A stretch of 64,000 nucleotides of DNA from an uncultured Candidatus Saccharibacteria bacterium (GTDB lineage Bacteria; Patescibacteriota; Minisyncoccia; Phycocordibacterales; Phycocordibacteraceae): assembly GCA_964357395.1 (NCBI GenBank), contig CAYHLC010000002.1:41033-105032 (forward strand). The letters run 5' to 3'. Each line of letters opens with the position of its first letter. Position 1 is the stretch's first letter. This document shows, one piece after another, positions 1-64,000 of the stretch. A model generated the notes under the pieces. The model saw only the letters and a program-made list of their open reading frames with translations, searched no databases and had not been told where the DNA came from. The position numbers were made by a program, and so were the translations under genes.

Positions 1-130
1 TCGTTGTTAGGAGGTCTTTAAGGAATTCTTTCATGGCGGCCCTCCCCTTTAGGGCACTTGTGGCTGTATAGAGCGTGTCGAGTGTCTCGATCCTCTCTTC
101 CTCGCTCAGCTCTTTGATCTTCCGCTTCAT
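1..130 (-). CDS. TrpR-like YerC/YecD family protein (5' part only; start codon at 128-130, runs off window)
   Basis: Reverse-strand translation MKRKIKELSEEERIETLDTLYTATSALKGRAAMKEFLKDLLTT resembles the YerC/YecD TrpR-like motif (..E..FLxDLLT..E). Partial gene. Confidence 0.45.
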   Translation of the reverse strand, partial: MKRKIKELSEEERIETLDTLYTATSALKGRAAMKEFLKDLLTT

Positions 131-148
131 ACTGTTAGCTTATGATTA

Positions 149-174
149 TTATGATATTACATAATATCATAATA
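149..174. promoter_or_regulatory. AT-rich 26-bp motif TTATGATATTACATAATATCATAATA (inverted repeat ATGATAT-N6-ATATCAT) in the divergent intergenic region; 24/26 identical to 51650-51675
   Basis: Direct read. Contains the extended -10-like TGATATTAC and a near-duplicate elsewhere in the window. Confidence 0.4.
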
Positions 175-261
175 GCGTAAGAGATCTCGCATAGGAGAGA
201 GGCAGGGGGGCAGATGATGGACTTCATTTGGGGCTCATGTTATAGCGAGTAACATAACCCA

Positions 262-522
262 ATGGAGAAGCTTAGTGTCGAGAGTGCATCCCGCAGCCCC
301 GTGGCGATTGCTGCTGAGGAGCTTGGCGAGGACATAGAGCAGACAAGGGCCGGCTGGAAGGATGAACTTGGAAAATACTTCCCGATAATACCGCTTTGCG
401 CCCCATGCCTACTCAAGCGCCTCGCCTTTATCTCGGACGGTGCCAAGTATCGACCTGAGTTTAGACAGGTAATGTGCGACCATTGCTATGCAAATGAAAT
501 GGGGCCGTACCACAAGAAGTAG
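262..522 (+). CDS. Small Cys-containing (CxxC...CxxC) zinc-ribbon-like hypothetical protein
   Basis: 86-aa ORF with CAPC and CDHC pairs. No recognisable family. Confidence 0.3.
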   Translation: MEKLSVESASRSPVAIAAEELGEDIEQTRAGWKDELGKYFPIIPLCAPCLLKRLAFISDGAKYRPEFRQVMCDHCYANEMGPYHKK

Positions 523-543
523 CAAGTGATACAATAGCTATAT

Positions 544-1509
544 ATGGATACACCGAAACCAAAGATAACCCCCAAGGACTTTTTCCTCTGGCTCGGAGCG
601 ATGGCGTCTCTCTACGTCTCTATCGTCTCTATCCTCACACTTTATTTCCAATACATTAACCACCTGTTCCCAGACCCGCTTGCGGGCTATGTGGACCCAT
701 ATTCCTCGACCATCCGTTTTGCTATCGCATCCTTAGTGGTTGCAACGCCGCTCTATATATACCTGACCCGCAAGATCAATACTGACATCCGCACCATCCC
801 CGAGAAGAAGGACCTATGGGTCCGCCGCTGGTTGATATACATCACCCTCTTTATTGGCGGGCTCACACTAGCAATCGATCTCGTCGCGCTCATCAACGCC
901 TTTCTCGGTGGTGATATCACCATGCGCTTTGTGCTCAAGGTGGTTGCAGTATTCGTCGTCGTCTCAGGATTCTTTTGGTACTACCTATCGGACCTTCGTG
1001 GCAAGTGGGAGCGGCAGGCGCAGTTGGGGCACATACTCGGCTACGGCGTAGGGGCACTCGTGGTCGCCTCTATCCTTGCTGGCTTCCTGATTATCGGATC
1101 GCCGATCGATCAGCGCTTGTACCGCTTTGATGAGCAGAAGGTTATGGACCTTGGCGGTATCCAGTCGCAGTTGGTGTACGGCTACTGGCAGCAGAAGGGC
1201 GAGTTGCCCGAAGACCTCAGCGCGCTCCAGGACCCTATAAACGGCTACATAGTCCCGATGGATGCACAGACGGGGGTGCCGTACGTGTACGAAAAGACCG
1301 GAGAGATGTCGTTCAAGCTCTGTGCGACATTCAACAAAGAGACTCGCGCCAATGACCCGTACGCTCGGCCCACTGTTGCCGTGCCGTCTAAAATGGTTCC
1401 AGGCGAAGTCGGTATCGACCTGCAGGCGCTACCATGGACCCACGGAGTAGGGGAGACCTGTTTTGACCGCACCATTGATCCGGAGCGCTACCCCGTATTC
1501 AAAAAATAG
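544..1509 (+). CDS. Hypothetical polytopic membrane protein
   Basis: 321-aa ORF with several hydrophobic helices in the N-terminal two thirds. No recognisable motif. Confidence 0.55.
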   Translation: MDTPKPKITPKDFFLWLGAMASLYVSIVSILTLYFQYINHLFPDPLAGYVDPYSSTIRFAIASLVVATPLYIYLTRKINTDIRTIPEKKDLWVRRWLIYITLFIGGLTLAIDLVALINAFLGGDITMRFVLKVVAVFVVVSGFFWYYLSDLRGKWERQAQLGHILGYGVGALVVASILAGFLIIGSPIDQRLYRFDEQKVMDLGGIQSQLVYGYWQQKGELPEDLSALQDPINGYIVPMDAQTGVPYVYEKTGEMSFKLCATFNKETRANDPYARPTVAVPSKMVPGEVGIDLQALPWTHGVGETCFDRTIDPERYPVFKK

Positions 1510-1523
1510 GGTACGATTCCTAG

Positions 1524-1958
1524 ATGACTGATGCTGCGCCGCGCATAAAAGTTGGTGTAGGTGTTTGGGTCTGGAAGGACGGGAAAGTCCTGATGGGACG
1601 TAGGCTTGTTAAGAACCATAGTGATAACACTTTTGCTTCCCCGGGAGGGCATTTGGAGTTCGGAGAGAGCTTTGAGGACTGTGCCAAGCGCGAGGCGATG
1701 GAAGAGGCTGGCATTGTGGTAGATAACGTTCGAGTCACAACCGTATCCAACCTACTTTTGTGGGAGGGCAAGCACTATGTCGACATAGGCCTGGATGCTG
1801 AGTGGAAGTCTGGTGAGCCGCAGGTGCTTGAGCCAGATAAGTGCGCAGGGTGGGAATGGGTAGATCCTAAAGATCTTAAAGAGCCATTGATGGTGGGTGA
1901 CAGGCTTCGCATAGAGGCAGGCCAGACGGGGAAATGGTATTTTGGGACAATCAAATGA
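1524..1958 (+). CDS. NUDIX hydrolase
   Basis: Canonical Nudix box GHLEFGESFEDCAKREAMEEAGI (Gx5Ex7REUxEExGU). Its stop overlaps the leuS ATG (ATGA). Confidence 0.85.
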   Translation: MTDAAPRIKVGVGVWVWKDGKVLMGRRLVKNHSDNTFASPGGHLEFGESFEDCAKREAMEEAGIVVDNVRVTTVSNLLLWEGKHYVDIGLDAEWKSGEPQVLEPDKCAGWEWVDPKDLKEPLMVGDRLRIEAGQTGKWYFGTIK

Positions 1959-4843
1959 AAGACTACAACCACAAGGATATAGAAAAGAAGTGGCAAGACG
2001 AGTGGCAGAAGAGTGGTATCTACAAAACTCCTGACGTACCGAAGAAGAAGGCATATGTCCTCGACATGTTTCCGTACCCATCAGGCGAGGGGCTCCACGT
2101 GGGCCACCCGAAGGGCTACATAGCGACCGACGTCTACTCGCGCATGAAGCGCATGCAGGGCTACTCGGTACTGCACCCCATGGGTTGGGACGCCTTCGGC
2201 TTGCCGGCAGAGAACTATGCGCTCAAAACCAAGACCCATCCAAGTAAGGCGGTCGCAAAGAATGTTGCGAGATACAAGGAGCAACTCTCAATCATTGGCT
2301 TCGATTACGACTGGACGCGAGAGATAGATACGACCGATCCTAAGTACTACAAGTGGACGCAGTGGATCTTCCTGAAGTTGCTGGAGAAGGGGCTCGCAGT
2401 CCAGTCCTTCGCACCTATCAACTGGTGCCCGTCATGTCAGACCGGACTTGCGAACGAGGACGTCGAGGCTGATGGTACGTGCGAGCGCTGTGGCACTAAG
2501 GTAGAGAAGCGCCCTATGCGCCAATGGGTACTGAAGATAACTGATTATGCCGAGCGACTCCTTGCAGACATCGACCAGCTTACCCGCTGGCCGGAGCATA
2601 TAAAGGAGATGCAGCGCAACTGGATTGGCAAGAGCGAGGGCGCTGAAATATACTTTGAACTAAAGTTTACGGACGCGAAGCAAAACGAGAATCGTGACCC
2701 TGAGGGCAATAAGGCTCGCATACCAGTATTCACCACTCGACCCGACACGCTCTATGGCGCGACCTACATGGTGCTTGCCCCCGAGCATCCGTGGGTGACG
2801 CTCGCCTTGGATAAGAACCATAAAGGAATACTTCCGAATGTTGATGAGGTCCGCGCATATGTGGAGGGTGCAAAGCAGAAAGGTGAGATAGAGAGAACGG
2901 CGGAAGGAAAGGAGAAGACGGGCGTAGAGCTGCAGGGAGTTAAGGCAATCAATCCAGCAACAAAAGAGGAAATACCAATGTATGTTGCGGACTATGTCCT
3001 CGGCCACTATGGCACCGGCGCGGTGATGGCTGTCCCTGCGCACGACGAGCGCGATTACGCCTTTGCTAAGAAGTATGACCTACCGATTAAGCAGGTGGTC
3101 ATGCCGTGCATGCACGACCTAGTTAAGCCGCCTCAGCCAGGCCTCCCCGAGGTCGCGCGCGACACCGTGGTTGTCTTCTTGAAGGACACTGCAACCGGTA
3201 AGTATGCGGTCTTGGATTGGCACGGTGCACAGGACGGCGTCTCGACCGGCATTATGGGTGGTATCGAGAACGGGGACACACCGGAGGAGGCAGCGCTTGG
3301 TGAGATACGCGAGGAAGCATCCATTCCGAACGCCCGCATCGTGCATACGCTCCGCTGGACCAGCGCAGCTACGTACTGCGCTGCGCATAAGGGTGAGAAC
3401 CGAAGGGCTACTGCGCGCGCCTTCCTTGCGGAAGTAGATGGACTAGCAGAGCAGGGAGCAATAAGCGCAGAGGAGGACACAAAGCACACCCTCGCATGGA
3501 TAACAGAGGATGAACTATTGAAGCGTACAGGACTACCTGAGCATCAGAGGTGGCTGTGGCAGCAGCTCCACATCGAGACGCCTCTTATAGAGGGGGGTGC
3601 TCTCATAAACTCGGGAGAGTTTGATGGCACAGATAACGAGGAAGCAAAAAAGAAGATTACGGAAGCGGTAGGGGGCAAGATGGTGACGACATACAAGTTG
3701 CAGGACTGGGTGTTCAGCAGACAGCGTTATTGGGGTGAGCCGATCCCAGTCATCCATTGCGAGAAGGATGGCGTGGTGCCAGTGCCGGAAAAGGACCTAC
3801 CTGTCGTGCTCCCTGAGGTAGAGCATTACGAGCCAACAGGGACAGGCGAGTCACCACTCGCTAACATCCCCGATTGGGTTAACACAACGTGTCCGAAATG
3901 TGGAGGGCCAGCAAAGCGCGAGACCAATACCATGCCGCAATGGGCCGGCAGTAGCTGGTACTACCTCAGGTACATGGACCCGGATAACAACGATGTGCTT
4001 GTTGATCCGAAAAAGGAAAAGGCATGGGCACCGGTCGACCTGTACGTGGGCGGGGCGGAACACGCAACGCGCCATCTCATATATGCACGCTTCTGGCACA
4101 AGTTCCTGTATGACCAAGGCGTTGTATCTAGCGTTGAGCCATTTACTGAGCTGCATTCAGTCGGCCTCATCCAAGCAGAGGACGGACGCAAGATGAGTAA
4201 GCGCTGGGGCAATGTGATCAACCCGGACGATATAGTGGATCGGTTTGGCGCGGACTCGTTGCGCGTGTATGAGATGTTTATGGGTCCGTTTGGAAACGCG
4301 ATTGCATGGTCCACCAATGGCCTAGTCGGTGCACGCCGATTCATTGAGCGTATCTGGAGGCTTAGCGAGAAGGCGGGGGATGAAATACCCGTACTCGAAA
4401 CTGTACTCAACTTTACTATCCAAAAGGTGGGGGTTGATATTGCGGAATTCAAGTTCAATACGGCCGTGTCCCAAATGATGATCCTCCTGAATGCTGCCGA
4501 AGCAGCTGGTATAGGTCGTACCCAGCTTGCAACCTTCCTTAAGTTAGTCGCCCCGTTCGCGCCACACGTGGCTGAGGAGCTCTGGCAGGGGATGGGGAAC
4601 AAGGGCTCCGTCCACCTGGAGGAGTGGCCGACCTATGACCCCGCAAAACTGGTCGCGGAGACCGTAGTGGTGGCAATTCAGGTAGGAGGGAAAATGAAAG
4701 GAACAATCCAGGTACCCCGCGACTCTAGCCAGGATGAGGTCCTGAATGAAGTGCGGAAGAGCGAAAAAATGGCTCAATATATGGCTGAAAAGCCATCCAA
4801 GGTAATCTTCGTGGCTAACAAGATTATTAACCTAATTCCATGA
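1955..4843 (+). CDS. leuS: Leucyl-tRNA synthetase with an extra ~160-aa Nudix-like insertion
   Basis: HVGH (HIGH) motif, editing-domain TTRPDT and GTGAVMAVPAHDERD, KMSKR (KMSKS) motif, and a conserved C-terminal domain. Likely start is the ATG at 1955 (MKDYNH..). The ORF track starts at 1934. Confidence 0.95.
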   Translation: MKDYNHKDIEKKWQDEWQKSGIYKTPDVPKKKAYVLDMFPYPSGEGLHVGHPKGYIATDVYSRMKRMQGYSVLHPMGWDAFGLPAENYALKTKTHPSKAVAKNVARYKEQLSIIGFDYDWTREIDTTDPKYYKWTQWIFLKLLEKGLAVQSFAPINWCPSCQTGLANEDVEADGTCERCGTKVEKRPMRQWVLKITDYAERLLADIDQLTRWPEHIKEMQRNWIGKSEGAEIYFELKFTDAKQNENRDPEGNKARIPVFTTRPDTLYGATYMVLAPEHPWVTLALDKNHKGILPNVDEVRAYVEGAKQKGEIERTAEGKEKTGVELQGVKAINPATKEEIPMYVADYVLGHYGTGAVMAVPAHDERDYAFAKKYDLPIKQVVMPCMHDLVKPPQPGLPEVARDTVVVFLKDTATGKYAVLDWHGAQDGVSTGIMGGIENGDTPEEAALGEIREEASIPNARIVHTLRWTSAATYCAAHKGENRRATARAFLAEVDGLAEQGAISAEEDTKHTLAWITEDELLKRTGLPEHQRWLWQQLHIETPLIEGGALINSGEFDGTDNEEAKKKITEAVGGKMVTTYKLQDWVFSRQRYWGEPIPVIHCEKDGVVPVPEKDLPVVLPEVEHYEPTGTGESPLANIPDWVNTTCPKCGGPAKRETNTMPQWAGSSWYYLRYMDPDNNDVLVDPKKEKAWAPVDLYVGGAEHATRHLIYARFWHKFLYDQGVVSSVEPFTELHSVGLIQAEDGRKMSKRWGNVINPDDIVDRFGADSLRVYEMFMGPFGNAIAWSTNGLVGARRFIERIWRLSEKAGDEIPVLETVLNFTIQKVGVDIAEFKFNTAVSQMMILLNAAEAAGIGRTQLATFLKLVAPFAPHVAEELWQGMGNKGSVHLEEWPTYDPAKLVAETVVVAIQVGGKMKGTIQVPRDSSQDEVLNEVRKSEKMAQYMAEKPSKVIFVANKIINLIP

Positions 4844-4864
4844 CCTGGGGATAACTCTCTATAT

Positions 4865-4893
4865 TTGACGCTTTTAGCATCACGTGCTATAAA
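4865..4893 (+). promoter_or_regulatory. Sigma70-type promoter candidate (TTGACG-17-TATAAA) upstream of the 4914 gene
   Basis: Direct read: TTGACG at 4865-4870, 17-nt spacer, TATAAA at 4888-4893, about 20 nt before the ATG. Confidence 0.4.
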
Positions 4894-4913
4894 GATATGG
4901 CATAATAAACTCA

Positions 4914-5969
4914 ATGGCAAAACTAACATTCAAACCCCAGGCAGTTAGCAAGCGTCTCGTACAGAATCTTCCGGAGCGATCGAGAGACGTCGTCGTGAGT
5001 CGTTACGGACTAGGAGACAAGAAGGGCGCAGAGACCTTGGATGCCATCGGCAAGCGATACGGCATTACTCGCGAGCGTGTACGCCAGATCGAGAGCCACG
5101 CTATCAAGGCTATCCAGGACTCGCCAGCGCTCGCCAAGGAAGCTGGCGCGCTACAGTCACTCGAGAGCGCTATTCGCGACATGGGCGCCGTACTTCCGGA
5201 GCACAGCATCCTCACCGAGTTTGCTACTGATCCTGAGACCAAGAATCATTTGTATTTCCTCATGGTTGTTGGCAAGCCGTTCATTTCGAGGAAGGAGGAC
5301 GACAACTTCAAGACGCGTTGGTACGTCGATGAGTCAGTCGCCAAGGCAGTCGAGGATGCACTAAAGACGGTACACCAGAGTATCAAGCCGAACGATGTGG
5401 TGACTGAAGACAAGCTGGTTGATCACGTACTCTCGTGCCTCTCTCGCGTCAACGTTAAGTACAAGAACAAGGACACCGCACGCCGCTGGCTCGACCTCTC
5501 AAACTGCCTGATGCGCAACCCGCTTGGAGAGTGGGGCCGCTCGGGCGCACCAGGTATCAAGCTCAAGAACATTCGTGATCATGCGTACCTCGCTCTCAAG
5601 CGCCACGGTTCCCCAATGCACTTCCGTGAGGTAGCCAAGGAGATCGACAAGCTTTTCGGCAAACGCGCGCACCAGGCGACGACGCACAACGAGCTGATTA
5701 AGGACAAGCGCTTTGTGTTGGTAGGTCGCGGTATCTATGCCCTCTCTGAGTGGGGCTACCGCCCGGGTGCAGTTATCGACATCATCAAGCATGTCTTGAA
5801 GGAGAAGGGTCCGCTGACTCGAGATGAACTGATCAAGGCCGTTGGTAACGAACGTCACGTTAAGCTCAACACCATCATAGTTAACTTGCAGAGCCCGGCG
5901 CTCTCGAAGACCAAGGACGGCAAGTACGCACTCGCGAAATTGTTCCAAGTTCTGAGTCCAGAGTTCTGA
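4914..5969 (+). CDS. DNA-binding protein with an N-terminal sigma-70 region-4-like HTH and a C-terminal HARE-HTH (RpoE-delta-like) winged helix
   Basis: N-terminus LPERSRDVVVSRYGLGDKKGAETLDAIGKRYGITRERVRQIESHAIKAI resembles sigma70_r4. C-terminus KDKRFVLVGRGIYALSEWGY resembles the HARE-HTH signature. Confidence 0.55.
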   Translation: MAKLTFKPQAVSKRLVQNLPERSRDVVVSRYGLGDKKGAETLDAIGKRYGITRERVRQIESHAIKAIQDSPALAKEAGALQSLESAIRDMGAVLPEHSILTEFATDPETKNHLYFLMVVGKPFISRKEDDNFKTRWYVDESVAKAVEDALKTVHQSIKPNDVVTEDKLVDHVLSCLSRVNVKYKNKDTARRWLDLSNCLMRNPLGEWGRSGAPGIKLKNIRDHAYLALKRHGSPMHFREVAKEIDKLFGKRAHQATTHNELIKDKRFVLVGRGIYALSEWGYRPGAVIDIIKHVLKEKGPLTRDELIKAVGNERHVKLNTIIVNLQSPALSKTKDGKYALAKLFQVLSPEF

Positions 5970-5989
5970 GTTTCTGATACCATGGGCAC

Positions 5990-7228
5990 ATGAACCGTGG
6001 CTTTTGGCTGCGCAGCGGGCTTATCGCATTCGTCGTGCTTACGCCGATCCTTATTTTTGCTGCGCCTTCGGTGGCTGCGTTTATCTACCTCACTATTGTG
6101 ACGCTCGCACCGTTCTGGCTTCCCGTCGTACTTGCACTGATCGCATGGCCGCTGTGGCTGACCTACGCGCGGTCCAAGTACGTCTCACAGATTCCGTACA
6201 CGACGCTCGAGCTGAAGCCGGGCGACAACACCCCAAAGACTGCACGACCGATGGAATTGATCCTCTACTCACTCTACTACCGCACCGACGTAACATGGAC
6301 GAGTGCGCTCCTCCAGGGAGCGACTCGTGTTCCGTGGAGCTTGGAGGTATGTGCAACAGGTGGCACCGTGCGTTTTTATATTCACATACCAACGCACCAC
6401 CGCCAGGCAGTCGAGGCGCGTCTCCGCTCCGAGTACAAAGACATTGATATCGACGAGGCGCGCGACTACTCGAGGGAGCACCACTTCAATCCGTTCGAAA
6501 CAAAACTGAAGATGGTTGAGTTCCAACTTGCTAAGGCGGATCCGTATCCACTCATGACCTACGAAGCACACGAGCACGCAAAGGAGCATCGAGACGTGTT
6601 CGCGGAACTCCTTGAAGAGCTTGCAAAGGTACCGAACGGGCAGCAGGTGTGGGTGGCACTCATCATTCGGCCGCACCAAAGAGACTGGGGCCGCGGCTGG
6701 TATGACTGGCTCAACCCGCCTGTAGACACGCTGCACGAAGATGCATCAGTTGAGATACAAAAACTGATTGGTACTGCAGGCGACATGCGACATGTCGCTG
6801 CAGGGGTCAAGGATACGGTGAACGCGATAGAGAAGGCGCTGCAGAAGCCTTCATTCGATTGTGGCCTCCGCGTTGCGTACACTGCGCCTCGTAATCAGTG
6901 GAGCGTGGATAGGGCAGAGTCCTTGGAACACCTCTTCGACCGCTTTGGCGATCATACTCTCAACAGCTTAGTGCCGTACGATCCTCGCCTCGACGTTGGC
7001 TGGCCTCTGTCTGACATCTTTGCTGTTGCGCCTGCCTTGGACGACGAGTACTACCTCAAGCTGTACCGCCGTCGCGCCTTCTTTGCGCCACCCTACTACG
7101 GACGCGCATTCGTACTGAACACGGAGGAGCTGGCAACACTGTGGCACCTCCCAAAGTTTGGACGCTCGAGCGCGCTTGCGCGCGCGCGAGGATCGCGCCT
7201 CGAGGCACCTGCTAATCTACCGGTATGA
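5990..7228 (+). CDS. Hypothetical protein with two N-terminal TM helices
   Basis: 412-aa ORF with no recognised motif. Its stop overlaps the mltG start (ATGA). Confidence 0.5.
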   Translation: MNRGFWLRSGLIAFVVLTPILIFAAPSVAAFIYLTIVTLAPFWLPVVLALIAWPLWLTYARSKYVSQIPYTTLELKPGDNTPKTARPMELILYSLYYRTDVTWTSALLQGATRVPWSLEVCATGGTVRFYIHIPTHHRQAVEARLRSEYKDIDIDEARDYSREHHFNPFETKLKMVEFQLAKADPYPLMTYEAHEHAKEHRDVFAELLEELAKVPNGQQVWVALIIRPHQRDWGRGWYDWLNPPVDTLHEDASVEIQKLIGTAGDMRHVAAGVKDTVNAIEKALQKPSFDCGLRVAYTAPRNQWSVDRAESLEHLFDRFGDHTLNSLVPYDPRLDVGWPLSDIFAVAPALDDEYYLKLYRRRAFFAPPYYGRAFVLNTEELATLWHLPKFGRSSALARARGSRLEAPANLPV

Positions 7229-8118
7229 AGTTCCGAATCCGTGCCTTTGGTATTTTTGCTGCGCTCGTAGTCCTGTACGCGTTCCTCATCGCGCCGCCAC
7301 TGAACTATCCAACAGGTATGACGGTGCAGGTTGCGCAGGGCGAGTCGGTCGGGGCTGTTGCAGACAACCTGTACCTCCTCGGTGCCATCCAGTCTCGACC
7401 AATCTTCAAGCTTGCCGTGATACTCCTCGGTGGGAGTGTGCAGGCGGGCGCGTACCTCTTGGACAAGAACAACACACTGTTCCTCGCATATCGGATGACA
7501 CGCGGCGAGACAGGTCTCGAGCAAGTACGCATAACTATCAGAGAGGGTATGACCCTGCGGGAGATAGAGAAGTTGGTGGGGACTGACCTCCCGGATGACC
7601 AGGAGGGGTACCTATTCCCAGACACGTACGACTTCCTTCCCGGCTCGCCCGCAGACTTGGTAGTAGCGCGTATGCATAGCAGGTACGAGGAGCACGTGGC
7701 ACCACTCCGAGCAGAGATCGAAGCTTCGGGACACACCGAGGAAGAGATCATAATCTTGGCATCAATACTCGAGAAAGAGGCACGGCAACCTGAAACGATG
7801 CGTATCGTCTCCGGCATACTCTGGGATCGAATCAAGATAGGGATGCCGCTCCAGGTGGATGCCGTCTTCGGCTACATCAACAATCGGCCGACATACCATC
7901 CGAGTGGGGAGGATCTCGAAATCGATTCGCCGTACAACACGTATAAGTATCCAGGCCTCCCGCCAGGCCCCATTGGTAACCCCGGTATGACTGCTATTGA
8001 GGCCGCCCTCCGGCCGGGAGAGAGCCCGTACCTCTACTACCTCACCGGCGTCGACGGAACCATGCACTACGCCAAGACCTTTGAGGAGCATGTCCGCAAC
8101 CGCCGCTTCCTTAAGTAG
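7225..8118 (+). CDS. mltG: Endolytic murein transglycosylase MltG (YceG-like)
   Basis: N-terminal TM helix followed by YceG-like motifs ILASILEKEA, PLQVDAVFGY and YNTYKYPGLPPGPIGNPG. Confidence 0.85.
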   Translation: MKFRIRAFGIFAALVVLYAFLIAPPLNYPTGMTVQVAQGESVGAVADNLYLLGAIQSRPIFKLAVILLGGSVQAGAYLLDKNNTLFLAYRMTRGETGLEQVRITIREGMTLREIEKLVGTDLPDDQEGYLFPDTYDFLPGSPADLVVARMHSRYEEHVAPLRAEIEASGHTEEEIIILASILEKEARQPETMRIVSGILWDRIKIGMPLQVDAVFGYINNRPTYHPSGEDLEIDSPYNTYKYPGLPPGPIGNPGMTAIEAALRPGESPYLYYLTGVDGTMHYAKTFEEHVRNRRFLK

Positions 8119-8121
8119 TTG

Positions 8122-8150
8122 ACCGCCCCCATATGGGGGCGGTAGCTTGT
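8122..8150 (+). terminator. Possible intrinsic terminator after mltG (9-bp GC stem ACCGCCCCC/GGGGGCGGT, weak U tract)
   Basis: Direct read of a hairpin with a 4-nt loop. The downstream U tract is poor. Confidence 0.35.
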
Positions 8151-8154
8151 ATGA

Positions 8155-8358
8155 ATGGCTGATGAAGGCAAGGAAGGCTACTTCAAGAAACAGGAAGGGG
8201 TATACAACACCCTCGCGGCGATATTCCGTGGTCGCGCAGAGGAGCATATGCAAAAGGGAGATATGAAAAGGACGGTGCTCAACTGGAAGAACGCAAGGCT
8301 TGCTGCCGGCGTGGCCACTCTCGCTGGCATTGTTGCAAAGATAGTCACTGACCTATAA
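8155..8358 (+). CDS. Small hypothetical protein
   Basis: 67-aa ORF between mltG and mnmA, C-terminal hydrophobic segment. Confidence 0.3.
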   Translation: MADEGKEGYFKKQEGVYNTLAAIFRGRAEEHMQKGDMKRTVLNWKNARLAAGVATLAGIVAKIVTDL

Positions 8359-8365
8359 TAGCCAA

Positions 8366-9394
8366 GTGCAGACGGTATATGTAGGACTCTCGGGAGGCGT
8401 GGATAGCGCCGTTGCAGCGTACCTCCTCAAGGAGGAGGGCTACCGCGTCGTAGGCGCGTTCATCAAGGGCTGGGAACCAGATTTCCTCCCGTGTACTGGT
8501 GTCGAGGATCGCCTAGCAGCTATGCAGGTAGCGGCACACCTACAGATCCCATTTGTTTCGTATGATCTTAGCGAGGAGTATAAGAAATCGGTCGTAGACT
8601 ACTTCATCGCCGAGTACAAAGTAGGCAGGACACCGAACCCCGACGTTATGTGCAACCGCACTATCAAGTTTGGTGCGTTTTGGGAGCGGGTCCGCGCCGA
8701 CGGCGCCGACTTTATAGCTACAGGACACTACGCCCGAAATCCCCAAGGCGACGCCTTGGGGATTTCGGATGACAAAGAGAAGGATCAAACGTATTTCCTC
8801 TGGACTCTCACCAAGGACGATCTTGCACACACACTGTTCCCGATAGGAAAGTATAAGAAGAGAGAAGTTCGGAAGATAGCAGAAAAGATTAAGCTGCCTA
8901 ACGCCGCAAGGCGAGATTCCCAGGGCCTCTGTTTCCTTGGACACGTCGATATGCACGCCTTTCTGAAGCGTTACCTACCTACTACCGTCGGTACCATATA
9001 TGATACCGATGGCGCAAAAGTGGGTGAGCATGATGGTGCTTGGTTCTATACCCTCGGGCAGCATGTGCCAGTTTCTGGTGACAAGCGCCTGTACGTAGTT
9101 AGCAAGGATGTGGACAGGAATGAACTCGTAGTAGCTGAAACACCCAATTCTGAACGAGGTCGGATCTCATTCACGCTAACCAACGTGAGCTGGGTGTCGG
9201 GGACAGCCCCAACTGGCAAGGTCTTGGTACAGTACCGCTACCACGGTCCCCTGGTCCCTGCCAGCGTTGCGGATTCTGAGCGAGATCGGATCTCGCTCAG
9301 CCTCGCAGAGCCGGTACTCGCAGCTCCTGGCCAGTCGCTCGTCGTCTATTCTGCCAACGGGAAGCTCTGCCTCGGCGGCGGCGTCATCGTTTGA
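8366..9394 (+). CDS. mnmA: tRNA-specific 2-thiouridylase MnmA
   Basis: PP-loop SGGVDSAV, mid-region DQTYFL, and a typical C-terminal barrel. Confidence 0.9.
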   Translation: MQTVYVGLSGGVDSAVAAYLLKEEGYRVVGAFIKGWEPDFLPCTGVEDRLAAMQVAAHLQIPFVSYDLSEEYKKSVVDYFIAEYKVGRTPNPDVMCNRTIKFGAFWERVRADGADFIATGHYARNPQGDALGISDDKEKDQTYFLWTLTKDDLAHTLFPIGKYKKREVRKIAEKIKLPNAARRDSQGLCFLGHVDMHAFLKRYLPTTVGTIYDTDGAKVGEHDGAWFYTLGQHVPVSGDKRLYVVSKDVDRNELVVAETPNSERGRISFTLTNVSWVSGTAPTGKVLVQYRYHGPLVPASVADSERDRISLSLAEPVLAAPGQSLVVYSANGKLCLGGGVIV

Positions 9395-9615
9395 CATTGG
9401 TGCGAGGCCGGGCTACTTTACTCGGTATGTCGTTTAACCAACCATCAGGAGTACAGAGCCCTCAGCGGGATGAGCGGGCAGCCAAGGCAGCCCCAAAAGG
9501 CGGGTGGGCCATCTACCGTTTTTGGAGAGGTGAAGGGTACTCGCGTGGCTGGGCACTAGAACTAGCTATAGCCTCGCTAGTCGCGGGCGCAATTTTTGCA
9601 GCCTGGCGAGCGTAG
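9391..9615 (+). CDS. Small hypothetical protein
   Basis: 74-aa ORF with a C-terminal hydrophobic segment. Weak support. Confidence 0.25.
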   Translation: MTLVRGRATLLGMSFNQPSGVQSPQRDERAAKAAPKGGWAIYRFWRGEGYSRGWALELAIASLVAGAIFAAWRA

Positions 9616-9643
9616 CATTTTTTGAGGATGGTACCATAGTGGG

Positions 9644-10471
9644 ATGACGGAAATAGTGAAGGGCGATGGATCCCGAGAGCTCTTCAATATTCACAAACTT
9701 GCAGACTCATTGGCCCGCTCTGGCGCCAACAAGGACCTCGCGATCCGTGTGTCCGAGCAGATTGCCTCGTCGATACAAGACGGCATGTCGACAACCGAGA
9801 TATACAGAAACGCATACAAGATCCTGCACAAAGAGGAGCGCATTGCTGCAGCCCGGTACTCCATGCGCCGCGCTATATTGGAACTCGGCCCGACTGGATA
9901 TCCGTTCGAGGACTATGTGTCGGAGCTGATGAGGGCGAAGGGGTACGAAGTCCGCACCCGCGTCATGGTTCCTGGTAGATGCATCGAGCACGAGGTGGAC
10001 GTCGTGATGACCAAGGACGGCAAGACTATCGGCGCGGAACTCAAGTTCCATAACCAACCTGGATTTAAGACGGATGTGAAGATTGCCCTGTATGTCAAAG
10101 CTCGGTTCGACGATATCGACCAAGCGGTACGCGAGACGCACAAGGAGCGCGAGATCCACGAGGGATGGCTGATCACCAACACCAAATTTACTGACCACGC
10201 TATCCGCTACGCAAGCTGCGGGGGCATCAACCTGCTTGGGTGGGACTACCCAAACAAAGGGAACCTCGACGATCTCATCCGCGAGACTGGCGTGTACCCG
10301 ATCACCGTGCTCACCTCATTAACTGGCGCGGAGAAGAATAGACTCCTCGCAAGCCAGGTTCCACTCTGCAGCATGGTGGCAGAGAATCCAGCACTCCTCA
10401 GGAATGCTGGTGTTCCAGATAAGAAAGTGGCAGGAGTGATAGCCGAGTCTACAGCGCTCTGTAAAGTCTAG
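9644..10471 (+). CDS. ATP-cone domain fused to an Mrr-type (PD-(D/E)XK) restriction-endonuclease catalytic domain
   Basis: Residues 1-90 IVKGDGSRELFNIHKL..RYSMRRAILE fit the ATP-cone. FEDYVSELMRAKGYEV..EHEVDVV..ELKF..GWLITNTKFTDHAIRYAS..INLLGWD fits the Mrr_cat core. Confidence 0.7.
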   Translation: MTEIVKGDGSRELFNIHKLADSLARSGANKDLAIRVSEQIASSIQDGMSTTEIYRNAYKILHKEERIAAARYSMRRAILELGPTGYPFEDYVSELMRAKGYEVRTRVMVPGRCIEHEVDVVMTKDGKTIGAELKFHNQPGFKTDVKIALYVKARFDDIDQAVRETHKEREIHEGWLITNTKFTDHAIRYASCGGINLLGWDYPNKGNLDDLIRETGVYPITVLTSLTGAEKNRLLASQVPLCSMVAENPALLRNAGVPDKKVAGVIAESTALCKV

Positions 10472-10472
10472 T

Positions 10473-11312
10473 ATGTCGGGCTTCTACAAACCGAATCGCA
10501 ACGAGGCCTGGAACTATGGGGGACTGAAGTGGACGCTGTCGCGTTCCAAGATTGACCTGTTTGAGGAGTGTCAACGCTGCTTCTACATCGACAACAAGCT
10601 CGGCACTGCGCGGCCACCTGGATTCCCGTTCAACCTCAACTCGGCAGTAGACGCATTGCTCAAGAAGGAGCTGGATACCCACCGCGCAAACGGGACGCAG
10701 CACCCTCTTGCTAAGGCATATGGAATAGACGCAGTGCCGCTCCAGGACGAGCACATGGACGAATGGCGTGACGCACTCAGCCGCGGTGTTAAGGTACTGC
10801 ACAAGCCAACGGGGCTCTTGGTACGCGGAGCGGTCGACGATATCTGGGTCAACAAGGCTGGCGAACTAATCGTCATCGACTACAAGGCGACGAGCAAGGA
10901 CTCGAAGATAGAGTCACTCGACGAGGACTGGCACCGCGGATACAAAAGGCAGATGGAGATCTATCAGTGGCTGTTGCGGCAAAACGGGTTTAAGGTGTCT
11001 GCAACAGGGTACTGGTTCTATGCCAACGCTACTAGGGATCGCGAGGCATTTGATGGCAGGCTCGACTTCGAGCTCACACTCGTCCCATACACCGGCAACA
11101 CAGATTGGATAGAGGATACACTCATCCGCCTCAAGGAATGCCTTGATAGCGACGTCATACCGCCAGCGGGAGACGACTGCGACTACTGTAAGTACCGCGA
11201 GGTTGTAGGCAAAAAATTAATCGCCCAGCACGCTCTGACCAAGAAGGTAGCAGAACCAGCAAAGGAATCAAAAAAGAAAGACAACAACGACATAACAAAG
11301 CCACTCTTCTAA
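10473..11312 (+). CDS. PD-(D/E)XK nuclease, Cas4/RecB-like with putative Fe-S cysteines
   Basis: Core motif GELIVIDYKAT plus QMEIYQWLL, with an N-terminal CQRC and a C-terminal CDYC. Starts 2 nt after the previous gene. Confidence 0.65.
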   Translation: MSGFYKPNRNEAWNYGGLKWTLSRSKIDLFEECQRCFYIDNKLGTARPPGFPFNLNSAVDALLKKELDTHRANGTQHPLAKAYGIDAVPLQDEHMDEWRDALSRGVKVLHKPTGLLVRGAVDDIWVNKAGELIVIDYKATSKDSKIESLDEDWHRGYKRQMEIYQWLLRQNGFKVSATGYWFYANATRDREAFDGRLDFELTLVPYTGNTDWIEDTLIRLKECLDSDVIPPAGDDCDYCKYREVVGKKLIAQHALTKKVAEPAKESKKKDNNDITKPLF

Positions 11313-11324
11313 ATTAAGGCACTT

Positions 11325-12059
11325 ATGGACCTCCAGGCAACGAACCCAGCTCAGTATGATTCCCCTGATCTGAACTGGGGAATAATTGGAGCGGAGGACA
11401 ACCCCACTAGGATCTTTTTTAGGGCAGCGCTTGACGAACTGCTTGGGCAGGATGTGTTACATGGCAGGGTTCTGGATGCTGGATGTGGAGTGGGGCACCT
11501 CTTTAATTGGCTCAAGGACAAAGGAGTTACGGAAGTGGTTGGGATAGACCCTTCGGGGCGGAATATCCAGATAGCGGGAGAGCGATATCCGTCAGTGGAA
11601 CTGCATCAATGCACCATCGACGAATATGCAAAACAAGCAAAGAAGAAGTTTGACTACATTTTTGTAGTACTTGTTTTTGAGCATATTCGAGATTTGAGGC
11701 AGGCATGCACTGATCTTAGAGGACTCATGCATACTGGTGGCGACCTGTACGTCATATCCGGAGATATGGATTACCACATCACAACGGGCAAGGATATTAG
11801 AAAGAACTTAATTAGTATCGACGTAGTACAGGAACTTGGTGACGGTGCACTTGAAACACGCGTAGTGAGAGGAGCGAGGCATGGAGTGGAAACGACCATG
11901 TACGATATCGTCAGGCCCACTGAACACTACCGGACGATGGCCAATGAGGCTGGGTTCGAGCTTACTTATGAAGCATCATTTCGTGGACCTATCGGTATGC
12001 CTCCGGAACTTCAGGCCCCGAATCCAATGTCACACGGTTTCAGGTTCAAGGCTGTGTGA
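11325..12059 (+). CDS. Class I SAM-dependent methyltransferase (small-molecule type, not an obvious DNA MTase)
   Basis: Motif I VLDAGCGVGHL. No DPPY/NPPY motif. Confidence 0.75.
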   Translation: MDLQATNPAQYDSPDLNWGIIGAEDNPTRIFFRAALDELLGQDVLHGRVLDAGCGVGHLFNWLKDKGVTEVVGIDPSGRNIQIAGERYPSVELHQCTIDEYAKQAKKKFDYIFVVLVFEHIRDLRQACTDLRGLMHTGGDLYVISGDMDYHITTGKDIRKNLISIDVVQELGDGALETRVVRGARHGVETTMYDIVRPTEHYRTMANEAGFELTYEASFRGPIGMPPELQAPNPMSHGFRFKAV

Positions 12060-12165
12060 TACGAGCTGCTGCCAATACGCCTCAGCAACTCCAAGTACTT
12101 TGTAGAGCACAAGGACCGGGTCTTTGCCCTCGCCGACGATCTTTAATAGACTTTGCTTAAAAACA

Positions 12166-12193
12166 CATCATATATGATGCATCATATATGAGT
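12166..12193. promoter_or_regulatory. Tandem 14-bp palindrome CATCATATATGATG x2 (second copy 12/14), an operator-like site upstream of the ogt-like gene
   Basis: Direct read. Near-identical to the 32-bp perfect palindrome at 25831-25862 and shares flanks (AAAAC..palindrome..TTGATTGGCAGCG). Confidence 0.5.
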
Positions 12194-12224
12194 TGATTGG
12201 CAGCGAGAGTGGTAATGGTAAACT

Positions 12225-12503
12225 GTGAACATGATAAAGCGGAACTTGTTTCGGGAGAAAGTGATACAGATTGTAAGGGGAATCAGGAAAGGTAAGGTGA
12301 TGACATACAAGGAGGTCGCGGCGCGGGCCGGGCACCCCGGCGCTGCGCGAGCAGTGGGTGCCATCATGCGAGTAAATAAGGACAAGAGCATGCCCTGCCA
12401 CCGCGTCATCCGCTCTGACGGCACTCCCGGCGGCTACAATGGATTGCAGGGCACAAAGAGCAAGCGTGTGCTGCTCCTTAAGGAAGGTGTGCGCCTAAAA
12501 TGA
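12225..12503 (+). CDS. ogt: Methylated-DNA-protein-cysteine methyltransferase (Ogt/MGMT) DNA-binding/active-site domain protein
   Basis: Active-site motif PCHRVI and HTH region TYKEVAARAG. GTG at 12225 or ATG at 12231. Confidence 0.8.
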   Translation: MNMIKRNLFREKVIQIVRGIRKGKVMTYKEVAARAGHPGAARAVGAIMRVNKDKSMPCHRVIRSDGTPGGYNGLQGTKSKRVLLLKEGVRLK

Positions 12504-13129
12504 AATCAAAGAAGACCAAGAATCCGGTCCACGAACTTCTGCGGAATCGGTGGAGTCCTCGTTCGTTTTCGAGTGAGGATATTACTGACACCGAGCTCGC
12601 GACCATACTCGAGGCGGCTGCCTGTGCGCCAAGCGCCTTTAACAAGCAGCCGTGGCAGTATCTCTATGCGCGTCGGGGCACGCAGACTTTTGAAAAAATG
12701 CTTTCCTGCATAGCACCGATGAATGCTACGTGGGCCAAGAACGCCGCAGTCCTCATGTTCGGAGTGCTCACTAAGGATTTTGATGGCGGCCGGACTAACT
12801 TATGGGCCGAGCATGATATGGGAGCAGCGGAGATGTCGATGTATGTGCAAGCAACTGCGCTTGGCATCTATGGCCACACAATTGCTGGCTACTGGCATGA
12901 CCCACGCAATACGGTAGATGACTATCCAGGTTCAGTCGGTTTTGATAAGGAGGAAGCAAAGAAACTATTTGTAATACCAAAGGGTTACGAGCCTTATGAC
13001 TTCCTAGCTTTCGGCAGACTTGGCGCCCCAGAATTGTTACCTGCTGAGTATCAGGAAGCTGAGCGCGCAGACAAACCAATAGCTGCAATCGAGACCTTTG
13101 CCTTTAAGGACGAGTTTCCTAAAGCTTAA
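12500..13129 (+). CDS. Nitroreductase family protein
   Basis: Nitroreductase N-terminal motif RRSxRxF..AP..SA.N.QPW (WSPRSFSS..LEAAACAPSAFNKQPWQY). Confidence 0.85.
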   Translation: MKSKKTKNPVHELLRNRWSPRSFSSEDITDTELATILEAAACAPSAFNKQPWQYLYARRGTQTFEKMLSCIAPMNATWAKNAAVLMFGVLTKDFDGGRTNLWAEHDMGAAEMSMYVQATALGIYGHTIAGYWHDPRNTVDDYPGSVGFDKEEAKKLFVIPKGYEPYDFLAFGRLGAPELLPAEYQEAERADKPIAAIETFAFKDEFPKA

Positions 13130-13812
13130 CTCCAGTCGATGGGCGAGCGGCCATTTTGGGTGAGGTAGTCGTTTGCTAGCTTGAAGTGGCCGTTACCGAG
13201 GAAGCCGTTGTGGGCGGAGAGCGGGGACGGGTGCGCGGACTCGAGCGCCAGATGCTTTGATGCATCGATCAGTACAGCCTTTTTGCGAGCAAATGCTCCC
13301 CAGAGCATAAAGACGACATGCTCTTGCGTGTGCGATATCGCAGCGATTGCTGCGTCGGTAAAGAGGTGCCAGCCCATATCAGCATGCGAGTTTGCCTGGC
13401 CGCTGCGAACAGAAAGCGATGCATTGAGGAGGAGTACACCCTGCTCTGCCCATCTTGTTAAGTTTGGATCGCGCGAGGGTGGTGTGCCGAACTCAGCAGC
13501 AATTTCTTTAAAGATATTCTGGAGCGATGGTGGGACTGGACTGGGAGGCACTGTAGAGAAGGCGAGTCCGTCCGCAACGCCCGGCGTGTGGTATGGATCC
13601 TGGCCGAGTATGACGACGCGGACCTCGCTCGGCTTCACCAGCTCAAACGCGCGGAACACACGTGATGGGTGTGGGAAGACGGGACCCTTGAGGTACTCCT
13701 CGCGCACAGCACTTGAGAGCTCTACAAAGTAAGGCTTGCCGAACTCCTCTTCAAGAAGGAGTCTCCATTCGGGGGCAATCTTTACGTCTTGCGCGGGGCC
13801 GGGCATCACCAA
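13126..13812 (-). CDS. ung: Uracil-DNA glycosylase (family 1)
   Basis: Motifs ILGQDPYH, GLAFS and LLLNASLSV, plus a His-containing C-terminal motif. Confidence 0.9.
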   Translation of the reverse strand: MVMPGPAQDVKIAPEWRLLLEEEFGKPYFVELSSAVREEYLKGPVFPHPSRVFRAFELVKPSEVRVVILGQDPYHTPGVADGLAFSTVPPSPVPPSLQNIFKEIAAEFGTPPSRDPNLTRWAEQGVLLLNASLSVRSGQANSHADMGWHLFTDAAIAAISHTQEHVVFMLWGAFARKKAVLIDASKHLALESAHPSPLSAHNGFLGNGHFKLANDYLTQNGRSPIDWS

Positions 13813-15785
13813 ATCTTAGCGCGAGACGCTGGGGGGAGGTACATCTTGTCGCCCTTCTTGATACCAAACGCCTCGTAGAACTCGGTTACGTGGACCAAGG
13901 GACCATTGATGCGGAATACAGCAGGAGAGTGCGGGTCGTTGATAGCCGTCATCTTCTGGTACTCCGGACGAGTGAGCTCCTGCTCCTGCTGCGCAAACCC
14001 GAGGAAGAAGCGTTGCTCGTCAGTAAATCCGTCTATCGTCTTGCGGCCCGCTTTCTGCAGATGCTTCTGCAAGGCGTCGTACGCGATGACCGCGCCGCCG
14101 AGGTCAGCGATGTTCTCGCCGAGGGTAAGCTTGCCATTAACAGCCACTCCGTCTGCGACCTTAAAGGTGTTGAACTGCTTCACAATCATGTTGGCCTTCT
14201 TCATAAACGCCTTCCGATCCTTCGGCGTCCACCAAGAACGCATATTGCCCTTCCAGTCAAACTTGGAGCCCTGGTCGTCAAAGGCGTGGGTGAGCTCGTG
14301 CCCGATGACGGAGCCGATCGCTCCATAGTTAACCGCATCGTCGTTGTGTGCATCGAAGAATGGGTGCTGCAGGATGGCGGCAGGGAAGACTATCTCGTTG
14401 AGGTTGAAGTTGCAGTACGCATTAACCGTCTGCGGGGTCATATGCCACTCGGTCCTATCGATGGGCTTCTTCAATTTGGCCATATCGCGCCTTCGTGAGT
14501 GTTCCTCCGAGCGCATAATGTTGCCGAAGTAGTCGTCCTTGTCCAACCTGAGGCCTTTGTACGAGCGCCACTTGGTTGGATAGCCGATCTTGCGACTGAT
14601 AGCACGGAGCTTGTGGATCGCAAGCTTCTTAGTCTTCGGACTCATCCAGTCCAGCTCAGTCATGCGCTTCTCATACGCTGCAAAGAGGTTGTCCACCAAG
14701 ACGCCCATCTTCTTCCTCGCCTCTGAACCAAAATGTTTGTCTATGTATATCTTGCCGAGCGCAAAGCCAACTACGGCGTTTGTGACCGAAAGAGATCGCC
14801 TCCATGGGGCACGCATCTGTTTCTGACCCGCAAGTGTCTTGCCATAAAAGTTGAAGTTGGTGCGTGCAATAGGCATCGACAGGTGCGACCCGGCATAGAG
14901 CATAAGTTGCCAGGTGAGATAGGTCTTCCACTCATCCAGGGAGAGTGTATCGACGAGCGCGACACTCTTCTTGAGGAACTCTGGCTGCATAACAATGACA
15001 GAGCGGACTGGTGGAACCCCAGCATCCTTGAAGTAGGAGCTCCAGTTCAGGGGTGCGAGCTTTTTGAGGCCGGCAGTAGGGTATTTGTGATACGTCTTTT
15101 CCGCATCGCGAGCGTCCACCTTGTCCATACTCATTTTTGCAAGCTCGGTCTCGACCTTCAGTACTGCTTCCGCTGCCGCTGCTGCCTCATTGGCACTGCG
15201 GCCGAGGTGGCGGAACATCGCTACTACGAACGGCTTGTATGCAGTGCGGACGCGTGCGAACTCCGTGCCGTCCTTGAGGTAGTAGTCCCTGTCTGGCATA
15301 CCAAGGCCAGATTGATAGAAATGGAGTATGTATCGCGAGCTGTCTTTGGAGTCCTGATCCACGCCAAAGCCCCATGGTGCGTGTACCCCGAGGCGATGCA
15401 GCGCGCAGAGGGTGGCGAGTAGGCTCTTTCGGTCCCGAATGGCACCAATCTCCTTAAGGTACGGAGCAAGTGGGGTAGTGCCAAGCTTGTTTCGAGTCTT
15501 CAGGTCCATTGCCGAGCTATACATATCGCGGACCAGCTGTTCGGAGCTGCCTACGGCAGCCTTAGTGGTCTGCATATCGGCGAGGATAGCTCGCAACTGC
15601 TTTTCTGTATTGTGACGGAGGATATTGAACGAGCCCCAGCGCACCTCTGCGGGCGGGATCGTGTTTTTCTTTAGCCACGCGCCATTCGCATAGTGGTAGA
15701 AGTCGTCTTGCGGCCTGACCTTACGGTCCATCGTCTTCGTATCAAATCCCCATCCTTTAGTTTTTGCCATTTGCCCAGTGTACAA
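13806..15785 (-). CDS. pepO: M13 family zinc endopeptidase (PepO/neprilysin-like)
   Basis: HELTHAFD (HExxH) and ENIADLGG motifs, 659 aa. Confidence 0.9.
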   Translation of the reverse strand: MYTGQMAKTKGWGFDTKTMDRKVRPQDDFYHYANGAWLKKNTIPPAEVRWGSFNILRHNTEKQLRAILADMQTTKAAVGSSEQLVRDMYSSAMDLKTRNKLGTTPLAPYLKEIGAIRDRKSLLATLCALHRLGVHAPWGFGVDQDSKDSSRYILHFYQSGLGMPDRDYYLKDGTEFARVRTAYKPFVVAMFRHLGRSANEAAAAAEAVLKVETELAKMSMDKVDARDAEKTYHKYPTAGLKKLAPLNWSSYFKDAGVPPVRSVIVMQPEFLKKSVALVDTLSLDEWKTYLTWQLMLYAGSHLSMPIARTNFNFYGKTLAGQKQMRAPWRRSLSVTNAVVGFALGKIYIDKHFGSEARKKMGVLVDNLFAAYEKRMTELDWMSPKTKKLAIHKLRAISRKIGYPTKWRSYKGLRLDKDDYFGNIMRSEEHSRRRDMAKLKKPIDRTEWHMTPQTVNAYCNFNLNEIVFPAAILQHPFFDAHNDDAVNYGAIGSVIGHELTHAFDDQGSKFDWKGNMRSWWTPKDRKAFMKKANMIVKQFNTFKVADGVAVNGKLTLGENIADLGGAVIAYDALQKHLQKAGRKTIDGFTDEQRFFLGFAQQEQELTRPEYQKMTAINDPHSPAVFRINGPLVHVTEFYEAFGIKKGDKMYLPPASRAKIW

Positions 15786-15835
15786 CAGTGACTCCTATTT
15801 GACAGCAGCTCGGCACGATAGTACTCTCGCGTCAC

Positions 15836-15982
15836 ATGGGTCCCGAAGGTGCACACAAACCGCTCGAGAAGCCGCCATGCGCCGAGTGTCCGCGCACCTC
15901 GATTGGTACCTGCACCAGATGCAACAAGAGTCTCTGCGGCGAGCACGCCGCAGTCCGGAAGCACGGCTGTATCAAAGCCTGA
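15836..15982 (+). CDS. Small zinc-ribbon protein (48 aa)
   Basis: MGPEGAHKPLEKPPCAECPRTSIGTCTRCNKSLCGEHAAVRKHGCIKA. Carries Cx2C and Cx2C pairs in the pepO/alaS intergenic region. Confidence 0.3.
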   Translation: MGPEGAHKPLEKPPCAECPRTSIGTCTRCNKSLCGEHAAVRKHGCIKA

Positions 15983-16022
15983 GGAGATCGACTGAGTTTC
16001 AGATTTTTGGTACAGTAACAGG

Positions 16023-17870
16023 ATGACCGTTTCGGAGATACGAGCCAAGTACTTTGAGTTCTTTACGGCGCACGGCCACACCGTGATTCCTCCAGTGCCG
16101 CTCGTGCCAGAGAACGACCCGACGACACTCTTTGTCGGGTCAGGTATGCAACCCCTCTTGCCATACTTTCTTGGTACGCCTCACCCAGAGGGTACACGCG
16201 TTGTAAACTCTCAGCTCTCGTTCCGTGCCGAGGATATCGAGGAGATAGGGGACAACCGACACACCTCCACTTTCGAGATGCTCGGTAATTGGTCGTTTGG
16301 GGACTACTTCAAGGCTGAGCAGCTCCCATGGTTGTTTGAGTTTCTCACCGTTGTAGTCGGCCTGAATCCAGAAAAGTTGTACGTAACCGTATTCATGGGC
16401 GACGAGTCGCTCGGTATCCCGAAGGACGATGACTCTATCAATATATGGAAGGAACTGTTCAGCACAAAAGGTATTGATGCCAAGGACGTTGTTATAGGCA
16501 GCGAGGCAAATGGGTACGAGGTCGGCATGCAGGGCGGACGGATCTTCGCATACGACGCTAAGAAGAACTGGTGGTCCCGCGCTGGTGTACCAGCCAAGAT
16601 GCCCGCAGGCGAGCCAGGCGGACCAGACTCTGAGATCTTTTATGACTTTGGGACCCCACACGATACGAAGTGGGGCCCTGAGTGCCATCCAAACTGCGAT
16701 TGTGGTCGCTTCGTTGAGATCGGTAACTCGGTCTTTATGCAGTACATCAAGCAGGAGAACGGCAGCTTTGCCAAGCTGCCTAAGGCGAACGTCGACTTTG
16801 GTGGGGGACTCGAGCGTATCGCTGCAGCTGCGGTCGACAAGGGTGATGTATTCCTTATCGACACACTGCTCGGCACTATCCGCGAGCTTGCGGCTGCGTC
16901 CGGCAAACACTACGACGATCCGCTGTACCAAAAGTCATTCCGCATCGTTGCTGACCACATGAAGGGGGCAGTGTTTATGATCTCGGACGGGGTGATGCCG
17001 TCTAATACTGAGCAGGGGTATATACTCCGCAGACTTATTCGCCGCGCAGTTCGACACTTCGACTTACTTGGACAGGCACAAGAGACCATACCGCGTGTGA
17101 TAGAACAGGTGGTTGCTTCCTACAAGGACTTTTATCCCAAGCTTGAGAAGCTGCACACCAGAATCCTCACCACTATCCTCGATGAGGAGGCACGCTTCCG
17201 CAAGACCCTGGTGCAGGGCCTGAAAGAGTTTGAGCGCGGGACGGATCCGTTCGTGCTCTTTACTACCTACGGCTTTCCTATCGAGCTGACGCAGGAGCTG
17301 GCAGCGGAAAAGGGGAAGACGATAGATGCCGAAAAGTTTAAGGTGGAGATGCAGAAGCACCAAGACCTCTCGCGGGCGGGGTCGGAGCAGAAGTTTAAGG
17401 GTGGCCTGGCTGACACGTCGGAGAAGACGACCATGCTCCACACCTCGACGCACCTTATGCTGGCAGCGCTCCGCAAGTACCTCGGCGAGCATGTGCACCA
17501 GGCAGGCAGTAACATTACTACAGAGCGTACCCGGTTCGACTTCACCCACCCTGAGAAGGTGCCGCGTGATGTGCTCGATAAGGTCGAGGCGTATGTGAAT
17601 GAGGCTATCTCAAAAAGTGCTGAAGTGACTATTGTGCCAATGAAGAAAGAAGAGGCGAAGGCGAAGGGGGTAGAGGGCAGCTTTTGGGAAAAGTATCCAG
17701 ACGTGGTGAACGTGTACCAAGTTAAGGCCCCCGACGGAACAGTGTATAGTCGCGAGCTCTGCGGTGGCCCACACGTAACCAACACCGGTACCATCACCGG
17801 CACCTTCAAGATCGTTAAAGAAGAGGCCTCCTCCGCCGGCGTCCGTCGTATCAAAGCCGTACTCGAATAG
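16023..17870 (+). CDS. alaS: Alanyl-tRNA synthetase, short form (catalytic, tRNA-recognition and editing domains; no C-Ala domain)
   Basis: N-terminus FTAHGHTVIPPVPLVPENDPTTLFVGSGMQP. Editing-domain motifs HTSTHLMLAALRKYLG and CGGPHV. The protein ends at 615 aa. Confidence 0.9.
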   Translation: MTVSEIRAKYFEFFTAHGHTVIPPVPLVPENDPTTLFVGSGMQPLLPYFLGTPHPEGTRVVNSQLSFRAEDIEEIGDNRHTSTFEMLGNWSFGDYFKAEQLPWLFEFLTVVVGLNPEKLYVTVFMGDESLGIPKDDDSINIWKELFSTKGIDAKDVVIGSEANGYEVGMQGGRIFAYDAKKNWWSRAGVPAKMPAGEPGGPDSEIFYDFGTPHDTKWGPECHPNCDCGRFVEIGNSVFMQYIKQENGSFAKLPKANVDFGGGLERIAAAAVDKGDVFLIDTLLGTIRELAAASGKHYDDPLYQKSFRIVADHMKGAVFMISDGVMPSNTEQGYILRRLIRRAVRHFDLLGQAQETIPRVIEQVVASYKDFYPKLEKLHTRILTTILDEEARFRKTLVQGLKEFERGTDPFVLFTTYGFPIELTQELAAEKGKTIDAEKFKVEMQKHQDLSRAGSEQKFKGGLADTSEKTTMLHTSTHLMLAALRKYLGEHVHQAGSNITTERTRFDFTHPEKVPRDVLDKVEAYVNEAISKSAEVTIVPMKKEEAKAKGVEGSFWEKYPDVVNVYQVKAPDGTVYSRELCGGPHVTNTGTITGTFKIVKEEASSAGVRRIKAVLE

Positions 17871-17871
17871 T

Positions 17872-18093
17872 ATGGGCGACCGCGCGTGGACAACTCACGA
17901 GCAAAAGAAGGCCCGCAATGTTGGTATAGCAATTTTCGGTGCCGCTCTTGCCATTTGGGGCGCTGCCATCGACCGTTGGCCTATTGTTGTGGTTGGTGGG
18001 CTGATCCCAATAGCAGTATTGGTAAAGGGATTGTGGTTCCACATCGGTAAGTCAGAGTGTGGCCATACCTATACTGGCGCCGAGCAGCAGTAG
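17872..18093 (+). CDS. Small membrane protein
   Basis: 73-aa ORF with two hydrophobic helices. Confidence 0.3.
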   Translation: MGDRAWTTHEQKKARNVGIAIFGAALAIWGAAIDRWPIVVVGGLIPIAVLVKGLWFHIGKSECGHTYTGAEQQ

Positions 18094-18095
18094 TG

Positions 18096-18125
18096 GACTC
18101 TAAGGACCGTCCTTAGAGTCTTTAC
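18096..18125 (+). terminator. Hairpin (GACTCTAAGGAC/GTCCTTAGAGTC) plus TTTAC, terminator candidate
   Basis: Direct read of a perfect ~10-12-bp stem immediately after the 17872-18093 ORF. Confidence 0.45.
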
Positions 18126-18666
18126 GGAGTCCGCCGCATCAAAGCCGTACTACAGTAATCGCTAATGACAACACTCGATCACGATCGTGTGCCAGCCAAG
18201 TTCTCAATCTCTCCTGACTTTGCGACGTTCCTGCTTTCGATTGCGGCATTCTCGACGCTTGTGGGGCTCCTCTGTGCTGCCTACTTTGGCGGGTACGACC
18301 TCACCGAGCTCACCTCACCAGACAATTGACTTTCTGAAAAATAGGCGTACGCTGGTAGTATGCCAGACCCAGAGAAGAAGCAGACGGAGCCAAAGAGCAT
18401 GCGAGGTATCCTCCTTGCACTATTCGTCGCCTTCCTCATTGCTGGGGTCGCTGTCGCAACAGGTGACAGGCCAGAATTAAAAGCTGTAGGTGAATAACAT
18501 ATGACACGCGATGAACTGATACGCAGAGTAGCGATCCTAGGAGCCACCTTTGTCTTCGGTGCCCTTGCGGTCATATTGCTCAACGCAACAGAGACCGAGC
18601 TTGAGCGATAGGCCCCGCCACTTGCGCAACTTTTGCAATCATGCGGAAGTATGATATAATACATAC

Positions 18667-18918
18667 ATGGAAAAAGGCCTCTGGTGGAGATTCATGATAT
18701 CGGGTACCAAGTGGGCGGCTTGGGGTGGGTTGCTCGGTGCGATAGTGCCATACGCAAATGATTCATTTGTAGAGTTTTGGAATGGTACATATAACTATGA
18801 CGGAATACACGTTGATCTTAGTGAGGCTCTCATCTCAGGGGCAATAGGAGCACTGATTACTGGTATCATTCTTGGTTTCGTGGAAGCGAGAATGAATACT
18901 CAGCAGAGTGGACACTAA
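18667..18918 (+). CDS. Small membrane protein
   Basis: 83-aa ORF with two hydrophobic helices, preceded by an extended -10-like TGATATAAT at 18651-18659. Confidence 0.35.
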   Translation: MEKGLWWRFMISGTKWAAWGGLLGAIVPYANDSFVEFWNGTYNYDGIHVDLSEALISGAIGALITGIILGFVEARMNTQQSGH

Positions 18919-18923
18919 TATTC

Positions 18924-20102
18924 TTGCGTTACAATAGTAACGTGAGTACTGGAGCGACTCTTATTATTGATATCGATTCATCGAGCGTTGGCGCGTGTGT
19001 TTTGACTGAGATCAACCACGAGCCAGTCGTGAGTAATGTGAAGCGCGTGCCGGTGGGGACTGGCGCTGTGCGCGATGCTAACGCGCTCGTACCGCAGCTG
19101 AAGGAAGCGCTCGGAACACTCCTCGCAGACTACAAGAGCCTCAACCCAAAGAATGTGTTTGTGGTCACTGCCTCGCCGTGGTTCACGGCCTCCTTGCGCA
19201 CCCTTGCATCCAAGTCCGAAAAGCCGGTCAAAGTGAGCCAATCCACCGTAGCCCGAGTTGTTTCTGACTATCGGAAGACTGAGCACCCCGCAGGGCACGT
19301 CCTAGAGTCGCTGCCTATTAGTGTAACTGTGAATGGTTATCGAACCCGCGTTCTGAAGCCACTCCTCGGGAGCACGCTTGGGGTAACGCTATACGAATCC
19401 GCAATCGACGAGGGGTGTGCGCGCACGGTGACGGAAGCGATAGCCGGAGTAGCGCCGCACGCTCGGCTGGTATGGCACTCGACCCCAATAGTGTATGCAG
19501 AGATGGTGACGAGCCTCCTCGGGGCAGAGTACGTCACCGTCGTTGATGTGGGTGGCGAGCAGACCGACCTCATGATCATTTCGCGTGGCTCTATTGGATT
19601 TGTGGGGTCGCTGCCGGAGGGTGCGCGTTCTGTAGCACGCACCGTTGCGACCGCGCTTGCTGGCAAGGGCGAGGGCTCGCTTCCGGACGCGCTTAGTCGA
19701 CTTAATATGCTCGCCAGCAGCGAACTCGCCGAAGCAGATACACAGGCAACCGCAGCAGCACTGACGAATGCCGGTACCAGCTGGAGCAAAAACTTTATGG
19801 AGGTGTTGGTGGGAGTCAGTAATACCGTACCGGTGCCGCACCGCGTCGTAGCAATAGGGGAGGGCGACGATATGTCCTGGTTCTCCCGTGTGATTCGCGG
19901 AGCGGGCGACGCGCCCGCTGCAGCGATCCATGTAGGTGAGCCAGAGGTCGTGGGACCAGAGTTCTTCAAAGGTGGACTCTCATTTGGAGAGGGCGGTGCA
20001 TACGACGCATCCCTCGCGCTCTCGGCACTTTTTTTCCACACGAGGCACCGCACTACTGCTGCAGGTCCAGATTACCCACCCGTGCTATACTCGGTACATT
20101 AA
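18924..20102 (+). CDS. Actin-like ATPase of the FtsA/PilM family (divergent)
   Basis: LIIDIDSSSVGACVL (phosphate-1-like) and VVDVGGEQTDLMIISRG (phosphate-2-like), 392 aa, GTG start. Confidence 0.45.
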   Translation: MRYNSNVSTGATLIIDIDSSSVGACVLTEINHEPVVSNVKRVPVGTGAVRDANALVPQLKEALGTLLADYKSLNPKNVFVVTASPWFTASLRTLASKSEKPVKVSQSTVARVVSDYRKTEHPAGHVLESLPISVTVNGYRTRVLKPLLGSTLGVTLYESAIDEGCARTVTEAIAGVAPHARLVWHSTPIVYAEMVTSLLGAEYVTVVDVGGEQTDLMIISRGSIGFVGSLPEGARSVARTVATALAGKGEGSLPDALSRLNMLASSELAEADTQATAAALTNAGTSWSKNFMEVLVGVSNTVPVPHRVVAIGEGDDMSWFSRVIRGAGDAPAAAIHVGEPEVVGPEFFKGGLSFGEGGAYDASLALSALFFHTRHRTTAAGPDYPPVLYSVH

Positions 20103-20107
20103 TCATT

Positions 20108-21409
20108 ATGAATGAGAGGAGGTCAATACAAGATATAATCCCACCCGCACGCTCGAGGCCACAGCGCCACTCGGTACAACCGATGATGCCGCCTGGGGTT
20201 AGAGAGTCGGTACCGCCTCCTCAGCAACCACCAGAAAACCAAGATCCATTTCCTATGCCACAAGAACCAGCACGTAGTTATTGGCCGTTCATCCTTATCG
20301 CGCTTGGCGCGATACTGCTGATTGCAGTCGTTATTGGACTTATGAGCACGGTGTTCCATACCGCCGAGGCAACCGTTACGGTTGCAGAGTGGAAGTCTGA
20401 CATATCCGGCACCTATACCGCCGGCGGGACTGCCCCCATTACATACGAGCCCACATCAGTTGAGGAGCGTGCATCAAAGTCAGTGCCAGCGACCGGTACG
20501 ACAGAGGCCGAGGATCACGCCTCAGGCACCATAGTCGTGACCAACATGGGTACGGAGCAGCGCCTCATAACCAACACCCGTTTCGAGACCAAAGAGGGCC
20601 TTATCTACCGCATCCATACCCCAATAGTAGTTCCCGCAGCGGTGACGAAGGGTGGGACCAAAACCCCCGGCTCTATCGAGGCAATAGTCTATGCAGACCA
20701 GCCGGGCGATAAATACAACGTGACGAACGCCGACTTCACCATACCTGGCCTCAAGGGCGGAGCGCAGTTTGAGCTTATTACTGCTAAGTCCAAGGGGGCT
20801 ATGAGCGGAGGCTTTGTTGGCACGAGAGCCAAGGTAGAGAAGTCGACTGAGGACGCTGCCGTGTCCGAACTTAAGGCAGGCCTCGACCGCGCCCTGCGCG
20901 ACAAACTCCTTGCATCGCATGGCGAGGGGACAGTCGTCTTTGCAGACTCTATCGAGATCAACTACCGGACAGAGCCAGCAGCAGGCGCCGACAGCGGCAA
21001 CGCGACTATAACGGTTGTTGGGACTGCCAGGGCACCAGCCTTCAGCGCCGATGCATTATCAGTAGAACTTGCTGGCAAGGCGCAGATAGCTGCGGGTGGC
21101 AGACTGGTACTCAAGAACGCGAGCGAACTCTCGTATACCGCAGGACCCGGAGGCAATGTGGATGCGGCTGGGGCGCTCAGCTTCACTCTCTCTGGGGTTG
21201 CCCACCTTGCGTCAGAATTTGATCCCCTCAAACTATCATCAGACCTCTCGGGCAAGTCGGAGACCGAAGTTGAGTCCGTCCGCGTGAGCTACCCATCGCT
21301 CGTAGGGCCCATCAATCTCACCGTATACCCCTTCTGGATGTCGACCTTGCCAGACGAGCCAGAGCAGATAACGGTCATTGTCAAAGGAGCGCTTGACCAG
21401 AACCTCTAA
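20108..21409 (+). CDS. Bitopic membrane protein with a Pro-rich cytoplasmic N-terminus and a large extracytoplasmic domain
   Basis: PPGVRESVPPPQQPPENQDPFPMPQEP followed by one TM helix (FILIALGAILLIAVVIGL). No recognised domain. Confidence 0.45.
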   Translation: MNERRSIQDIIPPARSRPQRHSVQPMMPPGVRESVPPPQQPPENQDPFPMPQEPARSYWPFILIALGAILLIAVVIGLMSTVFHTAEATVTVAEWKSDISGTYTAGGTAPITYEPTSVEERASKSVPATGTTEAEDHASGTIVVTNMGTEQRLITNTRFETKEGLIYRIHTPIVVPAAVTKGGTKTPGSIEAIVYADQPGDKYNVTNADFTIPGLKGGAQFELITAKSKGAMSGGFVGTRAKVEKSTEDAAVSELKAGLDRALRDKLLASHGEGTVVFADSIEINYRTEPAAGADSGNATITVVGTARAPAFSADALSVELAGKAQIAAGGRLVLKNASELSYTAGPGGNVDAAGALSFTLSGVAHLASEFDPLKLSSDLSGKSETEVESVRVSYPSLVGPINLTVYPFWMSTLPDEPEQITVIVKGALDQNL

Positions 21410-21452
21410 TGTCTGTTACTATAGCCAGGCCCACACCGGAAGCTAGTACCGC

Positions 21453-21668
21453 ATGGGAAACATGAATGGCGCAGACGAAGTTATCGGGACCGTAACCGAA
21501 ACGCTTCCTAACGCCCTCTTTCGTGTCCAGCTCGAAGACGGCACTGAGGTCCTCGCTTACCTTGCGGGTAAGATGAGGCTCCATCGTATCCGTGTCCTTA
21601 TGGGAGATCGAGTGTCCTTGGTATTAGATCCGTATGGCGGAAGGGCCCGAGTGGTCCGCCGTCTGTAG
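21453..21668 (+). CDS. infA: Translation initiation factor IF-1
   Basis: S1-like fold [31 protein letters not shown]. Confidence 0.9.
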
Positions 21669-21683
21669 GCGTTTTGCAAAAAA

Positions 21684-21800
21684 TGAAAGTACGCGCATCA
21701 GTCAAAAAGCAGCAGGTTGGCGACATTCTTGTTCGTCGGCGTGGGCGTATATACCGGATTAACAAACGAAACCCACGCCGTAAGGCGCGCCAGGGATAAC
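21684..21800 (+). CDS. rpmJ: Ribosomal protein L36 (Cys-less variant)
   Basis: Manual translation [38 protein letters not shown] (38 aa). Not in the ORF track because it is shorter than 60 aa. Confidence 0.8.
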
Positions 21801-21810
21801 CTTTTTTCAT

Positions 21811-22191
21811 ATGCGTGTCGCAGGTGTAACATTGCCCGATCATAAACAAATTGCATTTGCGCTCACCGCACTTCATGGTGTTGGTCGTGCACGTGCATCG
21901 ACACTGCTTAGCGAGGCGAAGATCGACCCAGTCAAGAAAACTAAGGATGTAACCACCGACGAGGAGAACCGCCTCCGCGCACTCATCGAGCAATACACCA
22001 TCGAGGGCGATCTCCGCCGCGAGGTGTCGCAGAACGTCAAACGCCTTAAGGACATCAAGGCGTACCGCGGTATCCGCCACATGAAGGGCCTGCCAACCCG
22101 TGGCCAGCGCACCAAAGTCAACTCGCGTACCGTCCGCGGTAACGTTCGTAAGACCATGGGTAGCGGTCGCCGTAAGTTGGAAAAGACCTAA
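21811..22191 (+). CDS. rpsM: Ribosomal protein S13
   Basis: MRVAGVTLPDHKQIAFALTALHGVG, 126 aa. Confidence 0.95.
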   Translation: MRVAGVTLPDHKQIAFALTALHGVGRARASTLLSEAKIDPVKKTKDVTTDEENRLRALIEQYTIEGDLRREVSQNVKRLKDIKAYRGIRHMKGLPTRGQRTKVNSRTVRGNVRKTMGSGRRKLEKT

Positions 22192-22200
22192 ACATACTAT

Positions 22201-22635
22201 ATGGGAAAAAAACGAGTAAACAGGATGCAATGGTCAGGAGTCGACTCCGGAAAGCGCGATCGCGCGCTCTCGAAGATCGCCAAGCGAAAGATCGACAAGG
22301 CCATCCTCTATATCGAGTCCACCTTCAATAACACCAAGCTCACCCTTACCGATGAGAGCGGCGCTACTGTTATGTGGTCTTCGGCAGGTGCACTCGGCTT
22401 TACGGGTAACCGCAAGGCGACTCCGTTTGCAGCAGCAAAGGTGGGCGAGGTGATCGGCGAGAAGGCCGCTACCGTTGGTGTTAAGGAGGCAGATGTCTTT
22501 ATCAAGGGGGTCGGCTCGGGTCGCGAGTCAGCACTGCGATCTTTTGCAGGGAAGGGTATCGCAATCCTCTCCATCCACGATGTTACTCCAGTGCCACATA
22601 ATGGCCCACGTCCACCTAAGCCTCGTCGCGTATAA
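22201..22635 (+). CDS. rpsK: Ribosomal protein S11
   Basis: ESTFNNTKLTLTDESG...GFTGNRKATPFAA. Confidence 0.95.
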   Translation: MGKKRVNRMQWSGVDSGKRDRALSKIAKRKIDKAILYIESTFNNTKLTLTDESGATVMWSSAGALGFTGNRKATPFAAAKVGEVIGEKAATVGVKEADVFIKGVGSGRESALRSFAGKGIAILSIHDVTPVPHNGPRPPKPRRV

Positions 22636-22641
22636 AAAAGT

Positions 22642-23244
22642 ATGATAATCGGACCAAAGTACAAGATCTGTAAGCGCCTCGGTGGAAGCGTGTTTGAGAA
22701 GTGCCAGACCAAGGCCTTTGCAAATGCTGCGATGCGTGTGCCTGACAAGAAGGGCAAGCGTGCCGGATCCGACTTCAACCGCCAGCTGTTGGAGAAGCAG
22801 AAGCTACGCCTCATCTACTCCTTGACGGAGCGCCAGTTTTCTTCCTACGTGCACGCGGCACTAAAGAGCGGTGGGAACCCATCTCAGCACCTCTTTGCCT
22901 CACTCGAGACTCGTCTCGACTCGGTCGCGTATCGCATGGGGCTCGTCTCTACTCGCCGCGCAGCACGCCAACTGGCAGCGCACGGACACCTCACCGTCAA
23001 CGGCAAGCGTGTAACTATTCCGTCATACCGCGTGTCCGTCGGCGACAAGATCGAGGTACGAGACGGATCGAAGGGCAGCGCATTGTTCGAGAACTTGGTT
23101 GATAAGAGCCGCGACTACAACCCACCAAATTGGGTAACGATTGATCCCCAGGCAAAGGCAGGTACCCTCTCTGCTGCGCCTACGTGGGGTGCGGCAGACT
23201 CTATGGTTGATTTTGGCGCGGTGTTCGAATACTACACCCGTTAA
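22642..23244 (+). CDS. rpsD: Ribosomal protein S4
   Basis: GPKYKICKRLG and the S4 domain LDSVAYRMG..RQL..HGH..VNG. Confidence 0.95.
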   Translation: MIIGPKYKICKRLGGSVFEKCQTKAFANAAMRVPDKKGKRAGSDFNRQLLEKQKLRLIYSLTERQFSSYVHAALKSGGNPSQHLFASLETRLDSVAYRMGLVSTRRAARQLAAHGHLTVNGKRVTIPSYRVSVGDKIEVRDGSKGSALFENLVDKSRDYNPPNWVTIDPQAKAGTLSAAPTWGAADSMVDFGAVFEYYTR

Positions 23245-23275
23245 AAATATTAATAATAGTAAATACGATTGCGTT

Positions 23276-24226
23276 ATGGACTACTCAATTATGTTACCAA
23301 GTAAGCCCCGCATAATCTCCGAGGAGGGGAATAGCGGTGTGTACGAAATTGATGGCTTTTATCCTGGATACGGCCACACACTAGGCAACTCACTGCGCCG
23401 TATCATCCTCTCCTCGATTCCGGGAGCGGCTATCACCAGCGTCAAGATCGATGGTGTGTCGCACGAGTTCTCGACTATCAGTGGAGTGAAGGAGGATGTC
23501 ATTGCGATCATTCTGAACCTCAAGAAGGTGCGTATCCGAATTTCTGACAACACCGCACACAACCTCACGCTCTCGGTGAAGGGGGTGAAGACCGTGACCG
23601 CAGGCGACCTTATTGCGCCTGGCCAAGTAGAGATACTAAACCCGGACGCGCACATTGCAGAGTTAACCGACAAGAATGCGAAATTGGAGATCGAGCTCAC
23701 CGTAGACATGGGCCTCGGCTATGTACCAAAGGAGGTACTACAGCGCGAGCGGGCAGAGATCGGTGCTATCGTCCTTGATGCCACCTTTACCCCTATCCGC
23801 CGCGCCCACTACGAGGTAGAGAACATGCGCGTGGGAGACAAGACCAACTTCAACCGCGTACGACTTACTATCGAGACAGATGGTACGCTCACCCCGCGCG
23901 AGGCACTCGAGCGCTCTATCGCTATCATGATCCAGCAGCTGAAGGCGATCGTCGGCTTTAAGGAAGACGAGCCAGCGCTCGCCTCTGACAACGGTCCAAC
24001 TGCGGAGGAGGCATCGGAAGATGCTATGAAGACCCGCGTCGAGGATTTGGAGCTCTCGACTCGTACCGCAAACGCGTTGACTGGTGCGTCTATCCGTACC
24101 GTTGGAGGCTTGGTCCGCAAGACCGAGGCAGACATCCTCGGCATCGAGGGTGTCGGCGAGAAGGCGGTGGACGAGATCAAGGACTCTCTGAAGCGCTACG
24201 GACTCGGCCTACGAAAGGAAGATTAG
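23276..24226 (+). CDS. rpoA: DNA-directed RNA polymerase alpha subunit
   Basis: GYGHTLGNSLRRIILSSIPG in the N-terminal domain, and LELSTRTANAL in the C-terminal domain. Start ATG at 23276; the track ORF from 23141 overlaps rpsD. Confidence 0.95.
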   Translation: MDYSIMLPSKPRIISEEGNSGVYEIDGFYPGYGHTLGNSLRRIILSSIPGAAITSVKIDGVSHEFSTISGVKEDVIAIILNLKKVRIRISDNTAHNLTLSVKGVKTVTAGDLIAPGQVEILNPDAHIAELTDKNAKLEIELTVDMGLGYVPKEVLQRERAEIGAIVLDATFTPIRRAHYEVENMRVGDKTNFNRVRLTIETDGTLTPREALERSIAIMIQQLKAIVGFKEDEPALASDNGPTAEEASEDAMKTRVEDLELSTRTANALTGASIRTVGGLVRKTEADILGIEGVGEKAVDEIKDSLKRYGLGLRKED

Positions 24227-24227
24227 T

Positions 24228-24581
24228 ATGCGACACCACAATACCGTACGAAAGTTTGGCATGAAGGCGGGGCCACGCAAGGCCTTGCTCTCGTCCCTTG
24301 CAGAATCGCTGATCCTGAAGGAAAAGATATTGACTACCGAGGCACGCGCCAAGGAACTGAAGAAGGTGGTGGAGCCCCTGATTACTGCAGGAAAGACAGG
24401 CACCTTGGCCGCGCGACGCAACATCATCAGCAAGCTACAGGGCCGCGAGCGCGTCGCCAAGAAGGTGATGGACACTCTCGCACCTCGCTACAAGGACAGG
24501 AAGGGTGGGTACACCCGGATCACCAAGGTCTTTCAGAAGTCCTCGGACGCTCGAAAGAAGGCGCTTATCGAATTTGTATAG
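24228..24581 (+). CDS. rplQ: Ribosomal protein L17
   Basis: MRHHNTVRKFGMKAGPRKALL. Confidence 0.95.
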   Translation: MRHHNTVRKFGMKAGPRKALLSSLAESLILKEKILTTEARAKELKKVVEPLITAGKTGTLAARRNIISKLQGRERVAKKVMDTLAPRYKDRKGGYTRITKVFQKSSDARKKALIEFV

Positions 24582-24584
24582 CAT

Positions 24585-24941
24585 ATGACTGACGTAAAAA
24601 CATACACCATAGATGCGAAGGGGAAGAGGCTCGGGCGCGTTGCCTCAGAGGCAGCGACCTACCTCATGGGCAAGAACCGCGCCGACTTTGTCCGCCACAA
24701 GAGCCCGTCTGTCCGTGTCGTTATTACGAACGCCGGCAAGTTGGTCCTCACAGAGAGCAAGAAGGCAGACACTAAGTACATGAAGTACTCTGGCTACCAG
24801 GGTGGCCTCAAGATCCAGGACATGACAGAGCTTTCAGCAAAGCATGGCTACAAGGAGGTTATGAAGCGTGCAATAAAGGGTATGATCCCAAACAACAAGC
24901 TCCGACCCGATATGCTTAAGAGACTAGCTATCACCGATTAG
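24585..24941 (+). CDS. rplM: Ribosomal protein L13
   Basis: KTYTIDAKGKRLGRVASEAA..LMGK. Confidence 0.95.
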   Translation: MTDVKTYTIDAKGKRLGRVASEAATYLMGKNRADFVRHKSPSVRVVITNAGKLVLTESKKADTKYMKYSGYQGGLKIQDMTELSAKHGYKEVMKRAIKGMIPNNKLRPDMLKRLAITD

Positions 24942-24942
24942 T

Positions 24943-25329
24943 ATGACTAAATACATCGAAACAGTTGGCCGCCGCAAGACCTCGTCCGCACGCGTACGCA
25001 TTACGCCTGCGAAGAGCCAGTCAGTCATAGTCAACGGCAAGTCGCTCGAAGACTACTTCTCCGTCCTCGAGCTGCAGCACGTCGTCCGATCGCCACTCAC
25101 CATGAGCGAGGAAAAGTTTGCTGTCACCGCTGTTGTAAACGGAGGTGGTATTGCTGGGCAAGCTGCTGCTATCCGCCACGGTATAGCCCGCGCGCTCGTG
25201 GAGCATGACAAGGCCAAGCGAATTGATCTTAAGAAGGCCGGCTTCCTCAAACGCGATCCGCGCGCCAAGGAACGCCGCAAGCCAGGCTTGAAGAAGGCCC
25301 GCAAGAGCCCACAGTGGTCGAAGCGCTAG
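24943..25329 (+). CDS. rpsI: Ribosomal protein S9
   Basis: GGGIAGQAAAIRHGIARAL ... RDPRAKERRKPGLKKARKSPQWSKR. Confidence 0.95.
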   Translation: MTKYIETVGRRKTSSARVRITPAKSQSVIVNGKSLEDYFSVLELQHVVRSPLTMSEEKFAVTAVVNGGGIAGQAAAIRHGIARALVEHDKAKRIDLKKAGFLKRDPRAKERRKPGLKKARKSPQWSKR

Positions 25330-25525
25330 TTCATGGCAAAGTACGACGGAGCGATCGAAGAATTGCGATTTCAAAAGGGAGTGCTGGAAGAAGACGCGCG
25401 AGGCTCAAATGCTCCTGTAGAGAAGCGCTTGGAGTATTTGCGTGCTGCAGCAAGCTGCTTAGTAGCGATAGTTGCACTTCTTGCCCTCCAACAGGCAGCA
25501 AGTTGAACATACACTCTGAGCAAAA

Positions 25526-25552
25526 GCCCTGCGAAAGCGGGGTTTTACTTTT
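25526..25552 (+). terminator. Rho-independent terminator (GCCCTGC-GAAA-GCGGGGT followed by TTTTACTTTT) ending the ribosomal-protein block
   Basis: Direct read of a stem with a GAAA tetraloop plus a U run. Confidence 0.55.
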
Positions 25553-25577
25553 GCAGCTCTAGGCATAGGATGTACAG

Positions 25578-25811
25578 ATGGCAGAGGCACCACAGTGGGC
25601 GAATGATGCAGCAGCAGTACTGGCGCTCGCCGGCACGCTTGGGGTTATAGACGCTGGCTACGCGCTCATTAATGATGTTCAGAGCACCTATGAACTGGCC
25701 TTCGGTCTTGCGCCTGGCAGGCTGTCTATTGCAGAAGGCCTAGTAGGGCTCGCGATGCTCTGTGGGGCCTTCTGGTTCGTCCTCAAGTACGAAGACAAAC
25801 CACGACAGTAG
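25578..25811 (+). CDS. Small membrane protein
   Basis: 77-aa ORF with two hydrophobic helices. Confidence 0.3.
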   Translation: MAEAPQWANDAAAVLALAGTLGVIDAGYALINDVQSTYELAFGLAPGRLSIAEGLVGLAMLCGAFWFVLKYEDKPRQ

Positions 25812-25830
25812 CTAGTCGTTTCCTCAAAAC

Positions 25831-25862
25831 CATATCATATATGATGCATCATATATGATATG
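25831..25862. promoter_or_regulatory. Perfect 32-bp palindrome CATATCATATATGATGCATCATATATGATATG (two tandem 14-bp palindromes CATCATATATGATG), an operator-like site upstream of the small-ORF/grpE-dnaK-dnaJ region
   Basis: Direct read. Followed by a TTGACT-17-TATCTT promoter candidate at 25892-25920. No CIRCE sequence is present. Confidence 0.55.
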
Positions 25863-26288
25863 AATTTGGTCAGCGTTCGGTTTGTAACGCTTTGACTTTG
25901 GACTAAAGTAGGCGTATCTTGCAAACAATGGCAAATCTAGATCGAGGAGTCGTAGAGGGTCTGTCGCGTGGCGCTGAGGAGGCAGCCGCTCGCCATGAAA
26001 CTGCATCAGGCCTTATGAAGTGGGTATACAGATCATCCGCTGTTGGACTCAGCCTCACACTCTTTTGCGCGATCTTCGCAGCGGCAAACGGATAGTGTAG
26101 TATGCCGGCATGCAAGAAGGTGCAATACAGGAGTCAGTGCCGAGCGAGGGTGACGAGGAGCTGAGGAAGTGCTCAACCTGCGGCAAGGATACCTGGCAGG
26201 TGTATGTGCAAGGTAAATGGGTTTGCTTCCAGAGAGCCTAGCCCAAACATTGGCGGATAGGCAGAATAGTTTTATACTGACAGATACT

Positions 26289-26792
26289 ATGACAGACGAT
26301 GTTGATGATGTTGTATTAGAGGACGATGATGGCGGGGGGCATACGGGGACCCCAGAGCAGAAGCTGAAGACCTTGCGAGATAAGTTGCGAAAGGCCGAGC
26401 ATGAGGCGGGGGAGAACCTTGCTGGGTGGCAACGCGCCAAGGCAGACTATGTCAACTTACAGAAGCGTCTCCGCGAGACCGAGAGCGCGGTAGGGCAGGC
26501 CGGCGCAGCGGCAGCACTGCGCGAGTTAGTACCACTCTTCGACTCACTAGAGGCAGGCGGGCAAGAGGTGCTTCTGAAGCAGCTCGACACGACGTTATTG
26601 AGACTCGGAGCCACACGCTACCGGCCTGAAAGCGGAGAGGTATTCGATCCTGTTCGTGAGGAGGCGATGTCGGTAGTTGCGCCGGAAGCGAAAGAGGAGG
26701 ATAATACTATTCACTCCGTCCTGCAATCTGGGTATAGCATCGGAACACTCATTATTAGGCCAGCTCGCGTAACCGTATATCATCAGTCATAA
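26289..26792 (+). CDS. grpE: Nucleotide exchange factor GrpE
   Basis: Coiled-coil region, then GrpE C-terminal region [12 protein letters not shown]...[34 protein letters not shown]. Start is uncertain: ATG at 26289 chosen (acidic N-terminus); the track ORF starts at 26217 but overlaps an upstream small ORF. Confidence 0.8.
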
Positions 26793-26797
26793 ATCCT

Positions 26798-28642
26798 ATG
26801 GGAAAAATTTTGGGAATCGACCTTGGAACTACTAACTCAGCCGCCGCAATAATTGAGGGTGGTGAGCCGCGCATCATCGAGAACTCGGAGGGCAACCGTA
26901 CGACCCCATCGGTCGTCGCGATCTCCAAGACCGGAGAGCGCCTTGTCGGCCTTGTTGCCAAGCGCCAGGCAGTCACGAACCCAACGAACACGGTGTACGG
27001 CATCAAGCGCTTCATGGGCCACAAGTTCTCTGACCCTGCAGTCCAGAAGGACAAGGGGATAGTCCCCTACATCATTAGCGCTGCGAGTAACAGTGGCGTG
27101 CAGGTTAAGCTGGGTGATAAGGAGTACAGCCCCGAGGAGATCTCCGCCATGATCTTGCAAAAGCTGAAGGGCGACGCGGAGGCCAAGCTCGGCGAGCCGA
27201 TAACGGAGGCCATCATTACCGTTCCGGCATACTTCGATGACGCGCAGCGTCAGGCGACCAAGGACGCAGGCAAGATCGCTGGCCTCGACGTAAAGCGTAT
27301 TATCAACGAGCCAACGGCAGCAGCGCTCGCATACGGATTTAACAAGCGGAAGAACGAGCAGATAGTAGTCTATGACTTTGGAGGAGGGACCTTCGACATC
27401 TCCGTACTCGAGGTTGGGGATGATGTGATCGAGGTCAAGGCGACTGGGGGCGATAGCCACATGGGCGGCAGAGACATCGACCAAAAGATCGTCCGCTGGG
27501 TTGCTAACGAGTTTAAGAAGGAGAGCGGACTTGATGTCACTAACGACCCACTCGCCCTGCAGCGCCTCGACGAGGCCGCAGAGAAAGCGAAGCACGAGCT
27601 CTCGACCACAATGGAGACGGAGATCAACATCCCGTTCATCACCTCTGACTCGTCTGGCCCGCGGCATCTCCTCCTGAAGCTCACACGCGCAACGCTCGAG
27701 GAGCTCTCGCGCGAGTATATCGATCGATCTATTGACATCACCAAGCAGGTCTTGGAGTCAGCCAAGATGCAGTCATCCGCTATCGAGGAGATAGTGATGG
27801 TTGGCGGCCAGACTCGCATGCCTGCTATCCAGGAAGCTGTTAAGAAGCTCTTCAACAAGGAGCCAAACCGTAGCATCAACCCGGACGAGGTAGTAGCAGC
27901 CGGCGCCGCTATCCAGGCAGGCATCTTGCAGGGCGACGTCAAAGACGTCTTACTCCTCGACGTCATCCCGCTCTCACTCGGTATCGAGACTATGGGTGGG
28001 GTTGCAACCAAGCTTATCGAGCGGAACACTACTATTCCGACATCCAAGTCTCAAGTCTTCTCTACCGCATCCGATAGTCAGACATCTGTAGAGATCCATA
28101 TCGTCCAAGGCGAGCGTGCAATGGCGAATGACAACAAGTCCCTTGGCCGCTTCCACCTCGACGGAATACCGCCAGCACCAAGAGGCATGCCACAGGTCGA
28201 GGTGTCGTTCGATGTCGACGCTAACGGAATCCTGAAGGTGACCGCCAAGGACAAGTCGACGAACAAAGAACAGACCATACGTATCGAGAGCCGCGGGGGC
28301 CTGAGTGATGCAGATATTGAGAAGATGAAGAGCGACGCGGCCGCACACGCCGACCAGGACCAAAAGGCAAAGGAGCTTATAGAGACCAGGAACATCGCAG
28401 ACTCCATGATCTATACCGCGGAAAAGTCGCTTTTGGATCATAAGGACAAGATCGCAGAGGATGTACGCACATCGGTGCAGGCTGCAATCGATGAGGTGAA
28501 GAGGGTGAAGGATAGTGGAGACACTGGAGGGATTAAGGAAGCAACGCAGCGCCTCTCAGCGGAGATGCAGAAGATAGGTCAAGCAATGCAGGGCCAACAG
28601 ACACCGCCGCAGGAAGGACAGCAAGACGCACCTCCTAATTAA
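26798..28642 (+). CDS. dnaK: Chaperone DnaK (Hsp70)
   Basis: [18 protein letters not shown] and the full Hsp70 architecture (614 aa). Confidence 0.97.
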
Positions 28643-29733
28643 TGGCTACCGACTACTATTCGATTCTGGGCGTTGACAAGAAAGCGTCGAAAGACGATAT
28701 CAAAAAGGCGTTTCGCAAGCTCGCGCACAAGTATCACCCCGACAAGTCGGGCGGCGACGAAAAGAAGTTTAAGGAAGCGAGCGAGGCGTACGCAGTCCTC
28801 TCGGATGACAAGAAGCGCGCTGAGTACGACTCGTACGGACGCGTCTTCGGCTCCGGTGGTGGAGGGGCGGGCGGCAATCCGTTTGATGGATTCGACTTCT
28901 CACAGTTTGGTGGCTTCGGCAACGGTCAAGGTGGCGGGTTCGAGGTCAACTTGGACGACTTGTTTGGTGGCTTCTCTGACATATTTGGTAGTGGAGGCAA
29001 GCGCAGCGGCCGGAGGGGTAGAGACATATCGATAGATATCGAGCTCTCGTTCAAGGAGTCTGTGTTCGGTGTCGAGCGCCATGTCCTCCTCACCAAGGAC
29101 AGTAGCTGCAGCCGCTGCTCGGGGAATGGTGCCGAGCCGGGTTCGAAGACCAAGACCTGTCCAACCTGTAACGGCAAGGGACAGATAGTCGAGAGCCAGC
29201 GCTCTCCGTTTGGGACCTTCTCGGTTGCAAAGACTTGCACCACTTGCCACGGCAAGAAGACGGTACCCGAAACTGTGTGTACCAAGTGTCGTGGTGCTGG
29301 TGTCGAGCGGAAGGAGGAGGAGATCGTGATAGCAGTGCCACCAGGAATAGATAACGGGCAGGTGATCCGCATGACCGAGATGGGTGAGGCTATTAGTGGC
29401 GGGAAGTCGGGGGACCTCTATATCAAGGTGCATGTTTCTGCGGACTCCAAGTTCCGCAAAGAGGGCTTCAACATCGTTACCGATCTATCTATCAAAGTCA
29501 CTGATGCATTGATGGGGGCGGACTATACACTCGATACGCTAGACGGACCGGTCACTGTGACTGTGCCGCCGCTCCGCGCCACAGACGAGATCTTGCGCGT
29601 CAAGGGCAAGGGCGTGCCGATGGATGGCGGGAAGCGTGGCGACCTCCTCATCCGCGTCAAGCTCGAGTTCCCACACAAACTCTCGCGCGATGCACAGGAA
29701 CTCCTGAGGCAGCTGAAGCAGGAAGGCATATGA
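28642..29733 (+). CDS. dnaJ: Chaperone DnaJ
   Basis: J-domain with HPD (KYHPDK), a G/F-rich region, and a CxxCxGxG zinc finger x4. Confidence 0.95.
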
Positions 29734-30164
29734 TGCACTTCCGCGCCCGTGGTGTTGCAGTGCAGAGCGACAAGATCTTCCTCGCGCATCATCTTGGAGG
29801 CAAGGGCCATTACTTCCTACCAGGCGGACATATCGAGGATGGAGAGGCAGCACGAAGGACGGTCGAGCGCGAGTACCTCGAGGAAACGGGCCTGACGGTA
29901 ACTGCTACCGATTTTCTGTTTGCGTCTGAGCATGCGTATGTGGACGAGCAGGGCCAGCATGCAGAGATCAATCTGATATTCAAAGTAGAAGGGGACATAC
30001 CTACGGAGCCTACTTCGGCTGAGGAGCACTTGGAGTTTGTGTGGGTGGCCGCAGCCGACTTGCATACTATTAACTTTCTCCCTACTCAGTTCATTCCACC
30101 ACTCGTCGCTTACATCGAGGGCAGGGCAGTGCCCTCATTCCACAGCACTATTCGGAAGGAGTAA
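29730..30164 (+). CDS. NUDIX hydrolase
   Basis: Nudix box [24 protein letters not shown]. Overlaps the dnaJ stop (ATGA). Confidence 0.85.
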
Positions 30165-30214
30165 CGAATCAGTGGAAAACGCGAAGAACCTGTGGTACAG
30201 TAGCAAGGTTAGAT

Positions 30215-30712
30215 ATGGATAGTATGCCTGATATAGGCAGCGCTTTGCAGAATATAACGGGGCTCATATTCAGCTTCGGATCAGATTTTTTTGCTTTTCT
30301 GGCTATCGTCGCGCTGGTCGCGGCGTTTGCGTTTTACTTTGGACGCGATCGCCTGGTCCCACTGATTGCTGGCACGTACGCAGCGCTCGCGCTCTATACA
30401 GCGTTTCCATACTTCGGAGCGATCGGCGCAAGCCCCTACGTCCTCATCGGCCTCTTCGTCCTATTCGTACTCCTCGCGACCCTCGCGCTCTCTGGCATCG
30501 CTGGCTTCTTTTCCGGGGGTGGGATCGGGTTTATCAAGGTGGCAGGCCTCTCGATACTCGCCTCGGGGCTGCTGATGGCTATTGCGATACACAACCTACC
30601 GATGGCGCAGGTGTACACATTCAGTGCCCCGACTTTGGCACTCTTTAGCAACGACTTCCATTTTTGGTGGCTGCTGGCTCCACTTGTGGGCGCCTTTTTC
30701 TTAGGCAAATGA
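30215..30712 (+). CDS. Hypothetical polytopic membrane protein
   Basis: 165-aa hydrophobic ORF. Its stop overlaps the plsC ATG. Confidence 0.45.
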   Translation: MDSMPDIGSALQNITGLIFSFGSDFFAFLAIVALVAAFAFYFGRDRLVPLIAGTYAALALYTAFPYFGAIGASPYVLIGLFVLFVLLATLALSGIAGFFSGGGIGFIKVAGLSILASGLLMAIAIHNLPMAQVYTFSAPTLALFSNDFHFWWLLAPLVGAFFLGK

Positions 30713-31455
30713 AGTTCAAGTCATATTTCATTGCCCCGTTCATCTTCCAGGCAACCATTTGGCGCATCATTATGCGTCCATTTTTTTATTACTTCGGACG
30801 CTTGCAGGTGAGCGGACTTGAAAATCTGCACGGCATCAAGGGCCCGGTTATCTTTGCCGCCAATCACCCGAGCGAGATAGACGCGATCATACTCCCACTC
30901 GCACTCCCGCTCTGGTCACGCTTCATGCCACTGTTCTACGTCGTACGCGAGCCAAAGTATTACCAAGACCCATACTTCAAGTGGCGCCGTTTTTTGTACT
31001 TGGGCTGGGTCTTCAAGCTCCTCGGGGCATTTCCGATCCGCTCGGGCGCGCATGACTATGCGCTGTCGCTCAAAAACCATGTGCAAATTCTGAATGATGG
31101 CGGCTCGATCTGCATCTTCCCGGAGGGCGTGCTCTCGCGTGGCGGAGTTATCGGTGAGGCACACGGTGGGGTGGGGTACCTCGCACTCGCAACCGGTGCC
31201 ACAGTGGTCCCTGTATACTTCGGTGGTATGGATACAGTGAGCGGCAAAAGTTTTTTTAGTCGCACGAGCTCATTCCGCACCCTGATTGGCGCTCCTCTTA
31301 CTGCAGTGGATGTTTTGCCAGCGGATCTTGAACCAGCTTCGATTGAGGCATGTAAAACGGTCGCAGCGGCCGTCCTTGCTCGAGTCCAGCAGATGCAGCA
31401 TGCTGGCAGTCGACAGCCAGCAGTTCAGACACAAAAGTATACGTATCGCATATGA
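30709..31455 (+). CDS. plsC: 1-acyl-sn-glycerol-3-phosphate acyltransferase family (PlsC-like)
   Basis: H(x)4D acyltransferase motif NHPSEID and FPEG motif CIFPEGVLSRGG. Start ATG at 30709 (MKFKSYF). Confidence 0.75.
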   Translation: MKFKSYFIAPFIFQATIWRIIMRPFFYYFGRLQVSGLENLHGIKGPVIFAANHPSEIDAIILPLALPLWSRFMPLFYVVREPKYYQDPYFKWRRFLYLGWVFKLLGAFPIRSGAHDYALSLKNHVQILNDGGSICIFPEGVLSRGGVIGEAHGGVGYLALATGATVVPVYFGGMDTVSGKSFFSRTSSFRTLIGAPLTAVDVLPADLEPASIEACKTVAAAVLARVQQMQHAGSRQPAVQTQKYTYRI

Positions 31456-33497
31456 GTTTTCTTTATCGATTTCTGTTTTTGATATTCAAAAAATCTGCCC
31501 CCGAGATGTCGAGAACGGAGCTTGAGGCCGTTGAGAGTGGAGATGTGTGGTTTGATCGTGAGCTTTTTTCGGGTAGACCGGATTTTTCTGTTTTGGATCA
31601 GCTTGTACTGCGAGACCTTACTGACGAGGAGCAAGCATTTCTGCGTGGCCCTGTGGAGCGTGTGTGCCAAATGGCAGATGAATGGACCATCACGACCGGT
31701 AATAAGGATTTGCCCAAAGAGGTGTGGGAGTATCTGAAGAAGGAAAAGTTTTTTGGCATCTTGGTGCCCAAGCTGTACGAAGGACTTGGTTTCTCACACA
31801 ACGCCTTTTCAATAATCGTTAAAAAGATTATGACCCGCGCATTTGCTGCTGGCTCAACCATGCTCATACCCAACTCTCTCGGTGCAGTGGGACTTATCGT
31901 TGAGCATGGCACTCCTGAGCAACAGGCTCACTACTTGCCGCGGCTCGCCTCAGGGGAGGAAGTGCCATCCTTTGTTATGACAGGACCTTTTGCCGGCTGC
32001 GATCTTGAGCGCATGCCGGATACAGGGCAAGTGGAGTATGGTGACTATAACGGCGAGAAGGTGCTTGGCATCCGCTTGTCATGGGAAAAGCGTTACATCA
32101 CTCTTGCCCCGGTTGCTACTGTTCTTGAGCTCGCATTTCAGACAATGCGTGATGGAGAGAATGTAGGTATTACCTGTGCACTCGTTCCCACCAGCCACCC
32201 TGGGGTAGTGATCGGGCGCCGTCACTGGCCGGCGCGCCAAAACTTTATGAACGGGCCGACGTCAGGTAAGGATGTCTTTATACCGATGAGTATGGTGCTT
32301 GGGGGAGAAAAGATGTTGGGCCAAGGTTGGAGGATGACAATGGAGCAGTTGCATGCGGCACGAGCGTTTTCAATTCCATCCCTCGGTACCGCTGCAGCGC
32401 AGTTTGTGGCCAGGAATGTTGGTGCATACGCGCGACTGCGCGAGCAGTTCAAGCGGCCAATAGGGACCTTTGAGGGTGTCCAAACAAAGCTAGCGAGTAT
32501 TGCCGCGGACGCCTTCATGCTTGAGTGCGCGCGCAAGGTGAGTATGGCCGCCTTGGACAGCGGCACTGTGCCCGCAGTGATCTCAGCGATACTCAAGTAC
32601 CAATCAACCGAGCGTGCACGGACGGCCGTACTTGATGGTATGGACATACTTGGCGGGCGAGGAGTATTTGAGGGGCCTCGGAATTTCCTTTTCAACATCT
32701 ATCAGATGATCCCTATAATAATTACTGTAGAGGGAGCTAATATTTTGACCCGGAGCTTTATTACCTTTGGGCACGGTCTTATGCGCTGTCACCGTTACTT
32801 ACTCGATGAGTTTATGGGACTCAGCAGTAATGACCACAAACGGTTTGGGCGGGCGTTTATTGCACACGTGAGACACGTCGTTGTTTCACTTATACGAGTT
32901 CTGCTGCTGAATGTCGCCGCACTCTTTTGGGGTCGCATGGCATACCGAAGTCATATTCGGCTCACGAGCGCGCGTTTTGCACTCCTTACCGAGGTATTAC
33001 TCGCGGTGTACGGCGGCACCATTAAGCGTCGCGAGCGTATCTCGGGGGCTATGGCTGACATCCTCAGCGAGATGTATCTGATGAGTTGTGTGCTCCGCTC
33101 GGCCGACCCTGGTGATCCTGATGTGCAAACACTCGTTCAGTGGATACATATGCGCGGCAGAGTTGTAATCCAGCAGCGCTTTACCGACGTGCTGCAAAAT
33201 CTACCCAGCGCACTGCTATCGGTTGCTGTTCGCTTAATTCTGTTTCCGTTTGGGAGATGCGCACAGCAGCCGAATAGTGAAATGGACAAGCGTGTGGCCC
33301 GCCTAATCATGAACGCTGGCCCCATACGTGACCTCATTACTGACGGAATATATGTTTCTACTGATCCAGGGGATAAGACAGGGTGCCTTGAAGCAGGTTT
33401 GCAGTACATTTTGCGCAACGAGCCTCTGCCGACTGAGCTATTGAGACGTATAATAGATGTTGACGACTTTGACAAACAGGAATTAGCGGAGCTATGA
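31452..33497 (+). CDS. fadE: Large acyl-CoA dehydrogenase of the FadE type
   Basis: Long collinear similarity to E. coli FadE recalled from memory (LTDEEQAFL.GPVE, GITCALVPT, GPTSGKDVF, GQGWRM, ITVEGANILTRS, CHRYLLDE). Confidence 0.75.
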   Translation: MSFLYRFLFLIFKKSAPEMSRTELEAVESGDVWFDRELFSGRPDFSVLDQLVLRDLTDEEQAFLRGPVERVCQMADEWTITTGNKDLPKEVWEYLKKEKFFGILVPKLYEGLGFSHNAFSIIVKKIMTRAFAAGSTMLIPNSLGAVGLIVEHGTPEQQAHYLPRLASGEEVPSFVMTGPFAGCDLERMPDTGQVEYGDYNGEKVLGIRLSWEKRYITLAPVATVLELAFQTMRDGENVGITCALVPTSHPGVVIGRRHWPARQNFMNGPTSGKDVFIPMSMVLGGEKMLGQGWRMTMEQLHAARAFSIPSLGTAAAQFVARNVGAYARLREQFKRPIGTFEGVQTKLASIAADAFMLECARKVSMAALDSGTVPAVISAILKYQSTERARTAVLDGMDILGGRGVFEGPRNFLFNIYQMIPIIITVEGANILTRSFITFGHGLMRCHRYLLDEFMGLSSNDHKRFGRAFIAHVRHVVVSLIRVLLLNVAALFWGRMAYRSHIRLTSARFALLTEVLLAVYGGTIKRRERISGAMADILSEMYLMSCVLRSADPGDPDVQTLVQWIHMRGRVVIQQRFTDVLQNLPSALLSVAVRLILFPFGRCAQQPNSEMDKRVARLIMNAGPIRDLITDGIYVSTDPGDKTGCLEAGLQYILRNEPLPTELLRRIIDVDDFDKQELAEL

Positions 33498-34627
33498 AGG
33501 GTTTTATAAACGCATTGCTTGACCTTATTAGGCTCTTTGTGCCTCTTTTTCCTAGTAGCGCACCCGGAGTTGCGTTTATCGTCCATATGCGCAATGTGGA
33601 TGACGTATATCGCAAATTTCCTCTATTTAAGATATTTCCTGAATCGTTCACATTGAGATTTTTCCGATTTATGTGGCCAATTACTGTTTCGCACATTACT
33701 GGCCTCCATAGTCTCGTAACAGGCAATGCAATACCGGGGTGGATTATTTCAATACCATTGACAGCAAGACAAATGCTTGAGAATAGAGAGTATGCCAAAC
33801 GCAAAATTCTGCAGGCAGTCAGGGTGGCAGAGCACCGCGGCGCGAGGCTTGCATCTCTCGGCGCACTTACTGCCTCGCTTACACACGGAGGCACATACAT
33901 TGCTGATCGCACTCCAGTTGTTGTCACAACAGGTCACGCGTATACCGTGCATAATGTTACACAGACAGTGCTCAATATTATGCAGGCGGTTGGTCGCACA
34001 CCAGGTAATACAACCCTTGCTATTGTCGGCGCAAATGGCTCCATCGGCTCTAATTGCGCTCGAGTGCTTGCGCGATCCACGTTTAAAAAGATCCTTCTTG
34101 TTGACATAGTGCGCAGATCGGATGGCCTTGATGAGTTGTGCGATGAGGTTAAAAATCATTGCCAAGCGACGGAGGTGATTATTGACCACAGGATTAGTTC
34201 AATCAAAGAGGCAGACATTATTATCGCTGCTACGAACGCGCCTGAGGCACTCATCAGAGCAGACGATCTGAAATCCGGCACGGTCGTTGTTGATGACGCT
34301 CAGCCAACAGATGTTGACAGTTCAGTGTTCGAGCGAGACGACGTCCTTGTTCTTGAAGCGGGAGCTGTCCGCACACCTGGCATTAGTGCGAATTTTGATA
34401 TTGATTTGCAAAATAGTGACGACAACTACTCCTGTCTCGTAGAGTCCTTCATTCTGGCGGCGACGGAAAATTATGAGGCGCATGTCCTCGGTAGGCCAAC
34501 ACTCGAGCAAATAGACACTATGGGGAGTGAGGGGGCACGCCTCGGTTTTCGCACTGCGAACTTTCAAAACATGTTCGGGCTCATTGATGAAAAGAAAATA
34601 GCCCACATACGCTCAAAACAGGTGTAG
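33494..34627 (+). CDS. Acyl-ACP/acyl-CoA reductase-like oxidoreductase (cyanobacterial AAR-like, Rossmann fold)
   Basis: TTGHAYTV, LAIVGANGSIGSNCARVL, IIIAATNAP and VVDDAQP parallel the AAR motifs TTGNTHTAYV, VAVVGATGDIGSAVCRWL and FIVWVASMP (from memory). Confidence 0.55.
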   Translation: MKGFINALLDLIRLFVPLFPSSAPGVAFIVHMRNVDDVYRKFPLFKIFPESFTLRFFRFMWPITVSHITGLHSLVTGNAIPGWIISIPLTARQMLENREYAKRKILQAVRVAEHRGARLASLGALTASLTHGGTYIADRTPVVVTTGHAYTVHNVTQTVLNIMQAVGRTPGNTTLAIVGANGSIGSNCARVLARSTFKKILLVDIVRRSDGLDELCDEVKNHCQATEVIIDHRISSIKEADIIIAATNAPEALIRADDLKSGTVVVDDAQPTDVDSSVFERDDVLVLEAGAVRTPGISANFDIDLQNSDDNYSCLVESFILAATENYEAHVLGRPTLEQIDTMGSEGARLGFRTANFQNMFGLIDEKKIAHIRSKQV

Positions 34628-34640
34628 AATTAATCTATAC

Positions 34641-36269
34641 ATGCTTTTTGTTGGAATCACCCTTACCGGCTGGGTCGCCATCATCATGGCACTCTCCTTA
34701 AGTATTCTCTCGGGCATAATGTTTATGCTCGGCACAAAAAAGCTACACTATTTGTGGGGTGCGTTTACAGCAACCGGAGCAGTATGGGGTATTGGATTTT
34801 ATATGGTTTCGGTCGCTGGTGATTACGAAAGTGCACAATTTTGGTGGCGCTTTGCTCTAATTGGCGTTATTTGTGCGCCATTTACTTTTTTTCATTTCGT
34901 CACAGAGTTTATTCATTTGCAGTTATCTCGAAGCACTCGAATACTTGTATTCGGGCTGTTTTACTCGGTGTGTGCCGTATTTGTAACTTTGGCACTTACA
35001 ACAAACTTGCTCGTAAACGAGCTTACTTTCTTATTCGGTGAAGTCTACTACGATACGCCTCCGGCAGCACTGCATCCATTCTTTACACTGCTTTACGTCT
35101 CTATAATCTCATTTTCTTACTTGTTGATTTTTAAGTCACTCTATTTTGGCTCCTTGCCTGCGGCAGAGCGCAGGCAGGCATGGTATCTTATTGCCGGTTC
35201 CGGTATCGGGCTTATGGGTGGGAGTATGGATTTGCTGCTGATCTACGACGTACTGTATGTGCATCCAATTAGAAATTTGCTGGTTATAGTCGGTACTGCA
35301 ATCGTGGGCTTTTCAATCCTAAAGTATAGACTGTTTGATGTGAAAGTGGTCACTGCCCAGTTCCTCACTTTTTTCATTGTTGCATTTTCAATAATCAGGC
35401 TTGCGACCTCTGCATCCTCGCAGGAGATAATTTTTAACACTTTGATGCTTGGGGTTACTGTTGCTGTAGGAGTCTACCTCATCCGAAGCGTACGCAGAGA
35501 AGTGGAGCAGCGCGATGAGATTCAGGGCCTGTATGTGCAGCTTGAAGAGAAGAATAAAAAGCTCGTAGAGCTGGATAAGCTGAAGTCCCAGTTCCTCTCT
35601 ATTGCAACGCACGAGCTTCGTACGCCGCTCACCATTGTGCGCAACTTCATTGCCCTAATGCAGGACGGCAGCTACGGCAAGGTGCCGGAGGCAATGGCGG
35701 AGGCAGGGCGGCAGGTCTTTGACCGCGTCACCGACATGGCCAAGTCGGTGGACACGTACCTCAACGTCTCACGCATCGAGCAAGGCAAGATCACCTATGA
35801 CTTTGCCGACGCCAACCTTAGCACCCTTGTTGTCGAGGGTGTCGCTGGTATGCAAGAGGGGGCTAAGAAGCGCGATCTTGCCCTAACACTCAAAGTGGTG
35901 CAGGGTAGCGAGAAGTTGATGGCCAAGCTGGACGCACCGAAGATCAATGAGGTGATCAACAACTTGATCGATAACTCGCTCAAGTACACCCCCAAAGGCT
36001 CGGTGACTCTCACGTTGGAGAAGGTAGGGAAGATTGCCCGCCTCACAATTGTAGACACAGGTGTTGGTATGACCCAAAAGACGATGGACGGACTCTTCCA
36101 ACTCTTTAGTCCTGGCGAGGACTCGAAGAAGCTTAACCCTGCGTCAACTGGCGTCGGTCTCTACATCACCAAGGCGCACGTCGAGGCCCACAAGGGCACT
36201 CTCACCGCCCACTCCGATGGCAAAGGAAAAGGGAGCAAGTTTGTGCTAGATATGCCTCTTGCACTCTGA
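34641..36269 (+). CDS. Sensor histidine kinase with an N-terminal ~7-TM sensor region (no adjacent response regulator)
   Basis: H-box SIATHELRTPLT, N-box LIDNSLKYT, G1 box TIVDTGVGM, and about 7 hydrophobic helices in the N-terminal 330 aa. Confidence 0.85.
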   Translation: MLFVGITLTGWVAIIMALSLSILSGIMFMLGTKKLHYLWGAFTATGAVWGIGFYMVSVAGDYESAQFWWRFALIGVICAPFTFFHFVTEFIHLQLSRSTRILVFGLFYSVCAVFVTLALTTNLLVNELTFLFGEVYYDTPPAALHPFFTLLYVSIISFSYLLIFKSLYFGSLPAAERRQAWYLIAGSGIGLMGGSMDLLLIYDVLYVHPIRNLLVIVGTAIVGFSILKYRLFDVKVVTAQFLTFFIVAFSIIRLATSASSQEIIFNTLMLGVTVAVGVYLIRSVRREVEQRDEIQGLYVQLEEKNKKLVELDKLKSQFLSIATHELRTPLTIVRNFIALMQDGSYGKVPEAMAEAGRQVFDRVTDMAKSVDTYLNVSRIEQGKITYDFADANLSTLVVEGVAGMQEGAKKRDLALTLKVVQGSEKLMAKLDAPKINEVINNLIDNSLKYTPKGSVTLTLEKVGKIARLTIVDTGVGMTQKTMDGLFQLFSPGEDSKKLNPASTGVGLYITKAHVEAHKGTLTAHSDGKGKGSKFVLDMPLAL

Positions 36270-36293
36270 TACTAAGCGTGCTTTAATATTCAC

Positions 36294-36530
36294 ATGTCAA
36301 ATGAGGGCGGGGAGAGGCCCATTCACATGCACCCGCTCGTATGGATGCTGATTGGCGCAGCAGCAGGGGCGGGTGTCACTACATTTGTTGGTATTGGATA
36401 TCCGATCTCGATTAAGATGACGGAGGCATCGATGATCGATATCGACGGCATAATCTTTTTAAATTCGTGTATTGGAGCCATAGCCTTTGGTCTTGCCTCA
36501 ATATATCTCGATCGACGCACCTACTGGTAG
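36294..36530 (+). CDS. Small membrane protein
   Basis: 78-aa ORF with two hydrophobic helices. Confidence 0.3.
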   Translation: MSNEGGERPIHMHPLVWMLIGAAAGAGVTTFVGIGYPISIKMTEASMIDIDGIIFLNSCIGAIAFGLASIYLDRRTYW

Positions 36531-36797
36531 CAATTGCCGCTTTCTCGTCAGGGGGAGGGAAGTATATTTGCATTAGATCTTCCAGACATACAGTGTATAA
36601 TTGCTCTGTGAGCGAGGGCAATGATGGCACGTTGTATGAGCGTGTGTACCGTACACACAAATCTTGGTCATCAGATGACTCACTTGGGGAGATGATTAGT
36701 GAGGACCCTGCTACTGCAGCAAAAGGGCGCAGCCGTTTAATCACTTTAAGTATTGTGCTCCCTCCGCTATTTACGTATATGCTCATATTGGCTTTTA

Positions 36798-36932
36798 ATG
36801 CGAGTATTTCAACTAACTAGAAAGAACGGTACCCGCACCATTTCTGCATTTCCTCACAAGGGCACCCTTACTGCCCACTCCGATGGCAAGGACAAAGGCT
36901 CCCAATTCGTACTCGAACTACCGCTTCTTTAG
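36798..36932 (+). pseudogene. Remnant duplicate of the histidine-kinase 3' end (HKGTLTAHSDGKDKGSQFVLELPLL*)
   Basis: 36855-36932 encodes 25 aa about 80% identical to the last 26 aa of the HK at 36190-36269. A possible 44-aa ORF from the ATG at 36798. Confidence 0.45.
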
Positions 36933-37712
36933 GGTTGGATTACTCTTTGTAGTATTAATATCAAGTCTCGTCGCCTCCTCAAAGGCGAGATCAAACACTT
37001 TTTTCATAGCATCTGCGATTGCAGCATTCTCAATATGAATTGCCACCAAGTCCTTATGCAGCATAAATCCGACTGTGTCGTCAAAGATTGCGAAATCTGA
37101 ATTGAACGCCCAGCGCTCGGGCGGGATAAGTTTGATCTGGTCAAGCGGTGCATAGTGCTTGCGTATGTAGTCTCCTTGCTCCGAAAAGGGATGGATGCCA
37201 TACATCGCGATACCTAACTCCGTACGTCTTTGCACATATTTTGGCAAATAATCGGGCAGACTTCGCTGTATATCATCGGCTGATGAAACTACGCGCATGA
37301 CTTTATCGCGTACTCGCAAGGTCTCCTCAAACGATTGGATCAGACCGGCCTTACCCTCAAGAATTCTAACTCTTGGTTTTTGTTTGGTATCTCTGTGCAG
37401 AGATTTTAGATCGGGGAGTAGGTCGTTAATGCTGCGTTCGATTTTTGCCTGCTTCTCAGCAGCGTCCGCTGCTCTTTCTACCAACATGTCTGGCGATGAG
37501 GCAACGTACTGCTTGGTCGTCTCGCCGACAGACACACTTGCCAAGCCTTTTTCGCGCAGAGATTCAAGAACCACATAGGCAGAGCTTCGATTGAGCTCCG
37601 CCTTGCTTGCCACCTCGTGTGCTGTCGCAACCTCAAGCTCTAGGAGCGCAAGGTACGCCCGTGCCTCCTTGTCTGAGAGGCCAAACTTGGTCAGTGCAGC
37701 TAGGGGTTTCAT
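36918..37712 (-). CDS. TrmB-family transcriptional regulator
   Basis: N-terminal HTH FGLSDKEARAYLALLELEVATAHEVASKAELNRSSAYVVLESLREKGL typical of TrmB, and a C-terminal TrmB-like regulatory domain. Confidence 0.65.
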   Translation of the reverse strand: MKPLAALTKFGLSDKEARAYLALLELEVATAHEVASKAELNRSSAYVVLESLREKGLASVSVGETTKQYVASSPDMLVERAADAAEKQAKIERSINDLLPDLKSLHRDTKQKPRVRILEGKAGLIQSFEETLRVRDKVMRVVSSADDIQRSLPDYLPKYVQRRTELGIAMYGIHPFSEQGDYIRKHYAPLDQIKLIPPERWAFNSDFAIFDDTVGFMLHKDLVAIHIENAAIADAMKKVFDLAFEEATRLDINTTKSNPTLKKR

Positions 37713-37996
37713 ATGTTAATAAAGTCTAACAACCAAAAGCATTTTATGCAATAACTTGTACACACATGTCAAAGCGAAAAGACATAGCGAGAGAATACAT
37801 AGAGATGAAAGCCCAGTTCACGTTAATGCGCGGTAACAGCACTTGACGGTCGACAAACTCTTGTGTTTTTCACAGGTGTTATCCATTTACAACAGCCGAC
37901 ACTGACCTAATCTAAGCATGGTAGTAATATGTCACATCACTTTCGGCCATTTCGGGAAGTTGGGGCTGTTATGGACATAGACATACAGTCAAAATC

Positions 37997-39136
37997 ATGA
38001 GGATCCTCGACCTATTTCGCAATGCTAATAGTCTCAGTGAGGATGCGCTGATTGCGGTTGTAGCATCGGCCGAACTCGACACTGAGGAGAAGGCTGCTCT
38101 GCTTGATTCAATACAAGGAGATAACCGCAAGATGAATAAGTGGCTATTCTCACTCCCTGCTGATTATGCAAAGGAGATACATTGGATGGTTCCGGTTAAG
38201 TGGGAAGGCAAAAGGATGTTTGCATGGATGATTGGGCGTCAGTCTGATAAAACCTCAAAGGTTAGAGACCTCTTTGACCTCGCAGCGAAGGGCTGCGAGG
38301 CTGACCCGCTTCTGATTCAAAAGAGTGTCCCGTTACCTTTGTTGTTCATTTGGCCACGCGAGGTGACTAAATTTGATGGGTGGGAGTATCGGAAGGATAC
38401 GGATAAAAATGAGTTTGCGATTTTCCAAACCGGGTATGACGCCGTAGTGGAGGAGTACACGGACTTTGATCAGCGCATGGCGCTTAACATGCAGTATCTG
38501 ACCGACTTTCGCCTCGCTGCACTCAAAAGGCTGGAGTTGCTGACGGGCCCACAGCAATACATCGACTCCTTAAGATCTGACATAGATTTTTTTGCGATGC
38601 TACATACAGAGGGTCATAATAGAGCCCACTTTGTTGGTCCGTGGCCGCTTGATTCCGAAAAGGTATGCATAGCACACGAATTAGTGGAGGAGTGTCGTTC
38701 CTGCCTAGGGGCGATCGCCATGGCAGAGCATATGCCTCTCACAGAGGAGCAGAGAGACAATCTTGCCGTAAGCATATTTACTACCCGTTTTTTTGGGTAT
38801 GCCTATGGGGCATATAAAACTGAAAAGAAGCTGCGCGAGGAGGTGCGCGAGACTATGGTGGGACTCATGTTCTTTATGCGTGGTATTGAGAGTGGTGCAG
38901 TCTCTTGGGACGGCAAGACATTAAAGATCGATCCGCGCAAACTCAGGAAAGCCCTTTTGGCTATGCTAAAAGAGCAGCATGAGGCAGAGGCAAGGATAAA
39001 GCCAAGTATACCGGACCTCAAAGAGCTGGGCCTCAAGTGGACGAGGCGCATATTTCCTCATTCCAGATACCCTGACGCAGTGATGCAAGTGTATGATGCA
39101 CTTGATCGTCCACTGCAACCGGGTATGCATTATTAA
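37997..39136 (+). CDS. Hypothetical protein (379 aa, no family recognised; HELVEE / HTEGHNRAH His-rich stretch)
   Basis: Long ORF divergent from the TrmB-like regulator. Lower-GC region. Confidence 0.45.
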   Translation: MRILDLFRNANSLSEDALIAVVASAELDTEEKAALLDSIQGDNRKMNKWLFSLPADYAKEIHWMVPVKWEGKRMFAWMIGRQSDKTSKVRDLFDLAAKGCEADPLLIQKSVPLPLLFIWPREVTKFDGWEYRKDTDKNEFAIFQTGYDAVVEEYTDFDQRMALNMQYLTDFRLAALKRLELLTGPQQYIDSLRSDIDFFAMLHTEGHNRAHFVGPWPLDSEKVCIAHELVEECRSCLGAIAMAEHMPLTEEQRDNLAVSIFTTRFFGYAYGAYKTEKKLREEVRETMVGLMFFMRGIESGAVSWDGKTLKIDPRKLRKALLAMLKEQHEAEARIKPSIPDLKELGLKWTRRIFPHSRYPDAVMQVYDALDRPLQPGMHY

Positions 39137-39155
39137 TAATTTAAGCTTGCAAGCT

Positions 39156-39290
39156 ATGTCAGACAAAGAAAGTGCAGAGTTGAAGGAGATCGCGGCAGAG
39201 ACCCCTTTTACCGAGGTAGAGCTGCAGGGACAAGCGATGAAGGCTGGTCACATGATCGGCAGCGCTAACCCCCTAGGGGCAGCACAGTAA
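39156..39290 (+). CDS. Possible 44-aa peptide MSDKESAELKEIAAETPFTEVELQGQAMKAGHMIGSANPLGAAQ
   Basis: Short ORF followed by a GC hairpin (TGGGGTG-GCAA-CACCCCA, 39302-39319) just upstream of the GNAT gene. Weak. Confidence 0.2.
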   Translation: MSDKESAELKEIAAETPFTEVELQGQAMKAGHMIGSANPLGAAQ

Positions 39291-39336
39291 GTGTTGGGTG
39301 GTGGGGTGGCAACACCCCAATGCCCAAATAAAAAGT

Positions 39337-39819
39337 ATGAATCCAACCAAACGACTCACCTTTCATCCACTCACTCCCGAATGGGCTGGATTGATTTTTG
39401 AGCATAATACAGGAAATGTTAAGGATTACTTTTATAACTTTAAGTCAGAGGAGGATGCACGCGTTTGGGTTGCGCAGGCAATAGCAGCTGCCAAGGATAC
39501 TGATAAGGAAGAGTTTGTGATACTCGCTAATGGCGAGTTTGTCGGTATGATTTCGTCGCGCACAAATAGTGATAGCACTGGTGACATTGGCATGTGGATC
39601 GCAGAATCACAACAGCGAAAAGGGTATGGCCGCGAGGCGCTGAAGGCAGCAATTGATTATCTGAAAGCCAAAGGAGTTCTGAAGATTGTGTATGAGATAG
39701 AAAAAGGCAATGTAGCAAGCATGGCCCTCTCTACCTCACTGGGCATGAAGCCAGCTTCGAGCGATGACAAGTATCACCAATTTATTCTTGATCTCGTCTC
39801 ACCACAATGGCCTGGCTAG
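39337..39819 (+). CDS. GNAT family N-acetyltransferase (RimJ/RimL-like)
   Basis: Acetyl-CoA motif QQRKGYGREALKAAIDYL. Start ATG at 39337 (MNPTKRL); the track ORF begins at 39298. Confidence 0.75.
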   Translation: MNPTKRLTFHPLTPEWAGLIFEHNTGNVKDYFYNFKSEEDARVWVAQAIAAAKDTDKEEFVILANGEFVGMISSRTNSDSTGDIGMWIAESQQRKGYGREALKAAIDYLKAKGVLKIVYEIEKGNVASMALSTSLGMKPASSDDKYHQFILDLVSPQWPG

Positions 39820-39903
39820 TTGCAATCGCTTGTTCTCGAGACGGTTTACTACGGCGCTCTCCTCCGTCGTCATGGGATGTAATATTTGCATGAATTCATA
39901 TGA

Positions 39904-39932
39904 TTGACAACAAGTACCAGATTTGCATAACT
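39904..39932 (+). promoter_or_regulatory. Promoter candidate TTGACA-17-ATAACT upstream of the RHS gene, flanked by repeated ATTTGCAT motifs
   Basis: Direct read: TTGACA at 39904-39909 and ATAACT at 39927-39932. ATTTGCAT occurs at about 39885 and 39921. Confidence 0.4.
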
Positions 39933-39968
39933 GTAGGCATGAATGGGCTTTGGGGTCTACCCGGTCCT

Positions 39969-42900
39969 ATGCGCATCGTTTCGTTTGCGCTTCTCATTTT
40001 CTTTGCGTTGCCGATTACGCTTTATGCGGCGTTTGGTGATGGCGCTCCAACGATCTTTAACCCAGACGTATTTACCGATACGTCATCTCAACTTCGCGTC
40101 GATGGGTCTACTGGGGCGTTTACTCAGCGAGTTTCGATTGCTATTCCACCGGGGCGGAGTAGCCTGCAGCCGGACCTGGCGCTCGACTATAATAGTCAGC
40201 GCGCGGAGGACAGCATAGTTGGGTACGGTTGGTCGCTCTCGATCCCATATATCCAACGCTTCGCCCCAACAGGCTCGCAGGACTTGTACTCGGGCAATGC
40301 GCGCTTCATCTCTTCGATGGATGGTGAGCTGGTAGCAGTTACTGCACCAACAGTTACACACCGTGCCAGAGTTGATACCGGCGCGTATAACGCCTATACC
40401 TATTTGAACAATACGTGGGTGGTGTATGACAAAAAGGGTACCAAGTATACCTTCGGCTCCGCAGACAGTGGACGGCAGTACGATACTGCTACTACCTCGA
40501 CCCGGACGTACAAGTGGACGTTGCAGGAGATTCGGGACACCAACAATAACTACATTACCTATACCTACTCGAAGAGTGGTAACGAGATCTACCCGGCTAC
40601 CGTTACATATACCGGTAACAATGTTACCGAGGGACCCTTCACCGTCAACTTTGCGACTAGCACCAGGCCAGACGTGCGCGAGAGCTACAAGCCAGGCTTC
40701 AAAGTCACCACGAACTATCGGATTTCGGAGATAACCGCCTCGATCTCGGGCTCAGTAGTCAACCGCTATACACTCGCATACGGGACAGGCTCTAACAACA
40801 AGCGCTCGCTGCTTACCTCTGTGCAGCGCCAGGGCTATGCCGAGGACGCGTCGTCGGTGACGCTCCCTGCCATGACCTTTACCTACGCCAGCTCCTCGTC
40901 GATGTTCTATGCCCCAAGCGGAGGCGGGTACCAACTGCAACAGGCGTACCTAGCCGCTGATGCAAACGGCAACGGCATACTTGATGTCAACTATTTCAAC
41001 AACAATAATAACGGTACGGGGAACCATGGTGAGATTTACGCGGACCAAGCTACGAGTGTACAAAATCTAGTGCCACCAGAGTTCTGGGGCTATTTCGGTA
41101 CCCCACAGGAACGCGGTACTCGTTTTCTTGATGTGAATGGTGATGGCAAGGCTGACATTGTACGTGGTCTTAAGGACGACGCACAGAGCACAACAACATC
41201 GAGCCTCTATACCAACGCTGGCGGATACAGTTGGGCGGCGTCGTCAACGTTCAATGGGGTTATCCCAGCATTTGGATACTACGACCCGTCATCATACGCC
41301 TTCACCACCGGCATTTTCGGGGAGGTAAATGGTGATGGACTGCCGGACTATGCGATGCATTTCCCAAACACGGCAACAGAAACGTATCTGGGCAACGGCT
41401 CTGCATGGACTGCAACTTCCACTATATTTGCCCCACTATACGCCTTCCCATTCTCTGCGCCGACTGAACGTGCATCACAGCTGGTAGATGTTAATGCTGA
41501 TGGCCTCGATGATTGGGTGTATTCGGATGGCTCAAGCACGCTGGTGCGTCTCAATAACGGTACCGGGTGGGACGCTGCTGCAAGCAGCCAGTGGACTGTT
41601 GCCACCTCGACCCTCTATGCTATTGGCGGCGGATACCACGACCGCGGTATACGGTTTATGGACCTAAACGGCGACGGTCTGCAAGACTACGTGCGCTCAT
41701 ACGGAGCTGCGTGTACGCAGAGCACATTGGTAGAGGCGACTACTACCCAGCAGGTGTTGCTCAATACTGGCAATGGCTGGGCTACCTCGACCGCATACAC
41801 GCTTCCTGCAGCTGTCACCTACGCTCAGGGAAGTGGTGGTACGTGCAATGGTGGCTTTTCATACAGCGAATATGCAAATTGGACTGGGAACGGGCAGATG
41901 CTGCAGGACGTGATCACGAGTGTTACCTCGTCGCAAGGCGCGACCAAGACTATTACCTACACACCATCAGCGCAGCTCGGTACTAACCCCGATCTGCCAG
42001 TGTCGCTCCTCGTGGTCACGCAGATTGTTGAGAATGACGGCTTTAGTACCTCTGGTACTACGTCGTATGCGTATCAGGGTGGCAAGATCTACTTGGACGG
42101 GGGAGTGGCGGATAGGAAGTTTGCTGGCTTTGCAATCTCCACAGTCACCGCGCCCGACGCAATCACTACTACGTATTACAACCAGGGGGATGGTATCAAC
42201 ACTGCACTCGGCGAGCAAAGCGACGGCTTCGGTCAGATCAACCGACCATTCCGCAAGGACGTGCTGGACCTCAGCGAGACCCTGGTACAGCGCATGTACT
42301 ACCGATCCGACACCAATACCGCCTCGAGCAGCATATTTGTTGGTACTGGACGCGAGATGACGTTTGATTACGGTACGGGAGGGTCACACCGTGATAGGGC
42401 CTCTGAGTACGTGTATGCGACCACAAGTCGTGACGTAATAAGCATGACCGAGTATGGTCAGGTCACCGGCTCCGCAGACGGCACCTTTAGCGATACTGGC
42501 ACTGACAAGAGGACGGCAGTATTTGCATACACCGCAAGCAGTACAGCTGTCAGTCTACCGAGGACTAAAACATTGTTTGATAATGCTGGCGCGACCACCA
42601 CTGACGAACGTTATTACTACGACGGCCTGGCGCTTGGCAGTGCTACCAAGGGTAATAGAACGAAAGTGGAGCGACTCAAATCAGGATCGACCTATGTCAG
42701 TGACCAGCTCGCCTTTAATACATACGGCCTGGTCGCGTCTACAACTGATCCGCGGGGTAATATCACCACACTAACCTACGACGCACGTAACCTGTATGTT
42801 GCAACCAGTACCAACCCACTGTCGCATCAGACCCAGTTCTATTACGACTACACACTTGGCAAGCCGAAGCAGACGATAGATCCGAACACTCGTGTATTTG

Positions 42901-45900
42901 AGACCACGTATGATGGCCTAGACCGACCACTGTTAGAAAAGCAGCCGGACATCGCAAGTCCCGGTAGTCTTGCTAGCAAAAAAGCCTATACATACACCGA
43001 CACTGTTGGCTCGCGGAAGGTTGTGGAGACCAACTACCTAGATAGTTCAACTGACTTTATAGTACATACCTACCTTGATGGGCTGGACAAGGTGCTCCAG
43101 ACCCGCAAGGAAGCTGAGGCGACTGACGAGTTTGTAGTCAGGGACTTTGCGTATAACCCTACAACAGGTCTACTAAAGCAAGAGTCCTTGCCATACTTCG
43201 GGACCGGTTCGGCTCGGGCGAGTGCCACCACCAACCTGCCATACCTCGCTCGGTATACCTACGATCCGCTAAAGCGCATACTGACACTCGCAAACGCGGT
43301 GGGTACTACCACCAGCTCATACAATCAGGCAACGACAACTATTACAGACGTGCTCGGGAACTCTAAGGACTTTGGCTATGACGCATATGGCCGTCTTTCA
43401 GAAGTAATAGAGCGAGAAGATAGTAACAGCTACACCACCAAGTATCAGTATGATGCACCGGGTAACCTAACCCGGGTTACAGACGCGGATCAGAGCATAC
43501 GCAACTTTACCTACGACTCACTCGGTCGACGCCTTACCGCACAGGACCTGCATGATGCGGGCGACGGCACCTTCGGCACATGGACGTACGTGTACGATAC
43601 TGCATCTAACCTCGCTTCCACTACCGATCCGAAGGGTCAATTGGTCAACTACTCATACGACAGCCTCAACCGCGTGCTAACAGAGGACTATACCGGTCTT
43701 GCAGGTACCGAGGTGCAGTATGCATACGACACCTGTGCCGAGGGTAAGCCGCGCCTCTGCACGGCAACATCAACTGGCGCTGTCACCAAGTTTACCTACA
43801 ATGCACTTGGACTCCCCGCAACCGAAAGCAAGGCTATTGGAATTGCGAGTTATGTAACGAGCTACAGCTACAACCGCCTCGGTGGCCTGGCTGGCATTGT
43901 GTATCCAGACAGCTCGGAGGTGCAATACACCTACAACACCGCAGGCCTTTTGGAGAGCGTGGCGCAAAAGGAGTCCGGCGGGGCATTTGCCGATGTAGTA
44001 AATGGTATCCAGTACGCACCGACCGAAAAAGCTACCTTCAAAAACTTTGCAAACGGGGTGCAGAGCACCTATACGTTTGATGCAAACGAGCTATACCGCC
44101 TCCGCTCGATAGTGACCGGCGTGCCTCAGGGCGAGGGACTCATGGGTGGGGGAGGCGAACTCGGATTTGCTAACAATCCGTGGCAGAGCCTCGCACTTGC
44201 GCTCGAGGAACTGCCGTGGGCGCTCCTCGACGGGCTCGACCTCCCTGAGGAGATCGTGGATGCCCTGGAGCCGGAAGCCGCCACGACGACCGAGCCAGTA
44301 GTCGAAGAAGTAGTGGAGGAAGTCGCCACCACCACGGAACCGCTCCCGGAGCCTGAAATTGCAACGACCACCGAGCCAATACTCGAGGAAGTGCTAATGG
44401 AGGAGGCTACCTCAACTGAGCCGACGATAGTTGAGGAGCTTGTGTTTGATGAAATCAGCACAACTACACCAGAAACGATTCTTGAAGAGGTACTGAAGCC
44501 TGTAAGTATACGAGCACTGCTCACTGACAAATCGAGCGCAGAGAAAGCCACGATCAAGGGTGCGGAGATTGCAAAGGTGGGACAGATAGCGCGCACCGTT
44601 CGGGCTAACCATGACCTCGAGGTGGTATCGCTAGAGCCCATCGAGGGAGGGGTGCAGGTATTTGCACGAGCGTGGAGCAAGGAGGGTGAGCAAATAGGGT
44701 TTGGTGCTGACGGCACTGTTGATATCGAGCGCTTCCGCATCTACAACCCGCCAATCCTCGTACCCGACGAAGCGGGAGATATAGTCCAGACGTACGTAGA
44801 CTTTGATGGCAAGGAACATGCCCGTACGCTGCGCGAGGACCCCGAGGAGGCACTGCTCCAGGTTATCGAGCAAGCGCTCCCTACGATGAAGAACAAGCAC
44901 TCGGCCGAGCGTATAGAGAAGGACAAGCAGGGGAACACGACGTCGATCTTCTACCCCGACCCTAGTCCCGAAGTGTCGAGCGTTGACGGATATTTGGGGT
45001 ACAACGAAACGAGCTGTGCAACTGGTGTTGCCTTCAGTACTGCTCAGTCTGCTGCCGATGCAACGGGTGGGAGCGATACTACTGTGTCAGCCGCAGCGAT
45101 ACGTTTGGAGCGATGTGGTGGCGGCAACGGTGGCTCAGCTTCGACGTTCCGTACTCTATTCAAAGCGTACTTCCTGTTCGACACTGCCCCAATCGTCTCA
45201 GGCTCAACTATCGACTCTGCAACCCTGTCGCTGTACGGGATAGATGTAGGAGCACTGAGCTCCGGCTGGCTGACAGCTGCTGAACGGTCCTTCTATATCG
45301 CATCATCCAGCCCAGCCTCAAACACTGCTGTTACTAACGCAGACTGGGATCAGGTTGGAACAACGACAGCGTTCTATACGAATGATTTCGGCGACGCCGG
45401 CGGTTCGTGGAATATCAGTGGGTACAACGACATGGCGCTGAACGCCTCTGGAAAGGCAGCCATCAATGAGAGCGGTGTGACTACGTTAGCGACAATGACT
45501 GGTGCGCAGTTCCTTAATGACGAGCCGGCAGCGACGGCTGGAGCGATATACCAACTGACGTCATACCAGGCCGATGAGACAGGGACTACGCAAGACCCCA
45601 AGCTCACTGTCGAGACGAGTGCGGGCGGCGGCGGAGGGAGTCCGGATTTGCAAAACCTCACCTACACCTACGACGCAGTGGGGAATATAACACTTTTGCA
45701 AGACGCCTCCGACACCGACACCATCCACACCACCGTGTTCGGATACGACGACCTGTACCGACTCACCACCGCATCCACCACCGCGGCAAGCTCCACCCCG
45801 TTCAGCCACGTGTACACGTACGACAAGCTCGGCAACCTGACCTCCAAGACTGGCAGTGGCTCATACACATACGCAGAGACCGGGTACGCCAACCCTCACG

Positions 45901-47585
45901 CCCCAACGACCATAAATGGCAAGGTGCTGTCATACGACCAGAACGGCAACCTCACAAACTACGCCTCCACCACCAACACATGGGACTATCGCAACCGACT
46001 CAGTATCTCGTACGCCTCCTCCAGCCCCACCACCTTCTACCAATACGACCACACTGTCCAGCGCATGACGAAGGGCAATGGCACTGCTACCACCACGTAT
46101 CCCAATCGATACTTCAACGTATCCTCCGCCACCACGACCAAACACATCTATACCCCCGATGGCGAACTGATCGTCACCGTCACCACACTTGGTGGTGGTG
46201 GCGGAGCTGCATCGAGCACTGCTGCGAAGGTCGCAGGCTCCATTCCATCCTCGACCGGCTGGTCCAACCTCACCCAGACACACCTCGGCACTTCAGACAA
46301 CTCCAAGGCAACCTGCAACGGCACCTGTGACAATAGTGACAACGGCCAGGCCTCCACCTTCACCTTTGGCATTGCTGCGAGCTCCACCATCTCTGGGATA
46401 GAGGTCCAGGCCGAGATGGCAGAGGGGAGCTCGTCAGGGAACATTGGAGCCCTCTTCAGCCTCTCTTGGAACAATGGCTCATCCTGGACCAGCACCAAGA
46501 CTGCCACCGTGGATGGCACGACCGACGCCACATACACCCTTGGGGGTGCCACCGACACCTGGGGGAGGAGCTGGACCGATACAGAGCTCGGAGATGCCAC
46601 CTTCAGAGTCAAGCTCGACAAGGTATCGAGCTCCGACACCCTCCATGTTGACTATCTCACTGTCCGCGTGTACTACACCCCTCCTGCTGGTGCGGCAACC
46701 TCCACCCTCGCCTATATCCACCTCGACCACCTCGGAGGGACGAATGTGGTCACCGACGCTACTGGCACTGCTACCCAACTCCTCGACTACTACCCCTATG
46801 GCACCGAGCGTATCAACACTGGCTCCACCACATCGCAGCGCACCTTCATAGGGGAGATGACCGACACCGAGACCTCGATGAGTTATCTCAATGCACGTAT
46901 GTACCAGGACGAGCGTGGCCAGTTCCTCAGCCAGGATCCGGTGTTTTGGGAGATCAGCCAAACGCAAGACGGCAAGATGATGCTTGCGAACCCACAACTC
47001 GCTAACAGCTACTCCTATGCAGGCGGAAACCCGATAACTCAGAAGGATCCTACAGGGAGGTACGTAGAGACTGCGTTTGATGTAGCCATGCTTGCGATAT
47101 CAGTAAACGCATTCCGCAATGACCCAAGTATTACAAATGCCGGAGCGGTTATACTGGATGGCGGAGCACTGCTGTTACCAGTCCCCGCGATTGGCGGTTG
47201 GGCGTTGCGCGGCGCAAATGCTGCAGGGGATGCTGCTCGTGTTCAAAACTGGGGTAATCCCGCCACACTAGCAGACCACTTTGGAAGACACGGTGCTGAT
47301 TTTGGTGCGAAATCTGCATCAAGCTACGCACAAAAGGCACAGAACTTCTATAAATCCTCACAATCAAATTCGTACCTACAAAAGGTGGACTCAAACGGTA
47401 TTATGCGTGTGTATGATCCAAAGACTAACACTTTAGGGGTTTATGGCAGTGACGGCTCAACAAAATCATTTTTCAAGCCCGATCCATCCGTCCACGGTTA
47501 CAAGTCAAATATGGATTATTGGAATGCCCAGAAAGGCCAGTCAGGATCAACTGGCACTTCTGCAAAATCAAAAAATGAAAAATAA
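39969..47585 (+). CDS. Giant secreted SpvB/TcB-like + FG-GAP + RHS/YD-repeat polymorphic toxin with an RHS core and a C-terminal variable toxin tip
   Basis: Signal peptide MRIVSFALLIFFALPITLYAAFG. SpvB-like region PPGRSSLQPDLALDYNSQ..GYGWSLSIPYIQR. FG-GAP repeats (DVNGDGKAD, VNGDGLPD, DVNADGLDD, DLNGDGLQD). Many YD repeats (YDAYGRL, YDAPGNL, YDSLGRR, YDKLGNL). RHS core YIHLDHLGG...YSYAGGNPITQKDPTGRY. Start options are 39900, 39939 and 39969; 39969 fits the promoter and signal peptide. Confidence 0.9.
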   Translation: MRIVSFALLIFFALPITLYAAFGDGAPTIFNPDVFTDTSSQLRVDGSTGAFTQRVSIAIPPGRSSLQPDLALDYNSQRAEDSIVGYGWSLSIPYIQRFAPTGSQDLYSGNARFISSMDGELVAVTAPTVTHRARVDTGAYNAYTYLNNTWVVYDKKGTKYTFGSADSGRQYDTATTSTRTYKWTLQEIRDTNNNYITYTYSKSGNEIYPATVTYTGNNVTEGPFTVNFATSTRPDVRESYKPGFKVTTNYRISEITASISGSVVNRYTLAYGTGSNNKRSLLTSVQRQGYAEDASSVTLPAMTFTYASSSSMFYAPSGGGYQLQQAYLAADANGNGILDVNYFNNNNNGTGNHGEIYADQATSVQNLVPPEFWGYFGTPQERGTRFLDVNGDGKADIVRGLKDDAQSTTTSSLYTNAGGYSWAASSTFNGVIPAFGYYDPSSYAFTTGIFGEVNGDGLPDYAMHFPNTATETYLGNGSAWTATSTIFAPLYAFPFSAPTERASQLVDVNADGLDDWVYSDGSSTLVRLNNGTGWDAAASSQWTVATSTLYAIGGGYHDRGIRFMDLNGDGLQDYVRSYGAACTQSTLVEATTTQQVLLNTGNGWATSTAYTLPAAVTYAQGSGGTCNGGFSYSEYANWTGNGQMLQDVITSVTSSQGATKTITYTPSAQLGTNPDLPVSLLVVTQIVENDGFSTSGTTSYAYQGGKIYLDGGVADRKFAGFAISTVTAPDAITTTYYNQGDGINTALGEQSDGFGQINRPFRKDVLDLSETLVQRMYYRSDTNTASSSIFVGTGREMTFDYGTGGSHRDRASEYVYATTSRDVISMTEYGQVTGSADGTFSDTGTDKRTAVFAYTASSTAVSLPRTKTLFDNAGATTTDERYYYDGLALGSATKGNRTKVERLKSGSTYVSDQLAFNTYGLVASTTDPRGNITTLTYDARNLYVATSTNPLSHQTQFYYDYTLGKPKQTIDPNTRVFETTYDGLDRPLLEKQPDIASPGSLASKKAYTYTDTVGSRKVVETNYLDSSTDFIVHTYLDGLDKVLQTRKEAEATDEFVVRDFAYNPTTGLLKQESLPYFGTGSARASATTNLPYLARYTYDPLKRILTLANAVGTTTSSYNQATTTITDVLGNSKDFGYDAYGRLSEVIEREDSNSYTTKYQYDAPGNLTRVTDADQSIRNFTYDSLGRRLTAQDLHDAGDGTFGTWTYVYDTASNLASTTDPKGQLVNYSYDSLNRVLTEDYTGLAGTEVQYAYDTCAEGKPRLCTATSTGAVTKFTYNALGLPATESKAIGIASYVTSYSYNRLGGLAGIVYPDSSEVQYTYNTAGLLESVAQKESGGAFADVVNGIQYAPTEKATFKNFANGVQSTYTFDANELYRLRSIVTGVPQGEGLMGGGGELGFANNPWQSLALALEELPWALLDGLDLPEEIVDALEPEAATTTEPVVEEVVEEVATTTEPLPEPEIATTTEPILEEVLMEEATSTEPTIVEELVFDEISTTTPETILEEVLKPVSIRALLTDKSSAEKATIKGAEIAKVGQIARTVRANHDLEVVSLEPIEGGVQVFARAWSKEGEQIGFGADGTVDIERFRIYNPPILVPDEAGDIVQTYVDFDGKEHARTLREDPEEALLQVIEQALPTMKNKHSAERIEKDKQGNTTSIFYPDPSPEVSSVDGYLGYNETSCATGVAFSTAQSAADATGGSDTTVSAAAIRLERCGGGNGGSASTFRTLFKAYFLFDTAPIVSGSTIDSATLSLYGIDVGALSSGWLTAAERSFYIASSSPASNTAVTNADWDQVGTTTAFYTNDFGDAGGSWNISGYNDMALNASGKAAINESGVTTLATMTGAQFLNDEPAATAGAIYQLTSYQADETGTTQDPKLTVETSAGGGGGSPDLQNLTYTYDAVGNITLLQDASDTDTIHTTVFGYDDLYRLTTASTTAASSTPFSHVYTYDKLGNLTSKTGSGSYTYAETGYANPHAPTTINGKVLSYDQNGNLTNYASTTNTWDYRNRLSISYASSSPTTFYQYDHTVQRMTKGNGTATTTYPNRYFNVSSATTTKHIYTPDGELIVTVTTLGGGGGAASSTAAKVAGSIPSSTGWSNLTQTHLGTSDNSKATCNGTCDNSDNGQASTFTFGIAASSTISGIEVQAEMAEGSSSGNIGALFSLSWNNGSSWTSTKTATVDGTTDATYTLGGATDTWGRSWTDTELGDATFRVKLDKVSSSDTLHVDYLTVRVYYTPPAGAATSTLAYIHLDHLGGTNVVTDATGTATQLLDYYPYGTERINTGSTTSQRTFIGEMTDTETSMSYLNARMYQDERGQFLSQDPVFWEISQTQDGKMMLANPQLANSYSYAGGNPITQKDPTGRYVETAFDVAMLAISVNAFRNDPSITNAGAVILDGGALLLPVPAIGGWALRGANAAGDAARVQNWGNPATLADHFGRHGADFGAKSASSYAQKAQNFYKSSQSNSYLQKVDSNGIMRVYDPKTNTLGVYGSDGSTKSFFKPDPSVHGYKSNMDYWNAQKGQSGSTGTSAKSKNEK
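44272..44500 (+). repeat. In-frame tandem acidic repeats (ATTTEP-x-EEV-like units, about 5 copies) inside the RHS gene
   Basis: Translation EPEAATTTEPVVEEVVEEVATTTEPLPEPEIATTTEPILEEVLMEEATSTEPTIVEELVFDEISTTTPETILEEVLKP. Confidence 0.6.
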
Positions 47586-47853
47586 TCACATAACATATTG
47601 TCCGGTTTGCGGGTATGATCTGGGTTTCCCTGCCTGGAATGATCAGGGCCCTTCAAATGAAATTTGCCCCTCCTGTGGTATCCAGTTTGGCTACGATGAC
47701 GCATTGGGCGGAAGAGTAAGTGACAGGGCGATTTTTTACCAGGGCTGGCGTAGGAAATGGGCTGTCGATGGCAAGCTATGGTTCTCGAAAACTACACCTC
47801 CCAAGAATTGGAGCGCTGAGACTCAAATTAAAAGCATCCTGGCTGACGAGTAA
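47575..47853 (+). CDS. Candidate cognate immunity protein (92-aa double zinc-ribbon: CPVC...CPSC)
   Basis: ATG at 47575 overlaps the RHS stop by 11 nt: MKNNHITYCPVCGYDLGFPAWNDQGPSNEICPSCGIQFGYDD. Position-based inference. Confidence 0.45.
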   Translation: MKNNHITYCPVCGYDLGFPAWNDQGPSNEICPSCGIQFGYDDALGGRVSDRAIFYQGWRRKWAVDGKLWFSKTTPPKNWSAETQIKSILADE

Positions 47854-47874
47854 CCGAGAGCATCACTAGAATCT

Positions 47875-48102
47875 ATGGAAAAAATTGTGTTTATCACCGC
47901 TGGTCTGATATCCACCTACTTCTCTGGACGTTGCTTCTTTGATATGGAGTTTGCGAAGAAGTATGCTGCGGAGAGTCCAAAAACATACTTACTTAGAACG
48001 CTCTTTAGTCACGAGAAGACATTGACTGCACTTCGATATTTCTTCGCCCCACTTGGAGTACTTCTTGGAATAATCTTAGTAGTATACGGTTTGTTGCTAT
48101 AA
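47875..48102 (+). CDS. Small membrane protein (possible second immunity or orphan)
   Basis: 75-aa ORF with two hydrophobic helices. Confidence 0.3.
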   Translation: MEKIVFITAGLISTYFSGRCFFDMEFAKKYAAESPKTYLLRTLFSHEKTLTALRYFFAPLGVLLGIILVVYGLLL

Positions 48103-48273
48103 ACCTTTGGAGATAAGTATCTCACTCCATTCCTATATGGTTATCGAGCAACGCGGGAAGAGAAGAGAAATGGTAACAGCAAGAACTGCCGATTTGGATA
48201 TTGAACTCTCACCAATGTGGGATGCATATCAGGGGAAACGGTGTCAGGTACCGTTTCGTGATACACTTGCCCT

Positions 48274-48948
48274 ATGGGCCGTCCTCCACGCATAGATCTG
48301 GGCAACTACCTATACCACATCATCAATCGCGCTAACAGTCGCCAGACTATATTCCGCACCACTAAGGACTATCAACATTTCGAGACACTCCTAGAGGAGG
48401 CGCAGAAAAAGTTCGACATGCGGATTGTTGCGTATACAATCATGCCGAACCACTGGCACCTCTTCCTATACCCTAAGGAGGAGGGTGACCTCTCCTCTTT
48501 CATGCAGTGGCTCACCTTAACCCACACGCAGCAGTATCATGCCAAGACACGGACCATAGGGTACGGCCACATCTATCAGGGAAGATACAAATCATTTATC
48601 GTAGAGAAGGATCCGTACTTCCTCACACTGCTCAAGTACATAGAGCGTAACCCTGTGCGTGCAAAGCTCGCAAACAGAGTCGAAGACTGGCACTGGGGGA
48701 GTGGATACCGAAGGATGTCTGGTACAGAGAAGGAACAGCAGCTTCTCTCTGAATCACCGGTCCATCTTCCAAAGAACTATCGTACCTGGGTTAATACTTC
48801 TGAATCTAAGAAGGAACTCGAATCAGTACGTGCCTCTGTCAACAAGGGGACTCCTCTTGGTACTATGGACTGGACCAGGCGGATGGTTGACCGCTTTGGA
48901 CTTGAACTTACTACGCGGAGTCCAGGAAGACCAAAGAATGGTACCTGA
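48274..48948 (+). CDS. tnpA: IS200/IS605-family Y1 (HUH) transposase, RAYT-like (REP-associated tyrosine transposase-like)
   Basis: HuH motif PNHWHLFL and catalytic-Tyr region IYQGRYKSF. N-terminus YHIINRANSRQTIF is typical of Y1_Tnp. Confidence 0.8.
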   Translation: MGRPPRIDLGNYLYHIINRANSRQTIFRTTKDYQHFETLLEEAQKKFDMRIVAYTIMPNHWHLFLYPKEEGDLSSFMQWLTLTHTQQYHAKTRTIGYGHIYQGRYKSFIVEKDPYFLTLLKYIERNPVRAKLANRVEDWHWGSGYRRMSGTEKEQQLLSESPVHLPKNYRTWVNTSESKKELESVRASVNKGTPLGTMDWTRRMVDRFGLELTTRSPGRPKNGT

Positions 48949-48991
48949 CACCATTTCCCCATTTCCATTTCCAAATGATATAATGTATTCT

Positions 48992-49192
48992 GTGATTGAA
49001 GCCAGCACCATTATTTGGGTAGGAATTGCAGGAATCTTACTGTATGTTGGCCTCCGCACTTTGTTGGACAAAAACTTTGTAAAGAAAATTGGTGGCAATT
49101 TCGTAACCCAGTATGTTATGAGTTTCAAGCTCATTGCTGCGGGGGTAGTAGTTTTGCTATTGCTCTACGCACTCTTTTTTGAAATACCATAG
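48992..49192 (+). CDS. Small membrane protein (66 aa)
   Basis: 3' part of track ORF 48659-49192. The ATG at 48992 sits inside an extended -10-like TGATATAAT. Two hydrophobic helices. Confidence 0.3.
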   Translation: MIEASTIIWVGIAGILLYVGLRTLLDKNFVKKIGGNFVTQYVMSFKLIAAGVVVLLLLYALFFEIP

Positions 49193-49211
49193 CGTTCGAA
49201 GTCTGCATTAA

Positions 49212-49469
49212 ACGTCCATTTTCTTCTCCCTCTCCTGGAACAATGGCTCCAGCTGGACCAGTACCAAGACCGCCACGGTGGATGGCACGACCGACGCCAC
49301 ATACACCCTTGGAGGTGTCACCGACACCTGGGGGAGAGCATGGACTGATACCGAGCTCGCAGACGGAACATTCCGTCTGATGGTCGATAAGGCAAGTGAT
49401 CCAGACACATATTCCAAAACGCGATACACTGCACCAGATGAAGCCTCAAATACAATTCATCACAGCTAA
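49212..49469 (+). pseudogene. 5'-truncated fragment homologous to an internal insert domain of the RHS protein (SLSWNNGSSWTSTKTATVDGTTDATYTLGG.TDTWGR.WTDTEL)
   Basis: The 85-aa frame, open from just after the TAA at 49209-49211, is closely similar to RHS region 46450-46640. No start codon and no RHS core. Confidence 0.55.
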
Positions 49470-49827
49470 GGGTATCCTGCGCAGAGAGGGAAGGATCTTG
49501 TGCCTGAAGGACACCAGTGGCAATTGGGAGCTGCCGGGCGGGCGGTTAGATTTTGGTGAGACACCCGAGCTGGCGCTTAAACGCGAATTTAAGGAGGAGC
49601 TCGAGGTGCAGGATGTGCAAGTTGGGAGGCTACTGCACGCATGGACGTTTATGGTTAGCGGGGAGGACAGTGACCGGCAGTATGTCCTACTGGTCTATGA
49701 ATGCGAGGCACCTCAGCAAGAGTTGCGGCGGAGCGATGAGCACTTGGAGATTGGCTGGTTTACCAAAGGTGAGATTGTGGATTTGCCAATGCGCGACGGC
49801 TATAAGCAGGCGATTAATAAACTCTAA
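49438..49827 (+). CDS. NUDIX hydrolase
   Basis: Nudix box LPGGRLDFGETPELALKREFKEELEV. Start ATG at 49438; the track ORF from 49396 overlaps the RHS fragment. Confidence 0.8.
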   Translation: MKPQIQFITAKGILRREGRILCLKDTSGNWELPGGRLDFGETPELALKREFKEELEVQDVQVGRLLHAWTFMVSGEDSDRQYVLLVYECEAPQQELRRSDEHLEIGWFTKGEIVDLPMRDGYKQAINKL

Positions 49828-49832
49828 CCGAC

Positions 49833-50264
49833 ATGACGAATCACTTTGCGGTGAATGTGGAGGCGGCTATCTATCGAGATGGCAGATGGTTAGTTGGCGT
49901 ACGGGGGAAAGGGGAGAGTGAGGCGCCAGGGTTATTGTCGTTCGTCGGTGGGACGGTGGAGCATACTGACCCCTTGGTAGATACGCTCGAAAGTGCCTTG
50001 GTACGAGAGATTGAGGAAGAGCTAGGAGTGAGAGTGGCGGTGAATGGCTTTGTAAACGACACGACATTTGTATCCAAGAAAGGGAATCACGTTATTAATA
50101 TTGTGTTCCTATGCACCATAGTGGAAGGTGAACCGAGGATTGTAGATGTGAACGAAAACGAGGAGTTGCTGTGGCTCACCTCTGAGGAGATATTGAGCTA
50201 TCCAAATGTCCCGCCCTGGCTCTCTGAAAGTGTTAAAAAGGCAGAGGGTATACTGAAGGGATGA
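49833..50264 (+). CDS. NUDIX hydrolase
   Basis: Nudix box FVGGTVEH..ESALVREIEEELGV. Confidence 0.8.
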   Translation: MTNHFAVNVEAAIYRDGRWLVGVRGKGESEAPGLLSFVGGTVEHTDPLVDTLESALVREIEEELGVRVAVNGFVNDTTFVSKKGNHVINIVFLCTIVEGEPRIVDVNENEELLWLTSEEILSYPNVPPWLSESVKKAEGILKG

Positions 50265-51637
50265 AGCGGTTTAAGTCGATCAGCCCGCACGATTTTGCAG
50301 TGTTGGGACAAGTGGCAATCACTACTGGCGAGGAGATCCGGGCGCGGGTGGCAGCGGCACGGATGATGCTGCCCGCATGGCGCGGGCTTGGGGTCGCAGG
50401 TAGGGTCGAGATACTCCGCCGCGTAGCAAGCAATATGCAGTCGCGTGCCGAGGAACTCGCAACGACTATTGCCAAAGAGATGGGTATGCCTATAACGAGC
50501 GCACACCATGATGTCACGGATGCCATAGCGTACCTCTCTTGGTATCTCGATAATGCTGCAACATACCTCGCGCCTGAAGTAACACTGGAGAACTCGGAGG
50601 AAGTCCACACAGTATACGCGGAGCCGATCGGAGTTGCGGGCGCTATCGTTCCTTGGAACTTCCCAGCATCCAACTTTGTGTGGGGCTGCGGGCAGGCATT
50701 GGTGGCAGGCAACACTGTCGTCTTTAAGCATTCAGAAGAAGTACCCCTTGTAGGGCAGATCATCGACAAGATCATGAAAGAGTCTGGAATACCAGAAGGG
50801 GTATTCAACCAGGTATATGGCCGTGGGCCCGTAGGGGCGCTACTGTCCCGATCCGACATCGACCTTATCATCTTTACGGGCTCGACCGAGACAGGGGCCT
50901 CGTTGTACCGCACCGCAGCAGCAGGCATGAAGCGCATCGTCATGGAGCTTGGTGGCTCGGCGCCCGGCATCATATTTGATGACGCCGACGTACCGGCTGC
51001 AGTGGGGAATGTGTACGACAACAGATTTACCAACGCAGGGCAGATGTGTGATGCACTCAAGCGTCTACTAGTCCACGAATCGGTGTGGGACCTCACGCTG
51101 CAGACGCTGCACAACAAGCTAGAGATGGTGCGGCTTGGGAACCCGAGTGACCCAAACACGACTATGGGCCCCTTGGTAAACCGTGACCAGTTGCGGACAC
51201 TGGAAGCGCAGGTAGCAGATGCAGTTAGTAAGGGCGCTACGGTCCTCCGTGGCGGCAAGCAGCCTGGGTTCGATGGCGCATACTACGAACCCACAGTACT
51301 AATCAATATCACCCCTGACATGCGCGTATGGCAGGAAGAGACGTTCGGACCGGTACTTCCCATAGTTAAGTTTAAGACTGAAGAGGAGGCAGTGCAGCTC
51401 GCCAACAACACCACCTACGGACTTGGCGCGTACGTGTATACCAAGAATAAAGAGCGCGCTACGCGAGTAGCGGCGCAGCTACAAAGCGGCATGGTGAGTG
51501 TTAACAGCGTGAGCTATGTAAAGCCGATGAACCCGTTTGGCGGGTACAAGCGCTCGGGATTAGGCCGCGAGCACGGGCGGTGGGGCTTTGACGAAGTGAC
51601 GCAGAAGAAGGTAATCTCGAGGCCAAAGAATTCCTGA
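50261..51637 (+). CDS. NAD(P)-dependent aldehyde dehydrogenase (succinate-semialdehyde DH-like)
   Basis: ALDH motifs FTGSTETG, VMELGGSAPG and the catalytic Cys in NAGQMCDAL. Confidence 0.9.
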   Translation: MKRFKSISPHDFAVLGQVAITTGEEIRARVAAARMMLPAWRGLGVAGRVEILRRVASNMQSRAEELATTIAKEMGMPITSAHHDVTDAIAYLSWYLDNAATYLAPEVTLENSEEVHTVYAEPIGVAGAIVPWNFPASNFVWGCGQALVAGNTVVFKHSEEVPLVGQIIDKIMKESGIPEGVFNQVYGRGPVGALLSRSDIDLIIFTGSTETGASLYRTAAAGMKRIVMELGGSAPGIIFDDADVPAAVGNVYDNRFTNAGQMCDALKRLLVHESVWDLTLQTLHNKLEMVRLGNPSDPNTTMGPLVNRDQLRTLEAQVADAVSKGATVLRGGKQPGFDGAYYEPTVLINITPDMRVWQEETFGPVLPIVKFKTEEEAVQLANNTTYGLGAYVYTKNKERATRVAAQLQSGMVSVNSVSYVKPMNPFGGYKRSGLGREHGRWGFDEVTQKKVISRPKNS

Positions 51638-51649
51638 TTACTTACATTG

Positions 51650-51675
51650 TTATGATATAACATAATATCAAAATA
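51650..51675. promoter_or_regulatory. AT-rich 26-bp motif TTATGATATAACATAATATCAAAATA (24/26 identical to 149-174), 8 nt upstream of the Nudix ATG
   Basis: Direct read. Contains TGATAT-N6-ATATCA and the extended -10-like TGATATAAC. Confidence 0.4.
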
Positions 51676-51682
51676 ATTTAAC

Positions 51683-52123
51683 ATGAATGCGTTTCGGGTC
51701 AGTGTCGCTGGGGTGATCTTGGATGCGGACGGGAGGATACTCCTTTGCCAGCGGAGCCAAACAAAGAAGTTTGCTCCGGGCGCGTGGCACATGCCTGGCG
51801 GTGGGGTAGACGAGGGCGAGAGTATTGAGGATGCTCTCCGCCGCGAACTACGCGAGGAGCTGGCGCTCGAGCTAGTGGATACGCCACTCAATACTGGTGT
51901 CGTGTATACATACGACGACCCAGAGCGCACAGATGAAGTCCGCTTTTATGCAGCGCGGGCTGCTAATGCTCCACAACTGGTTAACTATGAGAACAGCGCC
52001 TTTGTGTTTGTAAACGAGGATGAGTTTCCTAAATACCTCTCGATCGCACGCGGCGATGATGTAGCAGCTGTCCTCGACGTCAACCTCCGTGCTGCAGCCG
52101 CAGCGCGCAGTATCCTAGGCTAG
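51683..52123 (+). CDS. NUDIX hydrolase
   Basis: Nudix box MPGGGVDEGESIEDALRRELREELAL. Confidence 0.85.
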   Translation: MNAFRVSVAGVILDADGRILLCQRSQTKKFAPGAWHMPGGGVDEGESIEDALRRELREELALELVDTPLNTGVVYTYDDPERTDEVRFYAARAANAPQLVNYENSAFVFVNEDEFPKYLSIARGDDVAAVLDVNLRAAAAARSILG

Positions 52124-52146
52124 GAACAAAGCTAAAAACTGGTACT

Positions 52147-53169
52147 ATGGCAGCTATGGGAAAGAAGCGCATTTTGACTGGGGACACGCCAACAGGACGT
52201 TTGCATATTGGGCATTATGTGGGGACCTTAGAAAATCGCGTTAAGCTCCAGAGCGAGTACGAGACATTCATCCTCCAAGCTGACACGCATGCGTTGACGA
52301 CGCTAGCCAAGACCCCTCAGGTTATTGAGGATCATACGTTCCAAGTAGTGCTCGATAACCTTGCGGCTGGTCTGGACCCCAAAAACGTGACTTTTTGGGT
52401 AGAGTCCGGGGTGCCGGAGCTGTATGAGCTGGCGGCACTATTCTCGATGTACGTGTCGCACAACCGTGCGCTGAGGAATCCAACCATCAAGGATGAGATC
52501 AAGATGAAGGGGCTTGGCGACCAATTCTCGCTCGGGTTTGTGAACTATCCGATATATCAAGCTGTCGACATATTGGGTGTTAAGGCAAACTTGGTGCCTG
52601 TTGGCGTAGACCAGATACCGCACCTCGAGCAGTCACGCGAGATCGCTCGCGACATCAATACAGTGATAGGGCAGGAGCTGTTTCCGATCCCAGAGGCGTT
52701 GGTAGGGAAAGTAGGCAAGCTGGTAGGTACTGACGGCAACCCAAAGATGGGTAAGTCGCTCGGTAACACCATATTCCTCGGCGAGGCGGTTGATGAGATA
52801 GAGCGTAAGGTAATGAACATGTACACGGACCCCAAGCGCATCCGCGCTACTGACCCAGGCACTGTCGAGGGCAATCCAGTATTCGTATACCTTGACATCT
52901 TTGGTACTGAGTCGGACGCAGCAACGATTGCGGATTTCAAGGCTAGATACACGGAAGGCAAAGTGGGCGATATCGAGGTTAAGAAGTACTTGTGCGGCGT
53001 AATGGAGCGTTTCATCAGCCCAATGCGCGAGCGTCGGGCTGACTATGAGTCACGCCCGGATGATGTGCGCAGGATTATGATTGAGGGGACAGCTCGTGCT
53101 CGTGAGGAAAACGTAAAGACGTTGAGAGAATTGCGCACACTGCTCAAACTTAACATTTTTGTCGGATAA
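52147..53169 (+). CDS. trpS: Tryptophanyl-tRNA synthetase
   Basis: HIGH-type motif TGRLHIGHYVG and KMSKS-type KMGKS. About 340 aa, a typical class Ic size. Confidence 0.9.
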   Translation: MAAMGKKRILTGDTPTGRLHIGHYVGTLENRVKLQSEYETFILQADTHALTTLAKTPQVIEDHTFQVVLDNLAAGLDPKNVTFWVESGVPELYELAALFSMYVSHNRALRNPTIKDEIKMKGLGDQFSLGFVNYPIYQAVDILGVKANLVPVGVDQIPHLEQSREIARDINTVIGQELFPIPEALVGKVGKLVGTDGNPKMGKSLGNTIFLGEAVDEIERKVMNMYTDPKRIRATDPGTVEGNPVFVYLDIFGTESDAATIADFKARYTEGKVGDIEVKKYLCGVMERFISPMRERRADYESRPDDVRRIMIEGTARAREENVKTLRELRTLLKLNIFVG

Positions 53170-53225
53170 GTATGATTAGCACCGAGATGGCAGACGTACG
53201 GCAGAAGATCGGTGTCGCGCTGTAG

Positions 53226-53393
53226 ATGGGACACGAGTCAGCATTTTTGGAGCTGTCGGAGAGGTACACTTTCGAGTGTACTTGTGGCACCCGTTATAAA
53301 AAGAAACTGGAGGTGGGGCGCCTGTACGAGTTCAAGTGTGGCAAATGCGGCAGGACTATCGAAGTCGACACCCGTGTCCCCAAGCCCCACTAA
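53226..53393 (+). CDS. Small zinc-ribbon protein (55 aa)
   Basis: MGHESAFLELSERYTFECTCGTRYKKKLEVGRLYEFKCGKCGRTIEV. Carries C-x-C and CxxC pairs. Confidence 0.3.
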   Translation: MGHESAFLELSERYTFECTCGTRYKKKLEVGRLYEFKCGKCGRTIEVDTRVPKPH

Positions 53394-53624
53394 CCTTGCT
53401 TGCAAGATTGGGCACGATGTGTGACACTCAGAGTACAGGCATCGACGCTGCTGACACAGCCGAGCTGGGGGAAGAAGGCCGAAAGGCAGGTAGACCCCTC
53501 CGTATGACGCACGTAACGCGCACGCTGCTGGGAGGCAGAAAAGAACAAAGTAAGGTGGTACCGCGATTGATCGCCCTTACAAGTAAGCTTTATCCAAGTT
53601 TATTTGTAAGGGCATTTAATATAT

Positions 53625-54941
53625 ATGGCACGAACACTGATAGGAGAGCTGGGAACAAAGGCGGGTGAGGAGGTCACCATCAAGGGGTGGGTGGACGTGC
53701 GCCGCGACCAGGGCAAGATGATCTTTTTTGACTTCCGCGACCGCAGTGGAAAGGTGCAGGGCGTCGTCCTACCTGCCTCCGCCGCTATGGATACCGCCAA
53801 AGAGCTCCGCCACGAGTATGCAGTGTCAATTGCAGGCAAAGTTAATAAGCGCCCCGAAAAGAATGTGAACGCTGGTGTGCAGAACGGAGACATTGAGCTC
53901 GAGGTACTTGGTATAGAGGTACTGGGCGAAGCTGAGCCGCTCCCATTTGATATGTCCGCGATGGGTATGAACCTAGATCTCGTCACGGAGCTCGACCACC
54001 GCGCGCTGGTGCTGCGCCACCCAAAGCTCCAAGCAATCTTCAAGGTCCAGGCGGTCATCATCGACTCGTTCCGCGAGTTTATGAAGGAGCAAGACTTCTT
54101 CGAATTCCAAGCGCCCTCTATAGTCCCGGCTACCGCAGAAGGCGGCGCAGAAGTGTTCAAGATCGATTACTTTGACAAGAAAGCCTACCTCAGCCAGTCA
54201 CCACAACTCTACAAGCAGATTGTGATGACCGCGTTCGAGCGCGTCTTTAGCGTTAACAAGATGTTCCGTGCAGAACCGTCACAAACAACAAGGCACCTAA
54301 CAGAGGTAGTGTCGCTCGACGCGGAGATGGCGTTCATCGACTCGTGGACAGATGTACGCGATATGGCTGAAGAGACTGTCCGCTACATCCTCGGTGAGGT
54401 AGGCAAACGCTGCAAGGCGGAACTAAAGCTCTTAGGGGCTGAGCTGCCAACGATGTTAGACAGGACCCCAACATTGTCGCTCACAGAAGCGTTTGCCAAG
54501 CTCGGTGTTCCTGCAGACAAGGACCTTAGTGACTCGCAGGAGCGCCAGCTCGGTGAGATAGTGAAAAACGAAACAGGCTCCGATTTCGTGTTTGTCTACG
54601 GGTACCCAACAAAGCAGAGAGCGTTTTATGTATACCCAAACGCAGAGAACCCTGAGTTCAACGAGGGTATGGATCTCATCTGTAGGGGTGTTGAGTGGCT
54701 CTCGGGTGGCAGACGTATCAACGACTACAAGCAGCTGATGCGCCACGTCAGCGAGTGGGGGATGGACCCAGCAAAGATCGAGATGTTCCTCGAAGCGTTC
54801 CGCTATGGCGTACCACCCGAGGGTGGCTTTGCCTTCGGTGCAGAGCGCATGACGATGCAGATACTGGGACTCAAGAACGTGCGTGAGGCATCGATGTTCC
54901 CCCGCGACATGAACCGCATCGACCAATCATTAAATCAGTAA
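53625..54941 (+). CDS. aspS: Aspartyl-tRNA synthetase, archaeal/eukaryal type (438 aa, possibly non-discriminating)
   Basis: N-terminal OB fold; LSQSPQLYKQ; motif 2 FRAEPSQTTRHLTEVVSLDAE; motif 3 GFAFGAERMTM..FPRD. Confidence 0.85.
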   Translation: MARTLIGELGTKAGEEVTIKGWVDVRRDQGKMIFFDFRDRSGKVQGVVLPASAAMDTAKELRHEYAVSIAGKVNKRPEKNVNAGVQNGDIELEVLGIEVLGEAEPLPFDMSAMGMNLDLVTELDHRALVLRHPKLQAIFKVQAVIIDSFREFMKEQDFFEFQAPSIVPATAEGGAEVFKIDYFDKKAYLSQSPQLYKQIVMTAFERVFSVNKMFRAEPSQTTRHLTEVVSLDAEMAFIDSWTDVRDMAEETVRYILGEVGKRCKAELKLLGAELPTMLDRTPTLSLTEAFAKLGVPADKDLSDSQERQLGEIVKNETGSDFVFVYGYPTKQRAFYVYPNAENPEFNEGMDLICRGVEWLSGGRRINDYKQLMRHVSEWGMDPAKIEMFLEAFRYGVPPEGGFAFGAERMTMQILGLKNVREASMFPRDMNRIDQSLNQ

Positions 54942-54983
54942 ATTGCACTTGCTAGTCTTTAGTGTGAGCGATACACTGGACAA

Positions 54984-56366
54984 ATGCGTGATTGGGTAGA
55001 CAAGTACTGGGAAGAGGAGGCGCTGCCAGCCTTGATGGAGTTCGGACGCATCCCGAACGTCTCGCCTGCATTCGCTCCCAAGTGGAGTGAGGAGGGGCAC
55101 ATGGATAGGGCAGCCGAGTACCTGAAAACATGGGCAGAGAGCCGCAGCATCCAGGGCATGACGATAGAGCTGCACCGCAAGGACATGCGCACGCCACTCC
55201 TCTTTATTGAGATTGAGGGGCAGACAAAGGAAAACGTGCTGATGTACGGCCACCTTGATAAGCAGCCACCGATGCTACCGTGGCGCGAGGGCCTCGACCC
55301 CTGGGTGCCACTCCGTGAGGGTGACCTCCTCTATGGCAGGGGCCTTGCGGACGACGGCTATGCTATCTTTTGCGCGCTTGGAGCTGTCGAAGCTGCGCAG
55401 CAGACAGGGAAGCCGATGCCGCGCATCGTAATCATGATCGAGGCATCCGAGGAGAGCGGCAGCGCAGACCTCCTCCACTATGTCAACTTTCTGAAGCCTC
55501 GCATTGGCAAGCCGGACGTGATCATTACGCTCGACGCAGAGGACCGCGATGGCAACAAGCTGTGGCTCACGCAGTCGCTACGCGGATTAGTAAATGGGTT
55601 CCTAACGGTCGACACGATACCAGGCACCATGCACTCGGGTATTGCTACCGGCGTTATACCGTCCACGCACCGCATTATGCGAATGCTGATCTCTCGCATA
55701 GAGAACCAAGAGACGGGGCATATCATAAACGAGATACTGAGCCCGCCACTCACCAAGGAATTGGAGGAGTACGCCGAGTCGATTGCTCGCGATGTGCCGA
55801 GCTTCCTCGACCCCTACGACCTACCCGAAGGCCTTGCGCCATCAGCAGACACCCTCGTCGAGGTGGTCAAAAACAACTTGGTCCGTGCAGGGCTCGAGAT
55901 CACTGGTATTACTGGAGTACCAGAGGCAGAGAAGTCGGGCAATGTAATGGTCGGGAGGTTGGTGGCACGATTGTCGGTGCGTATCCCCCCACATGTAGAT
56001 TCGGAGACGGCGAGCACCGAGTTGAAGCGAGTGCTGGAAGCAGAGCCACCCTATGGGGCAAAAGTCACCTTTGATATTGCTGACCACGCAGGAGGGTGGC
56101 TCGCAAAGCCGATGTCTACGAGGATGGCCAAGCGCCTCAAGGACATCACCTGCGACATATTCGGTAGCGCACCTGGCCTTATTGGTGACGGTGCCTCGAT
56201 CCCGTTTGTTAAGGTGATGGTCAATGAGTTTCCTGATGCTGAACATATCTTGACTGGCGTGCTCACACACGCCTCGCACGCGCACGGCCCGAACGAGAAT
56301 ATGGATATCAGGAAGGTGAAGAAGCTGACAGAGTTTGTCGCAACGCTACTCGTTACTCCAGCATGA
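54984..56366 (+). CDS. M20 family metallopeptidase (dipeptidase-like)
   Basis: MYGHLDKQP, GRGLADDGY and EASEESGS metal-ligand motifs. Confidence 0.8.
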   Translation: MRDWVDKYWEEEALPALMEFGRIPNVSPAFAPKWSEEGHMDRAAEYLKTWAESRSIQGMTIELHRKDMRTPLLFIEIEGQTKENVLMYGHLDKQPPMLPWREGLDPWVPLREGDLLYGRGLADDGYAIFCALGAVEAAQQTGKPMPRIVIMIEASEESGSADLLHYVNFLKPRIGKPDVIITLDAEDRDGNKLWLTQSLRGLVNGFLTVDTIPGTMHSGIATGVIPSTHRIMRMLISRIENQETGHIINEILSPPLTKELEEYAESIARDVPSFLDPYDLPEGLAPSADTLVEVVKNNLVRAGLEITGITGVPEAEKSGNVMVGRLVARLSVRIPPHVDSETASTELKRVLEAEPPYGAKVTFDIADHAGGWLAKPMSTRMAKRLKDITCDIFGSAPGLIGDGASIPFVKVMVNEFPDAEHILTGVLTHASHAHGPNENMDIRKVKKLTEFVATLLVTPA

Positions 56367-58381
56367 CCCCGTCTCGGAAACCAAGCCGGGCAAGCAAGAA
56401 GTCCCCACTCTATGGCGATGAGGGGATGTGGGTGCTGAACAATATCCCATTTCAGCGCATTAAGGAGCGTTACGACGCTCAGCTACCTGCTGATTTTGGA
56501 CAAGACGTGATGCGCGCAGCGGTGCGTATCAATAGCGGCGGCTCTGCATCATTTGTATCTAAAGACGGACTACTCATCACTAACCACCACGTCGCGCACT
56601 CGCACATCGCGAGTCTCTCTACGGCCGACAACGACCTGGTTAAGAATGGCTACCTTGCCAAGAGTAGAGCGGAGGAGCTGAAGCTCCCACAGGCGGAGGT
56701 GAACGTACTTCGCGAGATAGTGGATGTCACCAAGCGTGTCCTTGGCAAAAAAGGCCCGGCCAGGAAAGCTGAGATTGCCAAGATTGAGGAAGAGTCTAAG
56801 AAGAAGACGGGTATGCGCTCGGACGTAGTCGAGCTATACCAAGGCGGCGCGTACCACCTGTACCTGTACGAGCGCTACACCGACGTGCGACTCGTGTTTG
56901 CCCCTGAGATGGCGATCGCGTCGTTCGGCGGTGACTTTGATAACTACGAGTTCCCACGATATGACCTCGACATTGCCTTGCTCCGCGTATACAAAGACGG
57001 CAAGCCAGTGACACCTAAGAAGTATCTGAAGTTTGCAGACCGAGCTCCTATTGAAGGCGAGCTACTGTTTGTAACCGGGCACCCTGGGCGCACCGACCGG
57101 CTCAGTACCTACGACGCGCTCATCGATATTCGAGATAACTCCCTTCCATATCGACTGCGCTCGATGCGTAGACAGGAGGTGAGCTTCGATCAGTATGCGG
57201 GTCGTGGACCAGAGTATGCGAGGCGAGCTGGCCGTGAGATAGCGACTATCAAGAACCTGCGTAAGCGCTACGTGGGCCAACTCGAGGCGCTGCAGGACCC
57301 TGCATTTATGCAGCGCGCCAAGCGCGAGGAGGACGCTCTTAAGAAGCTTGCGCAGGGTGCTGCGCCGTGGAAGAAGGTGACGTCTGCCCTCAAGGCATAT
57401 GACAAGTACTTCCTCGAGTATGACATTTGGGAGTCGATGATCGGATTTGGCGGCCACTACGACAAGCCTACACCAACCCGAAGTAACTGGAGCACCTACC
57501 TAGCGATAGCCCGCTGCATGCTGCGTATGCAAGAGGAGGATAGGAAGCCGAGTGGCAAGAGACTACCCGAATATGCAGACGCGCGCAGACAGTCGCTCCT
57601 CGATGTGCTCTACTCACCAGCACCGATATACAACGATCTAGAGGTATGGAAGTTGACCGACGCCTTCCGCCTGCTCCTCGAAACATACGGACCGGAAGAC
57701 AGATCGGTTAAGGAGATACTGGCTGGTAAGGCGCCTGAAGTACGTGCAGCGGAATTGATCGCTGGCACTAAGCTTGAGGATCCAGAGAACCGGAAGCGGG
57801 TAAGCCAGAAGGACACTATGATCTGGCTTGCTAAGGTGATAGACAAGCGCGCCCGCGCCGCTCGTAAGCTGGTAGAGGAAAAGGTTAAGAGCCCATTTGA
57901 TGAAGCGTACCGAGCAATAGCGCAGGCGCAGTTCAAGGCCTACGGCAACGATCACTATCCTGATGCCACCTTTACCCTCCGACTCGCATATGGCACACCA
58001 AAGAGCCTTGTGAAGAATGGCGAGACCTATCCGCACTACACGACTATTGCTGACACACTGAAGCATCAAGATGCGCACGAGGGCGTCGCGCCGTGGGTGC
58101 TCCCGCCGTCATGGATCAAAGCGCGCGAGTGGGTCAAGGGGAGTCGCGCACCGTTCAACTTTATGACGACGCATGATAGCCACGGCGGCAACTCGGGCTC
58201 GCCAGTACTGACCAAGGACTTCGAGTTCGTCGGTATCCTATTCGACGGTATCTCTTCGGGGCAGGGGAGCACATTCCGCTACGGAGACTACGAGCGCACC
58301 GTGTGTGTCTCCGCCGCCGGCATCCTCGCAATCCTCAAGAATATCTACAAAGCCGACCACCTTGTCAAAGAGCTACTCTAG
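56363..58381 (+). CDS. S46 family dipeptidyl-peptidase (DPP7/DPP11-like)
   Basis: N-terminal DEGMW motif, His in ITNHHVA, and catalytic Ser in GGNSGSPV. 672 aa. Confidence 0.8.
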   Translation: MTPSRKPSRASKKSPLYGDEGMWVLNNIPFQRIKERYDAQLPADFGQDVMRAAVRINSGGSASFVSKDGLLITNHHVAHSHIASLSTADNDLVKNGYLAKSRAEELKLPQAEVNVLREIVDVTKRVLGKKGPARKAEIAKIEEESKKKTGMRSDVVELYQGGAYHLYLYERYTDVRLVFAPEMAIASFGGDFDNYEFPRYDLDIALLRVYKDGKPVTPKKYLKFADRAPIEGELLFVTGHPGRTDRLSTYDALIDIRDNSLPYRLRSMRRQEVSFDQYAGRGPEYARRAGREIATIKNLRKRYVGQLEALQDPAFMQRAKREEDALKKLAQGAAPWKKVTSALKAYDKYFLEYDIWESMIGFGGHYDKPTPTRSNWSTYLAIARCMLRMQEEDRKPSGKRLPEYADARRQSLLDVLYSPAPIYNDLEVWKLTDAFRLLLETYGPEDRSVKEILAGKAPEVRAAELIAGTKLEDPENRKRVSQKDTMIWLAKVIDKRARAARKLVEEKVKSPFDEAYRAIAQAQFKAYGNDHYPDATFTLRLAYGTPKSLVKNGETYPHYTTIADTLKHQDAHEGVAPWVLPPSWIKAREWVKGSRAPFNFMTTHDSHGGNSGSPVLTKDFEFVGILFDGISSGQGSTFRYGDYERTVCVSAAGILAILKNIYKADHLVKELL

Positions 58382-58495
58382 GGTACACTTTATATACATG
58401 AGTCTCTGGACCCTCATGACCGTGCGTCATACCCGCAAGACAAGCGGGGGGGTCTTTGATTATGTGAGTTAGCACCAAACTAAATCGTTTAAAGC

Positions 58496-58525
58496 AAGAC
58501 CCCTCTTTCGAGGGGTCTTTTTGTT
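58496..58525 (+). terminator. Rho-independent terminator (AAGACCCCTC-TTTC-GAGGGGTCTT plus TTTTTGTT)
   Basis: Direct read of a 10-bp stem and T run about 115 nt after the S46 peptidase stop. Confidence 0.7.
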
Positions 58526-58572
58526 GGCACATACGGCCTTGCCAGCCAACCATTACACATAAGAAACAGAGT

Positions 58573-58722
58573 ATGGGACCTGAAAACCTGAACGTAGAAC
58601 CGTTCTGCCCGTGTGGGTGCGGCGGCGTCATCGGCAAGTGTAGAAAAGCAGGAGAGTCAGCATTATTCGAGAGATGCCCCAGCTGCGGAGCCCCCTTGGG
58701 CACTTGCGGCTGCGTGGACTAA
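58573..58722 (+). CDS. Cys-rich small protein (49 aa; CPCGCGG...CPSC...CGC)
   Basis: MGPENLNVEPFCPCGCGGVIGKCRKAGESALFERCPSCGAPLGTCGCVD. Nine Cys in 49 aa. Confidence 0.35.
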   Translation: MGPENLNVEPFCPCGCGGVIGKCRKAGESALFERCPSCGAPLGTCGCVD

Positions 58723-58731
58723 CAAAAACAT

Positions 58732-59007
58732 ATGACGTTAAGATCACAAAGTGAGGTTGTCGCTGATGCAGTTGGCACGGCCCAAAGAGCAGGAGCAGTA
58801 GAGAGTAATGTATTCAGAGCATTAGTAGTGGCGGTCGTAGTGGATGCCGCTCTTGTTGGACTATCAGTCCTCGATACCGAGTTCGTGCCTCTCACCATCA
58901 TCGCCATTATCGGCACCTGTATGATCGGTATGCAATACAAGCGTACCCGCCATACATCCGCCGAGAGGTCGCAAGACGCTGAGCGTGAGGCGCGCGATCT
59001 TTGGTAA
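58732..59007 (+). CDS. Hypothetical protein with a hydrophobic core segment
   Basis: 91-aa ORF followed by a terminator. Confidence 0.4.
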   Translation: MTLRSQSEVVADAVGTAQRAGAVESNVFRALVVAVVVDAALVGLSVLDTEFVPLTIIAIIGTCMIGMQYKRTRHTSAERSQDAEREARDLW

Positions 59008-59027
59008 AGGGTACTAATAGCTAAAGC

Positions 59028-59054
59028 AAGGGCCCCCATGGGGCCTTTTTGCTT
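59028..59054 (+). terminator. Rho-independent terminator (GGGCCCC-CAT-GGGGCC plus TTTTTGCTT)
   Basis: Direct read of a GC stem plus T run after the 58732-59007 ORF. Confidence 0.65.
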
Positions 59055-59328
59055 AGTCCCTCTTATCGTGGACGGGACAACCCTTGACGATCATAGTATC
59101 GAAGCAGCCAAGGCAGCCGTCATTAGATGATTCTGTGATTGCTAGCTTTTCGAGTGACATATGTTTTGTTTGATGAAATGAATTAAAAAGGCCCCGGTCG
59201 GGGCCTTGGTGCGTTTGTGTAATTTATGCGCGACGCCAAGACCCCCACCTAAATGCGGTAAACCAAAAAGAATAGTTGGTAGTCGATAGTGGGTAGCCGA
59301 TAGTCATTAGAAATAGCATAGCATTTTT

Positions 59329-60075
59329 GTGGTATATTTGGCAAGTATGATTGGCGTATTTAGCGTTACAACTGGCCAGTTTGAGGGACCACTCGACCTC
59401 CTCCTATCCCTCGTCGAGGAGCGGAAGATGCTCATATCTGACGTCTCACTCTCAACTGTCGCAGACGCATTCCTCAACCATATATCGGGCAGGGAGTCGT
59501 TCCCACTCGGCGAGACAGCGCAGTTCGTCGCAGTCGCAGCTACCTTGCTCCTCCTCAAGTCACGCGCGCTCCTCCCGGTACTCACCCTCACCGACGATGA
59601 GGAGGGGGACATCAAGGACCTTGAGACGCGCCTCCGCCTGCTGCAGATCATGCGCAGTGCCTCGAGGAATATCGCAGCAATGCGTATCACCCGCATGTAC
59701 TTTGGCGAGGGGCTGCGCACTACGGAGCCAATCTTTACTCCGTCCAAGGATCTCTCGGCGGAGGCGCTGCATACGGCAGCAAAGTCCGCATTACAGAATG
59801 CCCCTCGCAAAAAGTTTGTCCAGGAGATAGCGGTCAAGGCGGTTATCTCTTTGGACGAGATGATTGAGCGACTTACCAAGCGTGTGCAGAGCGCTATTAG
59901 TATGAGCTTCCGCGAGTTTGCGTCCGGCAGTACTGACCCGAGGGAAATCGTCGTCGGCTTTCTTGCCATACTGGAATTAGTGAAGCGCGGCTTTGCACAA
60001 GTAACGCAGGACAAGCACTACGAGGATATAACTATCGAGTACGCAGGTAGCACAGGAACACCGACGTATGAGTAG
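59329..60075 (+). CDS. scpA: Segregation and condensation protein A
   Basis: FEGPLDLLLSLVEERKM motif at the N-terminus. Confidence 0.85.
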   Translation: MVYLASMIGVFSVTTGQFEGPLDLLLSLVEERKMLISDVSLSTVADAFLNHISGRESFPLGETAQFVAVAATLLLLKSRALLPVLTLTDDEEGDIKDLETRLRLLQIMRSASRNIAAMRITRMYFGEGLRTTEPIFTPSKDLSAEALHTAAKSALQNAPRKKFVQEIAVKAVISLDEMIERLTKRVQSAISMSFREFASGSTDPREIVVGFLAILELVKRGFAQVTQDKHYEDITIEYAGSTGTPTYE

Positions 60076-60646
60076 CACACCACTCCCCGTCCGCATCGAA
60101 GCGTATCTCTTCTTTAGGGGAGGGTCTGTGTCGCTAAAAGAGGTAGAGAAGGCACTTGGCGCCTCGCGAGAGCAGCTGCTTGCGGCACTTACCGAACTAC
60201 GAACTACACTTGAGGGCAGGGGACTCGCACTAGTGCAGACGAATAACGCAGTAGCTCTGGTAACGGCGCCGGCAGTGCACGAGGAGATAGAGCGGCTGCG
60301 TAAGGAGGAACTGGAGGGCCCGCTTGGTCGCGCAGGCCTCGAGACGCTTGCTATCGTCATGTACCGGGGCCCCTTGTCGAGGGCAGATATCGAGTATATC
60401 CGTGGCGTTAATGTCTCGACGACGCTCCGCACCTTGCAGATCCGTGGCCTGGTGGAGCGGATTGATAACCCGAATGATAAGCGCTCGTTCCTCTACCGTG
60501 TTACAACAGATACGCCTGCATACCTCGGAGTCTCCCGGATAGAGGATCTCCCCGAATACGCTGCGGTCGTTGCAGAGGTAGATGCGGTGCTCAAGGAGCG
60601 TGCAGATCTCGAAAAGGCCGAGGCAGCTACCAACGAAGAACTATGA
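60068..60646 (+). CDS. scpB: Segregation and condensation protein B
   Basis: Two winged-helix repeats (LALVQTNNAVALVT; LETLAIVMYRGPLSRADIEYIRGV). Confidence 0.85.
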   Translation: MSSTPLPVRIEAYLFFRGGSVSLKEVEKALGASREQLLAALTELRTTLEGRGLALVQTNNAVALVTAPAVHEEIERLRKEELEGPLGRAGLETLAIVMYRGPLSRADIEYIRGVNVSTTLRTLQIRGLVERIDNPNDKRSFLYRVTTDTPAYLGVSRIEDLPEYAAVVAEVDAVLKERADLEKAEAATNEEL

Positions 60647-61557
60647 ACTACAGACTACTTGCATTCGGTATAGGTGCGCTCATTGGGAGCGCGGTTATGC
60701 TTGGGGAGCTGCTGCCGCAGGGAGAAGTATACGTCGCCCAGATACCGTATTGCGAGAGCCGCGGCACAGAGCCGAACATACTGGCGCGCGCTGGATACGC
60801 GTACGATGGCGCGACCGGCGCCCTGCTCTACGACAAGAGCGCTGACGCGCAGCTCCCACTCGCGTCCCTCACCAAGGTAATGACGGTAGTAACCGCACTC
60901 GACACACTCGGCGCTACCTCGGTGACCATTACGCGTGACTCATTGACCCCAGATGGTGAGTACGGCCTCCGTGTGGGGGAAGTATGGGAGGCACAGGACC
61001 TTGCGGATTTCACATTGGTAGGTTCCGTCAATGATGGCGCGCGCGCCCTGATGCTTGCAGCAACACAAGTGCTTGGCGGTGAGCCGCGACTCTTTTATGA
61101 TGCAATGAATCGTCGGGCGCGTGCTGAGGGCCTCCTCTCCACCTACTTTGTTAACGAAACGGGACTCGATGAGACTGCTGTGACGGCAGGTGCGTACGGC
61201 TCGGCGCACGATGTAGCGCACCTCTTTATGCAGACCGCAGAGCGGTACCCATCCCTGGTAGAGAAGTCGGTGCAGCCGAGCGGGACCTTCACCTCCTTGA
61301 CCGGTATCCGCCACACGATAGACAACACCTCGCTCGTCGCCTCCACATTCGCATCACCCATACTCTCCAAAACTGGTTATACCGACCTCGCCGGAGGGAA
61401 CCTCGCAGTTGTATTCGAGCCCTTTCCTGGACATCCGATATCAGTTGCTATTCTTGGCTCCAGCAAGGAAGGTCGCGACCAAGATATGCGCGTCGTCGCG
61501 CAGTATGCGACCAAGGAGTTGAAGCGCATTCTGGAGTGTGAGTCGCTGCGCATATGA
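60643..61557 (+). CDS. D-alanyl-D-alanine carboxypeptidase (S11, DacA-like)
   Basis: SxxK (LASLTKVMT), SxN (SVND) and KTG (SKTGYT) motifs. Confidence 0.8.
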   Translation: MNYRLLAFGIGALIGSAVMLGELLPQGEVYVAQIPYCESRGTEPNILARAGYAYDGATGALLYDKSADAQLPLASLTKVMTVVTALDTLGATSVTITRDSLTPDGEYGLRVGEVWEAQDLADFTLVGSVNDGARALMLAATQVLGGEPRLFYDAMNRRARAEGLLSTYFVNETGLDETAVTAGAYGSAHDVAHLFMQTAERYPSLVEKSVQPSGTFTSLTGIRHTIDNTSLVASTFASPILSKTGYTDLAGGNLAVVFEPFPGHPISVAILGSSKEGRDQDMRVVAQYATKELKRILECESLRI

Positions 61558-62594
61558 TCGACGAAGTGATCAAAGTCTTTGTGCCCGCCGTTGCGGCCTT
61601 CTGGATCGGCATTGCAGGCGCGCCGCTCCTTACGCACTACTTGTATACCTGGAAGGTCTGGAAGAAGAAGGGTGGCAAGCGTGCTCTCGACGGGTCCGAG
61701 GCAGTCGAGTTTGGCAAGCTGCACGAGAATACTGAGGAAAAGACCAGGACGCCGCGCATGGGCGGCATATTGATCTGGGGGAGCGTACTCATCACTGCTG
61801 GGCTCTCGACACTGTTCCCTGATTTCTCGTTCATTAGTCGCTCGCAGACGTGGATACCGCTGATGACACTCCTTGTTGGAGCTGTTGTTGGATTTGCAAA
61901 CGATGTTTTGGATGTTGCAGATCGTTCGATGAAGGGGATACCGATCTCGGTGCGCCTTGCTGCGGTAACCATACTCTCCTTGTTCGTTGGGTCCTGGTTC
62001 CATACCAAGCTCGGCATCGAGGTTATTGGCATTCCGTTCTTCTCGGACCTGTACCTCGGTTGGCTGATCATCCCGCTCTTTGTACTCACCTCGCTATTCC
62101 TCTACGCCTCTGGCGTTATCGATGGCATCGACGGACTCTCGGGAGGCGTGTTCTCCTCTATCTTCGGTGCGTATGCTTTCATTGCGTATAGCAACGGCCA
62201 AGTCGACCTTGCAGCCTTCTGTGCCACCGTAGTTGGAGCTTTACTCGCATTCCTCTGGTTTAATGTCCCACCGGCGCGCTTCTGGATGACAGAAACAGGA
62301 TCAATGGCGCTCACCATTACCATCGCTGCGGTCGCATTCCTCACCGACATGAAGGGTGAGGGGAACGGCGTTGCGGTGTTGCCGATCATCGCGTTCCTCC
62401 TCGTCGCAACGGTGGCGTCTAACGTGCTGCAAATCCTTTCGAAGAAGTATCGCGGCAAAAAGCTGTTCCGCATCGCACCCCTCCACCATCACTTCGAGGC
62501 GCTCGGGTGGCCCGGGTACAAAGTCACGATGCGGTACTGGATCCTCTCTATCATCTTTGCTATTAGCGGAGTTGCGGTAGCATTAGTGGGATGA
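61554..62594 (+). CDS. mraY: Phospho-N-acetylmuramoyl-pentapeptide transferase
   Basis: KTRTPRMGGILI motif and a 10-TM profile. Confidence 0.9.
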   Translation: MIDEVIKVFVPAVAAFWIGIAGAPLLTHYLYTWKVWKKKGGKRALDGSEAVEFGKLHENTEEKTRTPRMGGILIWGSVLITAGLSTLFPDFSFISRSQTWIPLMTLLVGAVVGFANDVLDVADRSMKGIPISVRLAAVTILSLFVGSWFHTKLGIEVIGIPFFSDLYLGWLIIPLFVLTSLFLYASGVIDGIDGLSGGVFSSIFGAYAFIAYSNGQVDLAAFCATVVGALLAFLWFNVPPARFWMTETGSMALTITIAAVAFLTDMKGEGNGVAVLPIIAFLLVATVASNVLQILSKKYRGKKLFRIAPLHHHFEALGWPGYKVTMRYWILSIIFAISGVAVALVG

Positions 62595-63697
62595 GCTCAC
62601 GCAAAGTATTTGCAGTCGACAAAACACTTGCTGCAATAACTGGCATTTTGGTTGCCGCTGGAATGTTGATATTCCTCTCGGCTTCGTTCGGCCTCCTTGC
62701 AAAAGAGGGGCTGCAGTTCGAGTCGGCACTACTCACGCAGCTCGTCCTCGGCCTCGGTGGCGGGCTCCTCGTCGGTACGGCAGTACTCTATATCCCATTC
62801 AAGGCGTTTCGGAAGTATGCACACATACTTTTTGGACTCGGACTCCTCTTAACACTCGCCGTCTTCATTCCGGGTATTGGCCTTAGCGCAAATGGGGCTA
62901 CGCGCTGGCTCGACCTCCGTTTTACTACCGTGCAGCCCGTTGAGTTTCTGAAGATCGGATATGTCCTCTTTCTCGCGAGCTGGCTCGCAGCTGGGAAGGG
63001 GAGAGCGGCGAGCCTCTATGAGGGGATAGTCCCGTTCGGCGTCATTACGGCGCTCGTTGGTATCGCGCTCCTATTGCAGCCGGACACCGACACGTTCCTC
63101 ATCATAGCCGCATCCGGGTTCGCCATGATGTTTGCGGCCGGTATGCGCTGGCGGGACCTTGCGATCGGTGCGTGTATCGGGCTCCTCCTGGTCGGACTCC
63201 TTATTGCAGCGCGTCCGTACCTCTTAGAGCGGGTGAAGACGTACCTCAACCCGGGCCGCGACCCACAAGGCGCTGGGTATCAGATCCAGCAGTCGCTGAT
63301 TGCAGTTGGGTCAGGTGAACTTTTTGGTCGAGGCTTTGGGCAGAGCGTACAAAAGTTTAACTATCTTCCAGAAGCGCGCTCCGATTCCATTTTCGCTGTC
63401 TATGCAGAGGAGTTCGGATTTTTTGGGAGCATCCTCTTGGTACTTGGGTTCCTCGGCTTTGCGATGCGAGGCTTCTGGGTTGCAGCGCGCACTCCAGATT
63501 TGTTCAGTGGGCTCACCGTTGTTGGCCTTGTGACATTGATTGCCGCACAGGCCTTCCTCAACATCGCCGCCATGGTGGGCCTCGCTCCAGTCGGCGGGCT
63601 GCCCCTCGTCTTCGTCTCCCACGGGGGTACCGCGCTTATGCTTGCCCTCGTGATGGTGGCTCTGATCCTCAGCGCCTCCCGTACGGTTAGGCGTTAG
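62591..63697 (+). CDS. ftsW: SEDS family peptidoglycan glycosyltransferase FtsW/RodA
   Basis: GATRWLDL, QP(V)EF.KI and polytopic membrane topology. Confidence 0.9.
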   Translation: MSSRKVFAVDKTLAAITGILVAAGMLIFLSASFGLLAKEGLQFESALLTQLVLGLGGGLLVGTAVLYIPFKAFRKYAHILFGLGLLLTLAVFIPGIGLSANGATRWLDLRFTTVQPVEFLKIGYVLFLASWLAAGKGRAASLYEGIVPFGVITALVGIALLLQPDTDTFLIIAASGFAMMFAAGMRWRDLAIGACIGLLLVGLLIAARPYLLERVKTYLNPGRDPQGAGYQIQQSLIAVGSGELFGRGFGQSVQKFNYLPEARSDSIFAVYAEEFGFFGSILLVLGFLGFAMRGFWVAARTPDLFSGLTVVGLVTLIAAQAFLNIAAMVGLAPVGGLPLVFVSHGGTALMLALVMVALILSASRTVRR

Positions 63698-63724
63698 CAG
63701 AAGCGCTGATATACTGAAGGCGAT

Positions 63725-64000
63725 ATGCGGATCGTTTTTACGGGAGGAGGGACAGGGGGGCACTTTTATCCAATAGTCGCAGTAGCAGAGGCAGTACGCG
63801 AGTTGGTCAAGGAGCGCAGGCTCCTCGAGCCACAACTCTTTTTTCTTGGACCGAACGTTTTTGACGAGCGAGCTCTCTACGACCTCGACGTGCAGTACGT
63901 GCACACACCAGCAGGGAAGTCGCGTAGGTACTTTTCGATACTCAACGTTATAGACCTCTTCAAAACAGCGTTCGGTGTGCTAAAGACGTTGTGGGTGCTC
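63725..64000 (+). CDS. murG: MurG (N-terminal part, runs off the window end)
   Basis: MRIVFTGGGTGGHFYP N-terminal glycine-rich motif. Confidence 0.85.
   Translation, partial: MRIVFTGGGTGGHFYPIVAVAEAVRELVKERRLLEPQLFFLGPNVFDERALYDLDVQYVHTPAGKSRRYFSILNVIDLFKTAFGVLKTLWVL

What the first reader, a model, noticed from the sequence alone, without database searches (positions are those of the whole stretch)
25831..25862. Perfect 32-bp palindrome (tandem CATCATATATGATG) upstream of the grpE-dnaK-dnaJ region where a CIRCE element would be expected
Seen in sequence: CATATCATATATGATGCATCATATATGATATG is a perfect 32-bp palindrome made of two abutting 14-bp palindromes, about 30 nt upstream of a TTGACT-17-TATCTT promoter candidate. 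It precedes two tiny ORFs and grpE-dnaK-dnaJ. No CIRCE (TTAGCACTC-N9-GAGTGCTAA) or HAIR sequence is present. Established knowledge: heat-shock operons are usually controlled by HrcA/CIRCE or HspR/HAIR. Inference: a different operator, possibly bound by a dimer of dimers, controls chaperone expression here. A near-copy with conserved flanks sits upstream of the ogt/nitroreductase pair.
Basis: partly seen in the sequence, partly recalled or inferred. Interest (0 to 1): 0.55.

Follow-up and report, generated by a model that had tools for sequence, protein, structure and literature searches.

The report
Stray antitoxin-type operator palindrome, not heat-shock
The perfect 32-base palindrome is real, but it matches almost exactly the DNA element found just before the antitoxin gene of one toxin-antitoxin family in unrelated bacteria; here two stand-alone copies sit in a Patescibacteria genome, and nothing ties them to control of the grpE-dnaK-dnaJ chaperone genes.

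Summary
Observation confirmed. Window 25831-25862 is a perfect 32-bp palindrome made of two ATCATATATGAT units 14 bp apart. A near-copy lies at 12164-12195, upstream of an MGMT-domain gene and a nitroreductase gene. About 58 nt are shared, flanks included.

The heat-shock reading is not supported:
- grpE has its own promoter-like site (26250-26278) 11 nt before its ATG.
- The palindrome lies about 390 bp further upstream, beyond two small ORFs.
- Three relatives with the same gene order (GrpE 63-75% identical) lack the motif in the DNA held.

The same sequence (31 of 32 bases) occurs in a GC-rich metagenome contig, between a Gp49/HigB-like toxin gene and an XRE-HTH (HigA-like) antitoxin gene. 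Six further sequence-distinct homologous modules (antitoxin 55-93% identical) carry drifting versions at the same place. In six of the seven modules two units sit 14 bp apart; in several they lie inside a TTGACN-17-CATCAT promoter-like site. The units are kept while the long hairpin decays, which points to protein binding.

Best reading (about 0.5): two orphan HigA/XRE-type operator copies, bound by a regulator encoded outside this window. No such gene is in the 64 kb, so the function here is inferred. Rivals are inert relics or small repeats, and an RNA hairpin. Moderate interest.

The parts
25831..25862 (.). Site B: perfect 32-bp palindrome made of two ATCATATATGAT units (25834-25845 and 25848-25859) 14 bp apart.
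12164..12195 (.). Site A: the copy aligned to site B. It holds a 24-bp perfect palindrome at 12168-12191 and units at 12167-12178 and 12181-12192 (the second unit has one mismatch).
   Evidence: (D8)
25819..25875 (+). Extended repeat at site B: the palindrome plus flanks shared with site A (TTTCCTCAAAACC on the left, TGAATTTGGTCAGCG on the right).
   Evidence: (D8, 45 nt at 87%)
12152..12205 (+). Extended repeat at site A. Its left flank, CTTAAAAACAC, aligns with the TTGACACCAC -35 region of the toxin-antitoxin loci.
12197..12224 (+). Promoter-like site TTGGCA-16-TGnTAAACT. Its -35 hexamer starts 5 nt after the last unit of site A, and the ATG follows 7 nt after the -10.
12231..13129 (+). Genes downstream of site A: a 90-aa protein with only the MGMT DNA-binding domain (12231-12503; the active-site-like PCHR motif is read directly from the translation) and a nitroreductase (12500-13129).
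25578..25811 (+). 77-aa hydrophobic ORF with no Pfam hit. Its stop codon lies 19 nt before site B.
25872..25891 (+). Terminator-like hairpin (AGCGTT...AACGCT, then a T-rich tail) between site B and the next promoter.
25892..25920 (+). Promoter-like site TTGACT-17-TATCTT; the ATG at 25928 follows 7 nt after the -10.
25928..26241 (+). Two small ORFs after site B: a 55-aa ORF with a hydrophobic C-terminus (25928-26095; called as a gene in L004) and a 43-aa CxxC ORF (26110-26241; not called in L004). Neither has a Pfam hit.
26250..26278 (+). grpE's own promoter-like site, TTGGCG-17-TATACT, 10 nt before the ATG at 26289.
   Evidence: relatives
26289..29733 (+). grpE (26289-26792), dnaK (26798-28642) and dnaJ (28642-29733). 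They are neighbours of site B; control by site B is not shown.

Best explanation
The palindrome is a tandem pair of 12-14-bp dyad units (ATCATATATGAT, 14 bp from start to start). This is the element that sits in the toxin-antitoxin spacer of one subfamily of reverse-order higBA-like modules, which have a Gp49/HigB-like toxin gene first and an XRE-HTH HigA-like antitoxin gene second. In those modules the element sits in the short toxin-antitoxin spacer; where a promoter-like site was found or can be read (L152 and L005 by scan; L148 and L149 by eye), the units fill its spacer and -10 (TTGACN-17-CATCAT), the -35 overlaps the toxin stop codon, and a GAGG ribosome site and the antitoxin ATG follow. 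That layout suggests two antitoxin dimers repressing the antitoxin promoter. The window holds two stand-alone copies, A and B, which share about 58 nt including flanks, so they have a common origin. In both copies the position of the -35 has decayed to TTAAAA or TCAAAA.

My inference is that both copies are bound by a HigA-like XRE protein encoded elsewhere in this Patescibacteria genome. At site A the units end 5 nt before the -35 of the promoter-like site for the MGMT and nitroreductase genes, so binding would most simply block RNA polymerase. At site B the units lie about 75-90 bp upstream of the small-ORF start, so any effect there is unclear. The grpE-dnaK-dnaJ genes are read from their own promoter and are not the target.

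Shown: the sequence identity, the position of the element in the toxin-antitoxin loci, and the absence of a cognate gene from the window. Inferred: protein binding, both in the toxin-antitoxin loci and here, and any regulatory effect.
For: An exact 22-mer scan of metagenomes found only three loci. One is the same species as the window (L006). One looks like chance (L007). The third is L005, a 65% GC contig whose site matches site B at 31 of 32 bases. That site lies 14 nt before an XRE-HTH ORF and just after the true stop codon of a Gp49-like toxin gene.

Antitoxin homologues 55-95% identical were fetched from other samples. All that were read carry the motif in the same spacer. L151-L154 and L155 have two ATCATATTTGAT units. 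L148, L149 and L156 have more diverged units. L160 (Myxococcales) has a single ATATCACATATGATAT. Where two units are present they are 14 bp apart, and no unit occurs elsewhere in those loci.

The scanner finds TTGACA-17-CATCAT (10 of 12) in L152 and TTGACG-17-CATCAT in L005, both facing the antitoxin gene. Units stay at 9-12 of 12 matches to ATCATATATGAT, while long-hairpin pairing falls to 10-14 of 16 through non-compensatory changes. In L151 and L155 both units carry the same A-to-T change, so they are direct rather than inverted copies. That is how a protein site behaves, not an RNA or DNA hairpin.

The recognition region of the antitoxin (SPSIVSRLENGADVRLSTLQKY) is nearly invariant. The closest solved relatives are the M. 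tuberculosis antitoxins HigA3 (6LTY, E 4e-11) and HigA2. HigA3 binds its own promoter DNA, and Gp49-type higBA modules are reverse operons autorepressed by the antitoxin (PMC7340258, PMC5906591). The window sites align with the toxin-antitoxin spacers from the -35 position through both units. Site A abuts a promoter-like -35.
Against: No Gp49 or XRE gene lies in the 64-kb window (Pfam; tblastn; profile search, best E 0.11). I could not inspect the rest of the genome, so the cognate binder is hypothetical. No antitoxin homologue that carried a source name came from Patescibacteria, though most carry no name.

The two sites sit at different distances from the downstream promoter-like sites (5 nt and 29 nt before the -35). 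The conserved flanks point to duplication of a segment rather than independent selection of binding sites. Binding of the antitoxin to this motif has not been shown experimentally for any member; it rests on position and conservation. One other candidate-phyla genome (a MAG labelled Saccharibacteria) has at least 6 copies of a 40-bp palindrome built on the same decamer, and 4 of them lie between convergent genes where no promoter is expected. Long AT-rich palindromes in such genomes can therefore have non-operator roles.
Confidence: 0.5

Rival explanations
1. Inert relics or small dispersed repeats. A promoter-operator fragment from a horizontally acquired toxin-antitoxin cassette, or a REP-like mini-palindrome, was copied to two intergenic sites and has no cognate binder or regulatory role now.
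For: About 58 nt including non-palindromic flanks are shared between A and B, as expected from duplication. There is no cognate gene in the window. The -35 position is degraded relative to the toxin-antitoxin loci (not called as a promoter). The motif is absent from relatives. An IS200/RAYT-like Y1 transposase is present at 48274-48948. A multi-copy 40-bp palindrome on the same decamer exists in one Saccharibacteria-labelled MAG, mostly between convergent genes.
Against: Both copies keep perfect or near-perfect units (12/12 and 12/12 in B; 12/12 and 11/12 in A), while their flanks have diverged to about 70%. That argues for constraint or very recent copying. The inverted repeats flanking the Y1 transposase gene are an unrelated GC-rich sequence (I5, 73). 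Only two copies occur in 64 kb, and the metagenome scan found none beyond this species and L005.
Confidence: 0.22
2. An RNA or DNA hairpin acting at the 3' ends of the upstream genes, as a terminator or mRNA stabiliser between transcription units.
For: As RNA, site B folds at -18.9 kcal/mol (z = -4.7) and site A at -13.9 kcal/mol (z = -2.9). Site B starts 19 nt after the stop of the 77-aa ORF. Both sites lie between genes on the same strand. The Saccharibacteria-labelled palindromes sit mostly between convergent genes.
Against: The stem is all A-U apart from a few G-C pairs and has no U-tract, so the terminator scan does not call it. That scan instead calls a separate hairpin at 25872-25891. 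Site A lies about 100 nt after the upstream stop codon. In the toxin-antitoxin homologues the hairpin is not maintained, whereas the units are.
Confidence: 0.1
3. One reading: a new heat-shock operator that replaces CIRCE or HAIR and controls grpE-dnaK-dnaJ.
For: Site B is the nearest large palindrome upstream of the chaperone genes on the same strand. The window holds no CIRCE or HAIR. Read-through from the small-ORF promoter into grpE is not excluded.
Against: grpE has its own promoter-like site 11 nt before its ATG, and relatives show an equivalent box by eye. The palindrome is about 390 bp away, beyond a terminator-like hairpin and two ORFs. The motif is absent from relatives with the same gene order. 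The second copy precedes non-chaperone genes. The motif's clear relatives are toxin-antitoxin spacers.
Confidence: 0.06

Closest known systems
Operators of Gp49-type 'reverse' higBA toxin-antitoxin modules (A. baumannii higBA; M. tuberculosis higBA2 and higBA3, HigA3-DNA structure 6LTZ)
   Same: The homologous loci found here have a Gp49 (PF05973) toxin gene first and an XRE HTH_3 antitoxin gene second. The antitoxin profile hits M. tuberculosis HigA3 and HigA2. Antitoxin autorepression through promoter-overlapping palindromic DNA is established for this class (PMC5906591, PMC7340258). The motif in the window is the motif of these loci, 31 of 32 bases against L005.
   Different: In the window the motif is not next to any toxin or antitoxin gene. 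In the homologous loci the motif lies between the toxin and antitoxin genes, not upstream of the operon; none is seen in the 120-150 nt read upstream of the toxin genes, nor elsewhere in the loci held. The published HigA3 site (CCACGAGATATAACCTAGAG) is a different sequence. No paper in the library contains the 14-mer CATCATATATGATG.
Antitoxins acting on promoters outside their own operon (for example E. coli MqsA at rpoS/csgD and P. aeruginosa HigA at mvfR; from my own knowledge, not checked here)
   Same: Operator-like palindromes for an antitoxin located upstream of ordinary host genes, which is what sites A and B would be if they are functional.
   Different: In those cases the toxin-antitoxin module and the extra sites are in one known genome and binding was tested. 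Here the regulator has not been found and binding is untested.
CIRCE/HrcA and HAIR/HspR heat-shock operators
   Same: An inverted repeat upstream of grpE-dnaK-dnaJ on the same strand.
   Different: No sequence resemblance. The palindrome is not at the grpE promoter and is not conserved in relatives.
REP elements and RAYT (Y1) transposases
   Same: A short extragenic palindrome present in more than one copy, and a Y1 transposase gene in the window.
   Different: Only two copies are seen. The sequence is AT-rich rather than the GC-rich hairpin that flanks the transposase gene. The toxin-antitoxin homologues show unit conservation, not hairpin conservation.

Membership tests
HigA/XRE antitoxin operator of Gp49-type higBA modules | The sequence matches the family's repeated dyad unit and its spacing. 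| tested here: met
   Site B matches L005 at 31 of 32 bases. Units are ATCATATATGAT 14 bp apart in the window and in the toxin-antitoxin loci that carry two units.
HigA/XRE antitoxin operator of Gp49-type higBA modules | The element lies in the promoter region of, or next to, the cognate antitoxin gene. | tested here: not met
   No Gp49 or XRE homologue lies in the 64-kb window (Pfam). The nearest downstream genes encode an MGMT-domain protein and a 55-aa ORF.
HigA/XRE antitoxin operator of Gp49-type higBA modules | The element overlaps the core promoter (-35, spacer and -10). | tested here: inconclusive
   The toxin-antitoxin loci have TTGACN-17-CATCAT. The window sites keep the geometry, but the -35 position reads TTAAAA or TCAAAA and is not called by the scanner. 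Site A does abut another promoter-like -35.
HigA/XRE antitoxin operator of Gp49-type higBA modules | The antitoxin, or the toxin-antitoxin complex, binds the DNA. | not testable with these tools
   This needs EMSA, ITC or ChIP. It has not been shown for any member of this subfamily.
CIRCE (HrcA) / HAIR (HspR) heat-shock operator | Consensus TTAGCACTC-N9-GAGTGCTAA, or CTTGAGT-N7-ACTCAAG, at the chaperone promoter. | tested here: not met
   There are 0 CIRCE matches within 3 mismatches. The 2 HAIR-like matches are at chance level and lie elsewhere.
Any conserved chaperone operator | The motif is conserved upstream of grpE/dnaK in related genomes. | tested here: not met
   L001-L003 (GrpE 63-75% identical, same gene order) have no unit within 2 mismatches. 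The sample is only three relatives, and L001 holds only 281 nt upstream of grpE.
REP / RAYT-associated extragenic palindrome | Many copies per genome, and the same hairpin flanking the RAYT gene. | tested here: not met
   Two copies occur in 64 kb. The inverted repeats flanking the Y1 transposase (48232-48255 and 48937-48960) are unrelated to the palindrome. The genome-wide copy number is unknown.
Intrinsic terminator | A G+C-rich stem followed by a U-tract. | tested here: not met
   The scan calls neither site. The stem is A-U rich and no T-run follows.

The most novel reading that the evidence does not exclude
A HigA-type antitoxin, or a stand-alone descendant of one, was acquired horizontally by a Patescibacteria lineage together with its promoter-operator cassette and was then domesticated. 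Copies of the roughly 58-nt cassette were spread in front of host genes (alkylation repair with a nitroreductase, and small membrane proteins ahead of the chaperone operon). A toxin-antitoxin-derived repressor would then run a small stress regulon in a reduced genome that has very few regulators.
Probability: 0.15. Interest if true: 0.6.

Novelty: new member of a known kind. Interest (0 to 1): 0.35.

Why it matters
The result removes a tempting but unsupported claim of a new heat-shock regulator in the candidate phyla radiation. It replaces that claim with a concrete, testable link: the palindrome is the spacer element of a specific Gp49/XRE toxin-antitoxin subfamily whose operator has not been described. 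If a cognate XRE protein exists in this genome, sites A and B would be an example of antitoxin-type regulation reaching ordinary genes in an organism with very few regulators. They would also show an operator kept almost base-for-base across phyla. If no such protein exists, the sites are a clean example of promoter-operator debris left by horizontal transfer.

Tried and rejected
- **Exact 22-mer scans.** GTDB species genomes gave 0 hits and viral contigs gave 0 hits.
- **Degenerate scan** TCATATATGA-N0-12-TCATATATGA in genomes. My rough estimate of the chance expectation is about 10. The hits are heterogeneous: neighbours that look by eye like GntR, IclR and WYL-type regulators, an HTH-Fic gene, tandem repeats in Prevotella, and GGTCATATATGACC pairs in Desulfobacterales. 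None has the TGCA spacer. The decamer is a common building block and does not mark one family.
- **blastn of the site against plasmids and phages.** Only marginal hits.
- **tblastn of the antitoxin against plasmids.** No match at E 1e-8.
- **Literature.** No paper contains the 14-mer. A search on Patescibacteria LexA motifs returned two papers, which I did not read.
- **Search for toxin or antitoxin remnants beside sites A and B.** None found.
- **Extending beyond the window.** Looking up end-of-window proteins gained only about 1.8 kb.
- **Strain comparison at site A.** L006 differs at 3 of 1410 positions, too few to read constraint.
- **Ideas considered and dropped from the sequence alone:** LexA/SOS box, NrdR box, Fur/Zur box, ArgR boxes, dif/Xer or lox-like recombination site, telomere-resolvase site, and sequencing-linker artefact. 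The artefact is excluded because the sites were recovered in independent assemblies (site B in L004, site A in L006).

Full report
**1. The observation**

Window 25831-25862 reads CATATCATATATGATGCATCATATATGATATG, a perfect 32-bp palindrome. Its 16-nt arms compare with a longest arm of 6-9 nt in 30 shuffles of the window. The 14-mer CATCATATATGATG, with up to 2 mismatches, matches 5 times against 0.12 expected. Four of those matches are the two halves of two sites.

- Site B is the finding itself.
- Site A is at 12164-12195, with a 24-bp perfect palindrome at 12168-12191.

The fifth match (50968) and a single 12-mer unit at 8993 both lie inside coding sequence and look like chance.

A and B share more than the palindrome. 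Segment 12152-12196 matches 25819-25863 at 87% (D8). With one or two indels the similarity continues to a CAGCG on the right, about 58 nt in all.

Site B is base-for-base identical in a second NCBI assembly (L004). Site A is present in an independent Hainich groundwater contig (L006). The sequence is therefore real.

The host is a Patescibacteria-group MAG (GrpE cluster name) with about 54% G+C.

**2. Surroundings**

Site A lies about 100 nt after a SAM-methyltransferase gene. It ends 5 nt before a promoter-like TTGGCA-16-TGnTAAACT (12197-12224). The -10 of that site is 7 nt before the ATG of a 90-aa MGMT-domain protein, which is followed by a nitroreductase gene.

Site B starts 19 nt after the stop of a 77-aa hydrophobic ORF. 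The following features come after it, in order:

- a terminator-like hairpin (25872-25891);
- the promoter-like site TTGACT-17-TATCTT (25892-25920);
- a 55-aa ORF (ATG at 25928) and a 43-aa ORF;
- a further promoter-like site, TTGGCG-17-TATACT (26250-26278), 10 nt before the grpE ATG at 26289;
- grpE, dnaK and dnaJ.

There is no CIRCE or HAIR in the window.

**3. Is it the chaperone operator?**

Three relatives with GrpE 63-75% identical were fetched (L001-L003). L002 and L003 show the same order: rpsI, small ORFs, grpE-dnaK-dnaJ. L001 holds only 281 nt upstream of grpE. By eye, each has a -10-like box 7-11 nt before the grpE ATG; no promoter scan was run on them.

None carries a unit within 2 mismatches anywhere in the 3-10 kb held. 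The small ORFs between rpsI and grpE also differ from genome to genome.

So grpE appears to have its own conserved proximal promoter. The palindrome belongs to a variable insert about 390 bp upstream.

**4. Where else the sequence occurs**

The exact 22-mer core is absent from GTDB species genomes and viral contigs. In metagenomes it occurs three times:

- L006 is the same species as the window.
- L007 is an AT-rich contig that looks eukaryotic. The match is probably chance.
- L005 is a 65% G+C contig.

L005 matches site B at 31 of 32 bases. On the coding strand its site lies 14 nt before the ATG of a 97-aa XRE-HTH protein. It lies immediately after a Gp49-like toxin gene, which is frameshifted in this contig. 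The toxin's true TGA stop sits inside a TTGACG hexamer.

**5. The toxin-antitoxin family**

Eighteen homologues of the L005 antitoxin were found at E of 1e-5 or below. A profile search found at least 1,897 more distant ones. Ten loci with antitoxins 55-93% identical were fetched. L150 duplicates L149, and L152-L154 match L151 in the spacer. In every locus read, the gene before the antitoxin is Gp49 (PF05973) or a remnant of it.

| Locus | Antitoxin identity to L005 | Spacer between toxin stop and antitoxin ATG |
|---|---|---|
| L005 | 100% | CAATATCATATATGATGCATCATATATGATATGAGGCAGGTGCAGC |
| L151-L154 | 93% | CACCACATCATATTTGATGCATCATATTTGATATGAGAGGTGCCGC |
| L155 | 86% | CACCATATCATATTTGATATATCATATTTGATATGGAGATGACGC |
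| L148 | 83% | ...TTGATATCATATGTGCTACATCATATTTGATACGGAGG... |
| L149, L156 | 73-78% | more diverged, with extra material |
| L160 (Myxococcales MAG) | 55% | a single ATATCACATATGATAT |

Where two units are present they are 14 bp apart, as in the window. No other unit occurs in those loci. No unit is seen in the 120-150 nt read upstream of the toxin genes either.

The promoter scanner finds TTGACA-17-CATCAT (10 of 12) in L152 and TTGACG-17-CATCAT in L005, both facing the antitoxin gene. Unit 1 fills the spacer and unit 2 covers the -10 and the likely start point. That is the textbook layout for autorepression.

Across the loci each unit stays at 9-12 of 12 matches to ATCATATATGAT. Pairing of the 32-nt hairpin falls to 10-14 of 16 through non-compensatory changes. 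In L151 and L155 both units carry the same A-to-T change, which makes them direct rather than inverted copies. That is the behaviour of a protein-binding site, not of a selected hairpin.

The antitoxin's helix-turn-helix region is almost invariant. Its closest solved relatives are M. tuberculosis HigA3 (6LTY, E 4e-11) and HigA2 (7EWC). Established background: Gp49-type higBA modules are reverse operons whose HTH antitoxin represses transcription by binding promoter DNA (PMC5906591, PMC7340258). An extra antitoxin promoter has been predicted for A. baumannii higBA2, though it was not confirmed there.

**6. How the window sites relate to the family**

Aligned with the toxin-antitoxin spacers, sites A and B match from the position of the -35 through both units. 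Site A (CTTAAAAACACATCAT...) resembles the L151 type (CTTGACACCACATCAT...). Site B (...CCATATCAT...GATATGA) resembles the L005 and L155 types. At the -35 position both window sites have TTAAAA or TCAAAA, and the scanner does not call a promoter there.

No Gp49 or XRE homologue, intact or decayed, lies anywhere in the 64 kb:

- tblastn with seven toxins and antitoxins;
- a profile search of all six-frame ORFs, best E 0.11;
- Pfam on about 60 ORFs.

The DNA-binding proteins that are present are a TrmB-family regulator (36918-37712), a sigma70_r4 plus HARE-HTH protein (4914-5969) and ScpB. I have no reason to link any of them to the motif.

**7. Interpretation**

It is well supported (about 0.8) that the palindrome is the same element as the toxin-antitoxin spacer motif of this higBA-like subfamily, either by descent or by a shared binding protein. 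That it works here as a binding site for an XRE/HigA-like protein encoded outside the window is an inference (overall about 0.5). If it does, repression at site A by blocking the adjacent -35 is the simplest mechanism. At site B, 75-90 bp upstream of the small-ORF start, the effect is unclear.

Rivals:

- Inert relics, or a small dispersed repeat left by horizontal transfer (about 0.22). The shared flanks and the missing regulator favour this. The intact units argue against it.
- An RNA hairpin at 3' ends (about 0.1). The fold energies are -18.9 and -13.9 kcal/mol, but there is no U-tract and the hairpin is not conserved in the homologues.
- The heat-shock operator (about 0.06).

One caution. 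A single MAG labelled Saccharibacteria has at least 6 copies of the 40-bp palindrome TTTAGTCATATATGATGCGATCGCATCATATATGACTAAA. Four of the six lie between convergent genes. AT-rich palindromes built on this decamer can therefore behave like REP or terminator elements in other candidate-phyla genomes. Also, the decamer in tandem is common across bacteria, next to many unrelated regulator genes.

**8. Novelty and verdict**

The element is a new member of a known kind, the tandem palindromic XRE/HigA antitoxin operator. Two features are of moderate interest. The operator is kept nearly base-for-base between a Patescibacteria genome and GC-rich bacteria. And here it stands alone in front of ordinary genes.

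The limits are plain.

Noticed in passing
window 147-174 and 51648-51675: A second AT-rich palindrome family (TATTATGATATTACATAATATCATAATA, and TGTTATGATATAACATAATATCAAAATA, about 90% alike). The second copy sits in a TTGTTA-17-AAAATA arrangement 7 nt before the ATG (51683) of a NUDIX gene. It looks like a promoter with an embedded operator, although the promoter scanner does not call it.
   Followed up: partly
window 48232-48960: An IS200/RAYT-like Y1 transposase ORF (48274-48948; PF01797, E 9e-20) is flanked by 24-nt inverted repeats at 48232-48255 and 48937-48960 (92% complementary). Their sequence is unrelated to the palindrome under study.
   Followed up: partly
window 12219-12231, 25915-25928, 26273-26289; L001-L003 upstream of grpE: The -10-like boxes sit only 7-11 nt before the start codons, and no Shine-Dalgarno sequence is obvious. 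This suggests leaderless or near-leaderless mRNAs are common in this lineage.
   Followed up: no
window 1934-4843: The leucyl-tRNA synthetase ORF (969 aa) has a NUDIX domain hit at residues 435-539 (29.4 bits, cut-off 21.1), apparently an inserted domain. The window also holds five separate NUDIX genes (starting at 1524, 29730, 49396, 49833 and 51683).
   Followed up: no
window 46453-46623 and 49222-49392: A 171-nt direct repeat at 83% identity. One copy lies inside the 3' part of a 2561-aa ORF (39900-47585); the other lies between the Y1 transposase gene and a NUDIX gene.
   Followed up: no
window 36189-36260 and 36855-36926: The 3' end of the histidine-kinase gene is duplicated (75% identity) about 600 bp downstream, next to a TrmB-family regulator gene on the opposite strand.
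   Followed up: no
window 4914-5969 and 9644-10471: Two unusual domain combinations: sigma-70 region 4 with a HARE-HTH domain (351 aa), and an ATP-cone with an Mrr-type restriction-endonuclease domain (275 aa).
   Followed up: no
L043:1012-1041, L067:6987-7016, L102:3366-3395, L108:379-408 and 1977-2006, L115:2768-2797: One MAG labelled Candidatus Saccharibacteria (CAZAUC01) carries at least 6 copies of the perfect 40-bp palindrome TTTAGTCATATATGATGCGATCGCATCATATATGACTAAA. Four of the six lie between convergent genes, which resembles a REP element or a bidirectional terminator.
   Followed up: partly
L088:1553-1600: In a Candidatus Uhrbacteria MAG, a tandem TCATATATGA pair overlaps the start of a gene (516-1571, minus strand) that, read by eye, has an N-terminal HTH-like region and a Fic motif. 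This is another probable self-regulated operator built on the same decamer but paired with a different protein family.
   Followed up: partly
L005:581-892 (minus strand); L160:2332-2439: The Gp49 toxin gene next to the best-matching site is frameshifted in L005, and in the Myxococcales locus only a 35-aa remnant is left, while the antitoxin genes stay intact. Antitoxins can evidently outlive their toxins in this family.
   Followed up: partly
L015, L021, L058, L071, L093, L100 and other Desulfobacterales loci: There is a recurrent pair GGTCATATATGACC-N3/4-GGTCATATATGACC in many Desulfobacterales MAGs. In five of them (L015, L071, L100, L105, L120) the flanking ORFs are related to one another by BLAST. 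It is probably a separate operator family.
   Followed up: no
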